A stretch of DNA of 64,000 nt, taken from positions 15,344-79,343 of IMG/VR virus record IMGVR_UViG_2754412319_000001; one strand, 5' to 3'. Positions 1 to 64,000 of this stretch are shown piece after piece. Source of the DNA: a virus (Duplodnaviria; Caudoviricetes). The position numbers were made by a program, and so were the translations under genes. The notes under the pieces were generated by a model. The model made no database searches, had not been told where the DNA came from, and saw nothing but the letters and a program-made list of their open reading frames with translations. Positions within the stretch are counted from its first letter, which is position 1. Each line of letters begins with the position of its first letter.

Positions 1-40
1 CACGGATGCTCTGGATAGGACGTTCTTCTTCGACAATCAT
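1..40 (-). CDS. 5' end of the next tail gene, probably central tail fiber/tip protein J (partial)
   Basis: ATG at 40 (MIVEEERPIQSIR...) just after the gpI-like stop; follows lambda L-K-I-J order. Confidence 0.45.
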   Translation of the reverse strand, partial: MIVEEERPIQSIR

Positions 41-52
41 CGTTTGGTTTCG

Positions 53-682
53 TTATGCGAGAACGCAGTGGAGTGCTTGACCGTCCCCGTTCTGGTTGCA
101 GTAGCCACCGAGGACCATGTTGGAATCGTCGTACCGCTTCGCGTCGACGTTGAACGACAGGTAGTGCCCGAAGTGTTTCACTCGACCGAAAAGGAGCGAA
201 AGTCGAGTGCCGATTTTCACGGTGTTCTGAGTGGAAGGAATGATCAAGCTAGAGTTCGTCGCTGAACTCGCCCCCAGCTTGGGTTGAGGGGCGAGCATTG
301 AGATGATGCCGCCGAGCATCATCATCGCTCCCCCCATCATCATGCCGATGCCGGTCGTAACCATCGTGCCACCCGCCGGCCCGGTCCACCAGAGGATCGC
401 GCCGACCACGACCATCACGGCCCCAATCAGGATCTGTAGGAAGCTGCCGTTGCCGCCCGCGCCGCGCAGGGCAGGATAGACGTGCAACTCGGTCTTGTCG
501 GTCTGCACGAACAGTGCATCGCGGCAATCGAAGCCGTCGACGCGCACGTCGACGGGGTTCTCGGCGTCAAAGCCGGGGAGCTGCTTCAGCACCGTCAGCG
601 CTTCAGCGGCAGTGGTGGCGTGGACTTTAATCGGCTCCGGGTGCCGCTCCTTCAGGGAGCCATGCAGAAAGATCGTCTTCAT
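53..682 (-). CDS. Tail assembly protein I-like (lambda gpI family)
   Basis: N-terminal ubiquitin-like region (LHGSL...AAEAL), Gly-rich hydrophobic middle, C-terminal NTVKIGTRLSLLFG; follows K. Confidence 0.8.
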   Translation of the reverse strand: MKTIFLHGSLKERHPEPIKVHATTAAEALTVLKQLPGFDAENPVDVRVDGFDCRDALFVQTDKTELHVYPALRGAGGNGSFLQILIGAVMVVVGAILWWTGPAGGTMVTTGIGMMMGGAMMMLGGIISMLAPQPKLGASSATNSSLIIPSTQNTVKIGTRLSLLFGRVKHFGHYLSFNVDAKRYDDSNMVLGGYCNQNGDGQALHCVLA

Positions 683-995
683 CGAGCAAAATTACCGCGT
701 TGTTTCTGACGTAGTAGCACCAGACATCGTGCTCGCCAATGATGTAGTGGAACCACCGTGGCCACGCCTGAAATGCACGGTAGTCCTGAGCAGATAGGTT
801 CGGCCCCGTGCGTGGATGCGTGTGCCATGTGGCTGCAATCTGATCCTCGTATTGTCGGATAGACGCGGGGGTAATTTCAAAGCCTATTTCGGGCTGCTCA
901 TGGACGTTTTGGCACTCGACGATCGATCCGTCATTTAGGAGGAAGCCGCACCGTTCGGTCAGGGGAGTCCAGAGTTTCAACAAGTCGTCGTTCAT
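627..995 (-). CDS. JAB/MPN-domain tail assembly protein (split gpK N-terminal domain)
   Basis: ERCGFLL...WHTHP...LSAQD JAMM motif. Confidence 0.8.
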   Translation of the reverse strand: MNDDLLKLWTPLTERCGFLLNDGSIVECQNVHEQPEIGFEITPASIRQYEDQIAATWHTHPRTGPNLSAQDYRAFQAWPRWFHYIIGEHDVWCYYVRNNAVILLDEDDLSAWLPEGAAPGAD

Positions 996-1473
996 ACTTC
1001 TCTCTCAAGTGTGGTGGCAGGAGGGTCATGAAATCGACCGACTCCGCTTGTTCCTGATTCTTCGCTGCGATGTCCGGATGCCGGATGACATCGAGCACAC
1101 GGTTCTTCCACCGGTCGTTCAGTGGGTCGGCTTTCGAGACTTGGCCATACAGGTGATGCAACACGTACTGATTGCCGACGTAGACGCCGATGTGGTTCGC
1201 GATGCCGGACCTACTGGCGACGTGCATCATCAACAGGTCGCCGATCTGCAAGCGATTCAGCGGCGTACTGATGAGGAGAAACCCTTCACGGTTGAAGTAG
1301 TCACCGAGCAGATTGAAGCCGTCGTTTTCCCACGCGCACGGTCGAGCGTAGTTCGTCAACTTCATTCCATAGGTCTTGTCCAACCATTTGCGCACAAGGC
1401 CGTAGCAATCGTCGCGGCCTTCGACGTACGGGATTCCCTCGAACCCTTCGATGTATTTTTCATAGAGAGACAT
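931..1473 (-). CDS. NlpC/P60 tail assembly protein (gpK C-terminal domain)
   Basis: GRDDCYGLVR and NHIGVYVG..VLHH motifs; start moved to ATG 1473 (MSLYEKY). Confidence 0.85.
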   Translation of the reverse strand: MSLYEKYIEGFEGIPYVEGRDDCYGLVRKWLDKTYGMKLTNYARPCAWENDGFNLLGDYFNREGFLLISTPLNRLQIGDLLMMHVASRSGIANHIGVYVGNQYVLHHLYGQVSKADPLNDRWKNRVLDVIRHPDIAAKNQEQAESVDFMTLLPPHLREKYERRLVETLDSPDRTVRLPPK

Positions 1474-1954
1474 GGGGGAACTCCGGTGGGTAAAAGGCAC
1501 GTGCCGGCAGGTAGAACATCTGCCCGTCAAGTGGGGTACGCAGCTCGAAGGTGGCCATCGAATTGCTCATGCTCAGGGTCTTCGACACGCGCCAGATGTT
1601 GATCTGGTAGCGGCCGACGTTGTTTTTCACATCCTCAAGGTGGCAGCGGTAGCGGGTGATCGTTGCACTGTCGGTCTTTCCCTGCGCGATAAACGCAGAA
1701 AAGATCCCGTCCGGGTTGGCGATCGTGAGCTTCGGTCGATTCCACTGGCCGTCCGTGCGAACACCCTCGCCGGCGAGGGTGATAGGGATGGACTCGAACA
1801 CCATCCCTTGCCACGTGACTTGACTCTTGGCAGTCATGCAAAGAACCGTGCCACCAGAGATGCTGTTGAGTTCCATCTTGAATAGATCGACCAGTGCGTC
1901 GGCTGACAGCTCGAACGACTGGGAAACGTGTGTATCGGGAAGATCGGATCTCAC
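1460..1954 (-). CDS. Minor tail protein L-like
   Basis: VDLFKMEL, VTWQG..FESIP, RPKLTIAN, FELRTPLD; GTG start overlaps the upstream TGA. Confidence 0.75.
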   Translation of the reverse strand: MRSDLPDTHVSQSFELSADALVDLFKMELNSISGGTVLCMTAKSQVTWQGMVFESIPITLAGEGVRTDGQWNRPKLTIANPDGIFSAFIAQGKTDSATITRYRCHLEDVKNNVGRYQINIWRVSKTLSMSNSMATFELRTPLDGQMFYLPARAFYPPEFPHVSL

Positions 1955-2343
1955 GGCATCTCCACGAATTCGACGCTGAAGGCCTCCGACCATCCGTCGG
2001 CTCCCTTTTTACCCTTCGGCATTTCGAGAGGCTTGTTGAAACGGACGTTCAAGGTCCCCAACCACGGGTGCTTGTACTGGAAGGTCTTGTAGAGCCTGTA
2101 CGTCTCGTAGAAGGCTTTGAGAAGACCCATGTTGTTGAGCGGATTCGTGGTGATGTCCACGGAGCCATCCGCGTTGATCCCGCGCCACATTGTCTCGAAC
2201 GAGAGAATGAAAATGCGCTGTTCCGGAGCGGTTGGCGGCGTTGAGAACACATACGAGTTCCCGAGCTGAATGCGCGTTCCAGACTCGGGATACTTCTCTT
2301 CGACCAGATGATTCGGAAAATCAAAAGTGAGTGACGTTGCCAT
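1951..2343 (-). CDS. Distal tail protein (gpM-like)
   Basis: 130 aa between tape measure and L; size and position. Confidence 0.6.
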   Translation of the reverse strand: MATSLTFDFPNHLVEEKYPESGTRIQLGNSYVFSTPPTAPEQRIFILSFETMWRGINADGSVDITTNPLNNMGLLKAFYETYRLYKTFQYKHPWLGTLNVRFNKPLEMPKGKKGADGWSEAFSVEFVEMP

Positions 2344-5300
2344 TTACATTTGACCTAGTGCAACTTGCTTGATCAGCTTCTTCGTAGAGCCGCCCGTGAC
2401 GATGTCGTTGCTGATTGCGGCGACGACGTCATTCGGACCCATCTGCGGCTTTTGATCCGGGGCCACGACCCACACGTTGACGTGCTGCGGCTGCTTTTCG
2501 CGTTCAGGCTTCGGTGCCGGCGTGCTCTTCGAGATGACACGATTACCGTGGGCGTTGAGGTTGTCGAGGAAGTCGGTGCCGACCGCCGACACGGCCCCAT
2601 CGTTTAGCACATACTCGCCGTCTTTCAAAAGAGCATGTACGGAGTCACGACCGGGCATACCACCAGTCACGCTGCCGCCCAACACGAAGCGCTTCACGCC
2701 CGCCGAGCGGGTGACGAGACCGTTGCTGACGGAACCGCCCTGGACTGCGAGCGCGGTGCCAGTGGAGGGCATGTCGAAGCCGCCCGTGGCCGCGGGTGCA
2801 GCGGAAGCAGAAGCAGAAGCTGCCGTTCCGAACATGCTGAGGACGCCCTTGATGAGCATCAGCGCGGCCTGCTGTTCGAGAATCTGCAAGACCATCTTCA
2901 GGAACGACACGCCGAAGTCCCTGACCGCCTGACCAGCGGTCTTGGAATGGGTGGTCAGGTCGTCGAAGAACTGGATCAACGCGTTGTCGGTCCCGTTCAG
3001 CATGTTGGCGTACCCGTCGATCGCCATCGAGGTCGCGTTGTGCGTGTCGAGGAAGTTCTTGTTCGCCTCGTTGATGCCCTGCATCAGCGAAAAGGAACCA
3101 GTGGTGGTCTTCGCAGCCAGCTTCTCTTGCAGACGCTCTTGACTCTCGACGAGCGCGTTCGATTTGTCTTGCAGCGAGTTGAGTTCTCCCTGCTGCGCAG
3201 TGCGCTCCGTGGTGAGGCGCACGATCGTCGCTTCGAGGCGTGCCTGCTCCTCCCGCTTCGCAGGATCAGCCTTCGCCGCAGCGAGTTGCGCGTACAGGCC
3301 GGTAGCGGGTGAACCAGCGCCATCGCCTTCCTCGCCGAGCATCGCCGTACGGGCGTTGACTTGCTTCCGCAGTTGCTCGATCTCGCCGCGCAGCTGGGTG
3401 ATGTTCGCCTGATACGTGACGAGGTTACGAGCGTCGACAACGTCCTGGTCGGCCGCTGCCTTGAGGCTCAGCGACTGACGTTGGACCTGGCTGAACTGAG
3501 CCGAGTAGCGCGGATCGCTCATATACGCCGCCGATGCTTGATCGGCAACCACGGGGTACGAGTTGCGTTTCAGCTCGATAGCCTGATTGCTCGCCCGCGT
3601 CTTCTCATCGCCCTTGAGCGTGGTCATGAAGGCGTTGAACGCCATTCGAGCGCGATCCTCGTCCTCCTTGAACTGCGCGGCCTTGATCTGCTCATTGAGC
3701 TTACGCACGCGCTCGGTGTTCTTGTCGATCTGCGAACGAACCTTCGCGTCCATCTCGTCCTGCAACGACTGAAGTTGCTGCTTCACGTCATCTGCATAGT
3801 CGCGGTGGTCGCCAACCTGAAGCGTCGGGCTGGTCTTCTTCAGCGTGTCGATCGCACGGTTGTACTGGTTTTTGATCAGCTCAACGGCGACATCGCCGAG
3901 CTGCCGTGCCTTTTCCGGATCACGGGTGATACCAGCTTGGGTGTCGACTTCTGCCAGCTGCGCTTGAAGCGCGCGCTGCGCGGCCGAGTTCGTCGCCTTC
4001 AGTGATGGTGCGGCCTCGACGCGCGCGTTTTCGATCTTGCGCTGGATGTCGTTCTGCGCAACCTTCAGTCGATCGATCTGCGCGCGCAGGAACGACTTCT
4101 GGATCTCGTCGTCAGACGCGTCCAGCTGGCCCTGGAGCTGACGCATGAGCTGGCTGTTGGCCGCGCCTTGGGACGCCAGATCCGGGTTGTTCAGCAGGCT
4201 CTGGTAGCGGCCGAACGCGCCAGCGCCGCTGCCGATGCGCTGCACATAGTTGCGCGTCTCGGGCTTGAGCGCGTTGACGAACTCCGTCTCGGTCACGCCG
4301 GTCGGGTTGCGGAAGTCCATCGAGCGCCCATCCGCGCTCGTGGTGGCCAGCAGCTTGTCGACGTAACCGGGACCGCCGTTGTAGGCCGCGAGGGCGAGCG
4401 TCGAGTTGTTGCCGTACTTCTTCAACTGCGCGTTGAGGTACGCGCGGCCGATCGCCTCGTTGTACGTAGCGTCGTTCCGGTAGCGATTGTCATCCCAAGG
4501 CAGGCCGGCCAGCCGTGCCGCTTCCGGCGCGGTGTCAGGCATCACCTGGGCGATGCCGATTGCGCCCTTGCTGGAAGTGATAGGACGCCCGCTGGCGTCG
4601 AACTGCCGGTTGCCGCTCTCCTGCGTCTTCAGGGCCGTCCAGAGCGCGTCCAGACGCGACTCCGGGGAGCCGAGCACACCGGTCGTGCGCGTGACCGCCG
4701 CCGTGACCGCGTTGGCAATCTCGCGAGCGTCCGGGTTGGAGTTGGCGTAGCGCTGGCTCGCGAGGGACGTGTTCGCACGGTCCAGATCGTGCTGGTAGCC
4801 CTGCGCCGTTTGCAAGCCGTTTGTAACCTTTTGGAGATTCGCGAGAAGGTTGGACAGTGCCTGCTCCTCGGCGTACGAGTTCGCCTTTTCAGCGTCCGAG
4901 ATCCCCGGCACGGCACGCGCTTGAATCGTCTTTGCGATCGCCGTATTGACGGCCGTTGCAAAGGCCCGCTGCGCGTCCAGATCGCGCGGTTGACCGTTGA
5001 TGCCAGCTGCGTCCACCAAGCCCGCCTGAACGTTGCCAGACACGTCTGCGCCGGCATCCTTCAGGTACTGAATGATTGCCGGGATGGTGTTCTTGCTCAC
5101 GCCCTCGTCGATCGGCAGGTATCCGGCCGACCGCTTGCCCCCCGGCAGCGCATTGAAGCGGGTCGGCTCATACCCGGACAATCCAGTCTCGTCCATCGTA
5201 CCGACACCGGGGGTGCTCATTCCCGGCGCGCGTTCGAGCTTGTCGCGCGGCCCGGAAAATGCCCCCTTCTGGAAGTCGCCAGCGGCTTGGCCAGCGGTTT

Positions 5301-8199
5301 CCTTCGCACGCTCAACCATAACGTCGAGCTGCGCGCCGAGCACGCTCGTGTTCATCTCGTAGCGTTTGCCCAGCTCGCCTTGCAGTTGTTGCAGTTTGGC
5401 GATCAGGTCTTCGGTCTTGCTGATCGCGCTCTTGTCGAGCGTCACACCGTACTTTTCGAACTGCGCGCTTACGTCGTCGATCTCGCGCTTGAGCTGTTCC
5501 GGGTGCTCGTTGAGCGCGGCCATCTTGTAGCGCAGGGTATCGATCTGCTGGCCGATGCTGTCGTACGACTGCTTCGACGAGGTCACGGCATCCTTCGCAG
5601 CGTTGACAGCCGTACGCTGGTCCTCGAAGGCCTGCTTCGAGTCATTCAGCTTGTTGACGAGGTAGACGACGCCGGCCGTTAGGCCTGCGATGGCCCCGAG
5701 CACAAGGCCGACCTGACCGCCCATCGCGGCGAGACCAGCTGCGGCTTCGAAACCCCCGAACGTCATGCCCGCGATGCCGCCGAGCAGCCCACCGACGTAC
5801 TTCAGGCCGACCGCGAGCGCTCCGGTGCCGATCAACGTGCCGACCGTCTCCGTGACCCCCGCGTAGTTCTTCAGTGCGGTCTCGGCGCTCGACGTGAGGT
5901 CGAGCAGGTGCTTCAGGCCGTCGAGCAGTGGCGTGAAACCTTCGCCGACCAGGAGCGACGTCTGGTTCTTGAAGCGGTCGTACTGCGCGCCGAGCGTTTC
6001 CATCTGCTCGGCATTGGCGCGAACTGCGGCATCCGTGTGGTTGAGCGTCGACGAAAAGTCGTTCATCTCGGCCAGATTGCCCGAGAGCGCCGTGAAGGCC
6101 GATGCGCTGCGCGCCTCGAACGCCTGCATGGCGTCGGCGGCAGTGAATCCCGCGTCCTTCAGGTTTTTCAGCGCGCCATACAGACCTTGCGACTTGACGT
6201 TGATGTCTTCCTGCGTGAGACCCAGCTGATCCAGCGTCGCCTTGAACTTCTGGCTCGGCTTTTCGAGGTCGATCAACAGTTGACGCAGTCCACCACCGAG
6301 CGTCGCACCAGAGGCCGTACCAGTGTTCGTGATGGCCACTGTCGCCGACAGCATTTCCTTGAATGAGACACCAGCTTCGCTCGCGGTCTCACCAGCCGTT
6401 TCGATCGACGTCTTCAGCTTGTCCATCGTCAAGCGCGACGAGTTGACCGCCTGAGCGATCATGTTCGTAACCTGGACGGTATCGCTTGCCGAGATCTTGA
6501 ACGCGCCGAGCGAGCCTGTGACGGTGTCAACCGTCTTGTTGAAGTCTTCGCCGGTTGCGGTGGCGAGGTCAGCCACACCACGCAGCGCGACGCCGAGCTG
6601 GTTGGTGGTGACGCCGGTCTCCGACAGGGCGGCAGCGGCCTTGGTCAGATCCGTGGCGCTGTACCGAGTCGCATTCGAGACAGTCTCGATGGTCGCGGCG
6701 AGCGAGGCGAGTTGAAGATCGGTCGCGGACGTGATCGTCTTCAGGTGCGCCAGCGCTTCTTCGTACTGGATCGTGTTCTGCAACGCCGACGAGAACGCGG
6801 TCTGTACACCACGGGTTACGCTGTAGTTGGCGAGGAGGGCGGTCTGCGTCAGCGCGATCGAGGCCCCACCGTCGCCAAAGGTCTGGCGATAGCGACGAGC
6901 GCGCGTGGCCGCATCCTGTTGATCCTGGTATTCCGGGCTTGAACGCAGGGCAGCGGCTTCCTGTTGCGCCGTGCGCTTTGCGTCTTCCACCTGCGCCGCG
7001 CGCAATTGACGCTCGAACGTTGCGTCTGCTTGCTGTTGGCGACGACGGTCCTCACGAATGGCGTTATCCCAGTCGTCGAGGAATTGCTTCTCCTTTGCCT
7101 TGTCGCGTCGGAGGTTTTCCAGGTGGGCGGCATCCCACTCGGAGTTGAAGCGAGCTTCCGCCGCCTTGTCCCGCTTCAGGTTTTCGAGATGCGCCGCGTT
7201 CCACGTCTTGTCGAACGCTGCCTCGGCGTCGCGCGTGCGTTTGTGATCCTCAACCTGCGCGGAGCGCAGTTGACGTTCGAACGCGACGTCAGCGCGTTGC
7301 GTGCGCTGACGGTCTTCGACGATGGCCTGATTCCATGCCTTCTCGATCGCGGCCTGCCGGCTGCGCTCCTCGGTCAGCGCGGCGGTCCAGTCCTTTTCGA
7401 GCTGCTTGCGCTCGTCGCTCAGGGTCTTCGCCGCCTCGCGCTCGGCGCGCTGCTGCGCGCCGACCGTCGCGCGCAGCGAGGTCGCGAGATCCGCCTTGTC
7501 GGCGCTCACGATCGCGAGCTGGGCCTGCGCGACGTCGACGTTCTGGCCGCTGTCCAGCGCGCGGCCGAGGCGCACGCGCGCGCCGCGCTCGCGCAGATCA
7601 ATTTCCTGCTTCAGCTGGTCGAGACGCTGCTGACCATCGCGCATGTCGCGTTTGGCCGCGGCCTGCGTCGCGGTATCGCTGTCGACGATCGCTTGCTTGT
7701 AGCGCTGCTGGGCTTCGGTGATCCGCGCGGTGATCTCGTAGATCCGCGTTGCGGCGCTCATCTGCGACGTCGAGTATTCGCGGTTCGCCTCTTGGGCGAC
7801 CTGAAGCTGTCTCTCAAGGAGGACGCGGCGCTCGGCCGCGGCGTTGAGCGCGGTCAGCTGTTCGAGCTGCGCGCGATTGTCGGAGCCGAAGAGCGCCTGC
7901 GAGCGCGTGCCTTGCACCAGTGCTTGGTTGATCTGCGCCTGTGGCCCGCCCGAGCGCACGGTAGCGAGCATGGTTCGCATGTCGCGCTGAAGGCCACCGA
8001 TCGCGGCCAGGATGTTGGACTGACTCGGATCGGTGGAAGAGACACCGGGGATGGAGATCTGCTTCGCGATCCCACTGATGTCGTTGAGGCGCTTGAAGAT
8101 CTCGGTGAGGAGGGTCGAGAGGGACTGCGCGTCCTGAAAGATCTTCGGACCAAGGGATAGGTCCAGTTGCCCTTGTTGTACTTGATTCTCGCCCGCCAT
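2344..8199 (-). CDS. Tail tape measure protein with TP901-like core, SLT lytic transglycosylase domain and lambda-type C-terminal domain
   Basis: 1951 aa, Ala/Gln-rich helical; QESGNRQ...GAIGIAQVMPDTA...ALAAYNGGPG; GGSVTGGMPGRDSVHALLKDGEYV. Confidence 0.92.
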   Translation of the reverse strand: MAGENQVQQGQLDLSLGPKIFQDAQSLSTLLTEIFKRLNDISGIAKQISIPGVSSTDPSQSNILAAIGGLQRDMRTMLATVRSGGPQAQINQALVQGTRSQALFGSDNRAQLEQLTALNAAAERRVLLERQLQVAQEANREYSTSQMSAATRIYEITARITEAQQRYKQAIVDSDTATQAAAKRDMRDGQQRLDQLKQEIDLRERGARVRLGRALDSGQNVDVAQAQLAIVSADKADLATSLRATVGAQQRAEREAAKTLSDERKQLEKDWTAALTEERSRQAAIEKAWNQAIVEDRQRTQRADVAFERQLRSAQVEDHKRTRDAEAAFDKTWNAAHLENLKRDKAAEARFNSEWDAAHLENLRRDKAKEKQFLDDWDNAIREDRRRQQQADATFERQLRAAQVEDAKRTAQQEAAALRSSPEYQDQQDAATRARRYRQTFGDGGASIALTQTALLANYSVTRGVQTAFSSALQNTIQYEEALAHLKTITSATDLQLASLAATIETVSNATRYSATDLTKAAAALSETGVTTNQLGVALRGVADLATATGEDFNKTVDTVTGSLGAFKISASDTVQVTNMIAQAVNSSRLTMDKLKTSIETAGETASEAGVSFKEMLSATVAITNTGTASGATLGGGLRQLLIDLEKPSQKFKATLDQLGLTQEDINVKSQGLYGALKNLKDAGFTAADAMQAFEARSASAFTALSGNLAEMNDFSSTLNHTDAAVRANAEQMETLGAQYDRFKNQTSLLVGEGFTPLLDGLKHLLDLTSSAETALKNYAGVTETVGTLIGTGALAVGLKYVGGLLGGIAGMTFGGFEAAAGLAAMGGQVGLVLGAIAGLTAGVVYLVNKLNDSKQAFEDQRTAVNAAKDAVTSSKQSYDSIGQQIDTLRYKMAALNEHPEQLKREIDDVSAQFEKYGVTLDKSAISKTEDLIAKLQQLQGELGKRYEMNTSVLGAQLDVMVERAKETAGQAAGDFQKGAFSGPRDKLERAPGMSTPGVGTMDETGLSGYEPTRFNALPGGKRSAGYLPIDEGVSKNTIPAIIQYLKDAGADVSGNVQAGLVDAAGINGQPRDLDAQRAFATAVNTAIAKTIQARAVPGISDAEKANSYAEEQALSNLLANLQKVTNGLQTAQGYQHDLDRANTSLASQRYANSNPDAREIANAVTAAVTRTTGVLGSPESRLDALWTALKTQESGNRQFDASGRPITSSKGAIGIAQVMPDTAPEAARLAGLPWDDNRYRNDATYNEAIGRAYLNAQLKKYGNNSTLALAAYNGGPGYVDKLLATTSADGRSMDFRNPTGVTETEFVNALKPETRNYVQRIGSGAGAFGRYQSLLNNPDLASQGAANSQLMRQLQGQLDASDDEIQKSFLRAQIDRLKVAQNDIQRKIENARVEAAPSLKATNSAAQRALQAQLAEVDTQAGITRDPEKARQLGDVAVELIKNQYNRAIDTLKKTSPTLQVGDHRDYADDVKQQLQSLQDEMDAKVRSQIDKNTERVRKLNEQIKAAQFKEDEDRARMAFNAFMTTLKGDEKTRASNQAIELKRNSYPVVADQASAAYMSDPRYSAQFSQVQRQSLSLKAAADQDVVDARNLVTYQANITQLRGEIEQLRKQVNARTAMLGEEGDGAGSPATGLYAQLAAAKADPAKREEQARLEATIVRLTTERTAQQGELNSLQDKSNALVESQERLQEKLAAKTTTGSFSLMQGINEANKNFLDTHNATSMAIDGYANMLNGTDNALIQFFDDLTTHSKTAGQAVRDFGVSFLKMVLQILEQQAALMLIKGVLSMFGTAASASASAAPAATGGFDMPSTGTALAVQGGSVSNGLVTRSAGVKRFVLGGSVTGGMPGRDSVHALLKDGEYVLNDGAVSAVGTDFLDNLNAHGNRVISKSTPAPKPEREKQPQHVNVWVVAPDQKPQMGPNDVVAAISNDIVTGGSTKKLIKQVALGQM
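6960..7400 (-). repeat. Degenerate peptide repeats within the tape measure (FERQLR.AQVED.KR; W.AAHLENL.RDKA)
   Basis: Repeated units with periodic Trp/Phe visible in the translation. Confidence 0.6.
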
Positions 8200-8609
8200 T
8201 TATCGTTTCCCGAAGACTGCTGCCAACCGGCGTTGGGCGTCCGCGAAGTCTTTGGGCACGTTTTCTTGGGAGGATTCGGATGTGCTCGAAGCAGTCCCTG
8301 TGCCGAGGACTTCGGAGAGAAGGATCGCCAACGTCTGGAACTGTTGCACGTGGTTTGCTTGGCGTTCGCCGAGCTTCAACCGTGTGCGGATTTTAATGTC
8401 CTCGCGACTGTACTTCCAGAAAATAATAGGCAGTGCAGAAGGCACCGTTTCGAATGCCCAGCACACTGCCTCGCTGAAGGTGAGATCGCGGAACCAGTCC
8501 GTGTATGCGGTTAGCTTGCCGGGCTTTCGGCCAGCTCTTTCAGGGCCTTCAACCGGCTTTCCTTGTCCTTGTGCCCCATGACGATTCTCTCCATCGTCCG
8601 GACGAAAAA
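8200..8609 (-). CDS. Tail assembly chaperone GT, the C-terminal (T) part reached by -1 frameshift
   Basis: The -1 frame opens right after a TGA at the T-TTT-TTC slippery site and stays open to the stop at 8200. Confidence 0.75.
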
Positions 8610-8912
8610 ATCAGTTGCGTGCTGCGATACCCAATCGAGCAGACGTTCACCATCTTCGATGGACATCTCGATTCGATTGACGTTGATCGGCTTGACGACG
8701 TTACCTTCTTCGTCGCGATCGGAAAGCACGACCATCAAGGCGAAGTCGCGCAGTTGAGAGTTGGCGGTGACTTGCAACGCGCCTTGAGCATCGCCAATGC
8801 CACGGCAAAGTTCGTTGAGCAAGCCAAAGGACATGAACAAGCTCTTCTTCTCGCCGGCCAGGGTGATTTCGAGTTTGGCGGAAGGGGCTTGTCGCGTGGT
8901 GGTGGTCGACAT
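8511..8912 (-). CDS. Tail assembly chaperone G
   Basis: Between tail tube and tape measure; contains slippery heptamer at 8604-8610. Confidence 0.75.
   Translation of the reverse strand: MSTTTTRQAPSAKLEITLAGEKKSLFMSFGLLNELCRGIGDAQGALQVTANSQLRDFALMVVLSDRDEEGNVVKPINVNRIEMSIEDGERLLDWVSQHATDFFVRTMERIVMGHKDKESRLKALKELAESPAS
8604..8610 (-). other. -1 ribosomal frameshift slippery site T TTT TTC
   Basis: X XXY YYZ heptamer in the G frame (GAT TTT TTC). Confidence 0.75.
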
Positions 8913-8925
8913 GTTTCGGTTCCCT

Positions 8926-8962
8926 AATGAAAAATCCCCACGATTATGAGTCGCGGGGATTG
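8926..8962 (-). terminator. Rho-independent terminator after the tail tube gene
   Basis: ATCCCC..CGA/TCG..GGGGAT stem followed by a T-run on the minus strand. Confidence 0.6.
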
Positions 8963-8971
8963 GTGCTTCAA
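8943..8971 (-). promoter_or_regulatory. Sigma70-like promoter TTGAAG-17-CATAAT upstream of G, overlapping the terminator hairpin
   Basis: Exact 17-nt spacer. Confidence 0.45.
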
Positions 8972-8997
8972 GGTTTTTCTCCGTACCGGATTGAACC

Positions 8998-9789
8998 TTA
9001 GTTTGCCGACGCCAGCATCGCTTGCCCGAACGGCAGGAAGTCGTCGTAGAACGGGTCCGTCGAGACCAGATCGTACGGCTGGAACTTGTACGGCAGGTTG
9101 CCGAACGCGTCGGTCTTGAACGCCAGCGTGAAGCCTCCCGTGATACGGATCTTCGGGATCAGCAGCGCAACCGGCGTGTTGTCGGCGAGGTTGCCGACCA
9201 CCTTCGCGGCGAGGAACGGCTGGTTGGCCTTCGAGCCGATACCCACCACGTTCACCTTCTGGACCACCGTGCCGATCGGCAGCTGGTAGTCGAACTTCTG
9301 CGAGCTGACGACTTGCAGCGTCTTCGCCGTCGAGTCGATGGCCTTGACCTTGGCGACGAGCATCCGGTCGCTGTAACCCGGCACGACCGCTTGAATCCAG
9401 TCGCCGACTGCGAAGCCCGTGGCCGACGTGACGGGCAGCGTGTCCGCGCCCGCGGCGTTCGCCGGCACGTCGGCGTTCAGCGTGGTCTTGATCGTCGACG
9501 GGGTCAGCGCCGAGCCGTCGAGACCGAGGCCGTATGCGAGGTTCTTCGACGTGTGCTCGAACACTTCCATCGTGGCGGTCACGGGGTTGCCCGTCATCAC
9601 CGAGTACACGACACTGTTCTTCACGCCCTGCGTCAGCTCGGTGTACGCCGGCTGGCCGCTGATCGTGAAGTTCTTCACGAGGCCGATCGAGTGCTCGTCG
9701 GGATTGAGGTTGAACAGGTCAGTTTGGGGGCCGATCATCACGGTGGCCGACCCCAGCATGAACTTTTCGGACTTTGCTTCACCAGCCAT
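8998..9789 (-). CDS. Major tail (tube) protein
   Basis: KFMLGSATVMIG...IGLVKN...TATMEVFE; start MAGEAKS at 9789; upstream of chaperones and followed by a terminator. Confidence 0.75.
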   Translation of the reverse strand: MAGEAKSEKFMLGSATVMIGPQTDLFNLNPDEHSIGLVKNFTISGQPAYTELTQGVKNSVVYSVMTGNPVTATMEVFEHTSKNLAYGLGLDGSALTPSTIKTTLNADVPANAAGADTLPVTSATGFAVGDWIQAVVPGYSDRMLVAKVKAIDSTAKTLQVVSSQKFDYQLPIGTVVQKVNVVGIGSKANQPFLAAKVVGNLADNTPVALLIPKIRITGGFTLAFKTDAFGNLPYKFQPYDLVSTDPFYDDFLPFGQAMLASAN

Positions 9790-9823
9790 CGTTAGTTCTC
9801 CGGTTGAAAATTCTGGTGGGGCG

Positions 9824-9852
9824 ATCGTACGTGTGATACCTTCGCGAATCAA
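9824..9852 (-). promoter_or_regulatory. Sigma70-like promoter TTGATT-17-TACGAT for the tail tube gene
   Basis: Exact 17-nt spacer in the intergenic region. Confidence 0.55.
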
Positions 9853-9884
9853 AGGTTTTTATTGGTATATGGAGGAACCACACG

Positions 9885-10079
9885 ATGGAGTTGGAAGAGC
9901 GCGAAGCCTTTACGGTACGCATCCCCGTCACGCTCGATCTTCAGATCAAGCAGCGCGCAAGGGTCAACCGTCGAACGCGGAATGCAGAGATTATCCACCT
10001 GCTTGAGACCGCGATCGACAGTGCCACGAGCGCCGATCAGAAGCTCATCACCAGCATTACGAAGAAAGATCCGCAGTAA
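9885..10079 (+). CDS. Arc/Mnt-family ribbon-helix-helix DNA-binding protein
   Basis: FTVRIPVTLDLQIKQRARVNRRTRNAEIIHLLE; RBS GGAGG. Confidence 0.8.
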   Translation: MELEEREAFTVRIPVTLDLQIKQRARVNRRTRNAEIIHLLETAIDSATSADQKLITSITKKDPQ

Positions 10080-10518
10080 CTGTGGACGATGCCATGAACG
10101 CCACCCACTTCATGGATCGTCCCAACCCCCCACCTACAGGCAAGACGCGCACGCCGTTTTGCACCACCATCGTCCCCAGCTTATCCCCCTTCAACGCATC
10201 GAGCACGTCGATCGACTTCGTCGGCAGCAGCCTTTGAACCACTGCGCTCATCACTCGTGTCAGATTGAAGTCGTTCGTGTCATTCTCGGTCGCGACGCCG
10301 ATGACGGCGGATACCGTCGTCAGGTGTTCGTCGAAGTCGAGCGAATACTGGGCGACTCCGATCAGGTTTCCGGCCGGTAGCTTGTCATAGTCGTGATACG
10401 AGTCGAAGAAGACTGGTTGAAGCTGTACGCCCGTCGAGGCCTGAAGGCTGGTCGCCTGATCTGCGCAGAATCGCAGGAGACTCGACAGGTGATCGCCGTA
10501 GAGGTTTTCGCTTTTCAT
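10057..10518 (-). CDS. Putative tail terminator/completion protein
   Basis: Position directly upstream of the tail tube; 153 aa. Confidence 0.45.
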   Translation of the reverse strand: MKSENLYGDHLSSLLRFCADQATSLQASTGVQLQPVFFDSYHDYDKLPAGNLIGVAQYSLDFDEHLTTVSAVIGVATENDTNDFNLTRVMSAVVQRLLPTKSIDVLDALKGDKLGTMVVQNGVRVLPVGGGLGRSMKWVAFMASSTVTADLSS

Positions 10519-11276
10519 AGGTATGGTTCAACTGCTCGGTTGATGATCGGAAAGATCATGTTCTGCTGATACCAGAGGATGTAGGCGCTCACCAGTGGGC
10601 GGTACGCCCCGCGCCGGTTGTTCGTCAACTTCGCGGCGAGGTTGTTTGTCTCGGGCAGGAACTGCTCGACCATGTTGGCGATCATCACGTTCATGTTGTC
10701 GAGCTTCGGGAGCCAGTCCACTACGATGCGAACGGTGTCGGAGGGGCGGCTGTAATATCGCCCACCCACCTTGACCCCATTGCGCATCGTCCCAGCGGGA
10801 TAGCGGCCGAGACCCTGCATGCGCGTCGCGTCGATCGTCACCTTGACCTCGCCGAAATACTGCGACGGGTTGCCGAGACGCATCAACTCGTTACGCAGGG
10901 AGTTCTTCATCTGCTTGGCGTCGCCGATGTGCTTACGGCGCATGCGACGCGACTCAGGACTGTTCTTCACCCGGCGCGGAAGGACGCTGTACTGGAAATA
11001 GTCGACGTGATCGTTTTTCTCGTAGTGGAGATAGAAATACGTCAGCTCGTTCCAGTGGACTCCGACTTCATCGAGCCATAGCGGTGGTTCGGACGAGCCG
11101 ATAGAACCTGTCCCGACGAGATCGACGAAGAAGGAGTCCAGCTTCTTCGTGATCTCGTCCTTGATCTTCAGCGAAACCTTGTCGGCATAGTCGGCAAGGC
11201 TGTTCGTGACGTTCTGGAAGATGAAGTTCTGGACGAACTGCATCACGCTGTCCTGAACAGCCTTGACGTCGGCCAT
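10515..11276 (-). CDS. Virion neck/tail completion protein (hypothetical)
   Basis: Coupled ORF in the neck cluster. Confidence 0.45.
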   Translation of the reverse strand: MADVKAVQDSVMQFVQNFIFQNVTNSLADYADKVSLKIKDEITKKLDSFFVDLVGTGSIGSSEPPLWLDEVGVHWNELTYFYLHYEKNDHVDYFQYSVLPRRVKNSPESRRMRRKHIGDAKQMKNSLRNELMRLGNPSQYFGEVKVTIDATRMQGLGRYPAGTMRNGVKVGGRYYSRPSDTVRIVVDWLPKLDNMNVMIANMVEQFLPETNNLAAKLTNNRRGAYRPLVSAYILWYQQNMIFPIINRAVEPYL

Positions 11277-11794
11277 TATTCAGCCTCGGCGACGGTGACA
11301 CCCAGCTCGAACTTCACATTCGAGATGCGATAGTTGTTCGGCCCGATCAGGTCGCCCTCTTGCAGCGGGAACCCGGTGATGATGCGATAGCGCTGACGCT
11401 TGGAGTTGCTCACGTCAGTGGTCTGGCCGAGCGGGCGCACGTCGTACCACGTCTTTCCGATCGTCGACATCGCGTCGTTGCGCGCGAATCCAGACACAGG
11501 GTCGGTCTGGTGCGAAATTCGTTGAACATCCCCATTGAACGGGAGATGAAACATGCGGAAGATCGCATCGTTGGCCGTGCGGCTGAAATCGCCGAGCACA
11601 TAGTAGAAGCCGAGGTCGTTGACGGTGTCGCCAGGGTTGGCGACAGAGCCGCGGCGCACGTGAAGCATGCGCTGCGGCGTCGTGAACTGCTCTGACGACG
11701 ACTTCGCGGACGGCGAGGACACGATGCCGTACACCTTGGCGTTGCCTCGCGACACGTTCACGAGGATTCGGGTGAGCTGCGGTAGAGTGGTCAT
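11276..11794 (-). CDS. Putative head-closure protein
   Basis: Position; C-terminal LQEGDLIG...YRISNV beta-rich pattern. Confidence 0.45.
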   Translation of the reverse strand: MTTLPQLTRILVNVSRGNAKVYGIVSSPSAKSSSEQFTTPQRMLHVRRGSVANPGDTVNDLGFYYVLGDFSRTANDAIFRMFHLPFNGDVQRISHQTDPVSGFARNDAMSTIGKTWYDVRPLGQTTDVSNSKRQRYRIITGFPLQEGDLIGPNNYRISNVKFELGVTVAEAE

Positions 11795-11796
11795 GA

Positions 11797-12525
11797 CTAG
11801 CCTGTCACCGGGTCGGTGGGGGAGGAGACCACGAAGATCGTCGGCGTCACGGCGACGGTTCGGGCCAGTGTGTCGCTCAGCTGCGCGAGGCTCGCGCCGA
11901 GCTGAGTTGTGAGGTCTTCCTTCAGCTTGTCGAGGTCGACCCAGTCCCAGCGGGAGAAGTTCGAGTTCTCAACCTGCTTCGACTGCACGAGCCGCAGCTG
12001 GAAGGATGGCAGCGCATCGATCGCGGCGCGCGCCGCGAGCGCGCGGTTCGCGGCCGAGCGCGTACGACTGTCGCCGACCACGAGGGCGTTCGTGAAGTCC
12101 GTGCCGTAGTCGGCACGCAGCGAGTAGTACGCCGGGATCAGCTCGATCGCCTCGTCGGGCAGCTCGTCGACGGAAACCCCCATCAGACCGCGTACAGCGT
12201 CCGCATCGGCGCTCATCGGGATGAAGGGGTGCAGACCATAGGCCACCTGCTGCTGACGGCTCTGGCCCGACGTCTTGAAGGCGAGGGATACGAACCGGGT
12301 CTCGGTGTCGTTTCCCGCTGCGATGCCGTTCACGCTCGCCGGCAGCAGGAGGTGGGCGGTCGTGCCCGGTACGTCGAGCGCCGCGTGGTCCAGACCGGCC
12401 AGGACAGCGCCGCTCTGGTCACGCACGGTGTACGTCACGGAGCCGGCATCGGGCTGGACCTGGACGCCACCGGCCATCAGCTCGACTTCGAAGGTGAGGT
12501 CTTCACCAGCCTGGAACCACTGCAT
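11797..12525 (-). CDS. Putative head-tail adaptor
   Basis: Position after capsid; VRGLMGVSVDELPD helical C-terminal domain. Confidence 0.5.
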   Translation of the reverse strand: MQWFQAGEDLTFEVELMAGGVQVQPDAGSVTYTVRDQSGAVLAGLDHAALDVPGTTAHLLLPASVNGIAAGNDTETRFVSLAFKTSGQSRQQQVAYGLHPFIPMSADADAVRGLMGVSVDELPDEAIELIPAYYSLRADYGTDFTNALVVGDSRTRSAANRALAARAAIDALPSFQLRLVQSKQVENSNFSRWDWVDLDKLKEDLTTQLGASLAQLSDTLARTVAVTPTIFVVSSPTDPVTG

Positions 12526-12536
12526 GGCGCGTCTCC

Positions 12537-12866
12537 TTACGAGCGGCGACGACGGGTGGTTGCCGGCGCGGCGTCTTCACCTGCCTCGGTCGGCTCGGCG
12601 TCGATGCCGTACACGGCCAGGAACGATTCGTTGGCCACGTCGAAGTCGCCATCCGCTTCCTTCAGGAAGCGGACGTATTCGGCGTCGGTGGCCTCGGGCT
12701 TCAGCTCCGCGACGATCTCAACCTGATTCAGACCGACACGAGTGTTGATGAACGGGGTTTGACGAACGACCGAGGGGCGGAACGCGTCCAGCTCGTCGCC
12801 GCTCATGCCGTCGAGCAACATGAACTTGCCGGTGGTGTGTGCGAGGATCTTTTTCATCTTCATCAT
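12537..12866 (-). CDS. Hypothetical virion-associated protein
   Basis: Codon-consistent ORF with RBS after the capsid terminator. Confidence 0.55.
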   Translation of the reverse strand: MMKMKKILAHTTGKFMLLDGMSGDELDAFRPSVVRQTPFINTRVGLNQVEIVAELKPEATDAEYVRFLKEADGDFDVANESFLAVYGIDAEPTEAGEDAAPATTRRRRS

Positions 12867-12884
12867 CTATCCATGAAAGGGCAT

Positions 12885-12914
12885 AAAAAAGCCCGCCCGA
12901 GATGGGCGGGCTTT
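12885..12914 (-). terminator. Rho-independent terminator after the major capsid gene
   Basis: AAAGCCCGCCC stem with TTTTTT on the minus strand. Confidence 0.85.
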
Positions 12915-12934
12915 CAGGCGCTCAACCGCAGGCC

Positions 12935-14128
12935 TTACGCGGTCACGTCGAGGACTTGGCGCGTGTCCGGGAATGCCAGCTTGTAGCCGGTGTTTTCCGT
13001 ACGCACGTAGGTGATCGACTGGTTCAGGATCGAACGCTCGTTTTCCGAGATGTTCGAGCCGGCTTCGATCAGCTCTTCCAGCGTTTCAGCCTTCGTGAAG
13101 CCGACCAGCTTGCCTTCCGGCACGGCCGACGACAGGTGGAAGTTCACCGACTGGTTGAGGATCGGCACCTGCGTGTTGATCTTCGGCGTACCCTGCGCGA
13201 CCAGCGCCTCGATGTCGGTCGCATGCGCGCCCGAGATGCCCGTCACCGGCTGGAACATGAACAGCAGCTCCACGAACATGTCGTAGTTGCCGATGATCGT
13301 GTCGATCGGGTAGCCGGCCTTCGCGCGTGCCATGAGCCACTTCGCGAGCGCCTTGTAGTTCGACGAGAACGCCTTGCTCGCGTCGCCGCCGAAATCCGAC
13401 ACCTTGACCACGCCGGCTGCGCCGTTGACGCCGTCGCCGTTGATCAGGATGGCCGTCGCGGCACGCACCTTCGAGATCTCCAGCTCGCGGCCGACGCGCG
13501 CTGCAAACGGCGTCATGATGTCGAGCGAAGCGCGGCGGTTGAATTCGTACGAGGTACGGTAGCCCGAGCCGTGCTTGAAGATGCCGACCGTCTGTTGCGA
13601 CGTGCGGATCGTGCGAACCGGGATGCGGCCCAGTTCCGGGATCGTGTGCGTCGTGCGCTCGTTCGAGTCGTCTTCGACGAACGTCGAGATCATCTCGGTG
13701 CCGTTGATCGTGCGCGACTGCGCGACGAGCGGAGCGACCTGTTCGATCTGGTCCTGGCGGTTCTTCCAGCGCAGAATGTCGTCCATGACTTCCGGGAACA
13801 TCGCGCGGGTGCCCGGATACGTCTGGAACGTTTCCGAAGCGGCTTGCAGCAGGACGCCTTGCGACAAGTCCTGACGCACCGGCAGGTTGAGGTAGGCCAG
13901 GGCGGCTTCGTAGCCGTTCAGGCCCTCGTAGCGGCCGGCGTCGTCGGCACGGCGCGGGTCGATCGCGAGCGTGAGGTAGTCACGCAGGTTGAGGCCCGAG
14001 TCTGCGGCGAGGCGCACGAGGCGCTGGCCAGCGTTGATCGAGCGCTGGACGTCGGTGGTGTCGTCCGGTTTGAGGCCGGCGAGAACTTCCGCGGGTGCGC
14101 GGCGTTCGATGTCGATCAGATCTGCCAT
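12935..14128 (-). CDS. Major capsid protein (HK97 fold, inferred)
   Basis: 397 aa, after protease and decoration genes, strong codon bias, followed by a terminator. Confidence 0.8.
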   Translation of the reverse strand: MADLIDIERRAPAEVLAGLKPDDTTDVQRSINAGQRLVRLAADSGLNLRDYLTLAIDPRRADDAGRYEGLNGYEAALAYLNLPVRQDLSQGVLLQAASETFQTYPGTRAMFPEVMDDILRWKNRQDQIEQVAPLVAQSRTINGTEMISTFVEDDSNERTTHTIPELGRIPVRTIRTSQQTVGIFKHGSGYRTSYEFNRRASLDIMTPFAARVGRELEISKVRAATAILINGDGVNGAAGVVKVSDFGGDASKAFSSNYKALAKWLMARAKAGYPIDTIIGNYDMFVELLFMFQPVTGISGAHATDIEALVAQGTPKINTQVPILNQSVNFHLSSAVPEGKLVGFTKAETLEELIEAGSNISENERSILNQSITYVRTENTGYKLAFPDTRQVLDVTA

Positions 14129-14253
14129 GTTTTGATCCGTTGTCAGTTGTTTTTGAACCCCCGTCGGCCCGGTGGTGGGCGGAACTGACGGGGGCTTTGC
14201 AGCACTTCCAGCAGATGACCCCGGTGGTGGGCGAGGTCATCTGCCGCCGTTCT

Positions 14254-14676
14254 TTACAGCTCGATGGCGACCACGTTGCCGCTGGCCAGCACTTCGACGA
14301 CGCACCACGGCGAGTAGCCGCCGAAGGCGTCCTTCGCGGGGTCGGCCTTGCGAACCGTGCCGCCGCCACCGCCGACGAGGCGATCACCCGGCGTCGCGGC
14401 GTAGCCCGCCTTGACCGGGAAGTCGAGACCGCCTTCCAGCGAGACCGTGCCGACGTTCAGGCCTTCGGTCACGCGGTTTTCGATCGTTTCGAGTCGGCCG
14501 GCCAGCAGGTCGCCGTCGCCTGCCAGCTTCACCGTGTTCGGCGCGGTCGGGTCGATCGACACGGCCTTGCCTTCATCCTGGCCTTTCTTGATGCCTGCGG
14601 CCAGGTTGAAGGCGTACTGCGAATCCTCATCGTAGATACCACGAAGGGAGACGCCGTTACCGATAGCGTTGCTCAT
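14254..14676 (-). CDS. Capsid decoration/cement protein
   Basis: 140 aa Gly/Ala-rich beta protein between protease and capsid. Confidence 0.6.
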   Translation of the reverse strand: MSNAIGNGVSLRGIYDEDSQYAFNLAAGIKKGQDEGKAVSIDPTAPNTVKLAGDGDLLAGRLETIENRVTEGLNVGTVSLEGGLDFPVKAGYAATPGDRLVGGGGGTVRKADPAKDAFGGYSPWCVVEVLASGNVVAIEL

Positions 14677-14704
14677 GAATTACTCTCTCGTGTTGCGGGT
14701 TCGC

Positions 14705-15832
14705 TTAACGCGGCGCGGACTTGAACGCGCTCGACGCGTGAAGCGTCGTCCCCTTCGTTGCACCAGTGCCAGTCTCGGAACCTTGCGAGCGGCCGCCGTT
14801 GCCAGCGCCCGCCTTCAGGACTTCAACCTGCGCTTCTGCGGTTGCGAGCTTCGCCTTCAGATCGGCGACCTCGGTTTCAGCAGTCTTTGCCGAAGCTTCC
14901 AGCTCCGTCACCTTCGCTTGCGCCTCGGCCAGCGAGGTTTGCGCGGCCTTCAGCTCCGTGCCTTCCTTCAGCGTCTTGTTCTCGGTGCTCAACGCCTCGT
15001 TGGTCGTCTTGAGCGCCGCGATTTCCGCGTCTTTCAGCGAAATCGTGTGTTCGTGGATCTTCTGGCCAGCCTTCAGGTTGGCCAGTTCTTCGATCAGTTC
15101 CTTATCCATCTTCTTCGGACTCCGAGGGGATGTGGTGGTGGTGGCAATCAGCATCAAATGCTCGGGTGCGACGCCCGAAGCTGCCAAGCGGTCGTACTGC
15201 TCTTGGCCGAGCCGCTGCTTTGTGCGGCCCAAAATCTTTGCGTTGTTCGCCGCGCCTTTCGACACGAGCGACGTTTCGGTCCATCGATCCAGCCCGTTGA
15301 TCTTCAGATACGCGCCGTCTTCGCCGAGCACGTGGTCATTCCCGCACACGCGGTCGTAGAAGTTCGAGAAGCTGGCCTCGGGACCACGCCAGTCCCAGCT
15401 GCACTTCGAACAGAGCAGCTGTTGACCGACAAACCCGACGCTGACCTCGTCGATGATCCCGTTTTCGAGCTTCGGGACATTCGAGTCGTCTTTCGGCAGG
15501 TAGAAGAGGCAGACCAGTTCGCTCGATCCGTCGCCGAGCGTCGACGGGAGGACTTCGCCGTAGAAGAAACGACCGAGGGGGAGTTCGTCTCCGTTCGGGT
15601 GAAGGGTCTGGAGGGGGACGAAGCCGCCACTGTTGAGGTAGCTGGCCATCTGGTTGAGCGTGTCAACCTGGATCTGGCCTTTGTCGAAAATTGAACCGGG
15701 CTTCGTCAACGGGCGCGTGTTAGTGACCGAGGCTTCGAACACGACGATCGCGTTGAAGTCGACCTGATCACCCCCGGTGTTGCGGGTGATCAGATTCTGA
15801 ATTCTCGGTGTGATCGGAACGCTCTTAGCCAT
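14705..15832 (-). CDS. Prohead protease fused to coiled-coil scaffold
   Basis: LQTLH...LPLGRF and DEVSVGF protease-like motifs; Ala/Glu/Lys coiled-coil C-terminus. Confidence 0.7.
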   Translation of the reverse strand: MAKSVPITPRIQNLITRNTGGDQVDFNAIVVFEASVTNTRPLTKPGSIFDKGQIQVDTLNQMASYLNSGGFVPLQTLHPNGDELPLGRFFYGEVLPSTLGDGSSELVCLFYLPKDDSNVPKLENGIIDEVSVGFVGQQLLCSKCSWDWRGPEASFSNFYDRVCGNDHVLGEDGAYLKINGLDRWTETSLVSKGAANNAKILGRTKQRLGQEQYDRLAASGVAPEHLMLIATTTTSPRSPKKMDKELIEELANLKAGQKIHEHTISLKDAEIAALKTTNEALSTENKTLKEGTELKAAQTSLAEAQAKVTELEASAKTAETEVADLKAKLATAEAQVEVLKAGAGNGGRSQGSETGTGATKGTTLHASSAFKSAPR

Positions 15833-15875
15833 ACCAGTGTGGTGCTTTTCATGCTGCCCGGTGAATGTAGCCCGT

Positions 15876-15904
15876 ATTATTTCGACCAGCTAAACGAGAG
15901 TCAA
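15876..15904 (-). promoter_or_regulatory. Sigma70-like promoter TTGACT-17-AATAAT for the protease-capsid genes
   Basis: Near-consensus hexamers with a 17-nt spacer in the intergenic gap. Confidence 0.65.
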
Positions 15905-15911
15905 AGAGTTT

Positions 15912-17495
15912 TTAGGGCTTCACCGCGTTACTCGCTGCCGACTTCGAACCTTTCGACGAAAGCGATCGGCCGAGCGGGTCGGAGTTAGGGCTGACCTTGC
16001 TGACATCCGGACCATGCGGGCCGTTCGTCTTTCCCGAACCTCCCCCAGCACCACCCGCGTTCGGTTGGTCAAGGTTATCCTGAGCGGTCAAGACCTGGAC
16101 GTTCGTTCCCGGCATGAAGTTCGTACCACTGAGGATCGGGGCCGAGTCGGGACGGATGCGGCCGTACATCTCAAGGTGGTACTCGTCGTCGTCGATGATG
16201 CCCAGCGACAGGTCAGCCTTCAGGCGCGACGCGCGCATCGTGAGCTGCGGTTCCAGCTCGGTCAGCGGGCGCATCTCGGCGGGGCGGAACTTGCATACCA
16301 CGCGGGACTGCGAGCCTTGCAGGCGAATTGCGAGCGTCAACATGTCCGAGAACAGGTCAGCGATCGGCTGGTTGATCTCTTCGGCCGTCATGCTGAAGAG
16401 ACGTGCTTCGACCGAGGCCGTGTTCACGCCAGCGTTGCCTCGTCCGAGAATCGTCCCCATCGTGCGCAGACCGGCTTGGTTCTGCGCGTTCAGCGTTTCG
16501 ATGATCGACGAGATGTCGATACCCATCCCAGGTGCCTTGTCGTTGATCATCTTGACCTCCGACGAGTCAGTATGGATGAACGCCTGATCCGGTCGGATGT
16601 TCGCGATCTGGCCGCTGATCCCGTTGAGCACGCTCGCGACGTACTGCTGCAACTTGACGGGGTTGGCTTTCGTGTCGAGCGGTGCATTGCGCGTGATGAC
16701 GTCTTCCAGCACCTTCACTTCGAGACGAGGGTAGCCGGTCAGCTGCATGATCCGGTACAGGTCGTTGATCACCTGCTGCCGGCCGGCGATCGTGTTGATC
16801 GCGGACACAAACGGCGAGTAGGTGTAGATCGTCGTCGGGTCACGCCGGAAGAACTTGCAGAAGAACGTCGGGATCGTCAGGTCGATGGTGTCGCCGGCCG
16901 ACGTGCGCTGCTCAGGCGTGAAGACGCCCGGTTGAGGTTCGATCCACCAGAGGGTCTTCGGGTCGAGCATGCGGAACTCGGTCGGCACGAAGGTCTTGTC
17001 GAGCACCATTTCGCACGGCAGCGATCCGCCGGCGAGGATCATGTACCGGAAGTTCTCGGCCAGCTCCTTGAACGACGGCCTGAAGTCGAAGCCCTTGGAG
17101 TAGTCGTTGCGAACCTCGTAGCCTTGCATTACCGCGTTGAGGATCTTCTGGCCGTCACGGTCGATCATCCCGTTCACGTCATAGACGACTGCCATCAGGT
17201 CGGTGTTGGCCACGGTCAGATAGGCGTTGGCTGCGGCCGACACGTCCGGGTCCTGGACGAGCAGGGTCTTGATCAGGGCGCGCGAATCGTTCGCCGTGCG
17301 CGAGCTGAAGATGTCGGTCAGGTGCTCGCGATACGTCGGCATCGTGAGCAGCTGAGTCGGCGCGCTCGGGTTATAAGTACCCGGCATCGACATGCCGCCC
17401 TTCGCAGAGCGGCGTGGCAGGATAATGGAGAGCGCCGCGCCGAGCGCCCCGCCAATGCCCTTAGAAGAAGACTTGGGGGTGGTGGTCGTTGCCAT
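15912..17495 (-). CDS. Portal protein
   Basis: 527 aa directly after terminase; DPDVSAA and helical portal-like pattern. Confidence 0.75.
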   Translation of the reverse strand: MATTTTPKSSSKGIGGALGAALSIILPRRSAKGGMSMPGTYNPSAPTQLLTMPTYREHLTDIFSSRTANDSRALIKTLLVQDPDVSAAANAYLTVANTDLMAVVYDVNGMIDRDGQKILNAVMQGYEVRNDYSKGFDFRPSFKELAENFRYMILAGGSLPCEMVLDKTFVPTEFRMLDPKTLWWIEPQPGVFTPEQRTSAGDTIDLTIPTFFCKFFRRDPTTIYTYSPFVSAINTIAGRQQVINDLYRIMQLTGYPRLEVKVLEDVITRNAPLDTKANPVKLQQYVASVLNGISGQIANIRPDQAFIHTDSSEVKMINDKAPGMGIDISSIIETLNAQNQAGLRTMGTILGRGNAGVNTASVEARLFSMTAEEINQPIADLFSDMLTLAIRLQGSQSRVVCKFRPAEMRPLTELEPQLTMRASRLKADLSLGIIDDDEYHLEMYGRIRPDSAPILSGTNFMPGTNVQVLTAQDNLDQPNAGGAGGGSGKTNGPHGPDVSKVSPNSDPLGRSLSSKGSKSAASNAVKP

Positions 17496-19245
17496 AGATC
17501 AAGTTGCCAGTGGTGTGTTTGGTATTGGCCAGCGTGAGTTGACTGGTCTCGTTCATGCCCACGGTCGCGCCGACGATCTGGATGACACTGCGCGTTTCCG
17601 TGTTGAAGAGCGCGGATGCGTTGGTGGTGTGCAGCTTCACGGCAGACAACATGAAGCCCAGCGCGTGGAAGAAGTGATCGTTGCCGTTCAGCTTCTTCCA
17701 TTCCGCTTCTTTCTCAGGTTCCTCATTGCGAACCATGTCTTTCAGGTGCTCAACGATCGCCGATCGATGCGTCCCGTATCCGGAGAACTTGATCTTGCGC
17801 AGCCGGATGGCGCGGGCCACTTCGTCGAGCAGGAGCGTCCGGTTGGACTGCATGTGCGTGATCTCGCCAGCAGGGTCCTTGACGAGATTGATTTCCTTGG
17901 AGCCACGGTACTCGTTCGGCAGGACACGGCGATGCGACACGTCGCGCACCGCCTCGGCGGTCGGCGTGTACGGGTGACGGTCACAACCACCGGCAACGAT
18001 GCGGTACGTGGTCAGGATGCGCGCGATCTCCTCCAGCAAGCGGCCGACCGGCACGGTCAGGAACTCGACCACGTGGATCGACGACACGTCGTAGCCCTCG
18101 CCGACGACGATGTGGCAGGTCTGGCCGATGTCGATGCCGATCCACGCCGGCATCGTGTTGCTCGACGGACGGACCAGCTGGAATTCGGTGAAAGCCGCGT
18201 TGATGTCCGCGTCGTTCAGACGCTGGTCGCCCCCGGTGTGGGAGCGCCCGAGCACGGTGTTGTACCAGCCGCGGATGAAGTCCTTGCGCTTGTAGATGAA
18301 GAGCTGCCGCAGGATGTACTTCGGCGGCAGGCGCTCGGTCGAGAAGGCGCGCACGCGGTAGCCGCGCGCGTGCTTGCGCTGGGGGTACTTCGGCACCCAT
18401 GCGCGGCGCTCGTGGTCGCCAAGGTTCAGCGGCGCACCGCAGTGCTCGCAGTGGATCGAGACGGCGTCGAGGTCGACCGTGCCGGCGTCGATCATCGCCT
18501 CTTCGATCTCCTCGAAGTCGAGACTGTCGGGAAGGCCAGGGATTCGGACGAACGGGCGCTCGAAGTCGGGCACCTGCCAGTGGTTGCAGCAGGCGCACTT
18601 CAACATGTACTCGTGCTGGTCGCTGACCTTGTACGTCTGGTCGATGCCATAGTCCTGGAAGGTCGGCGTCGAAAACCGGTGGTTCAGCTTCCAGTCGGAG
18701 CCTTGAAGTCGCGAGTTGAAGAGGGCAAGCATCGACTGATCGGTCAAGTCCACTTCGTCGTTCACGACCATGTCTGCGGAGATGGACGTCGCGGCCCCTT
18801 CGCCAGCGGCCGTGAGGTAGAGGAAGCTCTTGCCGACCTGAATGATCTCTTTCGTGCGCGTCGGCTTCTTGCCGCCGAGCGATTCGAGGTTGAATGCGTG
18901 CTCCTCGTCGACGAGCGGGCGAACGCGGCCGACCGAGATCCGCTCCATCATGGCCTCGTCGGGCAGCGTGTAGATGACGTTCACGCCACGGTTTCGAGCG
19001 ATGAACGCGAGCACCTTGCGGATCTGCACTTCGGTCAGACCGACCTGCGACGGCTTGATGCAGTCGAGGTTGTCGTGCATGTCGTCTGCGATCTGCTTCT
19101 GGAACGGATAGCGCTTGAACGAGAAGGCCCTGTCGTTGTGCGTGGTGTTTTCGCAGATCCAGTCGCCATAGGTCATCGACGCGCGGTCCTTCGACCAGCG
19201 GTTCGCGGCGCGTTCGTAGAGCTGTTGGAGATACTGGTTTGACAT
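17461..19245 (-). CDS. terL: Terminase large subunit (GpA-like)
   Basis: KPSQVGLTE Walker A, VVNDEVD Walker B, FSTPT, Zn-binding CxxC pairs, GIDIG nuclease, DHFFHA; start set at MSNQYL. Confidence 0.9.
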   Translation of the reverse strand: MSNQYLQQLYERAANRWSKDRASMTYGDWICENTTHNDRAFSFKRYPFQKQIADDMHDNLDCIKPSQVGLTEVQIRKVLAFIARNRGVNVIYTLPDEAMMERISVGRVRPLVDEEHAFNLESLGGKKPTRTKEIIQVGKSFLYLTAAGEGAATSISADMVVNDEVDLTDQSMLALFNSRLQGSDWKLNHRFSTPTFQDYGIDQTYKVSDQHEYMLKCACCNHWQVPDFERPFVRIPGLPDSLDFEEIEEAMIDAGTVDLDAVSIHCEHCGAPLNLGDHERRAWVPKYPQRKHARGYRVRAFSTERLPPKYILRQLFIYKRKDFIRGWYNTVLGRSHTGGDQRLNDADINAAFTEFQLVRPSSNTMPAWIGIDIGQTCHIVVGEGYDVSSIHVVEFLTVPVGRLLEEIARILTTYRIVAGGCDRHPYTPTAEAVRDVSHRRVLPNEYRGSKEINLVKDPAGEITHMQSNRTLLLDEVARAIRLRKIKFSGYGTHRSAIVEHLKDMVRNEEPEKEAEWKKLNGNDHFFHALGFMLSAVKLHTTNASALFNTETRSVIQIVGATVGMNETSQLTLANTKHTTGNLIYGNDHHPQVFF

Positions 19246-19450
19246 AGGGATGATTCGGCCATCTAAGCAGGCGCTATTCTCACGCGGCCGGTCATCGGAG
19301 CACAAAGAAAATCTGCTGAACGTGGCTGTTGTTGTCCCTTTCAGCGGCTTCAGATGATAGAGGCGAACGTTTATCAGATAGATGTCGTGATTTCCATTCT
19401 GCGCGGAGAGGCTGGCCGGTATTCTTGCACTCCTCTTCAGCGAGAACCCT

Positions 19451-20002
19451 ATGAGCAACGACTTTCACTACCCGGTCATTACCGATCATGTCGAGTGGTC
19501 GATCAAGATGATCATTACCTTGGCCACGGAGAACGCCGCCTACCTCGACGACGAAGCATGCCCTTACGGTGCTGACTTCAAGAAAGTGATCTCGAACCTG
19601 ACTCAGCGTCGGGTTCAACCCGAGCAAAAGAAGGTTGACATAGCGGATTTCGAGATCACCGAGGACCAGATCGATTCGAGCCTCGACATCGACCTGTATC
19701 GAGTCTTCACCGATCTGAAGAACTACGGCAAGACCATCCCTCAATCCGACCAGACGGAGCGCATGGCGTACTTCCGCACGGCGACCAGTCTTCTCGAACG
19801 TCTGGTGACAGCTCGTGAGCGCGCGCTGGGGATCAAGCAGATCCGCGACTTCCAGGACACCGTCCTGAGCATCATGGAAGAGTGCATGTCGCCGGATCAG
19901 CGCACCGAGGTCATGGAACGCCTGCGCAGCGCAATCACCACTCGTCGTTCCGACGATGACGCTGCGTCCACCACCACACAAGAGTCTTCGAATGAGAATT
20001 GA
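19451..20002 (+). CDS. Hypothetical helical protein, candidate terminase small subunit
   Basis: Divergent from terL; 183 aa helical; no other terS candidate found. Confidence 0.4.
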   Translation: MSNDFHYPVITDHVEWSIKMIITLATENAAYLDDEACPYGADFKKVISNLTQRRVQPEQKKVDIADFEITEDQIDSSLDIDLYRVFTDLKNYGKTIPQSDQTERMAYFRTATSLLERLVTARERALGIKQIRDFQDTVLSIMEECMSPDQRTEVMERLRSAITTRRSDDDAASTTTQESSNEN

Positions 20003-22511
20003 ACGTCAACCGATCTTTGCGCAGACCGCACCCCGGTACTACGCGAAGGGCCTGCCCGTCATCCCTCTTTACCCCGAAGAGAAGAAGCCGATCCCGAACG
20101 ACTGGTCGCGTTACTTTGATCATCCGGTCGAGCCTGAGCAACAGCAGGCGTGGATCGAGCAGTGCCCGACGTCGAATATCGGCATCGTGCTCGGCCCGCA
20201 GTCAGGCATCGTCATGATGGACATCGACACGGTCGACCAGCGGCTGACGTCGATCATCCAGAGCCTGCTGCCGGCCTCGCCGTGGTGCCGTATCGGCAAG
20301 AAGGGGATGATGCTCGCGTTCAAGTACACGGGCCTGAAGACCTTCCGTATCAAGAACACGTCGGGCGAGACGATCTGCGAAATGTTGTCGGCTCGCACGC
20401 AATCCGTGTTGCCGCCGTCGATCCACCCGGACACGAAGCGCCCGTACGAGGCGAACTGCGATCTGGTGGACGTCGTCCACATGCTGCCGGCGCTCGATCC
20501 GCAGATCGAGTCGATGCTGCGCGCCGCGTTGCAGGAAGCCGGCGTCGAGCTGTCGCACTCGGGTTGGACGCGCGTGGTCGATTTTGCGTCGGCCGGCTCG
20601 CGCGACACGTCGCTGACGGAGCGCGCAGGCCTGTTCGCGTACGCGGTCATGCGTGGCGATCGCTCGTTGAAGGAAGCCATTGGCATGCTTCAGGCGTACG
20701 CGGCCGACTTCGTGGAGAACGTGGCGGGTGATCCGATCGACGTCGACAAGCACATCAAGAACATGATCAAGTTCCTGCACCGTGACGTCTACGACAAGCA
20801 GAAGGTGCTGCCGAGCGGTTGGGACGAAGGTCTGACCGATGAAGAGAAGCAGGCGTACAGCCTCGACTTCACGAAAGAGCAGGAAGAGTGGGGTTTCGAT
20901 GATCTCAAGCAGTTCCTCCTGGACGAATTCGAGCGTTTTCCGAAGGATTCGCCGCAGCGCAGCCAGTCGATCGACAAGGCGCTGCACAAGGTGGCCACGA
21001 CGTCGAGCCTCAACAAGCTCGAAGAGGACCGTATCCTCGACTTCATTTCGACGTCGGGTGGCATGGGTCTGAAGCTTTCCTCGCTCAAGGCGCGCATCAA
21101 AGAGCTGCGTATGGGTGAGATCAAGGGTCAAGATCAGTCGGAAGTGGCGCGCGCCGTCATCAAAGACCTCGAACAGATGTTCCCCGTGCGCGCGCACAAC
21201 GGCTTTCTCTGGAAGTGGGCGGGTTCGCACTGGGAAAAGCTCGACGACAACTACGTGCTGTCGAAGATCTCGTCCGACTATGGCCATCTGACTGCGTGCA
21301 AGAAGTTCAACGACATCCGCGGCATCCACAACCTGATGAAGACCATCTTGCCGCAGGGTATTCGTACGCTCGACGTGCGAGGCGTAAACTTCGCGAACGG
21401 TTTCCTCACGGAAGACCTGAAGCTGCTTAATCACGACCCCGGCTACGGCATGATTTACACGTTGCCGTTCCGTTACCTTCCGGAAATCGCGGGTAACTGC
21501 CCGATGTTCTTCGAATTCCTGAAGAAAAGTTGGGGTGAAGACGAGGACTACCAGCAGAAGCTCGATGCCATTCAAGAGGCGCTGGCCGTCACGTTGTTTG
21601 GTCTCGGCCCGCGTTTCCAGCGCGCCGTGCTGCTTCAAGGTGCGCCGAAGTCGGGGAAGAGCCAGTTGCTGAAGATCGCGCAGTCGCTCGTGCCCGACAA
21701 CGCGCGCGCTGCGGTGCCGCCGAACGAATGGGCCGACAAGTTCCTGCCGACGCAGATGTTCGAGAAGATCATCAACGTTGCAGGCGAGCTGAGCGAGAAG
21801 AAACTGGTCGACGGACAGCGCTTCAAGGACATTATCGACGGTGCGGAGATGTCGGGGCAGATGAAGGGTGGCCAGATCTTCCGTTTCCGGCCGATCTGTA
21901 CGCACTGGTTCGCGTCGAACCACTATCCGCGCACGGAGGACACGTCCGAAGGCTTCAACCGTCGCTGGCTCGTGCTTCAGTTCAACCGGCCCGTAAAGGC
22001 CTCGGAGCGCCGCCTGGACCTCGGGGATGTGATCGTGGTCGAGGAGCGTGAAGCGATCGTAGCGTGGGCCGTGCAATCGATGAGTCGGTTGAAGGCGCAC
22101 AACGAGTTCACGTTGCCCGATTCGCATAAGCAGACCATGCGTGAAGTCGCCAACCTCAACAACAGCGTCCGGTTTTTTCTCACGGAGAGTGGCAAGGTGC
22201 GGATGGGCGCTCTCCAACCGGAGGCATCCGCTGGGTCGAAGAGTTCAGCCCCCATCTCGGTGGTGGAAACGAAGCTCTATCAGACATACTGGTCCTTCTG
22301 CGTAGGGCCGGGAAGTGCCAAGCCTGTTGGATCGACGCAGTTCAGAGCCAAGATGCGGGAATTGGCTACCGAGTTCGGATTCAAGCTTACGATCAGAAAC
22401 ACGGAGCTGGGGGGACAGGAGATTCAGTACGAAAACCTCACACTTGTGGGATCGTCGGGTTCGCCGAGTACATCGACGGCCCATTCTGGCGCGAAGCCCA
22501 TCGCCGCTTGA
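19992..22511 (+). CDS. Bifunctional primase-polymerase (PrimPol) fused to D5/P4-type SF3 helicase
   Basis: GLPVIPL..KKP, NIGIVLG...DID PrimPol motifs; GAPKSGKS Walker A; FASNHYP motif C. Confidence 0.9.
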   Translation: MRIERQPIFAQTAPRYYAKGLPVIPLYPEEKKPIPNDWSRYFDHPVEPEQQQAWIEQCPTSNIGIVLGPQSGIVMMDIDTVDQRLTSIIQSLLPASPWCRIGKKGMMLAFKYTGLKTFRIKNTSGETICEMLSARTQSVLPPSIHPDTKRPYEANCDLVDVVHMLPALDPQIESMLRAALQEAGVELSHSGWTRVVDFASAGSRDTSLTERAGLFAYAVMRGDRSLKEAIGMLQAYAADFVENVAGDPIDVDKHIKNMIKFLHRDVYDKQKVLPSGWDEGLTDEEKQAYSLDFTKEQEEWGFDDLKQFLLDEFERFPKDSPQRSQSIDKALHKVATTSSLNKLEEDRILDFISTSGGMGLKLSSLKARIKELRMGEIKGQDQSEVARAVIKDLEQMFPVRAHNGFLWKWAGSHWEKLDDNYVLSKISSDYGHLTACKKFNDIRGIHNLMKTILPQGIRTLDVRGVNFANGFLTEDLKLLNHDPGYGMIYTLPFRYLPEIAGNCPMFFEFLKKSWGEDEDYQQKLDAIQEALAVTLFGLGPRFQRAVLLQGAPKSGKSQLLKIAQSLVPDNARAAVPPNEWADKFLPTQMFEKIINVAGELSEKKLVDGQRFKDIIDGAEMSGQMKGGQIFRFRPICTHWFASNHYPRTEDTSEGFNRRWLVLQFNRPVKASERRLDLGDVIVVEEREAIVAWAVQSMSRLKAHNEFTLPDSHKQTMREVANLNNSVRFFLTESGKVRMGALQPEASAGSKSSAPISVVETKLYQTYWSFCVGPGSAKPVGSTQFRAKMRELATEFGFKLTIRNTELGGQEIQYENLTLVGSSGSPSTSTAHSGAKPIAA

Positions 22512-22559
22512 TGCTTAGCATGTACAACCGCGAAGAGAACTATTAGAAACGCGAGTACG

Positions 22560-22599
22560 AAAAAAAATCGCCCCGAGGGTAGCTAATCCACGGGGCGAT
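22560..22599 (-). terminator. Rho-independent terminator (convergent PrimPol/HNH junction)
   Basis: ATCGCCCCG/CGGGGCGAT stem with an 8-A tract on the plus strand. Confidence 0.7.
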
Positions 22600-22742
22600 C
22601 TAACAGCTAACATTGATCAAAACATGTCCCTGAAGGGGACGACAGTGAGGCTGGCCACCTCAACTGCCTAGACAAGTCTCTCAACCTGTCATGCTTGACT
22701 CACCACCACAGATCATCAAGCACTTGTAAGACTTTACCTGTC

Positions 22743-23318
22743 TCAACCTCCCTTTGCAAGTCCCTTTCGACTCATCAATAGAGGTTTTAACAATTCATCT
22801 GTACTTACTCCTCTGTTAAGTGGGCTATGCAGTACGACTTTGGCGGAAAGGTACATCTGGTGAGCCTCTTCGGGCGTTGAGAACGTGCCCAAGTGGATAG
22901 CCTTGTCTCGAAAAATAGTCGCCCTGTAGTTGCCTGACTTAGTGACGACGACCCCTGGTAGAGATTCTTTCGCGATAGAAATGTTACTTTCAGTTACAGC
23001 TTGAGCGGGGTCAAACAAGTTTTCAATTCTGTTGTTTTGCTTGTCATTGTCGCGATGCTTAACTTGACCGGTGGGCCAGTAGCCACAGGCTAAGGCCCAT
23101 ACCAGGTGATGCTCGTAGACGACCAGTCCCTTGAAAACTACCTGCCGAAAGCCTGACGCCTTGTGTAAGGAACTAGCGACTTTTCCGGCTGATCTCGGTC
23201 CTCTAGCGCTGTTTGTCAGTCGAATGACACGACCCGCCTCGGGATCGTACCCGAAGTGCTCACGCGCCATCTCGACCGTGAAATCCTGGCGCTTCAGCTT
23301 CTCTTTCTCCATCGTCAT
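22743..23318 (-). CDS. HNH homing endonuclease with C-terminal AP2 domain
   Basis: YDPEAG, HHLVWAL...VKHRDNDKQNNRIENL, PGV...YRATI...IHLGTFSTPEEAH; lower GC. Confidence 0.85.
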   Translation of the reverse strand: MTMEKEKLKRQDFTVEMAREHFGYDPEAGRVIRLTNSARGPRSAGKVASSLHKASGFRQVVFKGLVVYEHHLVWALACGYWPTGQVKHRDNDKQNNRIENLFDPAQAVTESNISIAKESLPGVVVTKSGNYRATIFRDKAIHLGTFSTPEEAHQMYLSAKVVLHSPLNRGVSTDELLKPLLMSRKGLAKGG

Positions 23319-23675
23319 CTCGTCGTCATGTGAGTGTGCCGCACGATCACAGTGGGCAAGCACACCTGCGGTGCATCAATCAAGAAAAATCGGGTTGGTC
23401 TAGACCGTTCGGAGTCCGACCGTCGTATGTAGGCGTTGTCGGCGCTGCAACAGTCGCCTCAATTATTGCGATCCCACCCCATCTAACCGCCGTCGCTCGA
23501 CCGTGTCCCTGTCCGCGGGGCGGGGGCGGTAGCGTGAGAAGTATAAAGCATACTATGGTTGTAAAATCGAAAAATTCAAAATGACCGGCCCTACCATAGT
23601 CGCAACCGCAGCGCAACTAGCCCGCTTAAAATCATAGTATCCTTATAACCGTGGTAGATGCAGTGACGCAGCGAC

Positions 23676-23695
23676 CACGGGGCAAGCGCCCCGTG
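23676..23695. repeat. GC-rich hairpin CACGGGGC-AAGC-GCCCCGTG in the divergent non-coding region
   Basis: Perfect 8-bp inverted repeat. Confidence 0.6.
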
Positions 23696-23848
23696 CGCGC
23701 TGGGGGAGACGTGCGCCTTGTGCACACGTAAGCCCCAAAGGTTCAACGTTGAACCTTTCGCAAGGCAGGTAAGCGAAAGGTGCAAGTTGAACCAAAGCAA
23801 ACGGCGCAATCCCGCGCAATTCGCAAACCTACGTTTAGGGGTACTGAC

Positions 23849-24607
23849 ATGGCAGACTTTCAAATCGCAACCGGCGCGGCAAGCTACGCTGCTAAGGAAA
23901 TCATCGGCACGGAACGCAGCGCAATCACGCGCGCTTACTCGGCAATCGTTGCGCTTTGCCTGCGTGACGACAATCACGGCGCGCGCGGCTATGCGGCCCG
24001 CCTGATTGACGTTCTGAGCGAGCAAATCGCCGAGCAGCGCGCCGGTAAAAAATGGGCGGAAATGGGCGCGGCCGATCGCGTAAGCGCCACGCGTGCCGCG
24101 TTTCCGACCGCGAAACGCTACGCGGAAAAATCGGTCGGCATTGCCAAGCAAGCGGCGGACAAGGGCGCACCCGTAACCGAGATCGCGAACGCGGAAAAAG
24201 ACGACGAAGCGGCGGCGATCGTGCGCGCATGGTTGCTCGGCATGGGCTGCACGTCGCAAGACGCGCTGTTTGCCGCGTTCGGGTTCGCAAAAGCGGCCGG
24301 AAATCGCGAGCCGAAAGCGGCAACCGCGAAAACGCCGTCAGCAGTGACGAACGCGACGCCTGAAGCGCCCGCGAGCGACGCACAACCGGCAGAAACGCCC
24401 GCCGCTGAGGCACCCGCGCCGGATAACCGCAGTGTCGCGGATGTTTCGCGCGAAAACGCGGCGCGTTTCGCTGAATCCGTGCGCGCCGTGATGGCGGGTA
24501 TGTCCGATGCGGATCGGCAATTCTTCGCGCAAACCATTCTCGCCGACGTACAGGCAGCAGCAGCCCTTAATGTGGCAGTCGCTGAGGCTGAAGCGGTAGC
24601 GGCATAA
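23849..24607 (+). CDS. Ala-rich hypothetical protein, first early gene
   Basis: RBS AGGGG; start MADFQIATG; Pro/Ala linker; hairpin downstream. Confidence 0.75.
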   Translation: MADFQIATGAASYAAKEIIGTERSAITRAYSAIVALCLRDDNHGARGYAARLIDVLSEQIAEQRAGKKWAEMGAADRVSATRAAFPTAKRYAEKSVGIAKQAADKGAPVTEIANAEKDDEAAAIVRAWLLGMGCTSQDALFAAFGFAKAAGNREPKAATAKTPSAVTNATPEAPASDAQPAETPAAEAPAPDNRSVADVSRENAARFAESVRAVMAGMSDADRQFFAQTILADVQAAAALNVAVAEAEAVAA

Positions 24608-24615
24608 GTCAACCG

Positions 24616-24642
24616 CGCCCGGTTGCCAGACCGGGCGTGTTT
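24616..24642 (+). terminator. Possible terminator
   Basis: CGCCCGGT/ACCGGGCG stem with weak T tail. Confidence 0.4.
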
Positions 24643-24845
24643 GAACGGCTCGCGCGTGGTGGCGTGAGTCGTTCCTTTTTATTCCCCCTATAGGGGCCGG
24701 CGCTACCGTTCATGCGCCGGCTCCTGGGACATCTTCGCATCCACGAATCCGGTCATGCCTCTGCGGCAGGCGTAGTAGCGCCCAATAGGCGGCTTGACCC
24801 GAAAACTGGATCAAAAGTGCAAGTTGAACCTTCCGGAGAATTCCG

Positions 24846-25226
24846 ATGCGCTACCTTGACCCGACGATCAGCAATTACTCGAAGGCGATTTCGAGCGGTC
24901 TCGAAACGCAGCGCCAGTATTACCGCGCGTTTTGCTTCGATCAGCAGCATGGCGAGCGCGCCGAGCGGCTGGCGTGCATTGCGATGATCCGCGCCAATCT
25001 CCCGGAGGAGGAGTGGCCCGAGTTCGCGCGCGAACCCGCTACCGCGCCTGCGGCTGAAGCGGTAGCGCGGCCCATGACGCGCAAGCGCCGCCGCGCGGCG
25101 GAGGCGCGATACGTGCGCGAGCAACAGATTCAGGAGACGCGGCTGGACCTGAGCCGGCTCGTCGACGCGTGGGGCGCGAATGTGCGCGATGGTGCGACGC
25201 TGCGCGCGATCCGCGGAGGGCGCTGA
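24846..25226 (+). CDS. Hypothetical protein
   Basis: RBS GGAG; operator palindrome just upstream. Confidence 0.6.
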   Translation: MRYLDPTISNYSKAISSGLETQRQYYRAFCFDQQHGERAERLACIAMIRANLPEEEWPEFAREPATAPAAEAVARPMTRKRRRAAEARYVREQQIQETRLDLSRLVDAWGANVRDGATLRAIRGGR

Positions 25227-25227
25227 C

Positions 25228-25341
25228 ATGGTCGCAGGAGCGGTAGCGGTAGCGGGCGTGGTAGCGCTGCTCGTGTGGGGCGCGCTCGATCGCTGGGAAG
25301 TGCGGCGCGTGGAAAGGTTCAACTTGAACCGAAATGGTTAA
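25228..25341 (+). CDS. 37-aa single-pass membrane peptide (not in ORF track)
   Basis: RBS GGAGGG; MVAGAVAVAGVVALLVWGALDRWEVRRVERFNLNRNG. Confidence 0.5.
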   Translation: MVAGAVAVAGVVALLVWGALDRWEVRRVERFNLNRNG

Positions 25342-25829
25342 TGAATGGCAATGCCGCGTCAGGCGAGACGCGCCCATTTATCTGATAGTTGGAGGGGGCG
25401 AATTAGCGGGAGCGGTAGCGAATGTGCGGAGCGTAACCCGGTTCGGAAACTATGTTGTTTCCATACAACATATTTTTCCTTGCCCCTTTCGGCGCTACCG
25501 CCCCCACTCCCGGACCATTGGCGTTGATGGCCAGGAGGGTTTGCAAAGCGCAGCGGCAACTATCTGATAGTTGTTTTGACTTTGTTTCTAGAATCAAGGA
25601 CTTAGCAATATAACTTATCTTCTTTTTCTCTTTCACTTTCCCGTTCCCAAGAAGAAAAAGGAGGGACAAGGATGAGCGCCAAAGTCGACTTCATTGCGAA
25701 ATCGCATCTATCTGATAGTTCTAGTTTTATATAAAGAATGAATCAGACGTCCATCCTTGTCCCCCCTGTTTCAGCGAATTCTGGCCGATTCGCGATTCCG
25801 ATCCATCTATACGATAGTTGCTCACCACC
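25342..25829. other. AT-rich non-coding control region, candidate replication origin with four CTAT-N3-ATAG-type boxes
   Basis: Boxes at 25376, 25558, 25706, 25805; pyrimidine/purine tracts 25618-25672. Confidence 0.5.
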
Positions 25830-26225
25830 ATGAAAAATCCGTCCGTAAACCCGATATGCTTGTCCCCCTCGCAGCAAATCATCGAGACCGCGCGGCGTAA
25901 CGCGCTGCTCGCTACCGCTCCAGCTCGTGCTCTTGCTCCAGCTCGTGCTCCTGTAGCGTGCCGCGCGCTCGTGCTCCACGCTACCGCTCCAGCTCTTGCT
26001 CCGCGAAACGTGCAACTTGCACCTTCGCTGCACGACGCCCGAGCCTATGTGCGGACAACGACCGTCTCGACGAGTCGCACCATCAACGGCTGGAACGTGA
26101 AGGTGCAGCTCACCGCTCGCGAGCTGGCAACCGCGGATTCCGCCGATCGCACCATCGGCAGACTGTGCGCCCTGATCGCCGGGATTCTGGCCATGATCGG
26201 GATCTGGACGCACATCTTCGGCTGA
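25830..26225 (+). CDS. Hypothetical protein with Ala/Pro repeats and a C-terminal TM helix
   Basis: GCTCCAGCTCGTGCT tandem units; LCALIAGILAMIGIW; start uncertain (25818 or 25830). Confidence 0.5.
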   Translation: MKNPSVNPICLSPSQQIIETARRNALLATAPARALAPARAPVACRALVLHATAPALAPRNVQLAPSLHDARAYVRTTTVSTSRTINGWNVKVQLTARELATADSADRTIGRLCALIAGILAMIGIWTHIFG

Positions 26226-26349
26226 ATCCACGGGCCAGACCGTTTTTCCAGGCATAGGCGGGCCTTGCGGGACCTCCCGAATACCCACCTAGCCAAAGAC
26301 AACGCCAGCGGCTTATAGCGCCTCTGGCACAACCCTTCCGAAAGGACTC

Positions 26350-26763
26350 ATGAGCACCACCACCATGCCGCTTTATGCTGCGATCGCATCCCTGCGCGCA
26401 ACGATCGAGCGCTGCACCGCCGCTGACACGCAGCACCCATTCCTTCCCATTCACGAAGCACGCCTCGGAAAGCTGCTCGACATGCTTCCTTCAGGCTCAG
26501 GCATTGATTCGGGCACCAAACTTCTCGAAGACGAGTGCAAGAGCAACAAGCTGGTATTTCAAGCTGATTTTCACCACATGAACGAACATGGGATGTACGA
26601 CGGCTGGTCGGAACACCACGTGATCGTCACACCATCGCTGGAAACGGGGGCTGTCATCCGGATCACGGGTCGTAACCGGAACGGCATCAAGGACTATTTG
26701 CACGACGTGTTTCATCACGCGCTGTTTGACGAAGTCGACCCTTACTCGATTGGTTCAACTTGA
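26350..26763 (+). CDS. Hypothetical phage protein
   Basis: RBS AAGGA; LPSGSGID motif. Confidence 0.7.
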   Translation: MSTTTMPLYAAIASLRATIERCTAADTQHPFLPIHEARLGKLLDMLPSGSGIDSGTKLLEDECKSNKLVFQADFHHMNEHGMYDGWSEHHVIVTPSLETGAVIRITGRNRNGIKDYLHDVFHHALFDEVDPYSIGST

Positions 26764-26803
26764 ACCATCGCCTGAGAACCAACAAGAAGAATCAAGAAAG
26801 ACC

Positions 26804-26923
26804 ATGAACGCAATCTACTCCGAAGCGCCCCAGCTGTTTGATGCAATCGATGAGCTGTTCAAGTCGCGTGAAGACGTCGATGCGCAGGACATTCGACCCA
26901 TTTTGACCCTGTTCGCGGACTGA
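26804..26923 (+). CDS. Small hypothetical protein (39 aa)
   Basis: ATG after A-rich leader; in frame with the track ORF. Confidence 0.45.
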   Translation: MNAIYSEAPQLFDAIDELFKSREDVDAQDIRPILTLFAD

Positions 26924-26961
26924 CATAGATCAGCCTGAACCCCTGAAGAGAACCCACCACC

Positions 26962-27264
26962 ATGAGAACGATCAAGACGTACGAGACGGCCGATGGCCGG
27001 CAATTCAGCGACTACACCGAGGCACTGAGCCACGAAGTGAACGTGGCATTGCCCGACAACCTGGCTCAGATCATCAACGACGCGTATGCCAACGCCTCGT
27101 GCGGCGTTGCGTTGCAGGATGAACCGCTCATGAAGATCGTGGACGGGATCACCAACAACCTCGCGCAAGTCGAGGACATCCTTCAGCGGATCAGGGAAGG
27201 GCGGAGCAAGCTCGAAGGGCTGGAGACCGTGCAGCGGATCGTATCGCAAACGGGCAGGGGGTGA
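26962..27264 (+). CDS. Hypothetical protein (paralog 1)
   Basis: N-terminal YETADGRQF...EALSHE. Confidence 0.7.
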   Translation: MRTIKTYETADGRQFSDYTEALSHEVNVALPDNLAQIINDAYANASCGVALQDEPLMKIVDGITNNLAQVEDILQRIREGRSKLEGLETVQRIVSQTGRG

Positions 27265-27268
27265 GGCC

Positions 27269-27559
27269 ATGCGCGAGATCCGCAAGTACACCAGCTCGGA
27301 CGGCAGGGAGTTCGCCACGCAACGAGAGTGCGCCGAGCACGAATGTTCCGTCACGGTGCCGGCCAAGCTCCGGCAGCGCCTGCTCAAGTTCTATCAGGAG
27401 GAGCACGGCGCGATCACGAGCAAGGTCGAGCAGGCAACGTTCGATCGCATGTGCGCCACGCTGGTCCTCAACCGGCGCAACGCACGGGTCATCCGTGACG
27501 TGTTGCAGGAGTTCAGCAACGCGGCCACCCACCTGCCGCTGGAGCCGGTCTATGCCTGA
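27269..27559 (+). CDS. Hypothetical protein (paralog 2)
   Basis: N-terminal YTSSDGREF...ECAEHE. Confidence 0.7.
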   Translation: MREIRKYTSSDGREFATQRECAEHECSVTVPAKLRQRLLKFYQEEHGAITSKVEQATFDRMCATLVLNRRNARVIRDVLQEFSNAATHLPLEPVYA

Positions 27560-27893
27560 CCGCATGCTCGCTCCGGACGCTGGTGCGACCTTCATCTACA
27601 GGGGCCGCACCTATCGCGTCAACTCGTGGATCTGCGTGGCCGAGCCGCCACCCACAACCGACAACTGGATCGACGAGATCCTGTTCGACGCGGCCTATGA
27701 ACGCAATGGCGTGCGCTTCCGCTACTGCCCCCGCGACATGGCCACCCACGTCTCCGGTTCCGGCATCGCGGGCTGTATCGCGCCGATCGCCGAGATCGAA
27801 GTAACCGGCACCGTCAAGTGGCCGGTAGAACAACTCGAAGCCCACCGGATGAGTGCCATCCTGCGCGGCAAGCGGGGGCAACTCATCATGTAG
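27552..27893 (+). CDS. Hypothetical protein
   Basis: Coupled start MPDRML; RBS GGAG. Confidence 0.6.
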   Translation: MPDRMLAPDAGATFIYRGRTYRVNSWICVAEPPPTTDNWIDEILFDAAYERNGVRFRYCPRDMATHVSGSGIAGCIAPIAEIEVTGTVKWPVEQLEAHRMSAILRGKRGQLIM

Positions 27894-27901
27894 GAGGGTC
27901 T

Positions 27902-28180
27902 ATGTGGTTCTCGCGTCGACCCAATCCCGTCGAATGGCGAAAAGGTCGATGCCCGAGCCTCGTGGGCAAACCTATCGTCGACTGCGCGCTCGTGAACGGC
28001 AATGCCGTGTTCATCGTGCCGCGCGAAGACGGGCATTGGGATTACTTCGTCTATGGCTGCATCCGCAAAACCGCTGACACCTGGGAAGACGCCGCGCGTC
28101 TCGTGACTGCGGCTGCAAACCTGCAATCTGACTATTACCTTGGGCCAAAAGAGTTCGAAGCTCTGGTTGGTTCAAGTTGA
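27902..28180 (+). CDS. Hypothetical protein
   Basis: RBS AGGAGG; start MWFSRR. Confidence 0.65.
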   Translation: MWFSRRPNPVEWRKGRCPSLVGKPIVDCALVNGNAVFIVPREDGHWDYFVYGCIRKTADTWEDAARLVTAAANLQSDYYLGPKEFEALVGSS

Positions 28181-28194
28181 ACCGAGGAACAATC

Positions 28195-28839
28195 ATGGGC
28201 AACACCACCACCTACGGCCCGTTCGAATCGTTCGAAGAGATGATGACCGACGCTGGCCAGCGCGCACCCTACGTCGAACGTGCAATGCAGATCGTGCTGA
28301 CTGCGAGCGTGTTCGAGCAGCTGAACGACGAGCAGCGCGACGTGAACCTGCCGCTCGACGTCCTCATCGACAACATGGCGAAGCAGTGCGGCATGGTCAT
28401 CAAGCCGCACGAGGACGGCCCACGTCTGCGCAAGGCGTGGTACTACGAGCTGGAAGACGAGCGCAACGTGGTCGACCATCCCGACTCGCTCAACGAACGC
28501 GAAGTGATCCTGCATCTGACCGCGCTCCTGGAGCATTTCGCCGGCATGCAGGAGACGAACGAGCAGCGCATCGCGGCTCTGTATGCGCAGCGTGGCCGCA
28601 TGTGCCTGAAACAGCGTCCGCATCCGATCTCGTCGCTGCCTTACGCGGATCGCCAGCGCATGGCATTCAACATGCGGGACTTCGCCGGCGGTTTCGCTCA
28701 GAAGCTGGCTCACGCATGGATCAACGCGGACATGACGAACGCCAGCAAGATCGAAGAAGCATTCCCGCACCTGTTTGTGAAATACGCGGACACGTATTTC
28801 GACAAGGTGCGTGAAGAGCGCGAGGGAGTGCCGGCATGA
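28195..28839 (+). CDS. Hypothetical protein
   Basis: RBS GAGG; host-like codon bias. Confidence 0.7.
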   Translation: MGNTTTYGPFESFEEMMTDAGQRAPYVERAMQIVLTASVFEQLNDEQRDVNLPLDVLIDNMAKQCGMVIKPHEDGPRLRKAWYYELEDERNVVDHPDSLNEREVILHLTALLEHFAGMQETNEQRIAALYAQRGRMCLKQRPHPISSLPYADRQRMAFNMRDFAGGFAQKLAHAWINADMTNASKIEEAFPHLFVKYADTYFDKVREEREGVPA

Positions 28840-29012
28840 ACAACCCTAACTTCAGCTATTACGCGATCAACCGCAAAACGAAGTACATCGTGGCGGGCTT
28901 CGACAGCGCGCTCGATGCCAACGCGTTTGTAGCTAAGCAGCTTCACGACGAGTACACGGTCGTATCTCGTTCTGAAATCGCTCAGATGTACCCGGAACAC
29001 CGGGCAAGCTAA
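28836..29012 (+). CDS. Small hypothetical protein (58 aa, not in ORF track)
   Basis: ATGA-coupled start MNNPNFSYYAINRKTKY. Confidence 0.55.
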   Translation: MNNPNFSYYAINRKTKYIVAGFDSALDANAFVAKQLHDEYTVVSRSEIAQMYPEHRAS

Positions 29013-29034
29013 CACCACCACCACGGATCAAAAC

Positions 29035-29343
29035 ATGAACAACCAGGAACTGGCCAAGAACACGACTGAAGTCGATATCAATGCCGCGGCCGCGGCTGAC
29101 GTCGACAAACTCATCACGAACGCAACGGTTCAACTTGAACCTCCTGCGCCGTACACGCGGCGCGAAGTGAAGTTCGCTCGCGATCTGCTTCAGTTTCAAC
29201 TGAGCGAGCACATCAAGCGGGTGATTGCCCGATTCGAGAGCGAGACCGGCGCAAAGGTTACGGGCATCACCTACAACCCGTACACCACGGCCGATACCCC
29301 GGTGGCGCTGACCGTCTACCACAACGACGAATACGTCTTCTGA
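29035..29343 (+). CDS. Hypothetical protein
   Basis: ACCACCAC-GGATCAAAAC leader. Confidence 0.65.
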   Translation: MNNQELAKNTTEVDINAAAAADVDKLITNATVQLEPPAPYTRREVKFARDLLQFQLSEHIKRVIARFESETGAKVTGITYNPYTTADTPVALTVYHNDEYVF

Positions 29344-29350
29344 GGCGACG

Positions 29351-29626
29351 ATGAAAATCCGCCACGTCTTCGACTTCAACAAGGCGCTGGACCACGGGCC
29401 ATACACATGGCCCGGTGGATATCCGTGCTACTTCATCACGTCCGACTGCGAAGCACTTTCGTTCAAAGCTGCGCAGGAGAACGCCGGCCTGATTCGTGAC
29501 GCGATCATCACGAACGACAAGCATAGCGGCTGGAAGCTGATCGCGATGGACATCAACTGGGAAGACGCAAACCTGACCTGCTCGCAAACGGGCCAGAAGA
29601 TTGAGTCTGCGTACGGGGAGCACTGA
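29351..29626 (+). CDS. Hypothetical phage protein
   Basis: YTWPGGYPCYF motif; RBS GAGG. Confidence 0.7.
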   Translation: MKIRHVFDFNKALDHGPYTWPGGYPCYFITSDCEALSFKAAQENAGLIRDAIITNDKHSGWKLIAMDINWEDANLTCSQTGQKIESAYGEH

Positions 29627-29627
29627 C

Positions 29628-30062
29628 ATGCACGTCGAACGTCTCAATATGCTGAGCAACCTGCTCAAGACCGCCAACCCGAACCACTTCGATCTCGGCG
29701 ACTGGGTAGATACGCCGTGGTCGACCGACGAAGCGCTGGCAATCCCGAACAGCGATCTCCGTCAGCGCGTCATCGAGTGCGACACGACCGCGTGCGCAGT
29801 TGGCTTGGCCTGCATGACGCCCGAGTTCCAGGCTCAAGGTCTCAACTATAAGTGGGACACCGCGTGCCTCCATTCGGCACTCAGCCCAACTTTCGAGGGC
29901 GAAGAATCGTGGACGGCCGTGTGCAACTTCTTCGAGATCGACCGACCCACGGCCGACCGCTTGTTCTCGCATCACGAGTACGCGGATGGGCGTGAAACGG
30001 AACCTTCGCAGGTCGCGGAACGTATCGATGCGCTGGTCCGCGGGGAGAGCATCAATGGCTAG
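29628..30062 (+). CDS. Hypothetical phage protein
   Basis: FDLGDW...CDTTACAVG motif; RBS GGGGAG. Confidence 0.7.
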   Translation: MHVERLNMLSNLLKTANPNHFDLGDWVDTPWSTDEALAIPNSDLRQRVIECDTTACAVGLACMTPEFQAQGLNYKWDTACLHSALSPTFEGEESWTAVCNFFEIDRPTADRLFSHHEYADGRETEPSQVAERIDALVRGESING

Positions 30063-30234
30063 ATTTACCATCACTGTCGCGCGGCCGACGTACTACACGC
30101 ACGACTTCGAGGCATCGAGCGTGGAAGAAGCGAAGCAGGCTGCGCTGGACGCATTCGAACAGCACGGCTCCGAAGCTTTCGACTACGAGAGCAGCGGAGC
30201 TGCTACCGCTCATGAAGGAGATGCACCGCAATGA
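30055..30234 (+). CDS. Small hypothetical protein
   Basis: FEASSVEEAKQAA; coupled. Confidence 0.6.
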   Translation: MARFTITVARPTYYTHDFEASSVEEAKQAALDAFEQHGSEAFDYESSGAATAHEGDAPQ

Positions 30235-30503
30235 GCCTGAACAACCCGAACATCCCCCGATTGGCGACGCTCGACTTCACGAGCGACGAGACCTGCACCT
30301 TCTACGCGGTCGAGTGGATCAACGCGGCCGGCGAGTGGTTCATCGACGTGTACCGTCAGGAGGCGGGCCGCGACGATCACGCCGTGCAGCTTCACAGCGA
30401 CGGTGCAAAGTCGGTCGTCATCTATGACCTCATCGGCCCCTTCAACGCGGACATTGACGAGGCTGGAGACTTCGCTCGCGACAACCGGCGCCTGCACGTC
30501 TGA
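30231..30503 (+). CDS. Hypothetical protein
   Basis: ATGA coupling; RBS AAGGAG. Confidence 0.65.
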   Translation: MSLNNPNIPRLATLDFTSDETCTFYAVEWINAAGEWFIDVYRQEAGRDDHAVQLHSDGAKSVVIYDLIGPFNADIDEAGDFARDNRRLHV

Positions 30504-30530
30504 AGTTCAAGTTGAACCAAGGATAACGAC

Positions 30531-30860
30531 ATGAACGTGGAACAACGAATCAAGATCGAGAAACAGATCGTCGAGAAGATCGTCGTCGACGCACTGGCCG
30601 CAGGATTCAAGCTCAGTGTGTTCGACGGAGAAGAAACTGCCATCTCGAAGAGTACGGACAAGGACAAGATCCTCGCCCGACTCTTTGAATGTGAAGTCGA
30701 ATATCTGCGCTTCTGGAAATTCGACGTGATCGTCGGCACCGTGACACTCGTCTACGGCAACGACGGCTGGGACGTGATCTGCGATCACCACCTCGCTCTG
30801 GAAGACGTCCTCAAGGGCGCGAACGAACTGGCCAAGCAACTGGAGGCGCGGCACGGATGA
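30531..30860 (+). CDS. Hypothetical phage protein
   Basis: LVYGNDGWDVICDH motif; RBS AAGGA. Confidence 0.7.
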   Translation: MNVEQRIKIEKQIVEKIVVDALAAGFKLSVFDGEETAISKSTDKDKILARLFECEVEYLRFWKFDVIVGTVTLVYGNDGWDVICDHHLALEDVLKGANELAKQLEARHG

Positions 30861-31054
30861 ACCACGAGCAATTGCTGGAGCACATCAAGCGCCTCGAAGC
30901 GCGCATCGCCGAGCTGGAGCGCGACCTGTATTCGATGCCCGAAATGGATGAGCGCCGGCAGCGGCGGCAGCTGATCGAGCGGTTCCGCGCGCAGGGTATG
31001 AGCGGCAAGCAGGCGAAGAATGCCGCGTGGCGCGAGTTGCATGTCCCGAGCTGA
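30857..31054 (+). CDS. Small coiled-coil hypothetical protein
   Basis: ATGA coupling. Confidence 0.6.
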   Translation: MNHEQLLEHIKRLEARIAELERDLYSMPEMDERRQRRQLIERFRAQGMSGKQAKNAAWRELHVPS

Positions 31055-31078
31055 CCCCAATTTCACAATGTGGAAACC

Positions 31079-31285
31079 ATGAGCAAACCGATCTACCGCA
31101 CCCGCTTCACCACCAAGACCGGAGCGTACCGCGTCCGGGAATTCCGGTCGCAGAAGAACGCTGAGACCCATGCCAAACGGCTCGCCAACGAGGGCGCTTA
31201 CGGCTACGTCGAGCGCACCACCGCCGTGTCGACGCGCGTGGTCAGCAACTGGGGCCGGGGCACACCCGAAACGCCGGCCGCATAG
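31079..31285 (+). CDS. Small basic hypothetical protein
   Basis: Start MSKPIY (alternative GTG 31070). Confidence 0.55.
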   Translation: MSKPIYRTRFTTKTGAYRVREFRSQKNAETHAKRLANEGAYGYVERTTAVSTRVVSNWGRGTPETPAA

Positions 31286-31319
31286 CGTAGAATCAACTTA
31301 CAAAGTACAAGGAGAAATC

Positions 31320-31682
31320 ATGATGTCTGTCGCATTCGACACCTTGGCTTACGTCAAGCGCCTCGAACAAGGTGGGGTCCCGCGCGAGACGGCGGTCATG
31401 CAGGCCGAGGCACTGGCTGACGCGATCGACCAGACCTTGGCGACCAAGCAAGACCTACTCAACACGCAGGCTGCGGTTGAGCAGAAGGTCGACGCGACGC
31501 GCACTGATCTGCGTCGGGAGATCGACAACGTCCGCGCAGACATGAAGCTTGGCCTCTCGGAGACACGTGGCGAGTTCCGTGTCGAGATCGAGAAGGCGAA
31601 GACGTCCATGATCATCTGGCTCGTGAGTCTGACCATTCTCGCGACCGCTGCGCAGATCGCATCACGCGCGTTCCTGCACTGA
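31320..31682 (+). CDS. DUF1640/CCDC90-like coiled-coil membrane-anchored protein
   Basis: FDTLAYVKRLEQGGVPRETA..QAEAL; C-terminal TM helix; RBS AAGGAG. Confidence 0.8.
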   Translation: MMSVAFDTLAYVKRLEQGGVPRETAVMQAEALADAIDQTLATKQDLLNTQAAVEQKVDATRTDLRREIDNVRADMKLGLSETRGEFRVEIEKAKTSMIIWLVSLTILATAAQIASRAFLH

Positions 31683-31702
31683 TACACCGCGTCAACCGAA
31701 GA

Positions 31703-31734
31703 AGGGCGCGCTCTGGCCAGCGCGCTCTTTTTTT
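31703..31734 (+). terminator. Rho-independent terminator
   Basis: AGGGCGCGCT/AGCGCGCTCT stem followed by T7. Confidence 0.8.
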
Positions 31735-31757
31735 GTATTCATCGTCACCACCACATA

Positions 31758-32213
31758 ATGAAAACCATCGAACTCAAACCCACGTGGCAGGCGCTCGTGC
31801 CGGTGCTGCTGGCCGTTATCGAAAGCGGCACGGCCGAAGGGCGAAGCAAGGCGAAGGCAGAATTGGTCGACCTCGCGAAGAGAGTCGACGAGATCAACGA
31901 AGAGATCAAAAAGCGGGCAACCACGCCCCGCGGCAAGAAGGTCCAGTACCTCGAAGCACAGGGTGCGTACGAAGCCGGCGTCATCCTGCGCAATGGCGAC
32001 AAGGCCGCGCTCGTGACCAACGAAGGCCGCGTCGAGTGGTTCAAGTTGAACGAATTCGGCGGTATCCAGCAGCTGGCAGTTCTGCCGCAGCTGGTCGCCG
32101 CGCTGGACGACATGCTGTCGATCGACGACTGGCATGATGACTTGATCGCGAATCCGCAGACGATCGCGAACGCTCAGGCTGTGCTGGCGCTCGGGAAGGA
32201 CGCGCTGAAATGA
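31758..32213 (+). CDS. Hypothetical protein
   Basis: Codon-consistent ORF. Confidence 0.65.
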   Translation: MKTIELKPTWQALVPVLLAVIESGTAEGRSKAKAELVDLAKRVDEINEEIKKRATTPRGKKVQYLEAQGAYEAGVILRNGDKAALVTNEGRVEWFKLNEFGGIQQLAVLPQLVAALDDMLSIDDWHDDLIANPQTIANAQAVLALGKDALK

Positions 32214-32875
32214 GCAGCCCCTTCAAAACCAAACTCATCCTGTCCGAGTCGGACCACGAAGGTACGGGCTTGCTGCTCAAGGAAGTCGGCGAGCAGGTGA
32301 TCTGCGAGTTCGACCGTACGCCGCAGATGCAAGAGCACGCCGCGTACATCAAGCAGGCGGTCAACGAGCACCCCGAGCTGCTGCGCAAGCAAGAGATCAT
32401 CTTCGACCTCTCGTTCACGCTCGGCAACCGCTGGAACACGCTCTCGGACCAACTGACGGGCGACATCATGGACCACAACGGTGGCTCGCGGGGGTTGTGC
32501 GATCTCGTGAAGTCCTGGGCCGACGAGTTCGACGCCGACTGGGAATCGCGCAGTGAAGACGACCAACAGAACTACCTCGTGGATGTCGACGAGTTCGCGA
32601 ATCGCAAGATCGCCGAGCTGCTCGATTCCGTGAAGCGCCCCGAGCCGCCGCCGCCGAAGCCGATCAAGGTCACGCACCGCTACAACCGCGAGCTTGCCGA
32701 GAACACCTTCCACTACGTCGGCGTGAAGTGGCAGATCGTCTTCAAGTGCGACGATGGGTCCGTCTACTGCCGCGAGACGCTGCCGGCGATGAAGACCCTG
32801 AACGACGTTCTGACGTTCATTCGGGAACAGTGCAACTTGCGCGGTTTGAGCAGCGCTGACATTCATCGGTGGTGA
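32210..32875 (+). CDS. Hypothetical protein
   Basis: ATGA coupling. Confidence 0.65.
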   Translation: MSSPFKTKLILSESDHEGTGLLLKEVGEQVICEFDRTPQMQEHAAYIKQAVNEHPELLRKQEIIFDLSFTLGNRWNTLSDQLTGDIMDHNGGSRGLCDLVKSWADEFDADWESRSEDDQQNYLVDVDEFANRKIAELLDSVKRPEPPPPKPIKVTHRYNRELAENTFHYVGVKWQIVFKCDDGSVYCRETLPAMKTLNDVLTFIREQCNLRGLSSADIHRW

Positions 32876-32877
32876 TC

Positions 32878-33219
32878 ATGAAAGAACCTGTCCGATACTT
32901 CACCCCATATCCGTTCACGATCGAGACGCTGCAACGTCCCGGCGAGCCTGCTCGTTACATCATCTCTCGCGCGAGGGTGGGTGGCCGCTACAGCGACGAG
33001 CTGTTGAGGAAGGAAGAGGCCGAGCTGCTGCTGCACACGTTGACGCGTGAAGAAGCCGACAAGGAGCAGCTGCGCTACCGCATCTGGCAACTCGAACAGC
33101 AGTTCACCTGGGCGATGTCCGAAATCAAGGAGCGTTACGAGGGACCGTACGAAGAGTGGGCACCTGAGCGCGCTCGATACAACGAAGCGCTGACCGTGCT
33201 GCGGGGGATAAAGCAATGA
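32878..33219 (+). CDS. Hypothetical protein
   Basis: Start MKEPVRY (alternative GTG 32869). Confidence 0.6.
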   Translation: MKEPVRYFTPYPFTIETLQRPGEPARYIISRARVGGRYSDELLRKEEAELLLHTLTREEADKEQLRYRIWQLEQQFTWAMSEIKERYEGPYEEWAPERARYNEALTVLRGIKQ

Positions 33220-33803
33220 AATTGCCGATTCGAATCGAAATGGCCAGCGAGTTGATGGATCTGTCGCCTGAAGAGTGTGCCGACTACACCGATCGCGTCG
33301 AGCGAGTGGTCGACGCTGCGGACGACACGGTCTGCTACACCGAGAACGGATATTTCGCGATGCCGTTTCTCGACGCGCACGCAATCGTCGTCGCGATCAA
33401 CACCCACCAGAAGCTGGTCGACGCATTGCGCACGGCGCAGGGCTACGTTGAAGAGGTTTCCGAGGCAAGCGGCTTTGGTGCCGATCATACGTTGCCAACG
33501 ATCAACGAAGCGTTGCTCGCGGTCGAGCAAGAAAACTGGTTGACATACGACTCCGGCCCGCAGGACAACGACCGTTACACGGTCTTCCCGTACTGGATGG
33601 ACGATGAGGCCGACGACGTGTCGCGTCGCACGTACCTCGGCTTCAACATGACCCCATCGTCACCGAACACCGGGGTCAGCGTGTGGGGAGAGCTGCCGAA
33701 GGGACAGCATCCGGGGGCATACCTCGGAAAACTGATTCGCTTCGCCGAGCTGCCCGAAGCCCTGCGCAAACATGCCATCGCACGAGTGAGGGATATCGGA
33801 TAA
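33216..33803 (+). CDS. Hypothetical protein (probable two-domain mosaic)
   Basis: ATGA coupling; DRYTV...HLGK-like C-terminal half. Confidence 0.6.
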   Translation: MKLPIRIEMASELMDLSPEECADYTDRVERVVDAADDTVCYTENGYFAMPFLDAHAIVVAINTHQKLVDALRTAQGYVEEVSEASGFGADHTLPTINEALLAVEQENWLTYDSGPQDNDRYTVFPYWMDDEADDVSRRTYLGFNMTPSSPNTGVSVWGELPKGQHPGAYLGKLIRFAELPEALRKHAIARVRDIG

Positions 33804-33806
33804 CCC

Positions 33807-34292
33807 ATGAAGATCAAGACACACGAACTGCTCGGCGCGGGACTCGACTGGGCCGTTGCCAAAGCCGAGGGCAAGCCGATTGTCCACGATCCGATGGGGT
33901 TCAAGATTGGATCGGAAGCTGGCTACTGGATATGGGACAAGACGCCGAAAGGCCTCATGACCAAGATCGGCCGTGACTACACGCCGTCAACCGACCGAGA
34001 CAAGGGGTTCGAGATCGTAGAGCGCGAAGGCATCGCGATCCGCAAGCACACGAAGACGGGCAACTGGTACGCGATGACGAGTGCAGATCTCGGCAACGAC
34101 ACAACTGCTCGTTGGGAAGAGATGACAGCGCGCGGCGGCGAACGTTACGGCGTGGAGTCGTGGGCAATCCACAAGCGCCGGCAGCGCTTCATCGGTGAGA
34201 TGCCGCTCATCGCCGCGATGCGCTGCTTCGTCGCCTCGAAGCTCGGCGCTGAGGTTGACGTGCCCGATGAACTGGTTGGGGGCCAACAATGA
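33807..34292 (+). CDS. NinX/DUF2591-family phage protein
   Basis: ELLGAGLDWAVAKAEG...YTPSTD...PLIAAMRCFVASKLG.EVDVPDEL. Confidence 0.75.
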   Translation: MKIKTHELLGAGLDWAVAKAEGKPIVHDPMGFKIGSEAGYWIWDKTPKGLMTKIGRDYTPSTDRDKGFEIVEREGIAIRKHTKTGNWYAMTSADLGNDTTARWEEMTARGGERYGVESWAIHKRRQRFIGEMPLIAAMRCFVASKLGAEVDVPDELVGGQQ

Positions 34293-34969
34293 AATTGAGT
34301 GAAGTCGGTGGTGCACGCGGTGCACCGATGGGGCGTCGCGACACCCACGGCGACTACGATGCCGCCATCAAACTGATCGTCCACCACTGTCCCTTCGTCG
34401 ACGGCGCCTACGACGAAGGCGGAGCGTACTGGGGCGCGGGGGAGCCACTGTGGCGGGCTATCGAACCCGAGGGTGACGTGGAGTTCTTCCTGCGCGGCAA
34501 AGACCGCTGGGAGATTCTGGAAGACGTTCGTGACCTGTATCCGAACGCGAAAATCATCGACACACCGCGCGAACGCTGGTTCGTAGAATTCTTGGCAGGC
34601 TACGAAGAAGCTGCACTATGGTCGAACGTCGACGCGATCATGAACGATGACGGGGAGGAGGAAACGGTGCATCTCGACGGCGGCTACGAGCTGCACGACG
34701 AGACGAAAACGAAGTTCCGCGAGGACTGCAAGAATTTCTGTGACTTCGCCGAGCCGCAGTTGCGCCGTGCAATTAATTGCAACGGCTACGGGGCGGTCGA
34801 GGCGGGACGTGATTTCTGGCTCACGCGAGCGGGCCAGGGGGCCGGTTACTGGGATCGCAGCCAGCTACCGCGTGAACTGCGCGACCAGCTATCCGCCGCA
34901 GCCCGTGACGCCGGAGGCAGAGAGCTATACATCGGCGACGACGGGTTGATTCACCAAGGGCAAACATGA
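34289..34969 (+). CDS. Hypothetical phage protein (two conserved-looking halves)
   Basis: GAPMGRR...YDEGGAYWG and GRDFWLTRAGQGAGYWDR. Confidence 0.7.
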   Translation: MKLSEVGGARGAPMGRRDTHGDYDAAIKLIVHHCPFVDGAYDEGGAYWGAGEPLWRAIEPEGDVEFFLRGKDRWEILEDVRDLYPNAKIIDTPRERWFVEFLAGYEEAALWSNVDAIMNDDGEEETVHLDGGYELHDETKTKFREDCKNFCDFAEPQLRRAINCNGYGAVEAGRDFWLTRAGQGAGYWDRSQLPRELRDQLSAAARDAGGRELYIGDDGLIHQGQT

Positions 34970-35091
34970 CCCCGAAGACTCGGAATTCAGTACAAGCCCG
35001 TTCAGGGCAGTAATAGCAACGCCCGTCGGGGAGATTTGCTACCTCCCCTGTATCGAGCGGGAAACATAACCACCACATTGAGGTAATCACC

Positions 35092-35322
35092 ATGTTGAGT
35101 GCAATCATCACCATGTTTACGGGCAAGTCGCCCGCTAAAGAAGCGAAGAACCAGCTGCGCATGACGCGCCTCGCTCTCCTCGAAGCGCGTGCTGCATTCG
35201 AGCATTTCCAAGCGGAAGTCGCGAAGCTTGAGGCACGTGAGGCGCGTCTGGCCGCGCACGTCTCCGACGACGAGCGCCAATACCAGCGGGAAGCTCAAGC
35301 CTCGATGGCAGCTGCGATCTAA
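35092..35322 (+). CDS. Small coiled-coil protein
   Basis: RBS GAGGT. Confidence 0.6.
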   Translation: MLSAIITMFTGKSPAKEAKNQLRMTRLALLEARAAFEHFQAEVAKLEAREARLAAHVSDDERQYQREAQASMAAAI

Positions 35323-35399
35323 AAGTTCAAGTTGAACAAGGCACGTCTGGCCACGCGCCTCGTTTACCGAATCAGCTAACAAACCACCACAGCATAACG

Positions 35400-36158
35400 A
35401 TGACCAATATTGATAAATCCGCGCTCGACGAGCGCGCGCGTCAGCTCGTCCGTGAAGAAGTGCATGCGTGTGTCAGCGTGTTGATCAGCGACCTCAGCAA
35501 ACTGGTCGCTAATGCCGATCCGCATGTGCTGCGTGAGATAAGCGTCGATCAGGATGAGTTGTTCGGGATCTGCGTTCAGGATGACCATAAGTCCGCAGCA
35601 GAACACGAAGACTACGTCCTGTTCGAGAATGAATATGGTGAGTACGTCGCGCTTCATCCCGAAGATGACGTAAAAGGGAATCTCACTCTCGACAACCTCG
35701 AATACTTCGAAAACGCGGGGAAGTTCTATGTCCTTCCTGAAGAATCGGTGGACGAGATCAAAGAGCTGGACGCGCCCGATCAGGCGAAGATCAGCACAAT
35801 CATTGCAACCGCGAAGGCGCGTGAAGATAGCGGAGACACCGATGGGATGTTCTTCGAAGCAGAAACTGAACACGCAGTGTTGAGCGCGTACCTTAACAAG
35901 CACTACGCCGACGAATGGTACAGCGACGAACAAGAAGCGTGGCGTGCAGCGTGTGAAACGAACAGCATCGAGCCGGATACCTGCGAAGCCTACGAACACT
36001 GGATCGTCTCTGGCTGGCTCGCAGGAAAGCTTGAAGAGCGGGGCGAGATGGTGAATCGCGACATTTGCGGTCTCGTCGTGTGGGGACGCTGCACGACTGG
36101 GCAGGCCATCTACATGGATGGTGTCATCCAGGAGATAGCGCGAGACCTTATCGACTGA
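35400..36158 (+). CDS. Highly acidic hypothetical protein
   Basis: About 57 D/E versus about 20 K/R by hand count; C-terminal EHWIVSGWL...WGRCTTGQAI. Confidence 0.7.
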   Translation: MTNIDKSALDERARQLVREEVHACVSVLISDLSKLVANADPHVLREISVDQDELFGICVQDDHKSAAEHEDYVLFENEYGEYVALHPEDDVKGNLTLDNLEYFENAGKFYVLPEESVDEIKELDAPDQAKISTIIATAKAREDSGDTDGMFFEAETEHAVLSAYLNKHYADEWYSDEQEAWRAACETNSIEPDTCEAYEHWIVSGWLAGKLEERGEMVNRDICGLVVWGRCTTGQAIYMDGVIQEIARDLID

Positions 36159-36202
36159 GGTAGGGCATACTTCTAGTCCTTTTATAGACAGAGAGGGCGG
36201 AA

Positions 36203-36616
36203 GTGAACAAGGTGATTCTCTGCATTGCTCTTACGGGGTGTTTGACGGCGTGTGCGTCGAGAACTCTTCCACTTGAGCAGGCAAAGGACGTTCCTGCGGA
36301 CAGGGTCTATTCGACGAAGTTTGCGCAACCGGTGGAAGGTGCGCAGAAGATCACGGTTATACGCACTGGGGGCTCGTTTATCGCGGGCGGGGGTGCGCGC
36401 TATGAACTGTTGGCCGACGGTGTGAAGATCGCATCAATGGCGACTGATGAGCGCGTCAATCTATACCTCCCCGCGGGCGAGCACCTGCTTTCGGCGCGCA
36501 ACGGCGTGTGGACAAGCATTGAGCCGCAGTCCATCGTGATCAACGTTCCCAGTCGATATAAAACATTCCGGCTCGATTCTTCGAGCGGGGTGTTGTTGCA
36601 ACCTGCCCTTGAATGA
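36203..36616 (+). CDS. Lipoprotein (moron-like)
   Basis: Signal peptide with lipobox LTAC; RBS GAGAGGG; own terminator. Confidence 0.75.
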   Translation: MNKVILCIALTGCLTACASRTLPLEQAKDVPADRVYSTKFAQPVEGAQKITVIRTGGSFIAGGGARYELLADGVKIASMATDERVNLYLPAGEHLLSARNGVWTSIEPQSIVINVPSRYKTFRLDSSSGVLLQPALE

Positions 36617-36643
36617 GCGACGTCTAGTCGCTACGCCATGTTC

Positions 36644-36674
36644 AAAGCCCACCTACCGGTGGGCTTTTTATTTT
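36644..36674 (+). terminator. Rho-independent terminator
   Basis: AAAGCCCACC/GGTGGGCTTT stem followed by T-rich tail. Confidence 0.85.
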
Positions 36675-36701
36675 CTCAATTCAGCACAAAAGGATCTGCA
36701 C

Positions 36702-36866
36702 ATGTTCATGTCTGATACGCAAGTTTTGCGGACGTACCTCGTAGCGGCGACTGTTGAGCAAGCACGCAAGGTGGGCTTCGAGGAATCGTTTCGTTCCCTC
36801 GTCACGCAGCAGCTTCATGACATGTCGGATGCAGACGTCCGCGCAATGGCAAGGATCATCGTATGA
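36702..36866 (+). CDS. Small hypothetical protein
   Basis: RBS AAGGA; start MFMSDTQ. Confidence 0.5.
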   Translation: MFMSDTQVLRTYLVAATVEQARKVGFEESFRSLVTQQLHDMSDADVRAMARIIV

Positions 36867-37177
36867 CGCCCATGAAGTTCCACCAAACCTACGCGGTCGT
36901 CACCGACGAGAGCGCGGAGAACGGTGAAGCAGAGGAGACCGGATTCGACTGGCAGGACATGCCGTACACGTTCAAGCAGCTGGTCCACACACTCGAATTC
37001 GAGTACGCCGGGGCCGAGCCGAGCGATTACCCCTCAAGCAACCCTCGCTGGATCACGAGCTACGGCGAGCGTGGCATGCACGATGGGTCATTCCGCAACA
37101 TCTCCCTGCATCCGGCAAACGACCGCGCGCGCCGCTGGTGGCCGCAGGCCCTGAAGGCCGCAGGAATCACGAAATAA
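36863..37177 (+). CDS. Hypothetical phage protein
   Basis: YAVVTDESAENGEAEETGF; ATGA coupling. Confidence 0.65.
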   Translation: MTPMKFHQTYAVVTDESAENGEAEETGFDWQDMPYTFKQLVHTLEFEYAGAEPSDYPSSNPRWITSYGERGMHDGSFRNISLHPANDRARRWWPQALKAAGITK

Positions 37178-37188
37178 GGGAACCAGTC

Positions 37189-37911
37189 ATGCGACTGTAC
37201 AACGGGGACACTTTCGAGCACGAAGGTTATACCTTCAAGGTTCAATTTGAACGCGACGACGACGTCGAGGAGCCGTGGAATCGCTCCGAAGGCAATGGCG
37301 TCGTGTCGGACTGGACGCGTCGCGATAAGCAGCCGGGTGAAGTCGTGCTGACGTCCGACCGTGGCATGTACCGCTACTACGACATCGCCAAGACCAACGC
37401 GATCGCTAAGCGCGATGGTTGGGGTTTGACTGAAGAGGACAAGGCCGAACTGGTCAAGCGCCTCGCTCAGAAGCGTGTGGTGCGGCGACCAATCGGTAAA
37501 CCCAGTCTTGAACATCATTCAGGAGGAGTCTTTAAGGTTAAAGGGGCGAATTCTGAAGTCGTGGAATTGCCGGGACGAGATCCTGGCAAACGTTTAACGG
37601 CTGGCGAAATACGGGCTGAAGCCGTTCGCCGCAATTTCGAATTCATGCGCCAATGGTGCAATGATCAATGGGAATACACGTGGGTCAAGGTGACTCTCGT
37701 CCGCATGGACGACGATGGCGAGCCGGTCGAAGACGAACGCTTCAGCGATAGCGTAGGCGGCGTCGAGTCGTACAACGACTACCACATGCAGGTAGCGCTC
37801 GAATGCGCAAACAACGTGCTTTCTTCGATTCAAAACGCACTATTGGACGATCAGAAGGAGGAGGTCGAACGCCGGCATTGGGCCGAGCGCGATGTGCCAA
37901 CTATCGTATAG
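37189..37911 (+). CDS. Hypothetical phage protein with internal low-GC segment
   Basis: Start MRLYNG; RBS AAGGG. Confidence 0.65.
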   Translation: MRLYNGDTFEHEGYTFKVQFERDDDVEEPWNRSEGNGVVSDWTRRDKQPGEVVLTSDRGMYRYYDIAKTNAIAKRDGWGLTEEDKAELVKRLAQKRVVRRPIGKPSLEHHSGGVFKVKGANSEVVELPGRDPGKRLTAGEIRAEAVRRNFEFMRQWCNDQWEYTWVKVTLVRMDDDGEPVEDERFSDSVGGVESYNDYHMQVALECANNVLSSIQNALLDDQKEEVERRHWAERDVPTIV

Positions 37912-37946
37912 TCAAAATGGAAGGAGAACCCTTTATCAAATAGAAT
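37899..37946 (+). promoter_or_regulatory. AACTAT-N3-ATAGTC box 27 nt upstream of TAGAAT; a second box overlaps the -10
   Basis: Boxes at 37899-37913 and 37931-37945; -10 at 37941-37946. Confidence 0.5.
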
Positions 37947-38073
37947 GGCATCTCTCTCAACCGACCGATGAACGTTGCGGGCAACAAACAGTTATACCCA
38001 ACTGCACGGTTAATATTTCAACAAAGAAATGATCATCTAATGTATGATCTTGTGATCGAAAGGTGACAGCAAG

Positions 38074-38307
38074 ATGGCACTGCAAACGGCAGCACAGAAG
38101 CGGAAGTTCGTGAAAGACCTCATCAAGAATGTGCAGGATGACGTGATGAAGCGCATCGAGCACATGCCTGCTGACTGGGACGGCGTCGAGCTGCGCACGT
38201 ACATCGGCACGAAGTTCGAGAATGAAAAGGATACCTTCGCATTGCGGGGCAACACCGCACGAGGCCGCGCCTTCAACGCCGAACTGTCGAGCAACCGCCA
38301 CCTGTAA
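38074..38307 (+). CDS. Hypothetical protein
   Basis: Codon-consistent ORF. Confidence 0.65.
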   Translation: MALQTAAQKRKFVKDLIKNVQDDVMKRIEHMPADWDGVELRTYIGTKFENEKDTFALRGNTARGRAFNAELSSNRHL

Positions 38308-38366
38308 ATACAAGAACACCGACGTACCGATAAGCTGGCCCTTGTCGTTGCGTCGCGGAATAAGAC

Positions 38367-38747
38367 ATGACCACCACCACCACAATCTGGACGGACGACG
38401 ACGAGCGTCTGCTGCGCGAACTGGCATCGCGCAAACAGGAAGTTGAAGCCCACCAGCGGGCGACTGTCGAAGCCGTCGTGAGCACGTTTGCTTTCCACAG
38501 CATTAGCGAGGCCGAGATCACGGACTCGTTGATCGACCGGGCTGAGCAGATCTGCCGCGCACTCGTGCCTTACCTCCCGCGACCCAGCGAAGCTGAAGCT
38601 GCGACCATGCGCAAAAAGGCCATCGATGCCATCGCACTCGGTCTCGGCGAATGTGTCAGGAATTTCCCGGCGTCCACACCGGTAGTAGTCCTGCACAACC
38701 TCATCGCGAAGGGATTGCTACCCGTCTCGATGAAGAGTCGTTCCTGA
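38367..38747 (+). CDS. Hypothetical protein
   Basis: Starts MTTTTT. Confidence 0.6.
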   Translation: MTTTTTIWTDDDERLLRELASRKQEVEAHQRATVEAVVSTFAFHSISEAEITDSLIDRAEQICRALVPYLPRPSEAEAATMRKKAIDAIALGLGECVRNFPASTPVVVLHNLIAKGLLPVSMKSRS

Positions 38748-38802
38748 TCGGCCTACTGGCAGGCTGATTTCCCTCAACCAAAACAAACCTGAAGGATTTA
38801 CG

Positions 38803-39210
38803 ATGGACACCACCACGAACAAGAACACCGCTGCTGCCGCGAAGAAGAACAAGGGCGGCAACGATGGCAAGTCCCCGCGCGCACTGCGCGGCGCGCCGAA
38901 GGCCGCGTCGAACTGGTCGGCCGCGGACGAAGCTCGCTTCCAGGAACAGCAGAAGGCGCGTGAAGCATTCGTCGCCGAGCGCAACGCGTCGCTGAAGAAG
39001 ATCACCGGCTTCCTGCTGGCCGGCGCGAAGCCGGTCCAAGTCGAAGCCGTGAAGGGCGCTGACGGCGCGGTCATCTCCGAAGGCTACGAGCTGCCGGTCT
39101 CGGCGACCGAGGAGCAGCTGCTGGCCAACCTGGAAGCGCACGGCGACGCGATCCTGACGTACCTCTCGAAGCACTACAAGCTGCAACCGACGCTGCTGAA
39201 GACGCAGTGA
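38803..39210 (+). CDS. Hypothetical protein, basic N-terminus, probably abundant
   Basis: Strong codon bias; terminator follows. Confidence 0.7.
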   Translation: MDTTTNKNTAAAAKKNKGGNDGKSPRALRGAPKAASNWSAADEARFQEQQKAREAFVAERNASLKKITGFLLAGAKPVQVEAVKGADGAVISEGYELPVSATEEQLLANLEAHGDAILTYLSKHYKLQPTLLKTQ

Positions 39211-39240
39211 TTCGCTGAAGCACCGTAGTTCATCGAACTG

Positions 39241-39274
39241 AAGCCGCATGGTTTAGGCCATGCGGCTTTTATTT
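39241..39274 (+). terminator. Rho-independent terminator
   Basis: AAGCCGCATGG/CCATGCGGCTT stem followed by T tail. Confidence 0.85.
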
Positions 39275-39293
39275 CGACTTTTCGAGAGAAAAC

Positions 39294-40196
39294 ATGGCCA
39301 AACAACAGTATGAAGACAAGCGGTTCAAGCAGTCGACCCTCGAATTAATCGCGATTATCAACGACATCGTTGACGAGTATCAAAGACAAGGTTACGTCCT
39401 GACAACTCGACAGCTGTATTACCAGCTCGTCGCGCGCGACATCATCCCGAACAACCTTCAGGAATATAAGCGAGCCGCGTCGATCATCAACGACGGCAAG
39501 CTCGCAGGCTTGATCGACTGGGACATGCTCGAAGACCGGACGCGTGCGTTCATCCGACGCTCGCGCTGGACGTCGCCGACGTCGATCATCGACGCCTGTG
39601 CGAACCAGTACCATCAGGATCTCTGGATTGGACAGTCGCGCCGTGTGTTCGTCATCGTCGAGAAGGAAGCACTGGTCGGCGTGCTCGAACGCGTCTGCCA
39701 TCGCTACGACACGCCGCTGCTCGCCGCGCGTGGCTACCCCTCGTCAACCGTGCTGCGTGAGTTCGCGTTGAGCGACATCATCCCGGCGATGCGCGAAGGC
39801 CAGCGTGGTCTCATCCTTCACCTGGGCGATCATGACCCGAGCGGAATCGACATGACGCGCGATCTGCTCGAACGCCTCCGCATGTTTGGGGGCCACTCGT
39901 TCGAGCTGAAGCGCATCGCGCTCAACATGGCGCAGGTGGAAGAGCTGGACCCGCCTGAGAACCCGGCAAAGTCTTCCGATGCTCGGTTCAAGTCGTACCT
40001 CGACCAGTATGGCGAATCGAGCTGGGAACTCGACGCGTTGCCCCCGCAGTATCTCGACCAACTCGTGTCGTCGCACATCGACGCGGTCATCGATCGCGGC
40101 GCATGGGACGTTAATAAGAAGATCATCGAAGACGCGAAGATGATGATCGGCAAGGCATCGAGCTACATCTCGGACGGTTGCCCTGACTATGAGTGA
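39294..40196 (+). CDS. Spo11/topoisomerase VI-A-like WHD-Toprim protein
   Basis: LTTRQLYYQLV winged helix with Tyr; VEKEAL, ARGYPS, GDHDPSG (DxD), RIALN, WELDAL. Confidence 0.75.
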   Translation: MAKQQYEDKRFKQSTLELIAIINDIVDEYQRQGYVLTTRQLYYQLVARDIIPNNLQEYKRAASIINDGKLAGLIDWDMLEDRTRAFIRRSRWTSPTSIIDACANQYHQDLWIGQSRRVFVIVEKEALVGVLERVCHRYDTPLLAARGYPSSTVLREFALSDIIPAMREGQRGLILHLGDHDPSGIDMTRDLLERLRMFGGHSFELKRIALNMAQVEELDPPENPAKSSDARFKSYLDQYGESSWELDALPPQYLDQLVSSHIDAVIDRGAWDVNKKIIEDAKMMIGKASSYISDGCPDYE

Positions 40197-40785
40197 GATC
40201 GTCGATCTTAAAGTCGAGCTGGAAGAGCTGATCGCACGTATCAAGGACCGTATCGAGAACTTCGGCCAGTCCGACGCGTGCTGGCCGTGGAAGGGTGCCA
40301 AGACGAAGGCTGGTCCCCGCTTGAAGATGGCGCGTACAAGCGATATGGTTCCCTTCTACCAGCCTGCCGTCGTGACCTCGTACGGGCTTGTGAAGATCGG
40401 CAAGGGAAGGCGAAAGGTGGTCCACAAGATCGTCTACGAGTGGGCCACCCCCGACGTTGCCAAGTCCGACAGGTACAGGCTCGTGAACGAATGCGGCAAC
40501 ACGCTGTGCTGCAACTACACGCACTGGCGTTTCATCGACAACGGCCCGCCGACGCATACGGAAGGGGAAGGCACCCCGGACGCGAAGGCCGTGCTGAAAG
40601 AAGCATGTGTCGAGCTGCTGGAATCCATGCTCGCGGTGACTCAACCTCGTTCCTTACCGGACGTGATGAACCACCCGTACATGGTCGATTTTCAACCCGA
40701 GCTGATAAAGGAGGTACTACGTGACATCGGAAAAGGGCACCTTGTTGAATCCGCCGCAGGTGATACAGGTCCAGCATCTGGATGA
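40189..40785 (+). CDS. HNH/His-Me finger endonuclease-like protein, possibly inactive
   Basis: CWPWKGA...YG...VHKIVY...CGNTLCCNYTHW. Confidence 0.65.
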   Translation: MSEIVDLKVELEELIARIKDRIENFGQSDACWPWKGAKTKAGPRLKMARTSDMVPFYQPAVVTSYGLVKIGKGRRKVVHKIVYEWATPDVAKSDRYRLVNECGNTLCCNYTHWRFIDNGPPTHTEGEGTPDAKAVLKEACVELLESMLAVTQPRSLPDVMNHPYMVDFQPELIKEVLRDIGKGHLVESAAGDTGPASG

Positions 40786-40936
40786 CCACATGGAACCGAA
40801 GTATTTCACCCATGAACGCGTGCTCGATGCGTGGGTGCGTACCATGAGGACGCTGGAGAAACTGCGCGTCATCAAGACCTTCTTCGTCCTGCCGGTCGGC
40901 TACATCCCGGAAGGCGCGAAGATCGAGATGCGATAG
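40721..40936 (+). CDS. Small hypothetical protein
   Basis: GTG start after GGAGGT. Confidence 0.55.
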   Translation: MTSEKGTLLNPPQVIQVQHLDDHMEPKYFTHERVLDAWVRTMRTLEKLRVIKTFFVLPVGYIPEGAKIEMR

Positions 40937-41236
40937 ATGGAAGTCATCGTCTATCGCGCCGAGAGCGGCAAGTTGCGCGACGTCGTTGACGTCGCGCTCG
41001 TTGTGCTCCTTCAGGTCGACATCAACGCCTTCGTCGACCTGAAGGAGAAGTACCTGCCACACGGGCTGAAGCAGGCGATACGCATGCCTGATCACCCGTT
41101 TTGGCAGGACGAAGGATTGCGGATGTGGGAGGAGATAAAAACCCTTGTCAACGCACGTCTCGATCCTGGATACTGGTTCGGGCAATCGCTGGAGACGCCC
41201 GCTGAAGTTGGAATCTTCCGTACGGAATCAGAATGA
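40937..41236 (+). CDS. Hypothetical protein
   Basis: Directly coupled ORF. Confidence 0.6.
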   Translation: MEVIVYRAESGKLRDVVDVALVVLLQVDINAFVDLKEKYLPHGLKQAIRMPDHPFWQDEGLRMWEEIKTLVNARLDPGYWFGQSLETPAEVGIFRTESE

Positions 41237-41499
41237 ACACCACCACCACTGAGGCAAGACCTCACCCGCTGGCCAATGTCCCCAAAGCAGTCGACGCACT
41301 GATCAAGACCGGAGAAGCGCTCCGAAAATTCGCGAACGTGAAGGTCGCCGACGACCACGGCAAGGAATCCCCGATTTCGCGCGACACGTGGTACTCGGCC
41401 GTCGCGAACACGATCAACTCCGGCCTGCTGGACAAGAAGCAGATCGCGCGTCTGAAGCGCCTGCGTGATGAACTCCGTCGCACGAAGGTGAAGGCATGA
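41233..41499 (+). CDS. Hypothetical protein
   Basis: ATGA coupling. Confidence 0.65.
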   Translation: MNTTTTEARPHPLANVPKAVDALIKTGEALRKFANVKVADDHGKESPISRDTWYSAVANTINSGLLDKKQIARLKRLRDELRRTKVKA

Positions 41500-41705
41500 G
41501 TCAATCACCACTGGCTCGCAACCTCGCGATCGTCGCCGCGGCACACGAAGCCGCCGAGAACGATCGGATGCGCCGGGAATTCGAGCAGCACGAATGGCTC
41601 GAAGGCCTGTCCCTCGAACGCGACCCGAAGGACGACGGGTACATCAACTCTGAAGTGCACCGCTACTGGACCTTCTGGCGCGACGGGTGGAGGGCAGCGA
41701 CGTGA
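41496..41705 (+). CDS. Small hypothetical protein
   Basis: LERDPKDDGYIN...YWTFWRDGWRAA. Confidence 0.6.
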   Translation: MSQSPLARNLAIVAAAHEAAENDRMRREFEQHEWLEGLSLERDPKDDGYINSEVHRYWTFWRDGWRAAT

Positions 41706-41965
41706 TGACTCCCGTCAAGACTGCGCGCACGACCCACGACCTTGGCCGGCCGGCAGGCTGGAGCGAGGAGCGCGATGGTAAGTGCATGTCGCTACCCGTC
41801 GTGCGCGACAACGAGCAGAACGTCTGGATGTCTTACTGGCAACCGAGTCAGGAGGATGTCGAGAAGCTGCGCAACGGCGCGATGATCAAGCTGACCGTGT
41901 TCGGAATCGGTCAACCGCCGGTTGCAATCGAAGTACCGGAAGAAATCGTGCTGTATGCAGGCTGA
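41705..41965 (+). CDS. Hypothetical phage protein
   Basis: LGRPAGWSEERDGKCMSLPV...SYWQPS. Confidence 0.65.
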   Translation: MTPVKTARTTHDLGRPAGWSEERDGKCMSLPVVRDNEQNVWMSYWQPSQEDVEKLRNGAMIKLTVFGIGQPPVAIEVPEEIVLYAG

Positions 41966-42081
41966 GCAGTAAAGCCTCGCGGTAAGCGTGTCACCACCAC
42001 GCATCCCGTAAAGGCTCACCGTAGTAGAGCGGGTGCCACCACCACCTGAACATAAACCTTCAATCTATAAGAGATCGAAAC

Positions 42082-42309
42082 ATGAAATCTGGCTACACGT
42101 CTGTGACCTCGTCGCAGATCTCCGCATTCGCCTATAACGAACAAGATCAGCGGCTCAACATCGTCTTCGTCAAGAACGGCGACGAGTACCAGTACAGCAA
42201 CGTACCGAAGGAAGTCGTCGACCAGCTGGTCGCGGCCGACTCGTTCGGTTCGGCCTTCAGCGGCCTCATCAAGAAGCACCCGACCCGTTTCCCCTACATG
42301 AAAGTCTGA
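42082..42309 (+). CDS. KTSC-domain protein
   Basis: SSQISAFAY...LNIVF..G.EYQYSNVP......L..ADSFGSAF. Confidence 0.85.
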   Translation: MKSGYTSVTSSQISAFAYNEQDQRLNIVFVKNGDEYQYSNVPKEVVDQLVAADSFGSAFSGLIKKHPTRFPYMKV

Positions 42310-42317
42310 GCCTTGCG

Positions 42318-42722
42318 ATGACGAAGGAGGAACGCGATCAACAGATCGCGGATCTCTACGTCGACGGCAAGTCGGCCTCGGCTCTCGCTCGTGATTTCGC
42401 TCTGTCGATTCCGTCGATCAGGGCGATCATCGCAGCCAAGGGGGTCAAGGCGTCTCAGCGGAAGAAGGTAGAGAACGCTGAACAACAGGGACAACCTGTC
42501 AGGCGCACGCTTGGCCGCACTCATGAGCGGCTTGGCGAAACGCTTGCGTTCAGCAGAGCGATCGAACTCAAACACACCCGAAAGGAAGCATCCGAACGGC
42601 TTGGTTGGACCGTTCATAAGGTCGCGGCCGTCGAGACCGGACGTTACGAAGTGACGCTGACGGATCTCATGGACCTTTCGGGATACACGAAGAAGCACGT
42701 CGGCGAATTGATACGGCTATGA
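42318..42722 (+). CDS. HTH transcriptional regulator (N-terminal HTH plus XRE-like HTH)
   Basis: IADLYVDGKSASALARDFALS; TRKEASERLGWTVHKVAAVETG. Confidence 0.75.
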   Translation: MTKEERDQQIADLYVDGKSASALARDFALSIPSIRAIIAAKGVKASQRKKVENAEQQGQPVRRTLGRTHERLGETLAFSRAIELKHTRKEASERLGWTVHKVAAVETGRYEVTLTDLMDLSGYTKKHVGELIRL

Positions 42723-43447
42723 AGGACCAACACAACGAGGAAGCAGACCACAAGATCGAAGTACGGACGTACGGAATCCACTGGAACGCTGAAGGCGTTG
42801 CGTACCTGCATCAAGGTCGCAACGCATCGAACTTCCTGTCGCTCAAGGCACCGTCCCCCTACGCGGTGGTGCCGGCGCGCAGGCTTGCATGCAATCACCT
42901 TTTCCCCGTGAGCGCGGCTGTTCCGGACCCGACGCACTGGAAGCAATTTCAGGCGCTGGCTCGGGACCCGCTGGTCAAGGCCATGCTGCCGATCCCGAAG
43001 GCAGATGGCGAGGCCGGGGTGTTCGTGATGGAGGACACGAACGATGAGATGACGCTGACGCTGCTCACGCTCTCGCGCATGAGCAGTCCGATTCAGCCGA
43101 TCGTGCGACCAATCTGGCACTTCTCGCCGAGCGACATCAGTGCCGAGCTGGAGCGTACCAATGTCCAGCCGCTGGTGCTGACGCAGGCGAACCCGAAGTA
43201 CCAGAAGGTCGTCGACACCATCATCGACCAGTCGGTCTATATGCCGCGCCGCGTGATCATCACCGGCACGTACGACGTGGTGGCCCGTAAGCCCGCCCAG
43301 CGGCTCAAGACGGGCCTGCTGGCCGGCGAGGAGGGGCTGATAGTGTCGCTGCCGCTCGAAAGCCTTGGCGTGGCCGTATTGCGGCGCTATGCGCGTCGCG
43401 AGGACATGCTTTCCGATCTACCGAATGCCCGAGGGAGGGCCGCATGA
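42719..43447 (+). CDS. Hypothetical protein
   Basis: ATGA coupling. Confidence 0.65.
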   Translation: MKDQHNEEADHKIEVRTYGIHWNAEGVAYLHQGRNASNFLSLKAPSPYAVVPARRLACNHLFPVSAAVPDPTHWKQFQALARDPLVKAMLPIPKADGEAGVFVMEDTNDEMTLTLLTLSRMSSPIQPIVRPIWHFSPSDISAELERTNVQPLVLTQANPKYQKVVDTIIDQSVYMPRRVIITGTYDVVARKPAQRLKTGLLAGEEGLIVSLPLESLGVAVLRRYARREDMLSDLPNARGRAA

Positions 43448-43794
43448 GTACCGCAGTCGAACTTCGGACGCAGATCGAGCGTCGGACCCAGGTCGACACC
43501 ACGTTCCGCTGGCGTGACCGCCACGGCGACAAGCACGATCCGGCGAAGATGGAGACCCGTCACGTCTTCAACACCCTGAAGATGATCTGGAACAACACGG
43601 TGCCGGCGTATTACCGCGTCGGCCGCAATGTTCGTCTGTACAGCTTCGGACCTTCGTACACGAAGGAGTACATGATCAAGGCGGTGTACCAGCTCGGTCA
43701 CGAGCTGACGAAGCGCACGCTTACCAGCGAGCAAATGAGCCTGCTGAGCAAGATGCACTCGTACTTCACGAGCGTGTCGGGGTTGCTGACCTGA
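43444..43794 (+). CDS. Hypothetical phage protein
   Basis: FRWRDRHG...METRHVFNTLKMIWN. Confidence 0.65.
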   Translation: MSTAVELRTQIERRTQVDTTFRWRDRHGDKHDPAKMETRHVFNTLKMIWNNTVPAYYRVGRNVRLYSFGPSYTKEYMIKAVYQLGHELTKRTLTSEQMSLLSKMHSYFTSVSGLLT

Positions 43795-43798
43795 TGCC

Positions 43799-43966
43799 TT
43801 ACGTGCCCGTCTGCTGAAGAACGATATGACCGCGCTTCCCGATGTTGATGAGCTTGTTGCGTCGGCCGCAGTGCGGGCAAAACACGTAGATGCCGAACGA
43901 GTCGATTCCGACTTTTTCGGCATCGAATGGAAATTCCAGATGGCACTTGATGCAAAGCCAATTCAT
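43799..43966 (-). CDS. 55-aa zinc-ribbon protein, antisense to the operon
   Basis: RBS AGGAGG; MNWLCIKC...FCPHCGRRN. Confidence 0.65.
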   Translation of the reverse strand: MNWLCIKCHLEFPFDAEKVGIDSFGIYVFCPHCGRRNKLINIGKRGHIVLQQTGT

Positions 43967-43998
43967 GACGACCTCCTGAACGGAGTGTAGGAACCGAA

Positions 43999-44286
43999 AT
44001 GAACGATAGGACAACCCTGGAGGAATGCAAGGTACTCCACGTCGGACAAGTGTGGCGCGCGAAGCGTCCTTCAAACGCGAACGGCTTCGTGAATGACAGG
44101 GTGATCATTCACATCAACTTCCTCGGCGCAATCACATACGACGGCCCTGCTGTTGGGATTGGACGACGCTATCCGATCGTGACCCGTGAGACATTTGAGA
44201 AGTGGGCAGGCCGACAGGTCAAAGACGAACTGCCCGAGAACGAGTGGCAACGTTGGGATTTTCGAGACAGGAGCAGGAACAAGTGA
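43999..44286 (+). CDS. Hypothetical protein
   Basis: RBS AGGA; VGQVWRAK. Confidence 0.6.
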   Translation: MNDRTTLEECKVLHVGQVWRAKRPSNANGFVNDRVIIHINFLGAITYDGPAVGIGRRYPIVTRETFEKWAGRQVKDELPENEWQRWDFRDRSRNK

Positions 44287-45728
44287 TGATCGAGAAGAAA
44301 GTCCCGCGCGAGCACCAGATTGCGGATCTCGCCTTCTACATCATGACGCCGCGCTGCATGAACTTGTCCGACCCGGCGACGCAGAAGACTGGCTCTGCTT
44401 GCATGTACACGCAGTACCTGTGGGACGAGCTGGGCTTCAAGTCGTACTTCGTCATGCCGATGTCGCTCCTGCGCAAGAACAAGGACGAACTGCTGGAATT
44501 CACGAACTTCCATCCTAGTGAGATCCAGATCATCGACGGCGAGGCGAAAAGGCGCGAGCGTCAGATGCGCAACGAAGACGCGAAGGTGTTCATCATGGGG
44601 TTCCAGCGTTTCTCCGACGACTGGCAGCGGTTGAAGCAATGGCACCCCCAGCTGAACGCCGCGATCTTCGACGAGTGGCACCTTGGCTACTCGGGCCACG
44701 ACTCGGGACGCACGCAGAACATGTACATCGCGATGCGCAGCATCGAGCGCTTCATGGCCATGACCGGCACGATCATCAAGGGCACGCTCGCGAGCGCGTA
44801 CCCTGCGCTTCAGGTGATCGAGCCGCGCTTCTACGGCACGTACGGCGCGTTCCTGGCACAGCACCGGCTTCAGGACGAGTATGGCACGACGATCGGGTGG
44901 CACAACCACCAGAGACTCGGCCAGATCCTTCAGCACGTGGCCGTGCGCCACACGTTCGAGGAAGTCCACGGTCCCGAAGCGAAGGTCATCGTCACCGAAC
45001 TGTGCGACATGTCGCCGAAGCAGCGCAAGGCGTACGAGGAGATGGAGCAAATGGCGCTCGTCGAGCTGGAAGACGAGTTTCTTGAAGGCCAGTCGCCTGC
45101 CGTCAACGCTATGCGCTGCCGGCAGATCATGGCCCATCCTGAGACCTTCGGGTTGGCCAAGGGCGAAACGACCGGCAAGGACGAGCGCCTGAAGATCCAC
45201 TTCGCGGACGCGGTCGTGTCCGGGGAACCGATCGCGGTGTTCGCCGCGCTCGTCCCCGAGCAGGAACGCATCGTCGCGATCGCGAAGTCGATGGGCCTGC
45301 GAACGGCGTTGATCAACGGCCACGTGTCGTCGACGCAGCGCGCGCGAATCGACGAGGCGTTTCGCCGCGGCGATCTCGACTGCGTGGTGGCATCGCCGGA
45401 TACGGCTGGTGTCGGCTTCAACTGGCACCATCTCGAAACGATGGTCTTCACGTCGCTCAACTACATGGACGACTCATTCGTGCAGGCCTATCGCCGAGGC
45501 ATCCGTGGCAAGCGCGCGCGACCGCTGCGGATCTACGTGCTGGAGTACCGCGATTCGATCGACCAGCGGATCATGCAGATCATCGAGAACAAGTCGCGTG
45601 ATGCAAACCTCGTCGACCCGACGAAGGAAGTCTTCAGGTTGTCGGAACAGCGCCGCCAGCAGGAAGAGGAGATGTTCGATTCAACCAAGGCCACCGATCG
45701 CAAGATCTCGATGGCTGAGTTCGCGTAA
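44286..45728 (+). CDS. SF2 (SNF2-like) helicase
   Basis: DPATQKT motif I variant, FDEWH, MTGT, AGVGFN, QAYRRGIR. Confidence 0.85.
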   Translation: MIEKKVPREHQIADLAFYIMTPRCMNLSDPATQKTGSACMYTQYLWDELGFKSYFVMPMSLLRKNKDELLEFTNFHPSEIQIIDGEAKRRERQMRNEDAKVFIMGFQRFSDDWQRLKQWHPQLNAAIFDEWHLGYSGHDSGRTQNMYIAMRSIERFMAMTGTIIKGTLASAYPALQVIEPRFYGTYGAFLAQHRLQDEYGTTIGWHNHQRLGQILQHVAVRHTFEEVHGPEAKVIVTELCDMSPKQRKAYEEMEQMALVELEDEFLEGQSPAVNAMRCRQIMAHPETFGLAKGETTGKDERLKIHFADAVVSGEPIAVFAALVPEQERIVAIAKSMGLRTALINGHVSSTQRARIDEAFRRGDLDCVVASPDTAGVGFNWHHLETMVFTSLNYMDDSFVQAYRRGIRGKRARPLRIYVLEYRDSIDQRIMQIIENKSRDANLVDPTKEVFRLSEQRRQQEEEMFDSTKATDRKISMAEFA

Positions 45729-45738
45729 GGAGGACGCG

Positions 45739-45787
45739 GTCTATCGTATAGAACCGGATTGTGTAGTTAGTAGGACGAAGGTACGAT
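45739..45787 (+). promoter_or_regulatory. CTAT-N3-ATAG box followed by promoter TTGTGT-17-TACGAT
   Basis: Box 45739-45753, -35 at 45759-45764, -10 at 45782-45787. Confidence 0.55.
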
Positions 45788-45873
45788 TCCAACTCCTCGA
45801 CGTGTCCACCACCACGGCGAGAGAACAGAAGCATAAACAGACGCATAAACAGCTAACATTTGAAGGAAAACAT

Positions 45874-46587
45874 ATGGACCCGATCCAAGCAGCAATGCAG
45901 CGCGCCAAGGAAGCAGCGGCTGGCGCCGTCGCAAACGCAGCAGCTAGTGCAGCAGCCGCGCCCACCACCGGCACGGCAGTCGCAGCAGTCGGTGCGTCGG
46001 GCGGTGCAGTCGCAGTCCCCGGCCAGAAGCTCTCGATGGAGCAGCTGATGTCGGCGGGCATGGCGGTCGATCTCTGGATCAAGCCGAAGGAATTCGGTCT
46101 CCAGATCGGCGCAAGCGCGAAGCTCGTGCAGTCGTTCGAGGCAGTTATCGACATGACGGAAGGCACGGGCTTCATGGTCAAGATGTCGATCAAGGCCGGC
46201 AACCCGGCGCAATACTGGTCGACGTACGACGGCGTCACGAGCGACAAGGGCATCCCCTGGTCCGAGGCGCAAGCCAAGGCCATCTCGCTCGACGCGAAGG
46301 CCCGCGCGTACCGCAGTGCCGACGTGCCGATGATCCTGACGGCCGACATCGTCTCCGCGGACGGTGAAGTGCTGGCCAAGGCTGGTCAGCGCGTGGGTTA
46401 CGCGACGTCGACGACCAACTGGCGCGCGTGGCAGGACTTCTACCAGAAGGTCATGGAAGCGAACGCTGGTGGCCAGCGCGTGGACGTGAAGGTTGGCTTC
46501 CAACGGATGACCAACAAGAACAACAACGCGTGGGGCATCATGACCTGGGAATACCAGGGCATCGAAGCGGAAGCCGAGATGGCGTAA
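45874..46587 (+). CDS. Putative single-stranded DNA-binding protein
   Basis: Own promoter and terminator, aromatic-rich beta core, acidic tail, located between helicase and exonuclease. Confidence 0.45.
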   Translation: MDPIQAAMQRAKEAAAGAVANAAASAAAAPTTGTAVAAVGASGGAVAVPGQKLSMEQLMSAGMAVDLWIKPKEFGLQIGASAKLVQSFEAVIDMTEGTGFMVKMSIKAGNPAQYWSTYDGVTSDKGIPWSEAQAKAISLDAKARAYRSADVPMILTADIVSADGEVLAKAGQRVGYATSTTNWRAWQDFYQKVMEANAGGQRVDVKVGFQRMTNKNNNAWGIMTWEYQGIEAEAEMA

Positions 46588-46603
46588 GCCACAAGCTGTA
46601 CGG

Positions 46604-46635
46604 AAAGCCGCGAGTCAAAAGCTCGCGGCTTTTTT
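46604..46635 (+). terminator. Rho-independent terminator
   Basis: AAAGCCGCGAG/CTCGCGGCTTT stem followed by T tail. Confidence 0.85.
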
Positions 46636-46654
46636 CATGTCCTGCGAGGTCATC

Positions 46655-47431
46655 ATGGGTTTGCATTTCATCGACGGAAACAACCGTTTCCGCACCATCT
46701 TCGAAACCAGCGGCTCGATTCGCAACGTGCTGGTCGACATGAAGATGCTGCCGATGTTCGACACCATCATATGGGTTTGGGACGGACACGGCGCGAAGGA
46801 TCGACGCCGCGCGCTCTATCCCGGATACAAGGTCGGCCGGCAAAGCGCCGTAGACGAGTTCTACAAGACGATGGATCTGTTCAAGCAGGTGCTGCGCTTC
46901 ACGCGCTGCATGTCGCTTGAGATCCCCACGTGGGAAGCAGACGACGTTATCGCCACGCTGCATCGTCTCTACAAAGACCAGACGGACTCGATCACCATCC
47001 ATTCGACTGACGGCGACTATCTCGCGCTGTGCGACGGCAAGCACACGAAGCTCGAAGGGCGCGACAAGGTCGAGTACGCCAACACCGACTTTACCGAAGT
47101 GCGCCTGTACAAGACGCTCGTCGGCGACAAGTCCGACAAGATCACCGGCATCCCCGGTTTCGGCGACGTGGCGTGGGAGCACTGCGACCGCGAACGCTGG
47201 ATGCAGTTCTTCACCGAGGGCTACGTGCCCTGTTGGGATAGTGAAGCCGGTTCCTTCAACCTCGGCAAGAAGCCGCTGGCGTGGGTGAAGGAAAACGAAG
47301 CAGCACTGAAAGGCATGTGGGAGATCACGGGCTTCTACGAAGTTGACCCGGACCTGATCGCGAAGCACCTGGTTGTCGGCCAGCACGACGACAAAGCGAT
47401 CAACCACATCCTCTCAGATTTCATGATGTGA
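46655..47431 (+). CDS. 5'-3' exonuclease / flap endonuclease (PolI N-terminal, T5 D15-like)
   Basis: IDGNN, WDG, YPGYK, EADDVIA, STDGD, LVGDKSDKITGIPGFG. Confidence 0.9.
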   Translation: MGLHFIDGNNRFRTIFETSGSIRNVLVDMKMLPMFDTIIWVWDGHGAKDRRRALYPGYKVGRQSAVDEFYKTMDLFKQVLRFTRCMSLEIPTWEADDVIATLHRLYKDQTDSITIHSTDGDYLALCDGKHTKLEGRDKVEYANTDFTEVRLYKTLVGDKSDKITGIPGFGDVAWEHCDRERWMQFFTEGYVPCWDSEAGSFNLGKKPLAWVKENEAALKGMWEITGFYEVDPDLIAKHLVVGQHDDKAINHILSDFMM

Positions 47432-47453
47432 CCACCACCACAAGGATCAAAAC

Positions 47454-47642
47454 ATGGCCTCTGCTGAACGTATTCAGCTGCTCGTCATTCAAGACGAGAT
47501 TTCGAAGCTCCCCGAAGACGATCGCACGAAGATCGACGGCATCGCCGCCCAGTTCCGGGCGATGCTCGATGCGGAACCGACTCACGCGATGATGGCACTC
47601 GCGCTGGTCGGTGCCGAAGCCGCTGACAAAGTGTCGGGGTAA
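47454..47642 (+). CDS. Small hypothetical protein
   Basis: ACCACCAC-AAGGATCAAAAC leader. Confidence 0.6.
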   Translation: MASAERIQLLVIQDEISKLPEDDRTKIDGIAAQFRAMLDAEPTHAMMALALVGAEAADKVSG

Positions 47643-47645
47643 GCG

Positions 47646-50354
47646 ATGGACAAGGATCGTAAAGTCCTTGTCGATGCGCGCAACATCGACGCTCTCCTTC
47701 CGCAGATCATCGCAGAAGTGGCGTCGGCCGGATTCATCGGTTTCGATATCGAGACCGAAGACTCGCGCAGGCACGCAGGCCTCGCCGAGATCATGAAGGT
47801 CGACGACGAGGGCAGGGGGACGAACAAGAAGCTCATCTTCGACACGAACCGCACGACCGTGTGCGGCTTTTCGGTTTACCCGGACGGGAACCATCTCGGC
47901 TACTACGTCAACCTCGCGCACGCCGACGTCGAGAACCGTGTGCCCTGGGAAACCGCGCGTCAGATCCTCGACGCGCGCCAACCTGACTCCTTCTTCATCA
48001 TCCACAACGCTCAGTTCGAGTGGGTCATGATGATGAAGTCGCTCGGCTATGACATCCCGGAAGATCGCGTCATCTGCTCGTTGCAGCTGTGCGTGTCGGC
48101 GTACTCACCCGACACCTACTTCCGCGACAAGTTCATGGAACCCGGTCTCGGCGGTATCGAGAAGATCCTGCCCGTGGTTGCCCGCGTGTTCTCTGGCTAC
48201 CAACCCGGTCAAGACCTGAACTCCGAGCAGGAAGAGCTGTTGCAAAAGGTCATCGGCAAGGAGTCGAAGGCCGCGCACAGCTGGAACGGCTACGTCGATT
48301 CGATGCGGGTCGGCTACGACCTGAAGCGTGCCGTGAAGAGCTGGTTCGGCTACGCGATGGCCACGTTCGAAGAGACGCTGGGTGACGAAGTCCACATGGG
48401 CATGCTGACCGGCGAGGAGGTCTTCGAATACGGCGTCGACGACGCATACTGGTGCGTGCAGCTGTTCCACCGTGTGCTTCAGCACATGATGGAGACCAAC
48501 CCTGCGGTCTTCAGCACGTTCATGGAACAGGAGATGCCGTTCGTTCGAATCGCGGCCGAGACGTGGGGCCACGGCATCAAGCTGAACGGGCCGGCCGTGC
48601 TGCGTCGCCGGGATGAAGAGCGAGCCAACGAGGCCGCGTGCCTGCGCAAGATGAAGGCTGCGGTGCGCGCGATGCTGCCGTTCCCGGACGAGCCGCACGA
48701 CAAGCTGCTGAAGTACGACAAGTGGTACGCGAAGTGGCAGACGTATCGCGCTCAGATCGAGAAGTGGGCGAACTCGCCGGATAGCGACGACGACTTCGTT
48801 CAGTGCATGCAGACCCGTGGCCCTGTTTCGAACGCATGGGCGCTGGAGCGCAAGGTGCGCGAGTCGACGGGCGTCAACCTCGTCCACTACATGCCGATGC
48901 GGACGATCATCTACGACCTGATGCGCGGCTCGTACATGCAGTCCAACGGCAAGACGCAAAGCGACGGCGACTGCCGCGAAGAGCTGAAGCGCCGCTGGAT
49001 CAAACGCTTCAACGAAGGTGAGCTGAAGGCTCTGATTGACGAGAAGGGCGAAGTCGATCCAAAGCTGAAGATGCACCCGCAGTTCAAGACTCTTGCGATG
49101 CACGAGATCCGCAGTGCCGTGGAGCGCTTCGAAGCCGGCATGATGGTCTTCCAGTGCTACGACGAACTGGCCTCGATCTCGCAGCGGATGAAGCTCTACC
49201 TGACGCCTTACCTGCGCCTCGTGGACCCCGACACGGGCCGTGTGTACCCGCAGCTGCGCTCGATGCTGGCGACGCGCCGCAGCTCCTGTCAAGACCCGAA
49301 CGGGCAGCAGCTCAGCAAGTACGGCGAGTCGGTGTACGTGCGCGGCTTCTTCGAAGCCGACGATGACGACGCCGAAGGCGAGGAGCACGTGCTGGTGTCG
49401 GCCGACTGGTCGGCTGTCGAGCTGGTGATCGTGGGCGATTACTCGAACGACGCAGGCTTCCGGGAGGCCTACGGCCAGCGCCCGCACGCGGATCTCCACA
49501 AGAAGGCCGTGACCGGTCTGATGAACCTCACCGACGAAGAGTACGCCGTCCACCCGGATCGGAAGATGCTGCGTCGGGACGTCGGCAAGGTGGCCAACTT
49601 CAACTACTGGTACTCGGGCGCACTGGGCACCGTGGGCGAGAAGCTTGGCTGGTCGAGCGACTTCATGTGGGAGATGGTCGATCGCTACCGGGGCACGTTC
49701 CCGGATGCGGAGCAGTGGCGTGTCGACACGATCCAGGAAGCGCGCGACAACGGCTACGTGCAGTTGCCCGACCACCATCGGCGCGATCGCTATGAGTCGA
49801 CGTATGAGTGGGTGAACGTCATGCGGCAGAAGTTCGAGTCGTACGGCGACCCAGCCATCGCGGCGTTCGGCGAGCTGGTGATCAAGAAGATCAACCGACG
49901 CGCCGGCAATCAGGCGGTCAACGCGAAGGTTCAGGGCTTGTGCGCGGCGCTCGCGAAGCGCGCGATGAAGCGCATGAAGACCAAGATCAAGGAGATGGGA
50001 TACCGCGCCCGCTTCTACCTGCTGGTCCACGATGAATTGATCTACTCCGTTCCGCGCTCGCAGGTGCTCGACTTCTGCGAAACGCTGTACGAAGTGATGA
50101 TCGAAGACGCCGGCCTGATCAAAAACCTGAAGCTCGACTCGTCGCTCGCGATCGGCCGCACGATGCAGCCGTGGGATCTGAAGAAGGCCCCGGACGGCCA
50201 GATCGAACTCATGGAGATGCAGCGGGGCCTGCCGTGCGTCAGCGAAGACCGCTGGGAACAACGAGCCACGCGCGAAGAGCGTCTGGCGATCCTCAACTAC
50301 ATCCTCGACGGTATGCCCGTCGCAGCTAACGAAGCAGTGGAGTGTGCAGCATGA
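47646..50354 (+). CDS. Family A DNA polymerase with 3'-5' exonuclease domain
   Basis: Exo FDIET, HNAQFE, YGVDDA; motif A SADWSAVEL, motif B RRDVGKVANF, motif C VHDEL. Confidence 0.92.
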   Translation: MDKDRKVLVDARNIDALLPQIIAEVASAGFIGFDIETEDSRRHAGLAEIMKVDDEGRGTNKKLIFDTNRTTVCGFSVYPDGNHLGYYVNLAHADVENRVPWETARQILDARQPDSFFIIHNAQFEWVMMMKSLGYDIPEDRVICSLQLCVSAYSPDTYFRDKFMEPGLGGIEKILPVVARVFSGYQPGQDLNSEQEELLQKVIGKESKAAHSWNGYVDSMRVGYDLKRAVKSWFGYAMATFEETLGDEVHMGMLTGEEVFEYGVDDAYWCVQLFHRVLQHMMETNPAVFSTFMEQEMPFVRIAAETWGHGIKLNGPAVLRRRDEERANEAACLRKMKAAVRAMLPFPDEPHDKLLKYDKWYAKWQTYRAQIEKWANSPDSDDDFVQCMQTRGPVSNAWALERKVRESTGVNLVHYMPMRTIIYDLMRGSYMQSNGKTQSDGDCREELKRRWIKRFNEGELKALIDEKGEVDPKLKMHPQFKTLAMHEIRSAVERFEAGMMVFQCYDELASISQRMKLYLTPYLRLVDPDTGRVYPQLRSMLATRRSSCQDPNGQQLSKYGESVYVRGFFEADDDDAEGEEHVLVSADWSAVELVIVGDYSNDAGFREAYGQRPHADLHKKAVTGLMNLTDEEYAVHPDRKMLRRDVGKVANFNYWYSGALGTVGEKLGWSSDFMWEMVDRYRGTFPDAEQWRVDTIQEARDNGYVQLPDHHRRDRYESTYEWVNVMRQKFESYGDPAIAAFGELVIKKINRRAGNQAVNAKVQGLCAALAKRAMKRMKTKIKEMGYRARFYLLVHDELIYSVPRSQVLDFCETLYEVMIEDAGLIKNLKLDSSLAIGRTMQPWDLKKAPDGQIELMEMQRGLPCVSEDRWEQRATREERLAILNYILDGMPVAANEAVECAA

Positions 50355-50569
50355 GCAACAAAGTCACCAAGTCGACCACGATGGTCGCGTTCGAAACCAT
50401 GAGCGGCTACGAGTCGCGCGCCGGCTCGCAGAACCGCCCCGGCACCGAGGCGCTGGAATGGGGCCTGCGCGAGATCGTCCGCGTCATGACCATCAACGGT
50501 GACAAGGCGAAGGTTGCCGAGATCGTCGCCGAGGCCACCGCTGCCGTCGAGAAGGACCTGAAGTCGTGA
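50351..50569 (+). CDS. Small hypothetical protein
   Basis: ATGA coupling. Confidence 0.6.
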   Translation: MSNKVTKSTTMVAFETMSGYESRAGSQNRPGTEALEWGLREIVRVMTINGDKAKVAEIVAEATAAVEKDLKS

Positions 50570-50796
50570 AGTCGAAGCTCACGCTCCAGGATCTGACGCG
50601 TGAGCAGCGCAACGACCTGCGGAAGATGTGCATTCCGCGGGTCGTGCTGGACCTCCTGCAGATGATCCACGAACAAGGCCACGAGCTGGCCACCCTGAAG
50701 AACACCACCACGAAGGACCAATCATGTACCGCTTTAACCGACTCATGGCAGAGTGCCGTGCAACCTCATCTCGTGTCGAGAAGACCGAAGCGCTGA
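50566..50796 (+). CDS. Small hypothetical protein
   Basis: GTGA coupling; 3' end overlaps the ligase start. Confidence 0.5.
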   Translation: MKSKLTLQDLTREQRNDLRKMCIPRVVLDLLQMIHEQGHELATLKNTTTKDQSCTALTDSWQSAVQPHLVSRRPKR

Positions 50797-52013
50797 CGAA
50801 GCTCGGCGCGCACGAGCGCGAGTTCGCGAAGAAGATGCTGGTCGCCGCGCTGTCGCCGAAAGTCACCTACGGCGTGAAGAATTTCGACATGCCGGCGCAA
50901 CACGCGAGGACCGACATCGACAACGGCGAGCGCTTCATCGATCTGCTGGGCATCCTGGCCGAGCGCAAGCTGACGGGAAGGGCCGCGCAGGAGCGAATTA
51001 CCGAGACGTTCAGCTGGTACACGGCGCAGACCGCCGAGAACATGGCCTGCGTGCTGCGCAAGGAGCTGCGTATCGGCATCGGGGCGACCGAGATCAACAA
51101 GGTCTTCCCGGACCTGATCCCGGTCTTCGACGTGATGCTGGCCGAGAAGTGGGAACCGGGCGTCGTCGACATCACGTACCCGGCGCAGGCCGAGTTCAAG
51201 ATGGATGGCCAGCGCGACACGGTCTTCGTCACCCCCGGCCAGCCCTGCGAGCACTACTCGCGCGAAGGCCTGCGCCAACCGTGGATCGAGGGCCTGTTCG
51301 ACGACGAGATGCAGGCGATTCGCCAGCGCCTCTGCGGCGACGAGGCGATGGTGCTCGACGGCGAGGCGATGGTCCACGTGGTCGACCCGACGAAGAAGCA
51401 TCCTTCGTGGACGGCCACGATGAACTGCAAGAAGGAGGGTGCTGACCGCTCGCAGTTGCGCTACTACGCCTACGACTGGTTGCCGATGTCTGAGTGGGTG
51501 GAGCGTCAGTGCTCTCGCGCTCAGGAACTGCGCAGCCTGATGCTCGACGCGGCGATCGCGGATCTCGAACTCGCCAAGATCCTTCCTTCGTACAAGGAGG
51601 TAGTCAAGGATCGCGCGGAAGTCAACGCCATGTTCGATAAGGCGCTCGCGCTCAGTTACGAGGGTCTGATGATCAAGGACCCGACCGCGATGTACGAGTG
51701 GGACCGCTCGACGTTCTGGCTGAAGGCGAAGCCGCTGCACACGGCAACGTTGAAGATCGTGGGTATCTACGCCGGCAAGAAGAAGAGCCGGAACGAACAC
51801 CGCCTCGGCGGCTTCGAGCTGGAGGGCACGATCGAGAACGGCACCGAGATCAAGACCAACTGCGGCGGCGGCTTCACTGACGATCAGCGCGATCTGTTCT
51901 TCAATAATCCGGAGATGGTGATCGGCCGGATGGCTGAAGTCGAGTACACGGAAGTGACGAAGAAGAACGCGCTGCGCAACCCGGTCTTCCTGCGTTTCCC
52001 CGATGGCAACTAG
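50724..52013 (+). CDS. ATP-dependent DNA ligase
   Basis: EFKMDGQR (KxDG), LDGE, YDW, EGLMIKD, WLKAKP, C-terminal OB domain with P.FLRF; start MYRFN. Confidence 0.92.
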   Translation: MYRFNRLMAECRATSSRVEKTEALTKLGAHEREFAKKMLVAALSPKVTYGVKNFDMPAQHARTDIDNGERFIDLLGILAERKLTGRAAQERITETFSWYTAQTAENMACVLRKELRIGIGATEINKVFPDLIPVFDVMLAEKWEPGVVDITYPAQAEFKMDGQRDTVFVTPGQPCEHYSREGLRQPWIEGLFDDEMQAIRQRLCGDEAMVLDGEAMVHVVDPTKKHPSWTATMNCKKEGADRSQLRYYAYDWLPMSEWVERQCSRAQELRSLMLDAAIADLELAKILPSYKEVVKDRAEVNAMFDKALALSYEGLMIKDPTAMYEWDRSTFWLKAKPLHTATLKIVGIYAGKKKSRNEHRLGGFELEGTIENGTEIKTNCGGGFTDDQRDLFFNNPEMVIGRMAEVEYTEVTKKNALRNPVFLRFPDGN

Positions 52014-52055
52014 CATATAGTTGCGGAACTTCTGCGGTGGTTATCTCCATATAAT
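52008..52055 (+). promoter_or_regulatory. AACTAG-CAT-ATAGTT box 27 nt upstream of TATAAT
   Basis: Box 52008-52022, -10 at 52050-52055, no consensus -35 at normal spacing. Confidence 0.5.
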
Positions 52056-52091
52056 GCTTAGCACACCACCACCACGTCAGTAAAAAGAAAA

Positions 52092-52499
52092 ATGAGCATT
52101 GTATGGAAAGACGCGGAGAGCGAGTTCGAATCGTTCTTCGCGCCCTTCGGTAAGCGCGCGCACGTGCAGCGCTTGACCGACACCGCGTTTGTTCGCGGCT
52201 CGACCGGGCGAGCGGCATCCTTCAAGGATGCACAACCCTCGGACTACATCATCACGCTGGAGGGGACGACGTTTTACGCTGAGGTCAAGAGCACTCAGAG
52301 CGAGCCGTCATTCCCCTTCAGCCTGATCAAGAAAAGCCAGTGGGCCGCAGCACGCATGGTGACGGCAGCTGGAGGTCACTACCGCTTCTACATCCGCCGC
52401 GAGTCGACGAAACGCTGGTACGTCGTCCCGGCAGTCGTATTCATCACTCATATAGCCAAATCGATCCGCTGGCACGAAATCGAAGGCTACCTCATCTGA
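52092..52499 (+). CDS. RecU-like Holliday junction resolvase (PD-(D/E)xK)
   Basis: PSDY...FYAEVKST...FPFSLIKKSQ. Confidence 0.7.
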   Translation: MSIVWKDAESEFESFFAPFGKRAHVQRLTDTAFVRGSTGRAASFKDAQPSDYIITLEGTTFYAEVKSTQSEPSFPFSLIKKSQWAAARMVTAAGGHYRFYIRRESTKRWYVVPAVVFITHIAKSIRWHEIEGYLI

Positions 52500-52512
52500 C
52501 AAGGATCAAAGT

Positions 52513-53115
52513 ATGACCAAGTTTCTCGACGTAATGGTTGACCTGGAAACCACGGGGACGCAGCCGGAACGCACGGCCATCATCGAAATCGCGGCGGTGC
52601 GCTTCGATTTCGCCACGGGCGAGATCATGCCCGATATGTTCAACCGCTGCCTGATGATCCCGCATGGTCGCTTCTTCGACGAAGAGACCCGCAACTGGTG
52701 GCTCAAGGACAAGCGCGAGATCCTGCAAGGCATCTACGCGCGCATGGAGCGGCCGGAAGTCGTCATGCAGGCCTTCCGCGACTTCCTGCTTCGCGACGTC
52801 GACACCTACAACGAGAAGCTGCGTTTGTGGGCGAAGCCGTCGCACTTCGAATACCCGTTCCTCGAAAGCTACTTCAAGGAGTTCGGGATCGGCAACCCGT
52901 TCCATTACCGCGACACCAACGACATGAACTCGTGGATTCGCGGGCGCTACTGGCCGCAGCAACCGCCCGAGTTCGAACGCAACATCCCGTTCGAAGGCGA
53001 CGCCCACAGCGCGCTGTTCGACGTGCTCCACCAGCTCAAGGTTCTCTACGCGGTGCGTGACCACTCCACGAAGCACCCCAGCCTCGCAGCAGCCGGCGAC
53101 GTCGTCGAAGCATAA
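52513..53115 (+). CDS. DEDDh 3'-5' exonuclease
   Basis: MVDLETTG, FEYPFL, RDT, HSALFD. Confidence 0.85.
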   Translation: MTKFLDVMVDLETTGTQPERTAIIEIAAVRFDFATGEIMPDMFNRCLMIPHGRFFDEETRNWWLKDKREILQGIYARMERPEVVMQAFRDFLLRDVDTYNEKLRLWAKPSHFEYPFLESYFKEFGIGNPFHYRDTNDMNSWIRGRYWPQQPPEFERNIPFEGDAHSALFDVLHQLKVLYAVRDHSTKHPSLAAAGDVVEA

Positions 53116-53186
53116 GCGGTAGCGCGACAACCCGGAGAGTAGCGCGCCACGGCGCGCTGCACCACCACTTCACTAGGTTGTGAATC

Positions 53187-54191
53187 GTGAAAATTGAGAC
53201 CATTGCCGGCCTGAAGGTCGGTTTCCTTGGCGATCCCCATCTCGGTCGCGCATTCCTCACTGGTGTTCCCCTCGATCGTCGCGGCGAGCGCGAACGTACT
53301 CAGATGAACGAGTTCGTCGAGTCACTGTTCGCCGACATCGACGTGAACATCTGCCTCGGCGACATCTTCGACACGTTCGTCGTTCCTCCCGAGATCGTGC
53401 TGGCCGTCGCGTCGTCGTACCGCGAAGCCGCGCGCGCTCGCCCCAACACGTGGTTCGTCCTCACGCGCGGCAACCATGACGCCTCGCGCGACGCCGACAA
53501 GCGCAGTTCTTTCGACCTGCTGTACCAGCTGCTCGAAGGTATCGAGAACATCGTCATCGCGAAGGATGACGTCCAGATCGTCGAACACGGCATGTTCCGC
53601 CTTGGTGTCGTGCCCTGGCACCCCTTCATCAACTCGAAGGACATGGCGCGCAAGCTGGTGGACGACGGGTACAAGGAGTTCGATCTGGTCGTCGGACACT
53701 GGGACCGCGTCACGTTCGAGGACAACCCGCACAACGCGGTCCCGCTGTTCGAGCTGCGCCCGCTCACGAAGCTGGTCGTCAGCGGCCACGACCACCGGCC
53801 GTACGACGAAGTGCTCAACGGCGTGCGCGTCGTCTTCCCCGGCTCGATGCAACCGTACGCCCACGGCGAGAACGACGAAGACGGCCGCTACGTCACGCTG
53901 ACGCTCGAAGAGCTGCGCGCCGTCGTCGCTACCGCGCCGGCGCAGTTCCACGACGTGGCCGTGCGCGTGCTGCTGAAGCCGGGTGAGCAGATCGATTTCC
54001 CGGTCGACGCATGGGCGCTGACGACGAAGCCAATCGCCGACAACGGCGAAGAGTACGTCGACATCACCATGCAGACCGAGTCGTTCGACATGCTCGACAT
54101 CCTGTCGCGCTGCCTGACGAAGCACAACGTCACCGCCGAGACTTCGAACGAAGTGCTCACCATGTACCAAGAACGCCGTAACGCCGCTTGA
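53187..54191 (+). CDS. SbcD/Mre11-like metallophosphoesterase nuclease
   Basis: GDPH, GDIFD, GNHD, GHDH, PGS. Confidence 0.85.
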   Translation: MKIETIAGLKVGFLGDPHLGRAFLTGVPLDRRGERERTQMNEFVESLFADIDVNICLGDIFDTFVVPPEIVLAVASSYREAARARPNTWFVLTRGNHDASRDADKRSSFDLLYQLLEGIENIVIAKDDVQIVEHGMFRLGVVPWHPFINSKDMARKLVDDGYKEFDLVVGHWDRVTFEDNPHNAVPLFELRPLTKLVVSGHDHRPYDEVLNGVRVVFPGSMQPYAHGENDEDGRYVTLTLEELRAVVATAPAQFHDVAVRVLLKPGEQIDFPVDAWALTTKPIADNGEEYVDITMQTESFDMLDILSRCLTKHNVTAETSNEVLTMYQERRNAA

Positions 54192-54201
54192 GGACACCAT
54201 C

Positions 54202-64000: not shown

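Follow-up and report, generated by a model that had tools for sequence, protein, structure and literature searches.

Which factor reads the dozen copies of one short palindrome that lie along the presumed early genes of a Burkholderia prophage, and what would it do there? The window analysed here is a stretch of 64,000 nt that corresponds to bases 15344–79343 of a full record of 79,343 bp (IMG/VR record IMGVR_UViG_2754412319_000001), and the positions given below are those of the window. A tyrosine integrase with matches to Arm-DNA-bind_3, Phage_int_M, and Phage_integrase is encoded at the end of the record (62729–64000, minus strand), and a near-identical prophage lies inside a 290-kb contig of the 8.6-Mb genome of Burkholderia paludis MSh1; thus, the element is an integrated, temperate, JWF-like siphophage of Burkholderia. 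JWF itself forms turbid plaques and is UV-reinducible (PMC3899368). The palindromes accompany a rightward array of about 35 small, presumably early genes (23849–37911, plus strand), which the earlier note took to serve host takeover and for nearly all of which family searches returned no recognisable family. The counterpart of this arm in JWF begins within the terminal repeat, and nowhere are these related genomes more mosaic than in this arm.

Distribution of the palindromes

The earlier note had reported about 12 copies of GGTTCAA-N-TTGAACC or close variants between 23740 and 37253, and all of them are present at those positions. A scan with GGTTCAANTTGAACC that allowed up to two mismatches gave 11 matches, against 0.17 expected and a maximum of three in shuffled sequence. 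The structural/primase arm had been described as devoid of copies, and a scan of the full 79,343 bp agrees, since it places every match at window positions 23740–39985; the matches at 39985 and 33898, both intragenic and with two mismatches each, are probably due to chance. A scan of the host chromosome had been proposed as a check: the 13-bp core GTTCAANTTGAAC occurs five times in the 8.6-Mb genome of B. paludis MSh1, always within the early arm of the prophage, with no copy elsewhere in that genome. A host regulon whose sites were borrowed by the phage is therefore ruled out, and the enrichment of the sites and their restriction to the phage imply a phage-encoded reader.

The sites are perfect or near-perfect palindromes with half-sites of the form G-T-K-C-A-A and a central C or G, without preference. 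As previously indicated, they occupy gene junctions and, in some cases, gene interiors: about two thirds lie in short intergenic gaps, 11–93 nt upstream of a start codon, and about one third inside genes. Site 1 (GGTTCAACGTTGAACC, 23740–23755), a 16-bp form with a 2-bp spacer, is the core of a perfect 22-bp palindrome (23737–23758) and opens a tandem pair; the first early gene starts 93 nt after it. The second member of the pair, site 2 (GGTGCAAGTTGAACC, 23779–23793), is located 55 nt upstream of the same gene and is a hybrid of GTGCAA and GTTCAA half-sites, for which no hairpin is possible (dG −0.6). Site 3 (AGTGCAAGTTGAACC, 24816–24830) lies 15 nt before the ATG of the second early gene, site 4 (GGTTCAACTTGAACC, 25316–25330) borders a poorly coding gap of about 1 kb, and site 5 (CGTGCAACTTGCACC, 26009–26023) is a variant that forms a perfect palindrome from symmetric GTGCAA half-sites; this one shows the lowest conservation of all and has been deleted in one relative.

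At two sites, the TGA within TTGAACC terminates the gene that lies upstream. These are site 6 (GGTTCAACTTGAACC, 26752–26766), which overlaps the last codons of the gene at 26350–26763, and site 7 (GGTTCAAGTTGAACC, 28169–28183), which also adjoins the Shine–Dalgarno sequence GAGGA and is separated by 11 nt from the ATG at 28195. Site 9 (AGTTCAAGTTGAACC, 30504–30518) stands right behind a stop codon, with 12 nt between it and the ATG at 30531, and site 11 (AGTTCAAGTTGAACA, 35324–35338) is found 1 nt past a stop codon and precedes the ATG at 35400 by 61 nt. The intragenic copies are site 8 (GGTTCAACTTGAACC, 29127–29141, in the gene at 29035–29343), site 10 (GGTTCAAGTTGAACG, 32038–32052, in the gene at 31758–32213), and the last copy, site 12 (GGTTCAATTTGAACG, 37239–37253), near the start of the gene at 37189–37911. 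More than ten copies of one short site thus extend well beyond promoter regions, with 12 of them spread over 13.5 kb at junctions and within genes.

DNA sites or RNA hairpins

The earlier note had taken the copies for DNA targets of a single dimeric protein, and their pattern of variation fits a sequence-specific factor of this kind. Half-sites are conserved, the spacer base varies, and in three of the lineage classes defined below (A, C, and D) the spacer length varies as well. An internal G·A mismatch keeps some conserved class-A copies from folding (dG 0 to −0.6); site 2, which is one of the non-folding copies, is identical in four other class-A genomes. Mismatches read on the sense strand comprise six of the G·U type, eight of the A·C type, and 25 others, so that G·U is not in excess. 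Together with the intragenic position of a third of the copies, these features argue for double-stranded DNA sites of a dimeric phage protein and not for RNA hairpins. The palindromes lack the marks of a structured RNA element: pairing is not kept by compensatory or G·U changes, the copies with the G·A mismatch are conserved, and no Rfam family matches the palindromes. One feature counts against a dimer, namely that spacer length differs by 1 bp within a genome, which rigid dimers tolerate poorly.

Action at the level of mRNA nevertheless has points in its favour. Small hairpins shortly before the ribosome-binding site could stabilise processed transcripts, tune or mask the Shine–Dalgarno sequence, or bind a phage translational repressor, and most intergenic copies do end 11–24 nt before an ATG and adjoin the Shine–Dalgarno sequence in all lineages, as would be expected of an mRNA-level element. 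Moreover, in the relative Seuss the palindrome contains the Shine–Dalgarno sequence, its right half-site AGGTAAA serving as that of four genes, and the outermost-pair variants of JWF all still pair, as A-T or as G·T on the sense strand. However, a conserved stem with a variable loop is the opposite of what RNA-binding proteins usually recognise, and the non-folding copies and the lack of a G·U bias stand against this explanation, as do the third of the copies that are far from start codons and the presence of a copy for only about one gene in three. The hairpins are also weak, −3 to −8 kcal/mol where they fold and 0 to −8 kcal/mol over the whole range. Altogether, an effect exerted through mRNA seems unlikely.

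The same weakness bears on the possibility that the palindromes are bidirectional intrinsic terminators or pause sites of low strength, which would attenuate transcription of the early arm and might be overridden by a phage antiterminator. Many copies have AAA on their 5′ side and TTT or TTTT on their 3′ side, and stems rich in G+C are found at gene junctions, but the T runs are short or absent, particularly in this genome, and a terminator scan of the arm calls none of the palindromes and just two conventional terminators, at 24643 and 36644. Structure alone, furthermore, explains neither the identical sequence of the copies within a genome nor those that do not fold, and this explanation is considered highly improbable.

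Lineage-specific palindromes and candidate binders

The likeness to mycobacteriophage stoperators drawn in the earlier note gains from the relatives, which keep the feature and change its sequence, as Cluster A phages do with their stoperators. All relatives examined except one carry a palindrome of their own in the same arm, usually in about 5–12 distinct copies, and eight specificity classes can be distinguished among phages of Burkholderia, Achromobacter, Xylophilus, Caulobacter, and Pseudoalteromonas. Class A, GGTTCAA-N-TTGAACC, comprises this record and four IMG/VR proviruses, and class B, GGTTCGT-N-ACGAACC, comprises JWF and 2-1; classes C, D, and E have GTGCAG-N2-3-CTGCAC, GTGCGAC-N-GTCGCAC, and GGTTCAC-N-GTGAACC, respectively, and the remaining palindromes are TTACTAG-N-CTAGTAA in Lumi, TTTACCT-N-AGGTAAA in Seuss, and GGGGTAACGTTACCCC in KB12-38. 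Classes A–E and KB12-38 have about 10–12 copies each, and Lumi and Seuss about 4–5 exact distinct copies plus degenerate ones. Orthologous positions retain a site whose sequence differs by lineage, as seen for the pair before gene 1 and for a site 11–17 nt before gene 2, where the position of site 3 is held in the relatives by a palindrome of their own class. Classes C, D, and E also share with this genome an oddly spaced first site that lies equally far from gene 1. None of the papers in the literature searched contains any of these palindromes.

Within the five genomes that share the class-A motif, the sites are under selection, since they are 92.4% identical and their 60-nt flanks 85.8%. 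Most of the changes affect the central base, position 4 (T/G), or the outermost pair, and the central base and the outermost pair are best explained as mattering little to the reader.

Three proteins were considered as binders, and the best of them is a 134-aa protein (42318–42722, plus strand) that has an N-terminal Mor/sigma-r4-like HTH, with a weak match to the Mor family, and a C-terminal XRE-type HTH. In the recognition helix of the latter, W-T-x-H-K, residue 2 tracks the motif class: it is V or A where the half-site contains ..CA.. (classes A, E, and C) and T or P where it contains ..CG.. (classes B and D). Classes B and D are not sister lineages, and the class E helix equals that of class A, though the proteins are only 63% identical overall. 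This protein shows the best co-variation with the motif, a suggestive pattern that spans just five classes, and on these sequence comparisons we favour it as the putative binder. A 64-aa Arc-like ribbon-helix-helix protein, encoded antisense within the late operon (9885–10079, plus strand), is a weaker candidate whose apparent co-variation with the motif can be explained by shared ancestry. The third, an HNH_3 plus AP2-like protein (22743–23363, minus strand), is divergent from the early arm, keeps this location in every Burkholderia lineage, and makes a poor binder candidate. Its catalytic His is missing in one lineage and its gene is absent from Seuss and KB12-38, both of which have arrays. 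No copy of the motif lies beside any of the candidate regulator genes, and this lack of an autoregulatory site counts against an operator function.

The HNH-family gene next to the arm, together with the mosaicism of the arm and the location of sites at gene junctions, might also suggest that the palindromes are cassette boundaries, either short PeSL-like repeats through which early genes recombine and are shuffled or sequences targeted by a phage nuclease or recombinase. Yet no sites flank the genes by which this record and its closest relative differ, one site in three is intragenic, repeat recombination would not produce positions shared by lineages with different palindromes, and the HNH gene has the lineage defects just described; on this evidence, such a role is considered highly improbable as well.

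The weak Mor-family match of the 134-aa candidate could likewise be read in another way, with the palindromes as promoter elements at which a phage activator, such as this Mor-like HTH protein, switches on units within the arm. A conventional terminator after gene 1 (24643–24674) would require a new promoter before gene 2, which is where site 3 is found. Nevertheless, a start codon follows many of the sites by only 11–24 nt, too short a distance for a −10 element, a transcription start, and a leader downstream of an activator site, and the intragenic copies are left unexplained, which makes activation quite improbable.

Proposed function and related systems

The best fit is a putative repressor/operator system resembling stoperators, in which the dozen or so operator-like sites in double-stranded DNA would be bound by one phage-encoded protein, acting as a symmetric dimer, that silences the early arm; we hold this to be somewhat more probable than its negation. 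The tandem pair about 55 and 93 nt before the first early gene, along with the sites at junctions or inside genes over the rest of the 13.5-kb arm, would keep the early genes silent when occupied, by preventing initiation where the arm begins and/or by halting RNA polymerase en route. Since none of the sites could be related to a sigma-70-like promoter, promoter operators and roadblocks are indistinguishable here. In the prophage state, such occupancy would maintain lysogeny and confer superinfection immunity and, during lytic growth, the same protein could turn the early genes off. Co-evolution of the protein and its sites would account for the change of the palindrome from lineage to lineage at unchanged positions.

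Comparable arrays are also found in JWF, Lumi, and Seuss, relatives without a tyrosine integrase, and Lumi forms clear plaques (PMC9959647). Because of this, lysogenic immunity cannot be the whole story, and the function of the array is probably not limited to silencing in the lysogen; early-gene shut-off in lytic growth may be part of it. Tentatively, and with more doubt than for repression as such, the two-HTH regulator (42318–42722) and the array of about 12 sites might form a fast-evolving immunity module, with at least five mutually exclusive specificities in one group of Burkholderia prophages and more in phages of Achromobacter, Xylophilus, Caulobacter, and Pseudoalteromonas, that serves prophage silencing as well as early shut-off in the relatives lacking an integrase. 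If so, it would be a symmetric counterpart of stoperators in Gram-negative bacteria, with a recognition code that could be read from helix residue 2 and the CA/CG step of the half-site.

Several known systems share part of this organisation. The Streptomyces phage phiC31 has CIRs, palindromic operators of the c repressor that occur many times over the early region and often just before early genes; the present element is alike in being a temperate phage with many copies of one palindrome over its early region, and differs in host group, phage family, and repressor, which are unrelated. KorB, through its OB sites in plasmid RK2, and C1, through its operators in phage P1, are single regulators that act at about a dozen dispersed sites as global silencers of a mobile element; KorB sites are 13-bp palindromes and P1 operators are asymmetric, and no ParB/KorB-like or C1-like protein was found in the element. 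Repeated motifs at the 5′ ends of some genes in the non-structural part of the genome are also a feature of the start-associated sequences (SAS), which overlap the ribosome-binding site and are not palindromes, and of PeSL of T4-type phages, in which a promoter is combined with a stem-loop; both models are disfavoured here by the non-folding and the intragenic copies.

SAS, from Cluster K mycobacteriophages, are mentioned in an account of Cluster O mycobacteriophages, whose 17-bp repeats, TGTTCGG-N3-CCGAACA, occur in many copies as 7-bp inverted repeats with a variable spacer (PMC4351075). They are denser toward one genome end and intragenic in about a third of cases, their half-sites do not vary, and neither a function nor a binder is known for them (PMC4351075). 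Corndog has 34 copies throughout its genome, Cluster O is not known to form lysogens, and no lineage-specific sequence change has been reported. The palindromes described here share the 7-bp inverted repeats, the variable spacer, the many copies, and the intragenic third, whereas they number about 12 in one arm of a temperate element and fall into at least eight specificity classes. The stoperators of Cluster A mycobacteriophages (L5, Bxb1; repressor Rep/gp71) are tens of genome-wide sites beyond promoters, mostly in short intergenic gaps, with a consensus for each sub-lineage that co-varies with the repressor and defines immunity in these temperate phages (PMC6550527). They are asymmetric, 13–14 bp long, oriented with transcription, present in both arms, and bound by a two-domain monomer. 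Numerous sites beyond promoters, a lineage-specific consensus, and a temperate element are common to both systems, but the sites here are palindromic, free of orientation, confined to one arm, and found in a Gram-negative host.

A comparable array is now apparent in a widespread, little-studied family of JWF-like siphophages of about 80 kb in Proteobacteria. It is mainly in actinobacteriophages that the silencing of entire genome arms by arrays of many repressor sites has been well documented. Sites rewritten eight ways at the same positions represent a natural experiment on how a regulator and a dozen operators shift specificity together, and it is testable whether this change sets the immunity groups among Burkholderia prophages. 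Moreover, the palindromes are of practical use in annotating the early arm of such prophages and their likely immunity group, and they may help to judge the lifestyle of family members with Achromobacter or Acinetobacter as hosts, against which phage therapy is under exploration.

Palindromes of the early arm and their lineages

The new observation is that each relative of this phage examined, except the distant Acinetobacter phage EAb13, which has no such array, carries its own palindrome in the same part of the genome, an array of small rightward genes called here the early arm (23849-37911 in this window). The twelve copies of GGTTCAA-N-TTGAACC or close variants described in the earlier note (23740-37253) are all present at the positions reported there, and a scan at up to two mismatches gave 11 copies against 0.17 expected. 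Their restriction to the early-gene region was likewise borne out, since all matches in the whole record fall within 23740-39985, those at 39985 and 33898 being weak and probably due to chance. A similar motif density in the host chromosome, which had been named beforehand as the finding that would speak against this reading, was not seen: across the 8.6 Mb of the B. paludis genome, all five copies of the 13-bp core lie in the prophage early arm, and a host regulon is therefore excluded.

By palindrome sequence, eight specificity classes can be distinguished, five of them lettered A to E, with about 10-12 copies each in class A, which comprises this record and four IMG/VR proviruses and in which site identity is 92.4% compared with 85.8% for the flanks, in class C (GTGCAG-N2-3-CTGCAC), in class D (GTGCGAC-N-GTCGCAC), and in class E (GGTTCAC-N-GTGAACC). 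Class B, formed by Achromobacter phages JWF and 2-1, has GGTTCGT-N-ACGAACC, with 12 copies in JWF, including two terminal-repeat duplicates. Pseudoalteromonas phage KB12-38 has about 10-12 copies of GGGGTAACGTTACCCC, and Xylophilus phage Lumi (TTACTAG-N-CTAGTAA) and Caulobacter phage Seuss (TTTACCT-N-AGGTAAA) each have about 4-5 exact distinct copies, together with degenerate ones. The primases of classes C, D, and E are 78-83% identical to that of this record, and the motif has therefore changed recently on the time scale of the family. Although the sequences differ, site positions are retained across lineages: in the Burkholderia lineages covered, two or three sites stand in tandem about 46-107 nt before the first early gene, the first of them with an odd spacer, and the second early gene of classes A and C has a site 11-17 nt upstream. 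A search of IMG/VR with a profile of the helix-turn-helix (HTH) protein discussed below gave no new genomes, and a metagenome scan gave no further lineages.

In KB12-38 (sequences L053-L055; e.g., at 34090, 37216, 38037, 42920, and 46397), a conserved TTAATTAAACTAAAAC comes after the palindrome, with GGATTGA behind it at 4-5 nt from the ATG, and the unit that is repeated measures about 50 nt.

The element and the layout of its early arm

The record, of 79,343 bp and 60% G+C, of which the window covers bases 15344-79343, is that of a siphophage, as its large genes indicate, with a 1951-aa tape measure, portal, major head protein, and large terminase running leftward, and a P4-type primase, helicase, PolA-type polymerase, ligase, and SbcCD running rightward. 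Its large terminase is 60% identical to the counterpart in JWF, and KB12-38, Seuss, Lumi, and Acinetobacter phages such as EAb13 are more distant relatives; megablast with the early arm matched no GenBank phage. A tyrosine integrase gene lies on the minus strand at the end of the record (62729-64000), a 95%-identical primase is found within a 290-kb contig of Burkholderia paludis MSh1, and the closest records are proviruses according to the IMG/VR classification; thus, the element is an integrated temperate phage of Burkholderia. Next to the integrase there is cargo (60625-62675) consisting of a DUF4123 protein, which is type VI secretion chaperone-like, and an Imm52 immunity protein, neither present in relatives, one of which (G001) has a ParA-like ATPase at the same place.

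Past the primase, an HNH-family gene on the opposite strand (22743-23363) is followed by a 480-bp non-coding stretch and by about 35 small rightward genes (23849-37911), hardly any of which belongs to a known family. This arm is taken as early because the start of its equivalent in JWF falls within the terminal repeat. A consensus scan found no sigma-70 promoters on its coding strand, and reading by eye around the sites of several lineages found no consistent -35/-10 elements. Conventional intrinsic terminators are located on the coding strand at 24643-24674, after gene 1, so that the arm is more than a single simple operon, and at 36644-36667, before the last two sites; with two terminators within it, the arm therefore comprises several transcription units. 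No Rfam families or tRNAs were found.

Other conserved elements accompany the arm. An AT-rich element, GAAAATC-N-AAAA-TT-AAAA (within 23520-23660), precedes the first early gene by about 270 nt, is conserved in all Burkholderia lineages, and has a long-range inverted repeat (CATACTATGG ... CATAGTAT) on both sides; possible interpretations are the early promoter region or a position close to the packaging end. A second palindrome, (A)ACTATCNGATAGTT, is present in four copies (25376-25819) in an AT-rich, poorly coding region that follows the second or third early gene and spans about 1 kb; weaker copies are located at 37899 and 52008. In contrast to the first motif, its sequence is unchanged across all Burkholderia lineages. 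It does not occur in JWF, Lumi, Seuss, KB12-38, or EAb13, and its role may be that of an origin or of an operator for a second regulator. Moreover, a conserved GGATCAA just 5' of many early start codons is common to the Burkholderia and JWF lineages.

DNA sites or RNA elements, and candidate binders

Several features favor the palindromes being double-stranded DNA sites, which a symmetric dimer would read. The central base is free to vary between conserved half-sites, and the spacer length differs by one base within classes A, C, and D. Three class-A sites, identical in five genomes, combine GTGCAA in one half with GTTCAA in the other and cannot fold (dG 0 to -0.6), and hairpins are weak in general, from -3 to -8 kcal/mol. 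Sense-strand mismatches over all classes show no excess of G·U type (6, versus 8 of A·C type), and about one-third of the copies are intragenic. The main rival is a role at the level of the mRNA, to which the position of most intergenic copies points, since they adjoin the ribosome-binding site and end 11-24 nt before the ATG, as does the identity of the Shine-Dalgarno sequence of Seuss with the right half-site of its palindrome. However, this position could equally be explained by short intergenic gaps, and no palindrome matches any Rfam family.

Three recognizable DNA-binding proteins are encoded in the element, none of whose genes adjoins a motif copy, and Pfam and PHROGs searches found no others among 40 additional small proteins. 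The best lead is a 134-aa protein (42318-42722) with a Mor/sigma-r4-like HTH and an XRE-type HTH, a candidate binder on the strength of a comparison of five classes. Its XRE recognition helix reads W-T-V-H-K-V-A-A-V-E in both class A (GTTCAA) and class E (GTTCAC), despite an overall identity of only 63% between the proteins of these two classes. At helix residue 2, class C (GTGCAG) has Ala, class B (GTTCGT) has Thr, and class D (GTGCGAC) has either Thr or Pro; over the five classes, V or A thus accompanies a CA step, T or P a CG step, and classes B and D are not sister lineages. In phage 2-1 (L004 22556-23656; record 60555-61655), the homologue is frameshifted right after the recognition helix and fused to the downstream homologue of a 242-aa protein, which could reflect a real mutation or a sequencing error. 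This 242-aa protein (42719-43447), whose coding region overlaps the end of the HTH gene, belongs to no known family and is the only neighbor present in every array-bearing relative, including KB12-38; it was not found in the array-less EAb13.

The other candidates fared less well. An Arc-like protein (9885-10079) has a strand motif separating A/B/E from C/D, in agreement with half-site position 3, but this split may be mere ancestry, as C and D are possibly sister lineages, and its DNA-facing residues T and R are constant. The minus-strand HNH_3 and AP2-like gene (22743-23363) is divergent from the early arm and keeps its place in all Burkholderia lineages (homologues L016, L017, and L008). 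In class C its catalytic His residues are lost (HH to QQ, H to F) in an otherwise intact gene, which suggests a function without need for nuclease activity. A domesticated repressor, which the divergent position of the gene made attractive, was rejected, as the AP2 strands are the same in C and E despite different motifs and differ between two class-D genomes, and the protein is absent from the array-bearing Seuss and KB12-38. The first early gene (23849-24607) was also considered; it is the most divergent syntenic gene, and its product has a confident all-helical model (pLDDT 74.5, N-terminal domain >90) that matched no solved fold.

Probable operators, and a possible role in immunity and early-gene shut-off

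The palindromes fit operators of one multi-site repressor: they occur only in the phage, with which they co-evolve, the head of the arm has a tandem pair, and the lifestyle is temperate. Activator sites are unlikely, as the distance from the sites to the start codons is too short to accommodate a promoter. Because no promoter can be placed, operators at promoters and the roadblocks proposed earlier are not told apart.

Mycobacteriophage stoperators are closest in logic, with many lineage-specific sites in a temperate phage, and to this extent the resemblance claimed in the earlier note stands; their defining asymmetry and orientation are not found here and, therefore, the sites are not members of that family. 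Further parallels are the phiC31 CIRs, the KorB OB sites, and the P1 C1 operators. None of the palindrome sequences occurs in the literature searched. Closest in form are the 17-bp palindromes of Cluster O mycobacteriophages, with 7-bp inverted repeats, a variable spacer, one-third of copies intragenic, and an unknown function (PMC4351075). In Cluster A mycobacteriophages, selection for new immunity specificities rewrites the sites between close relatives (PMC6550527), and the sites described here are also rewritten between close relatives.

The earlier interpretation is supported in part: the silencing of early genes in the lysogen by a dimeric repressor, as first proposed, probably does not account for all arrays, which also occur in relatives without a tyrosine integrase. 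No tyrosine integrase was found in JWF, which forms turbid plaques and is UV-reinducible (PMC3899368), in Lumi, which forms clear plaques (PMC9959647), or in Seuss. Thus, given arrays in these three phages and the clear plaques of Lumi, the arrays may also shut off early genes in lytic growth.
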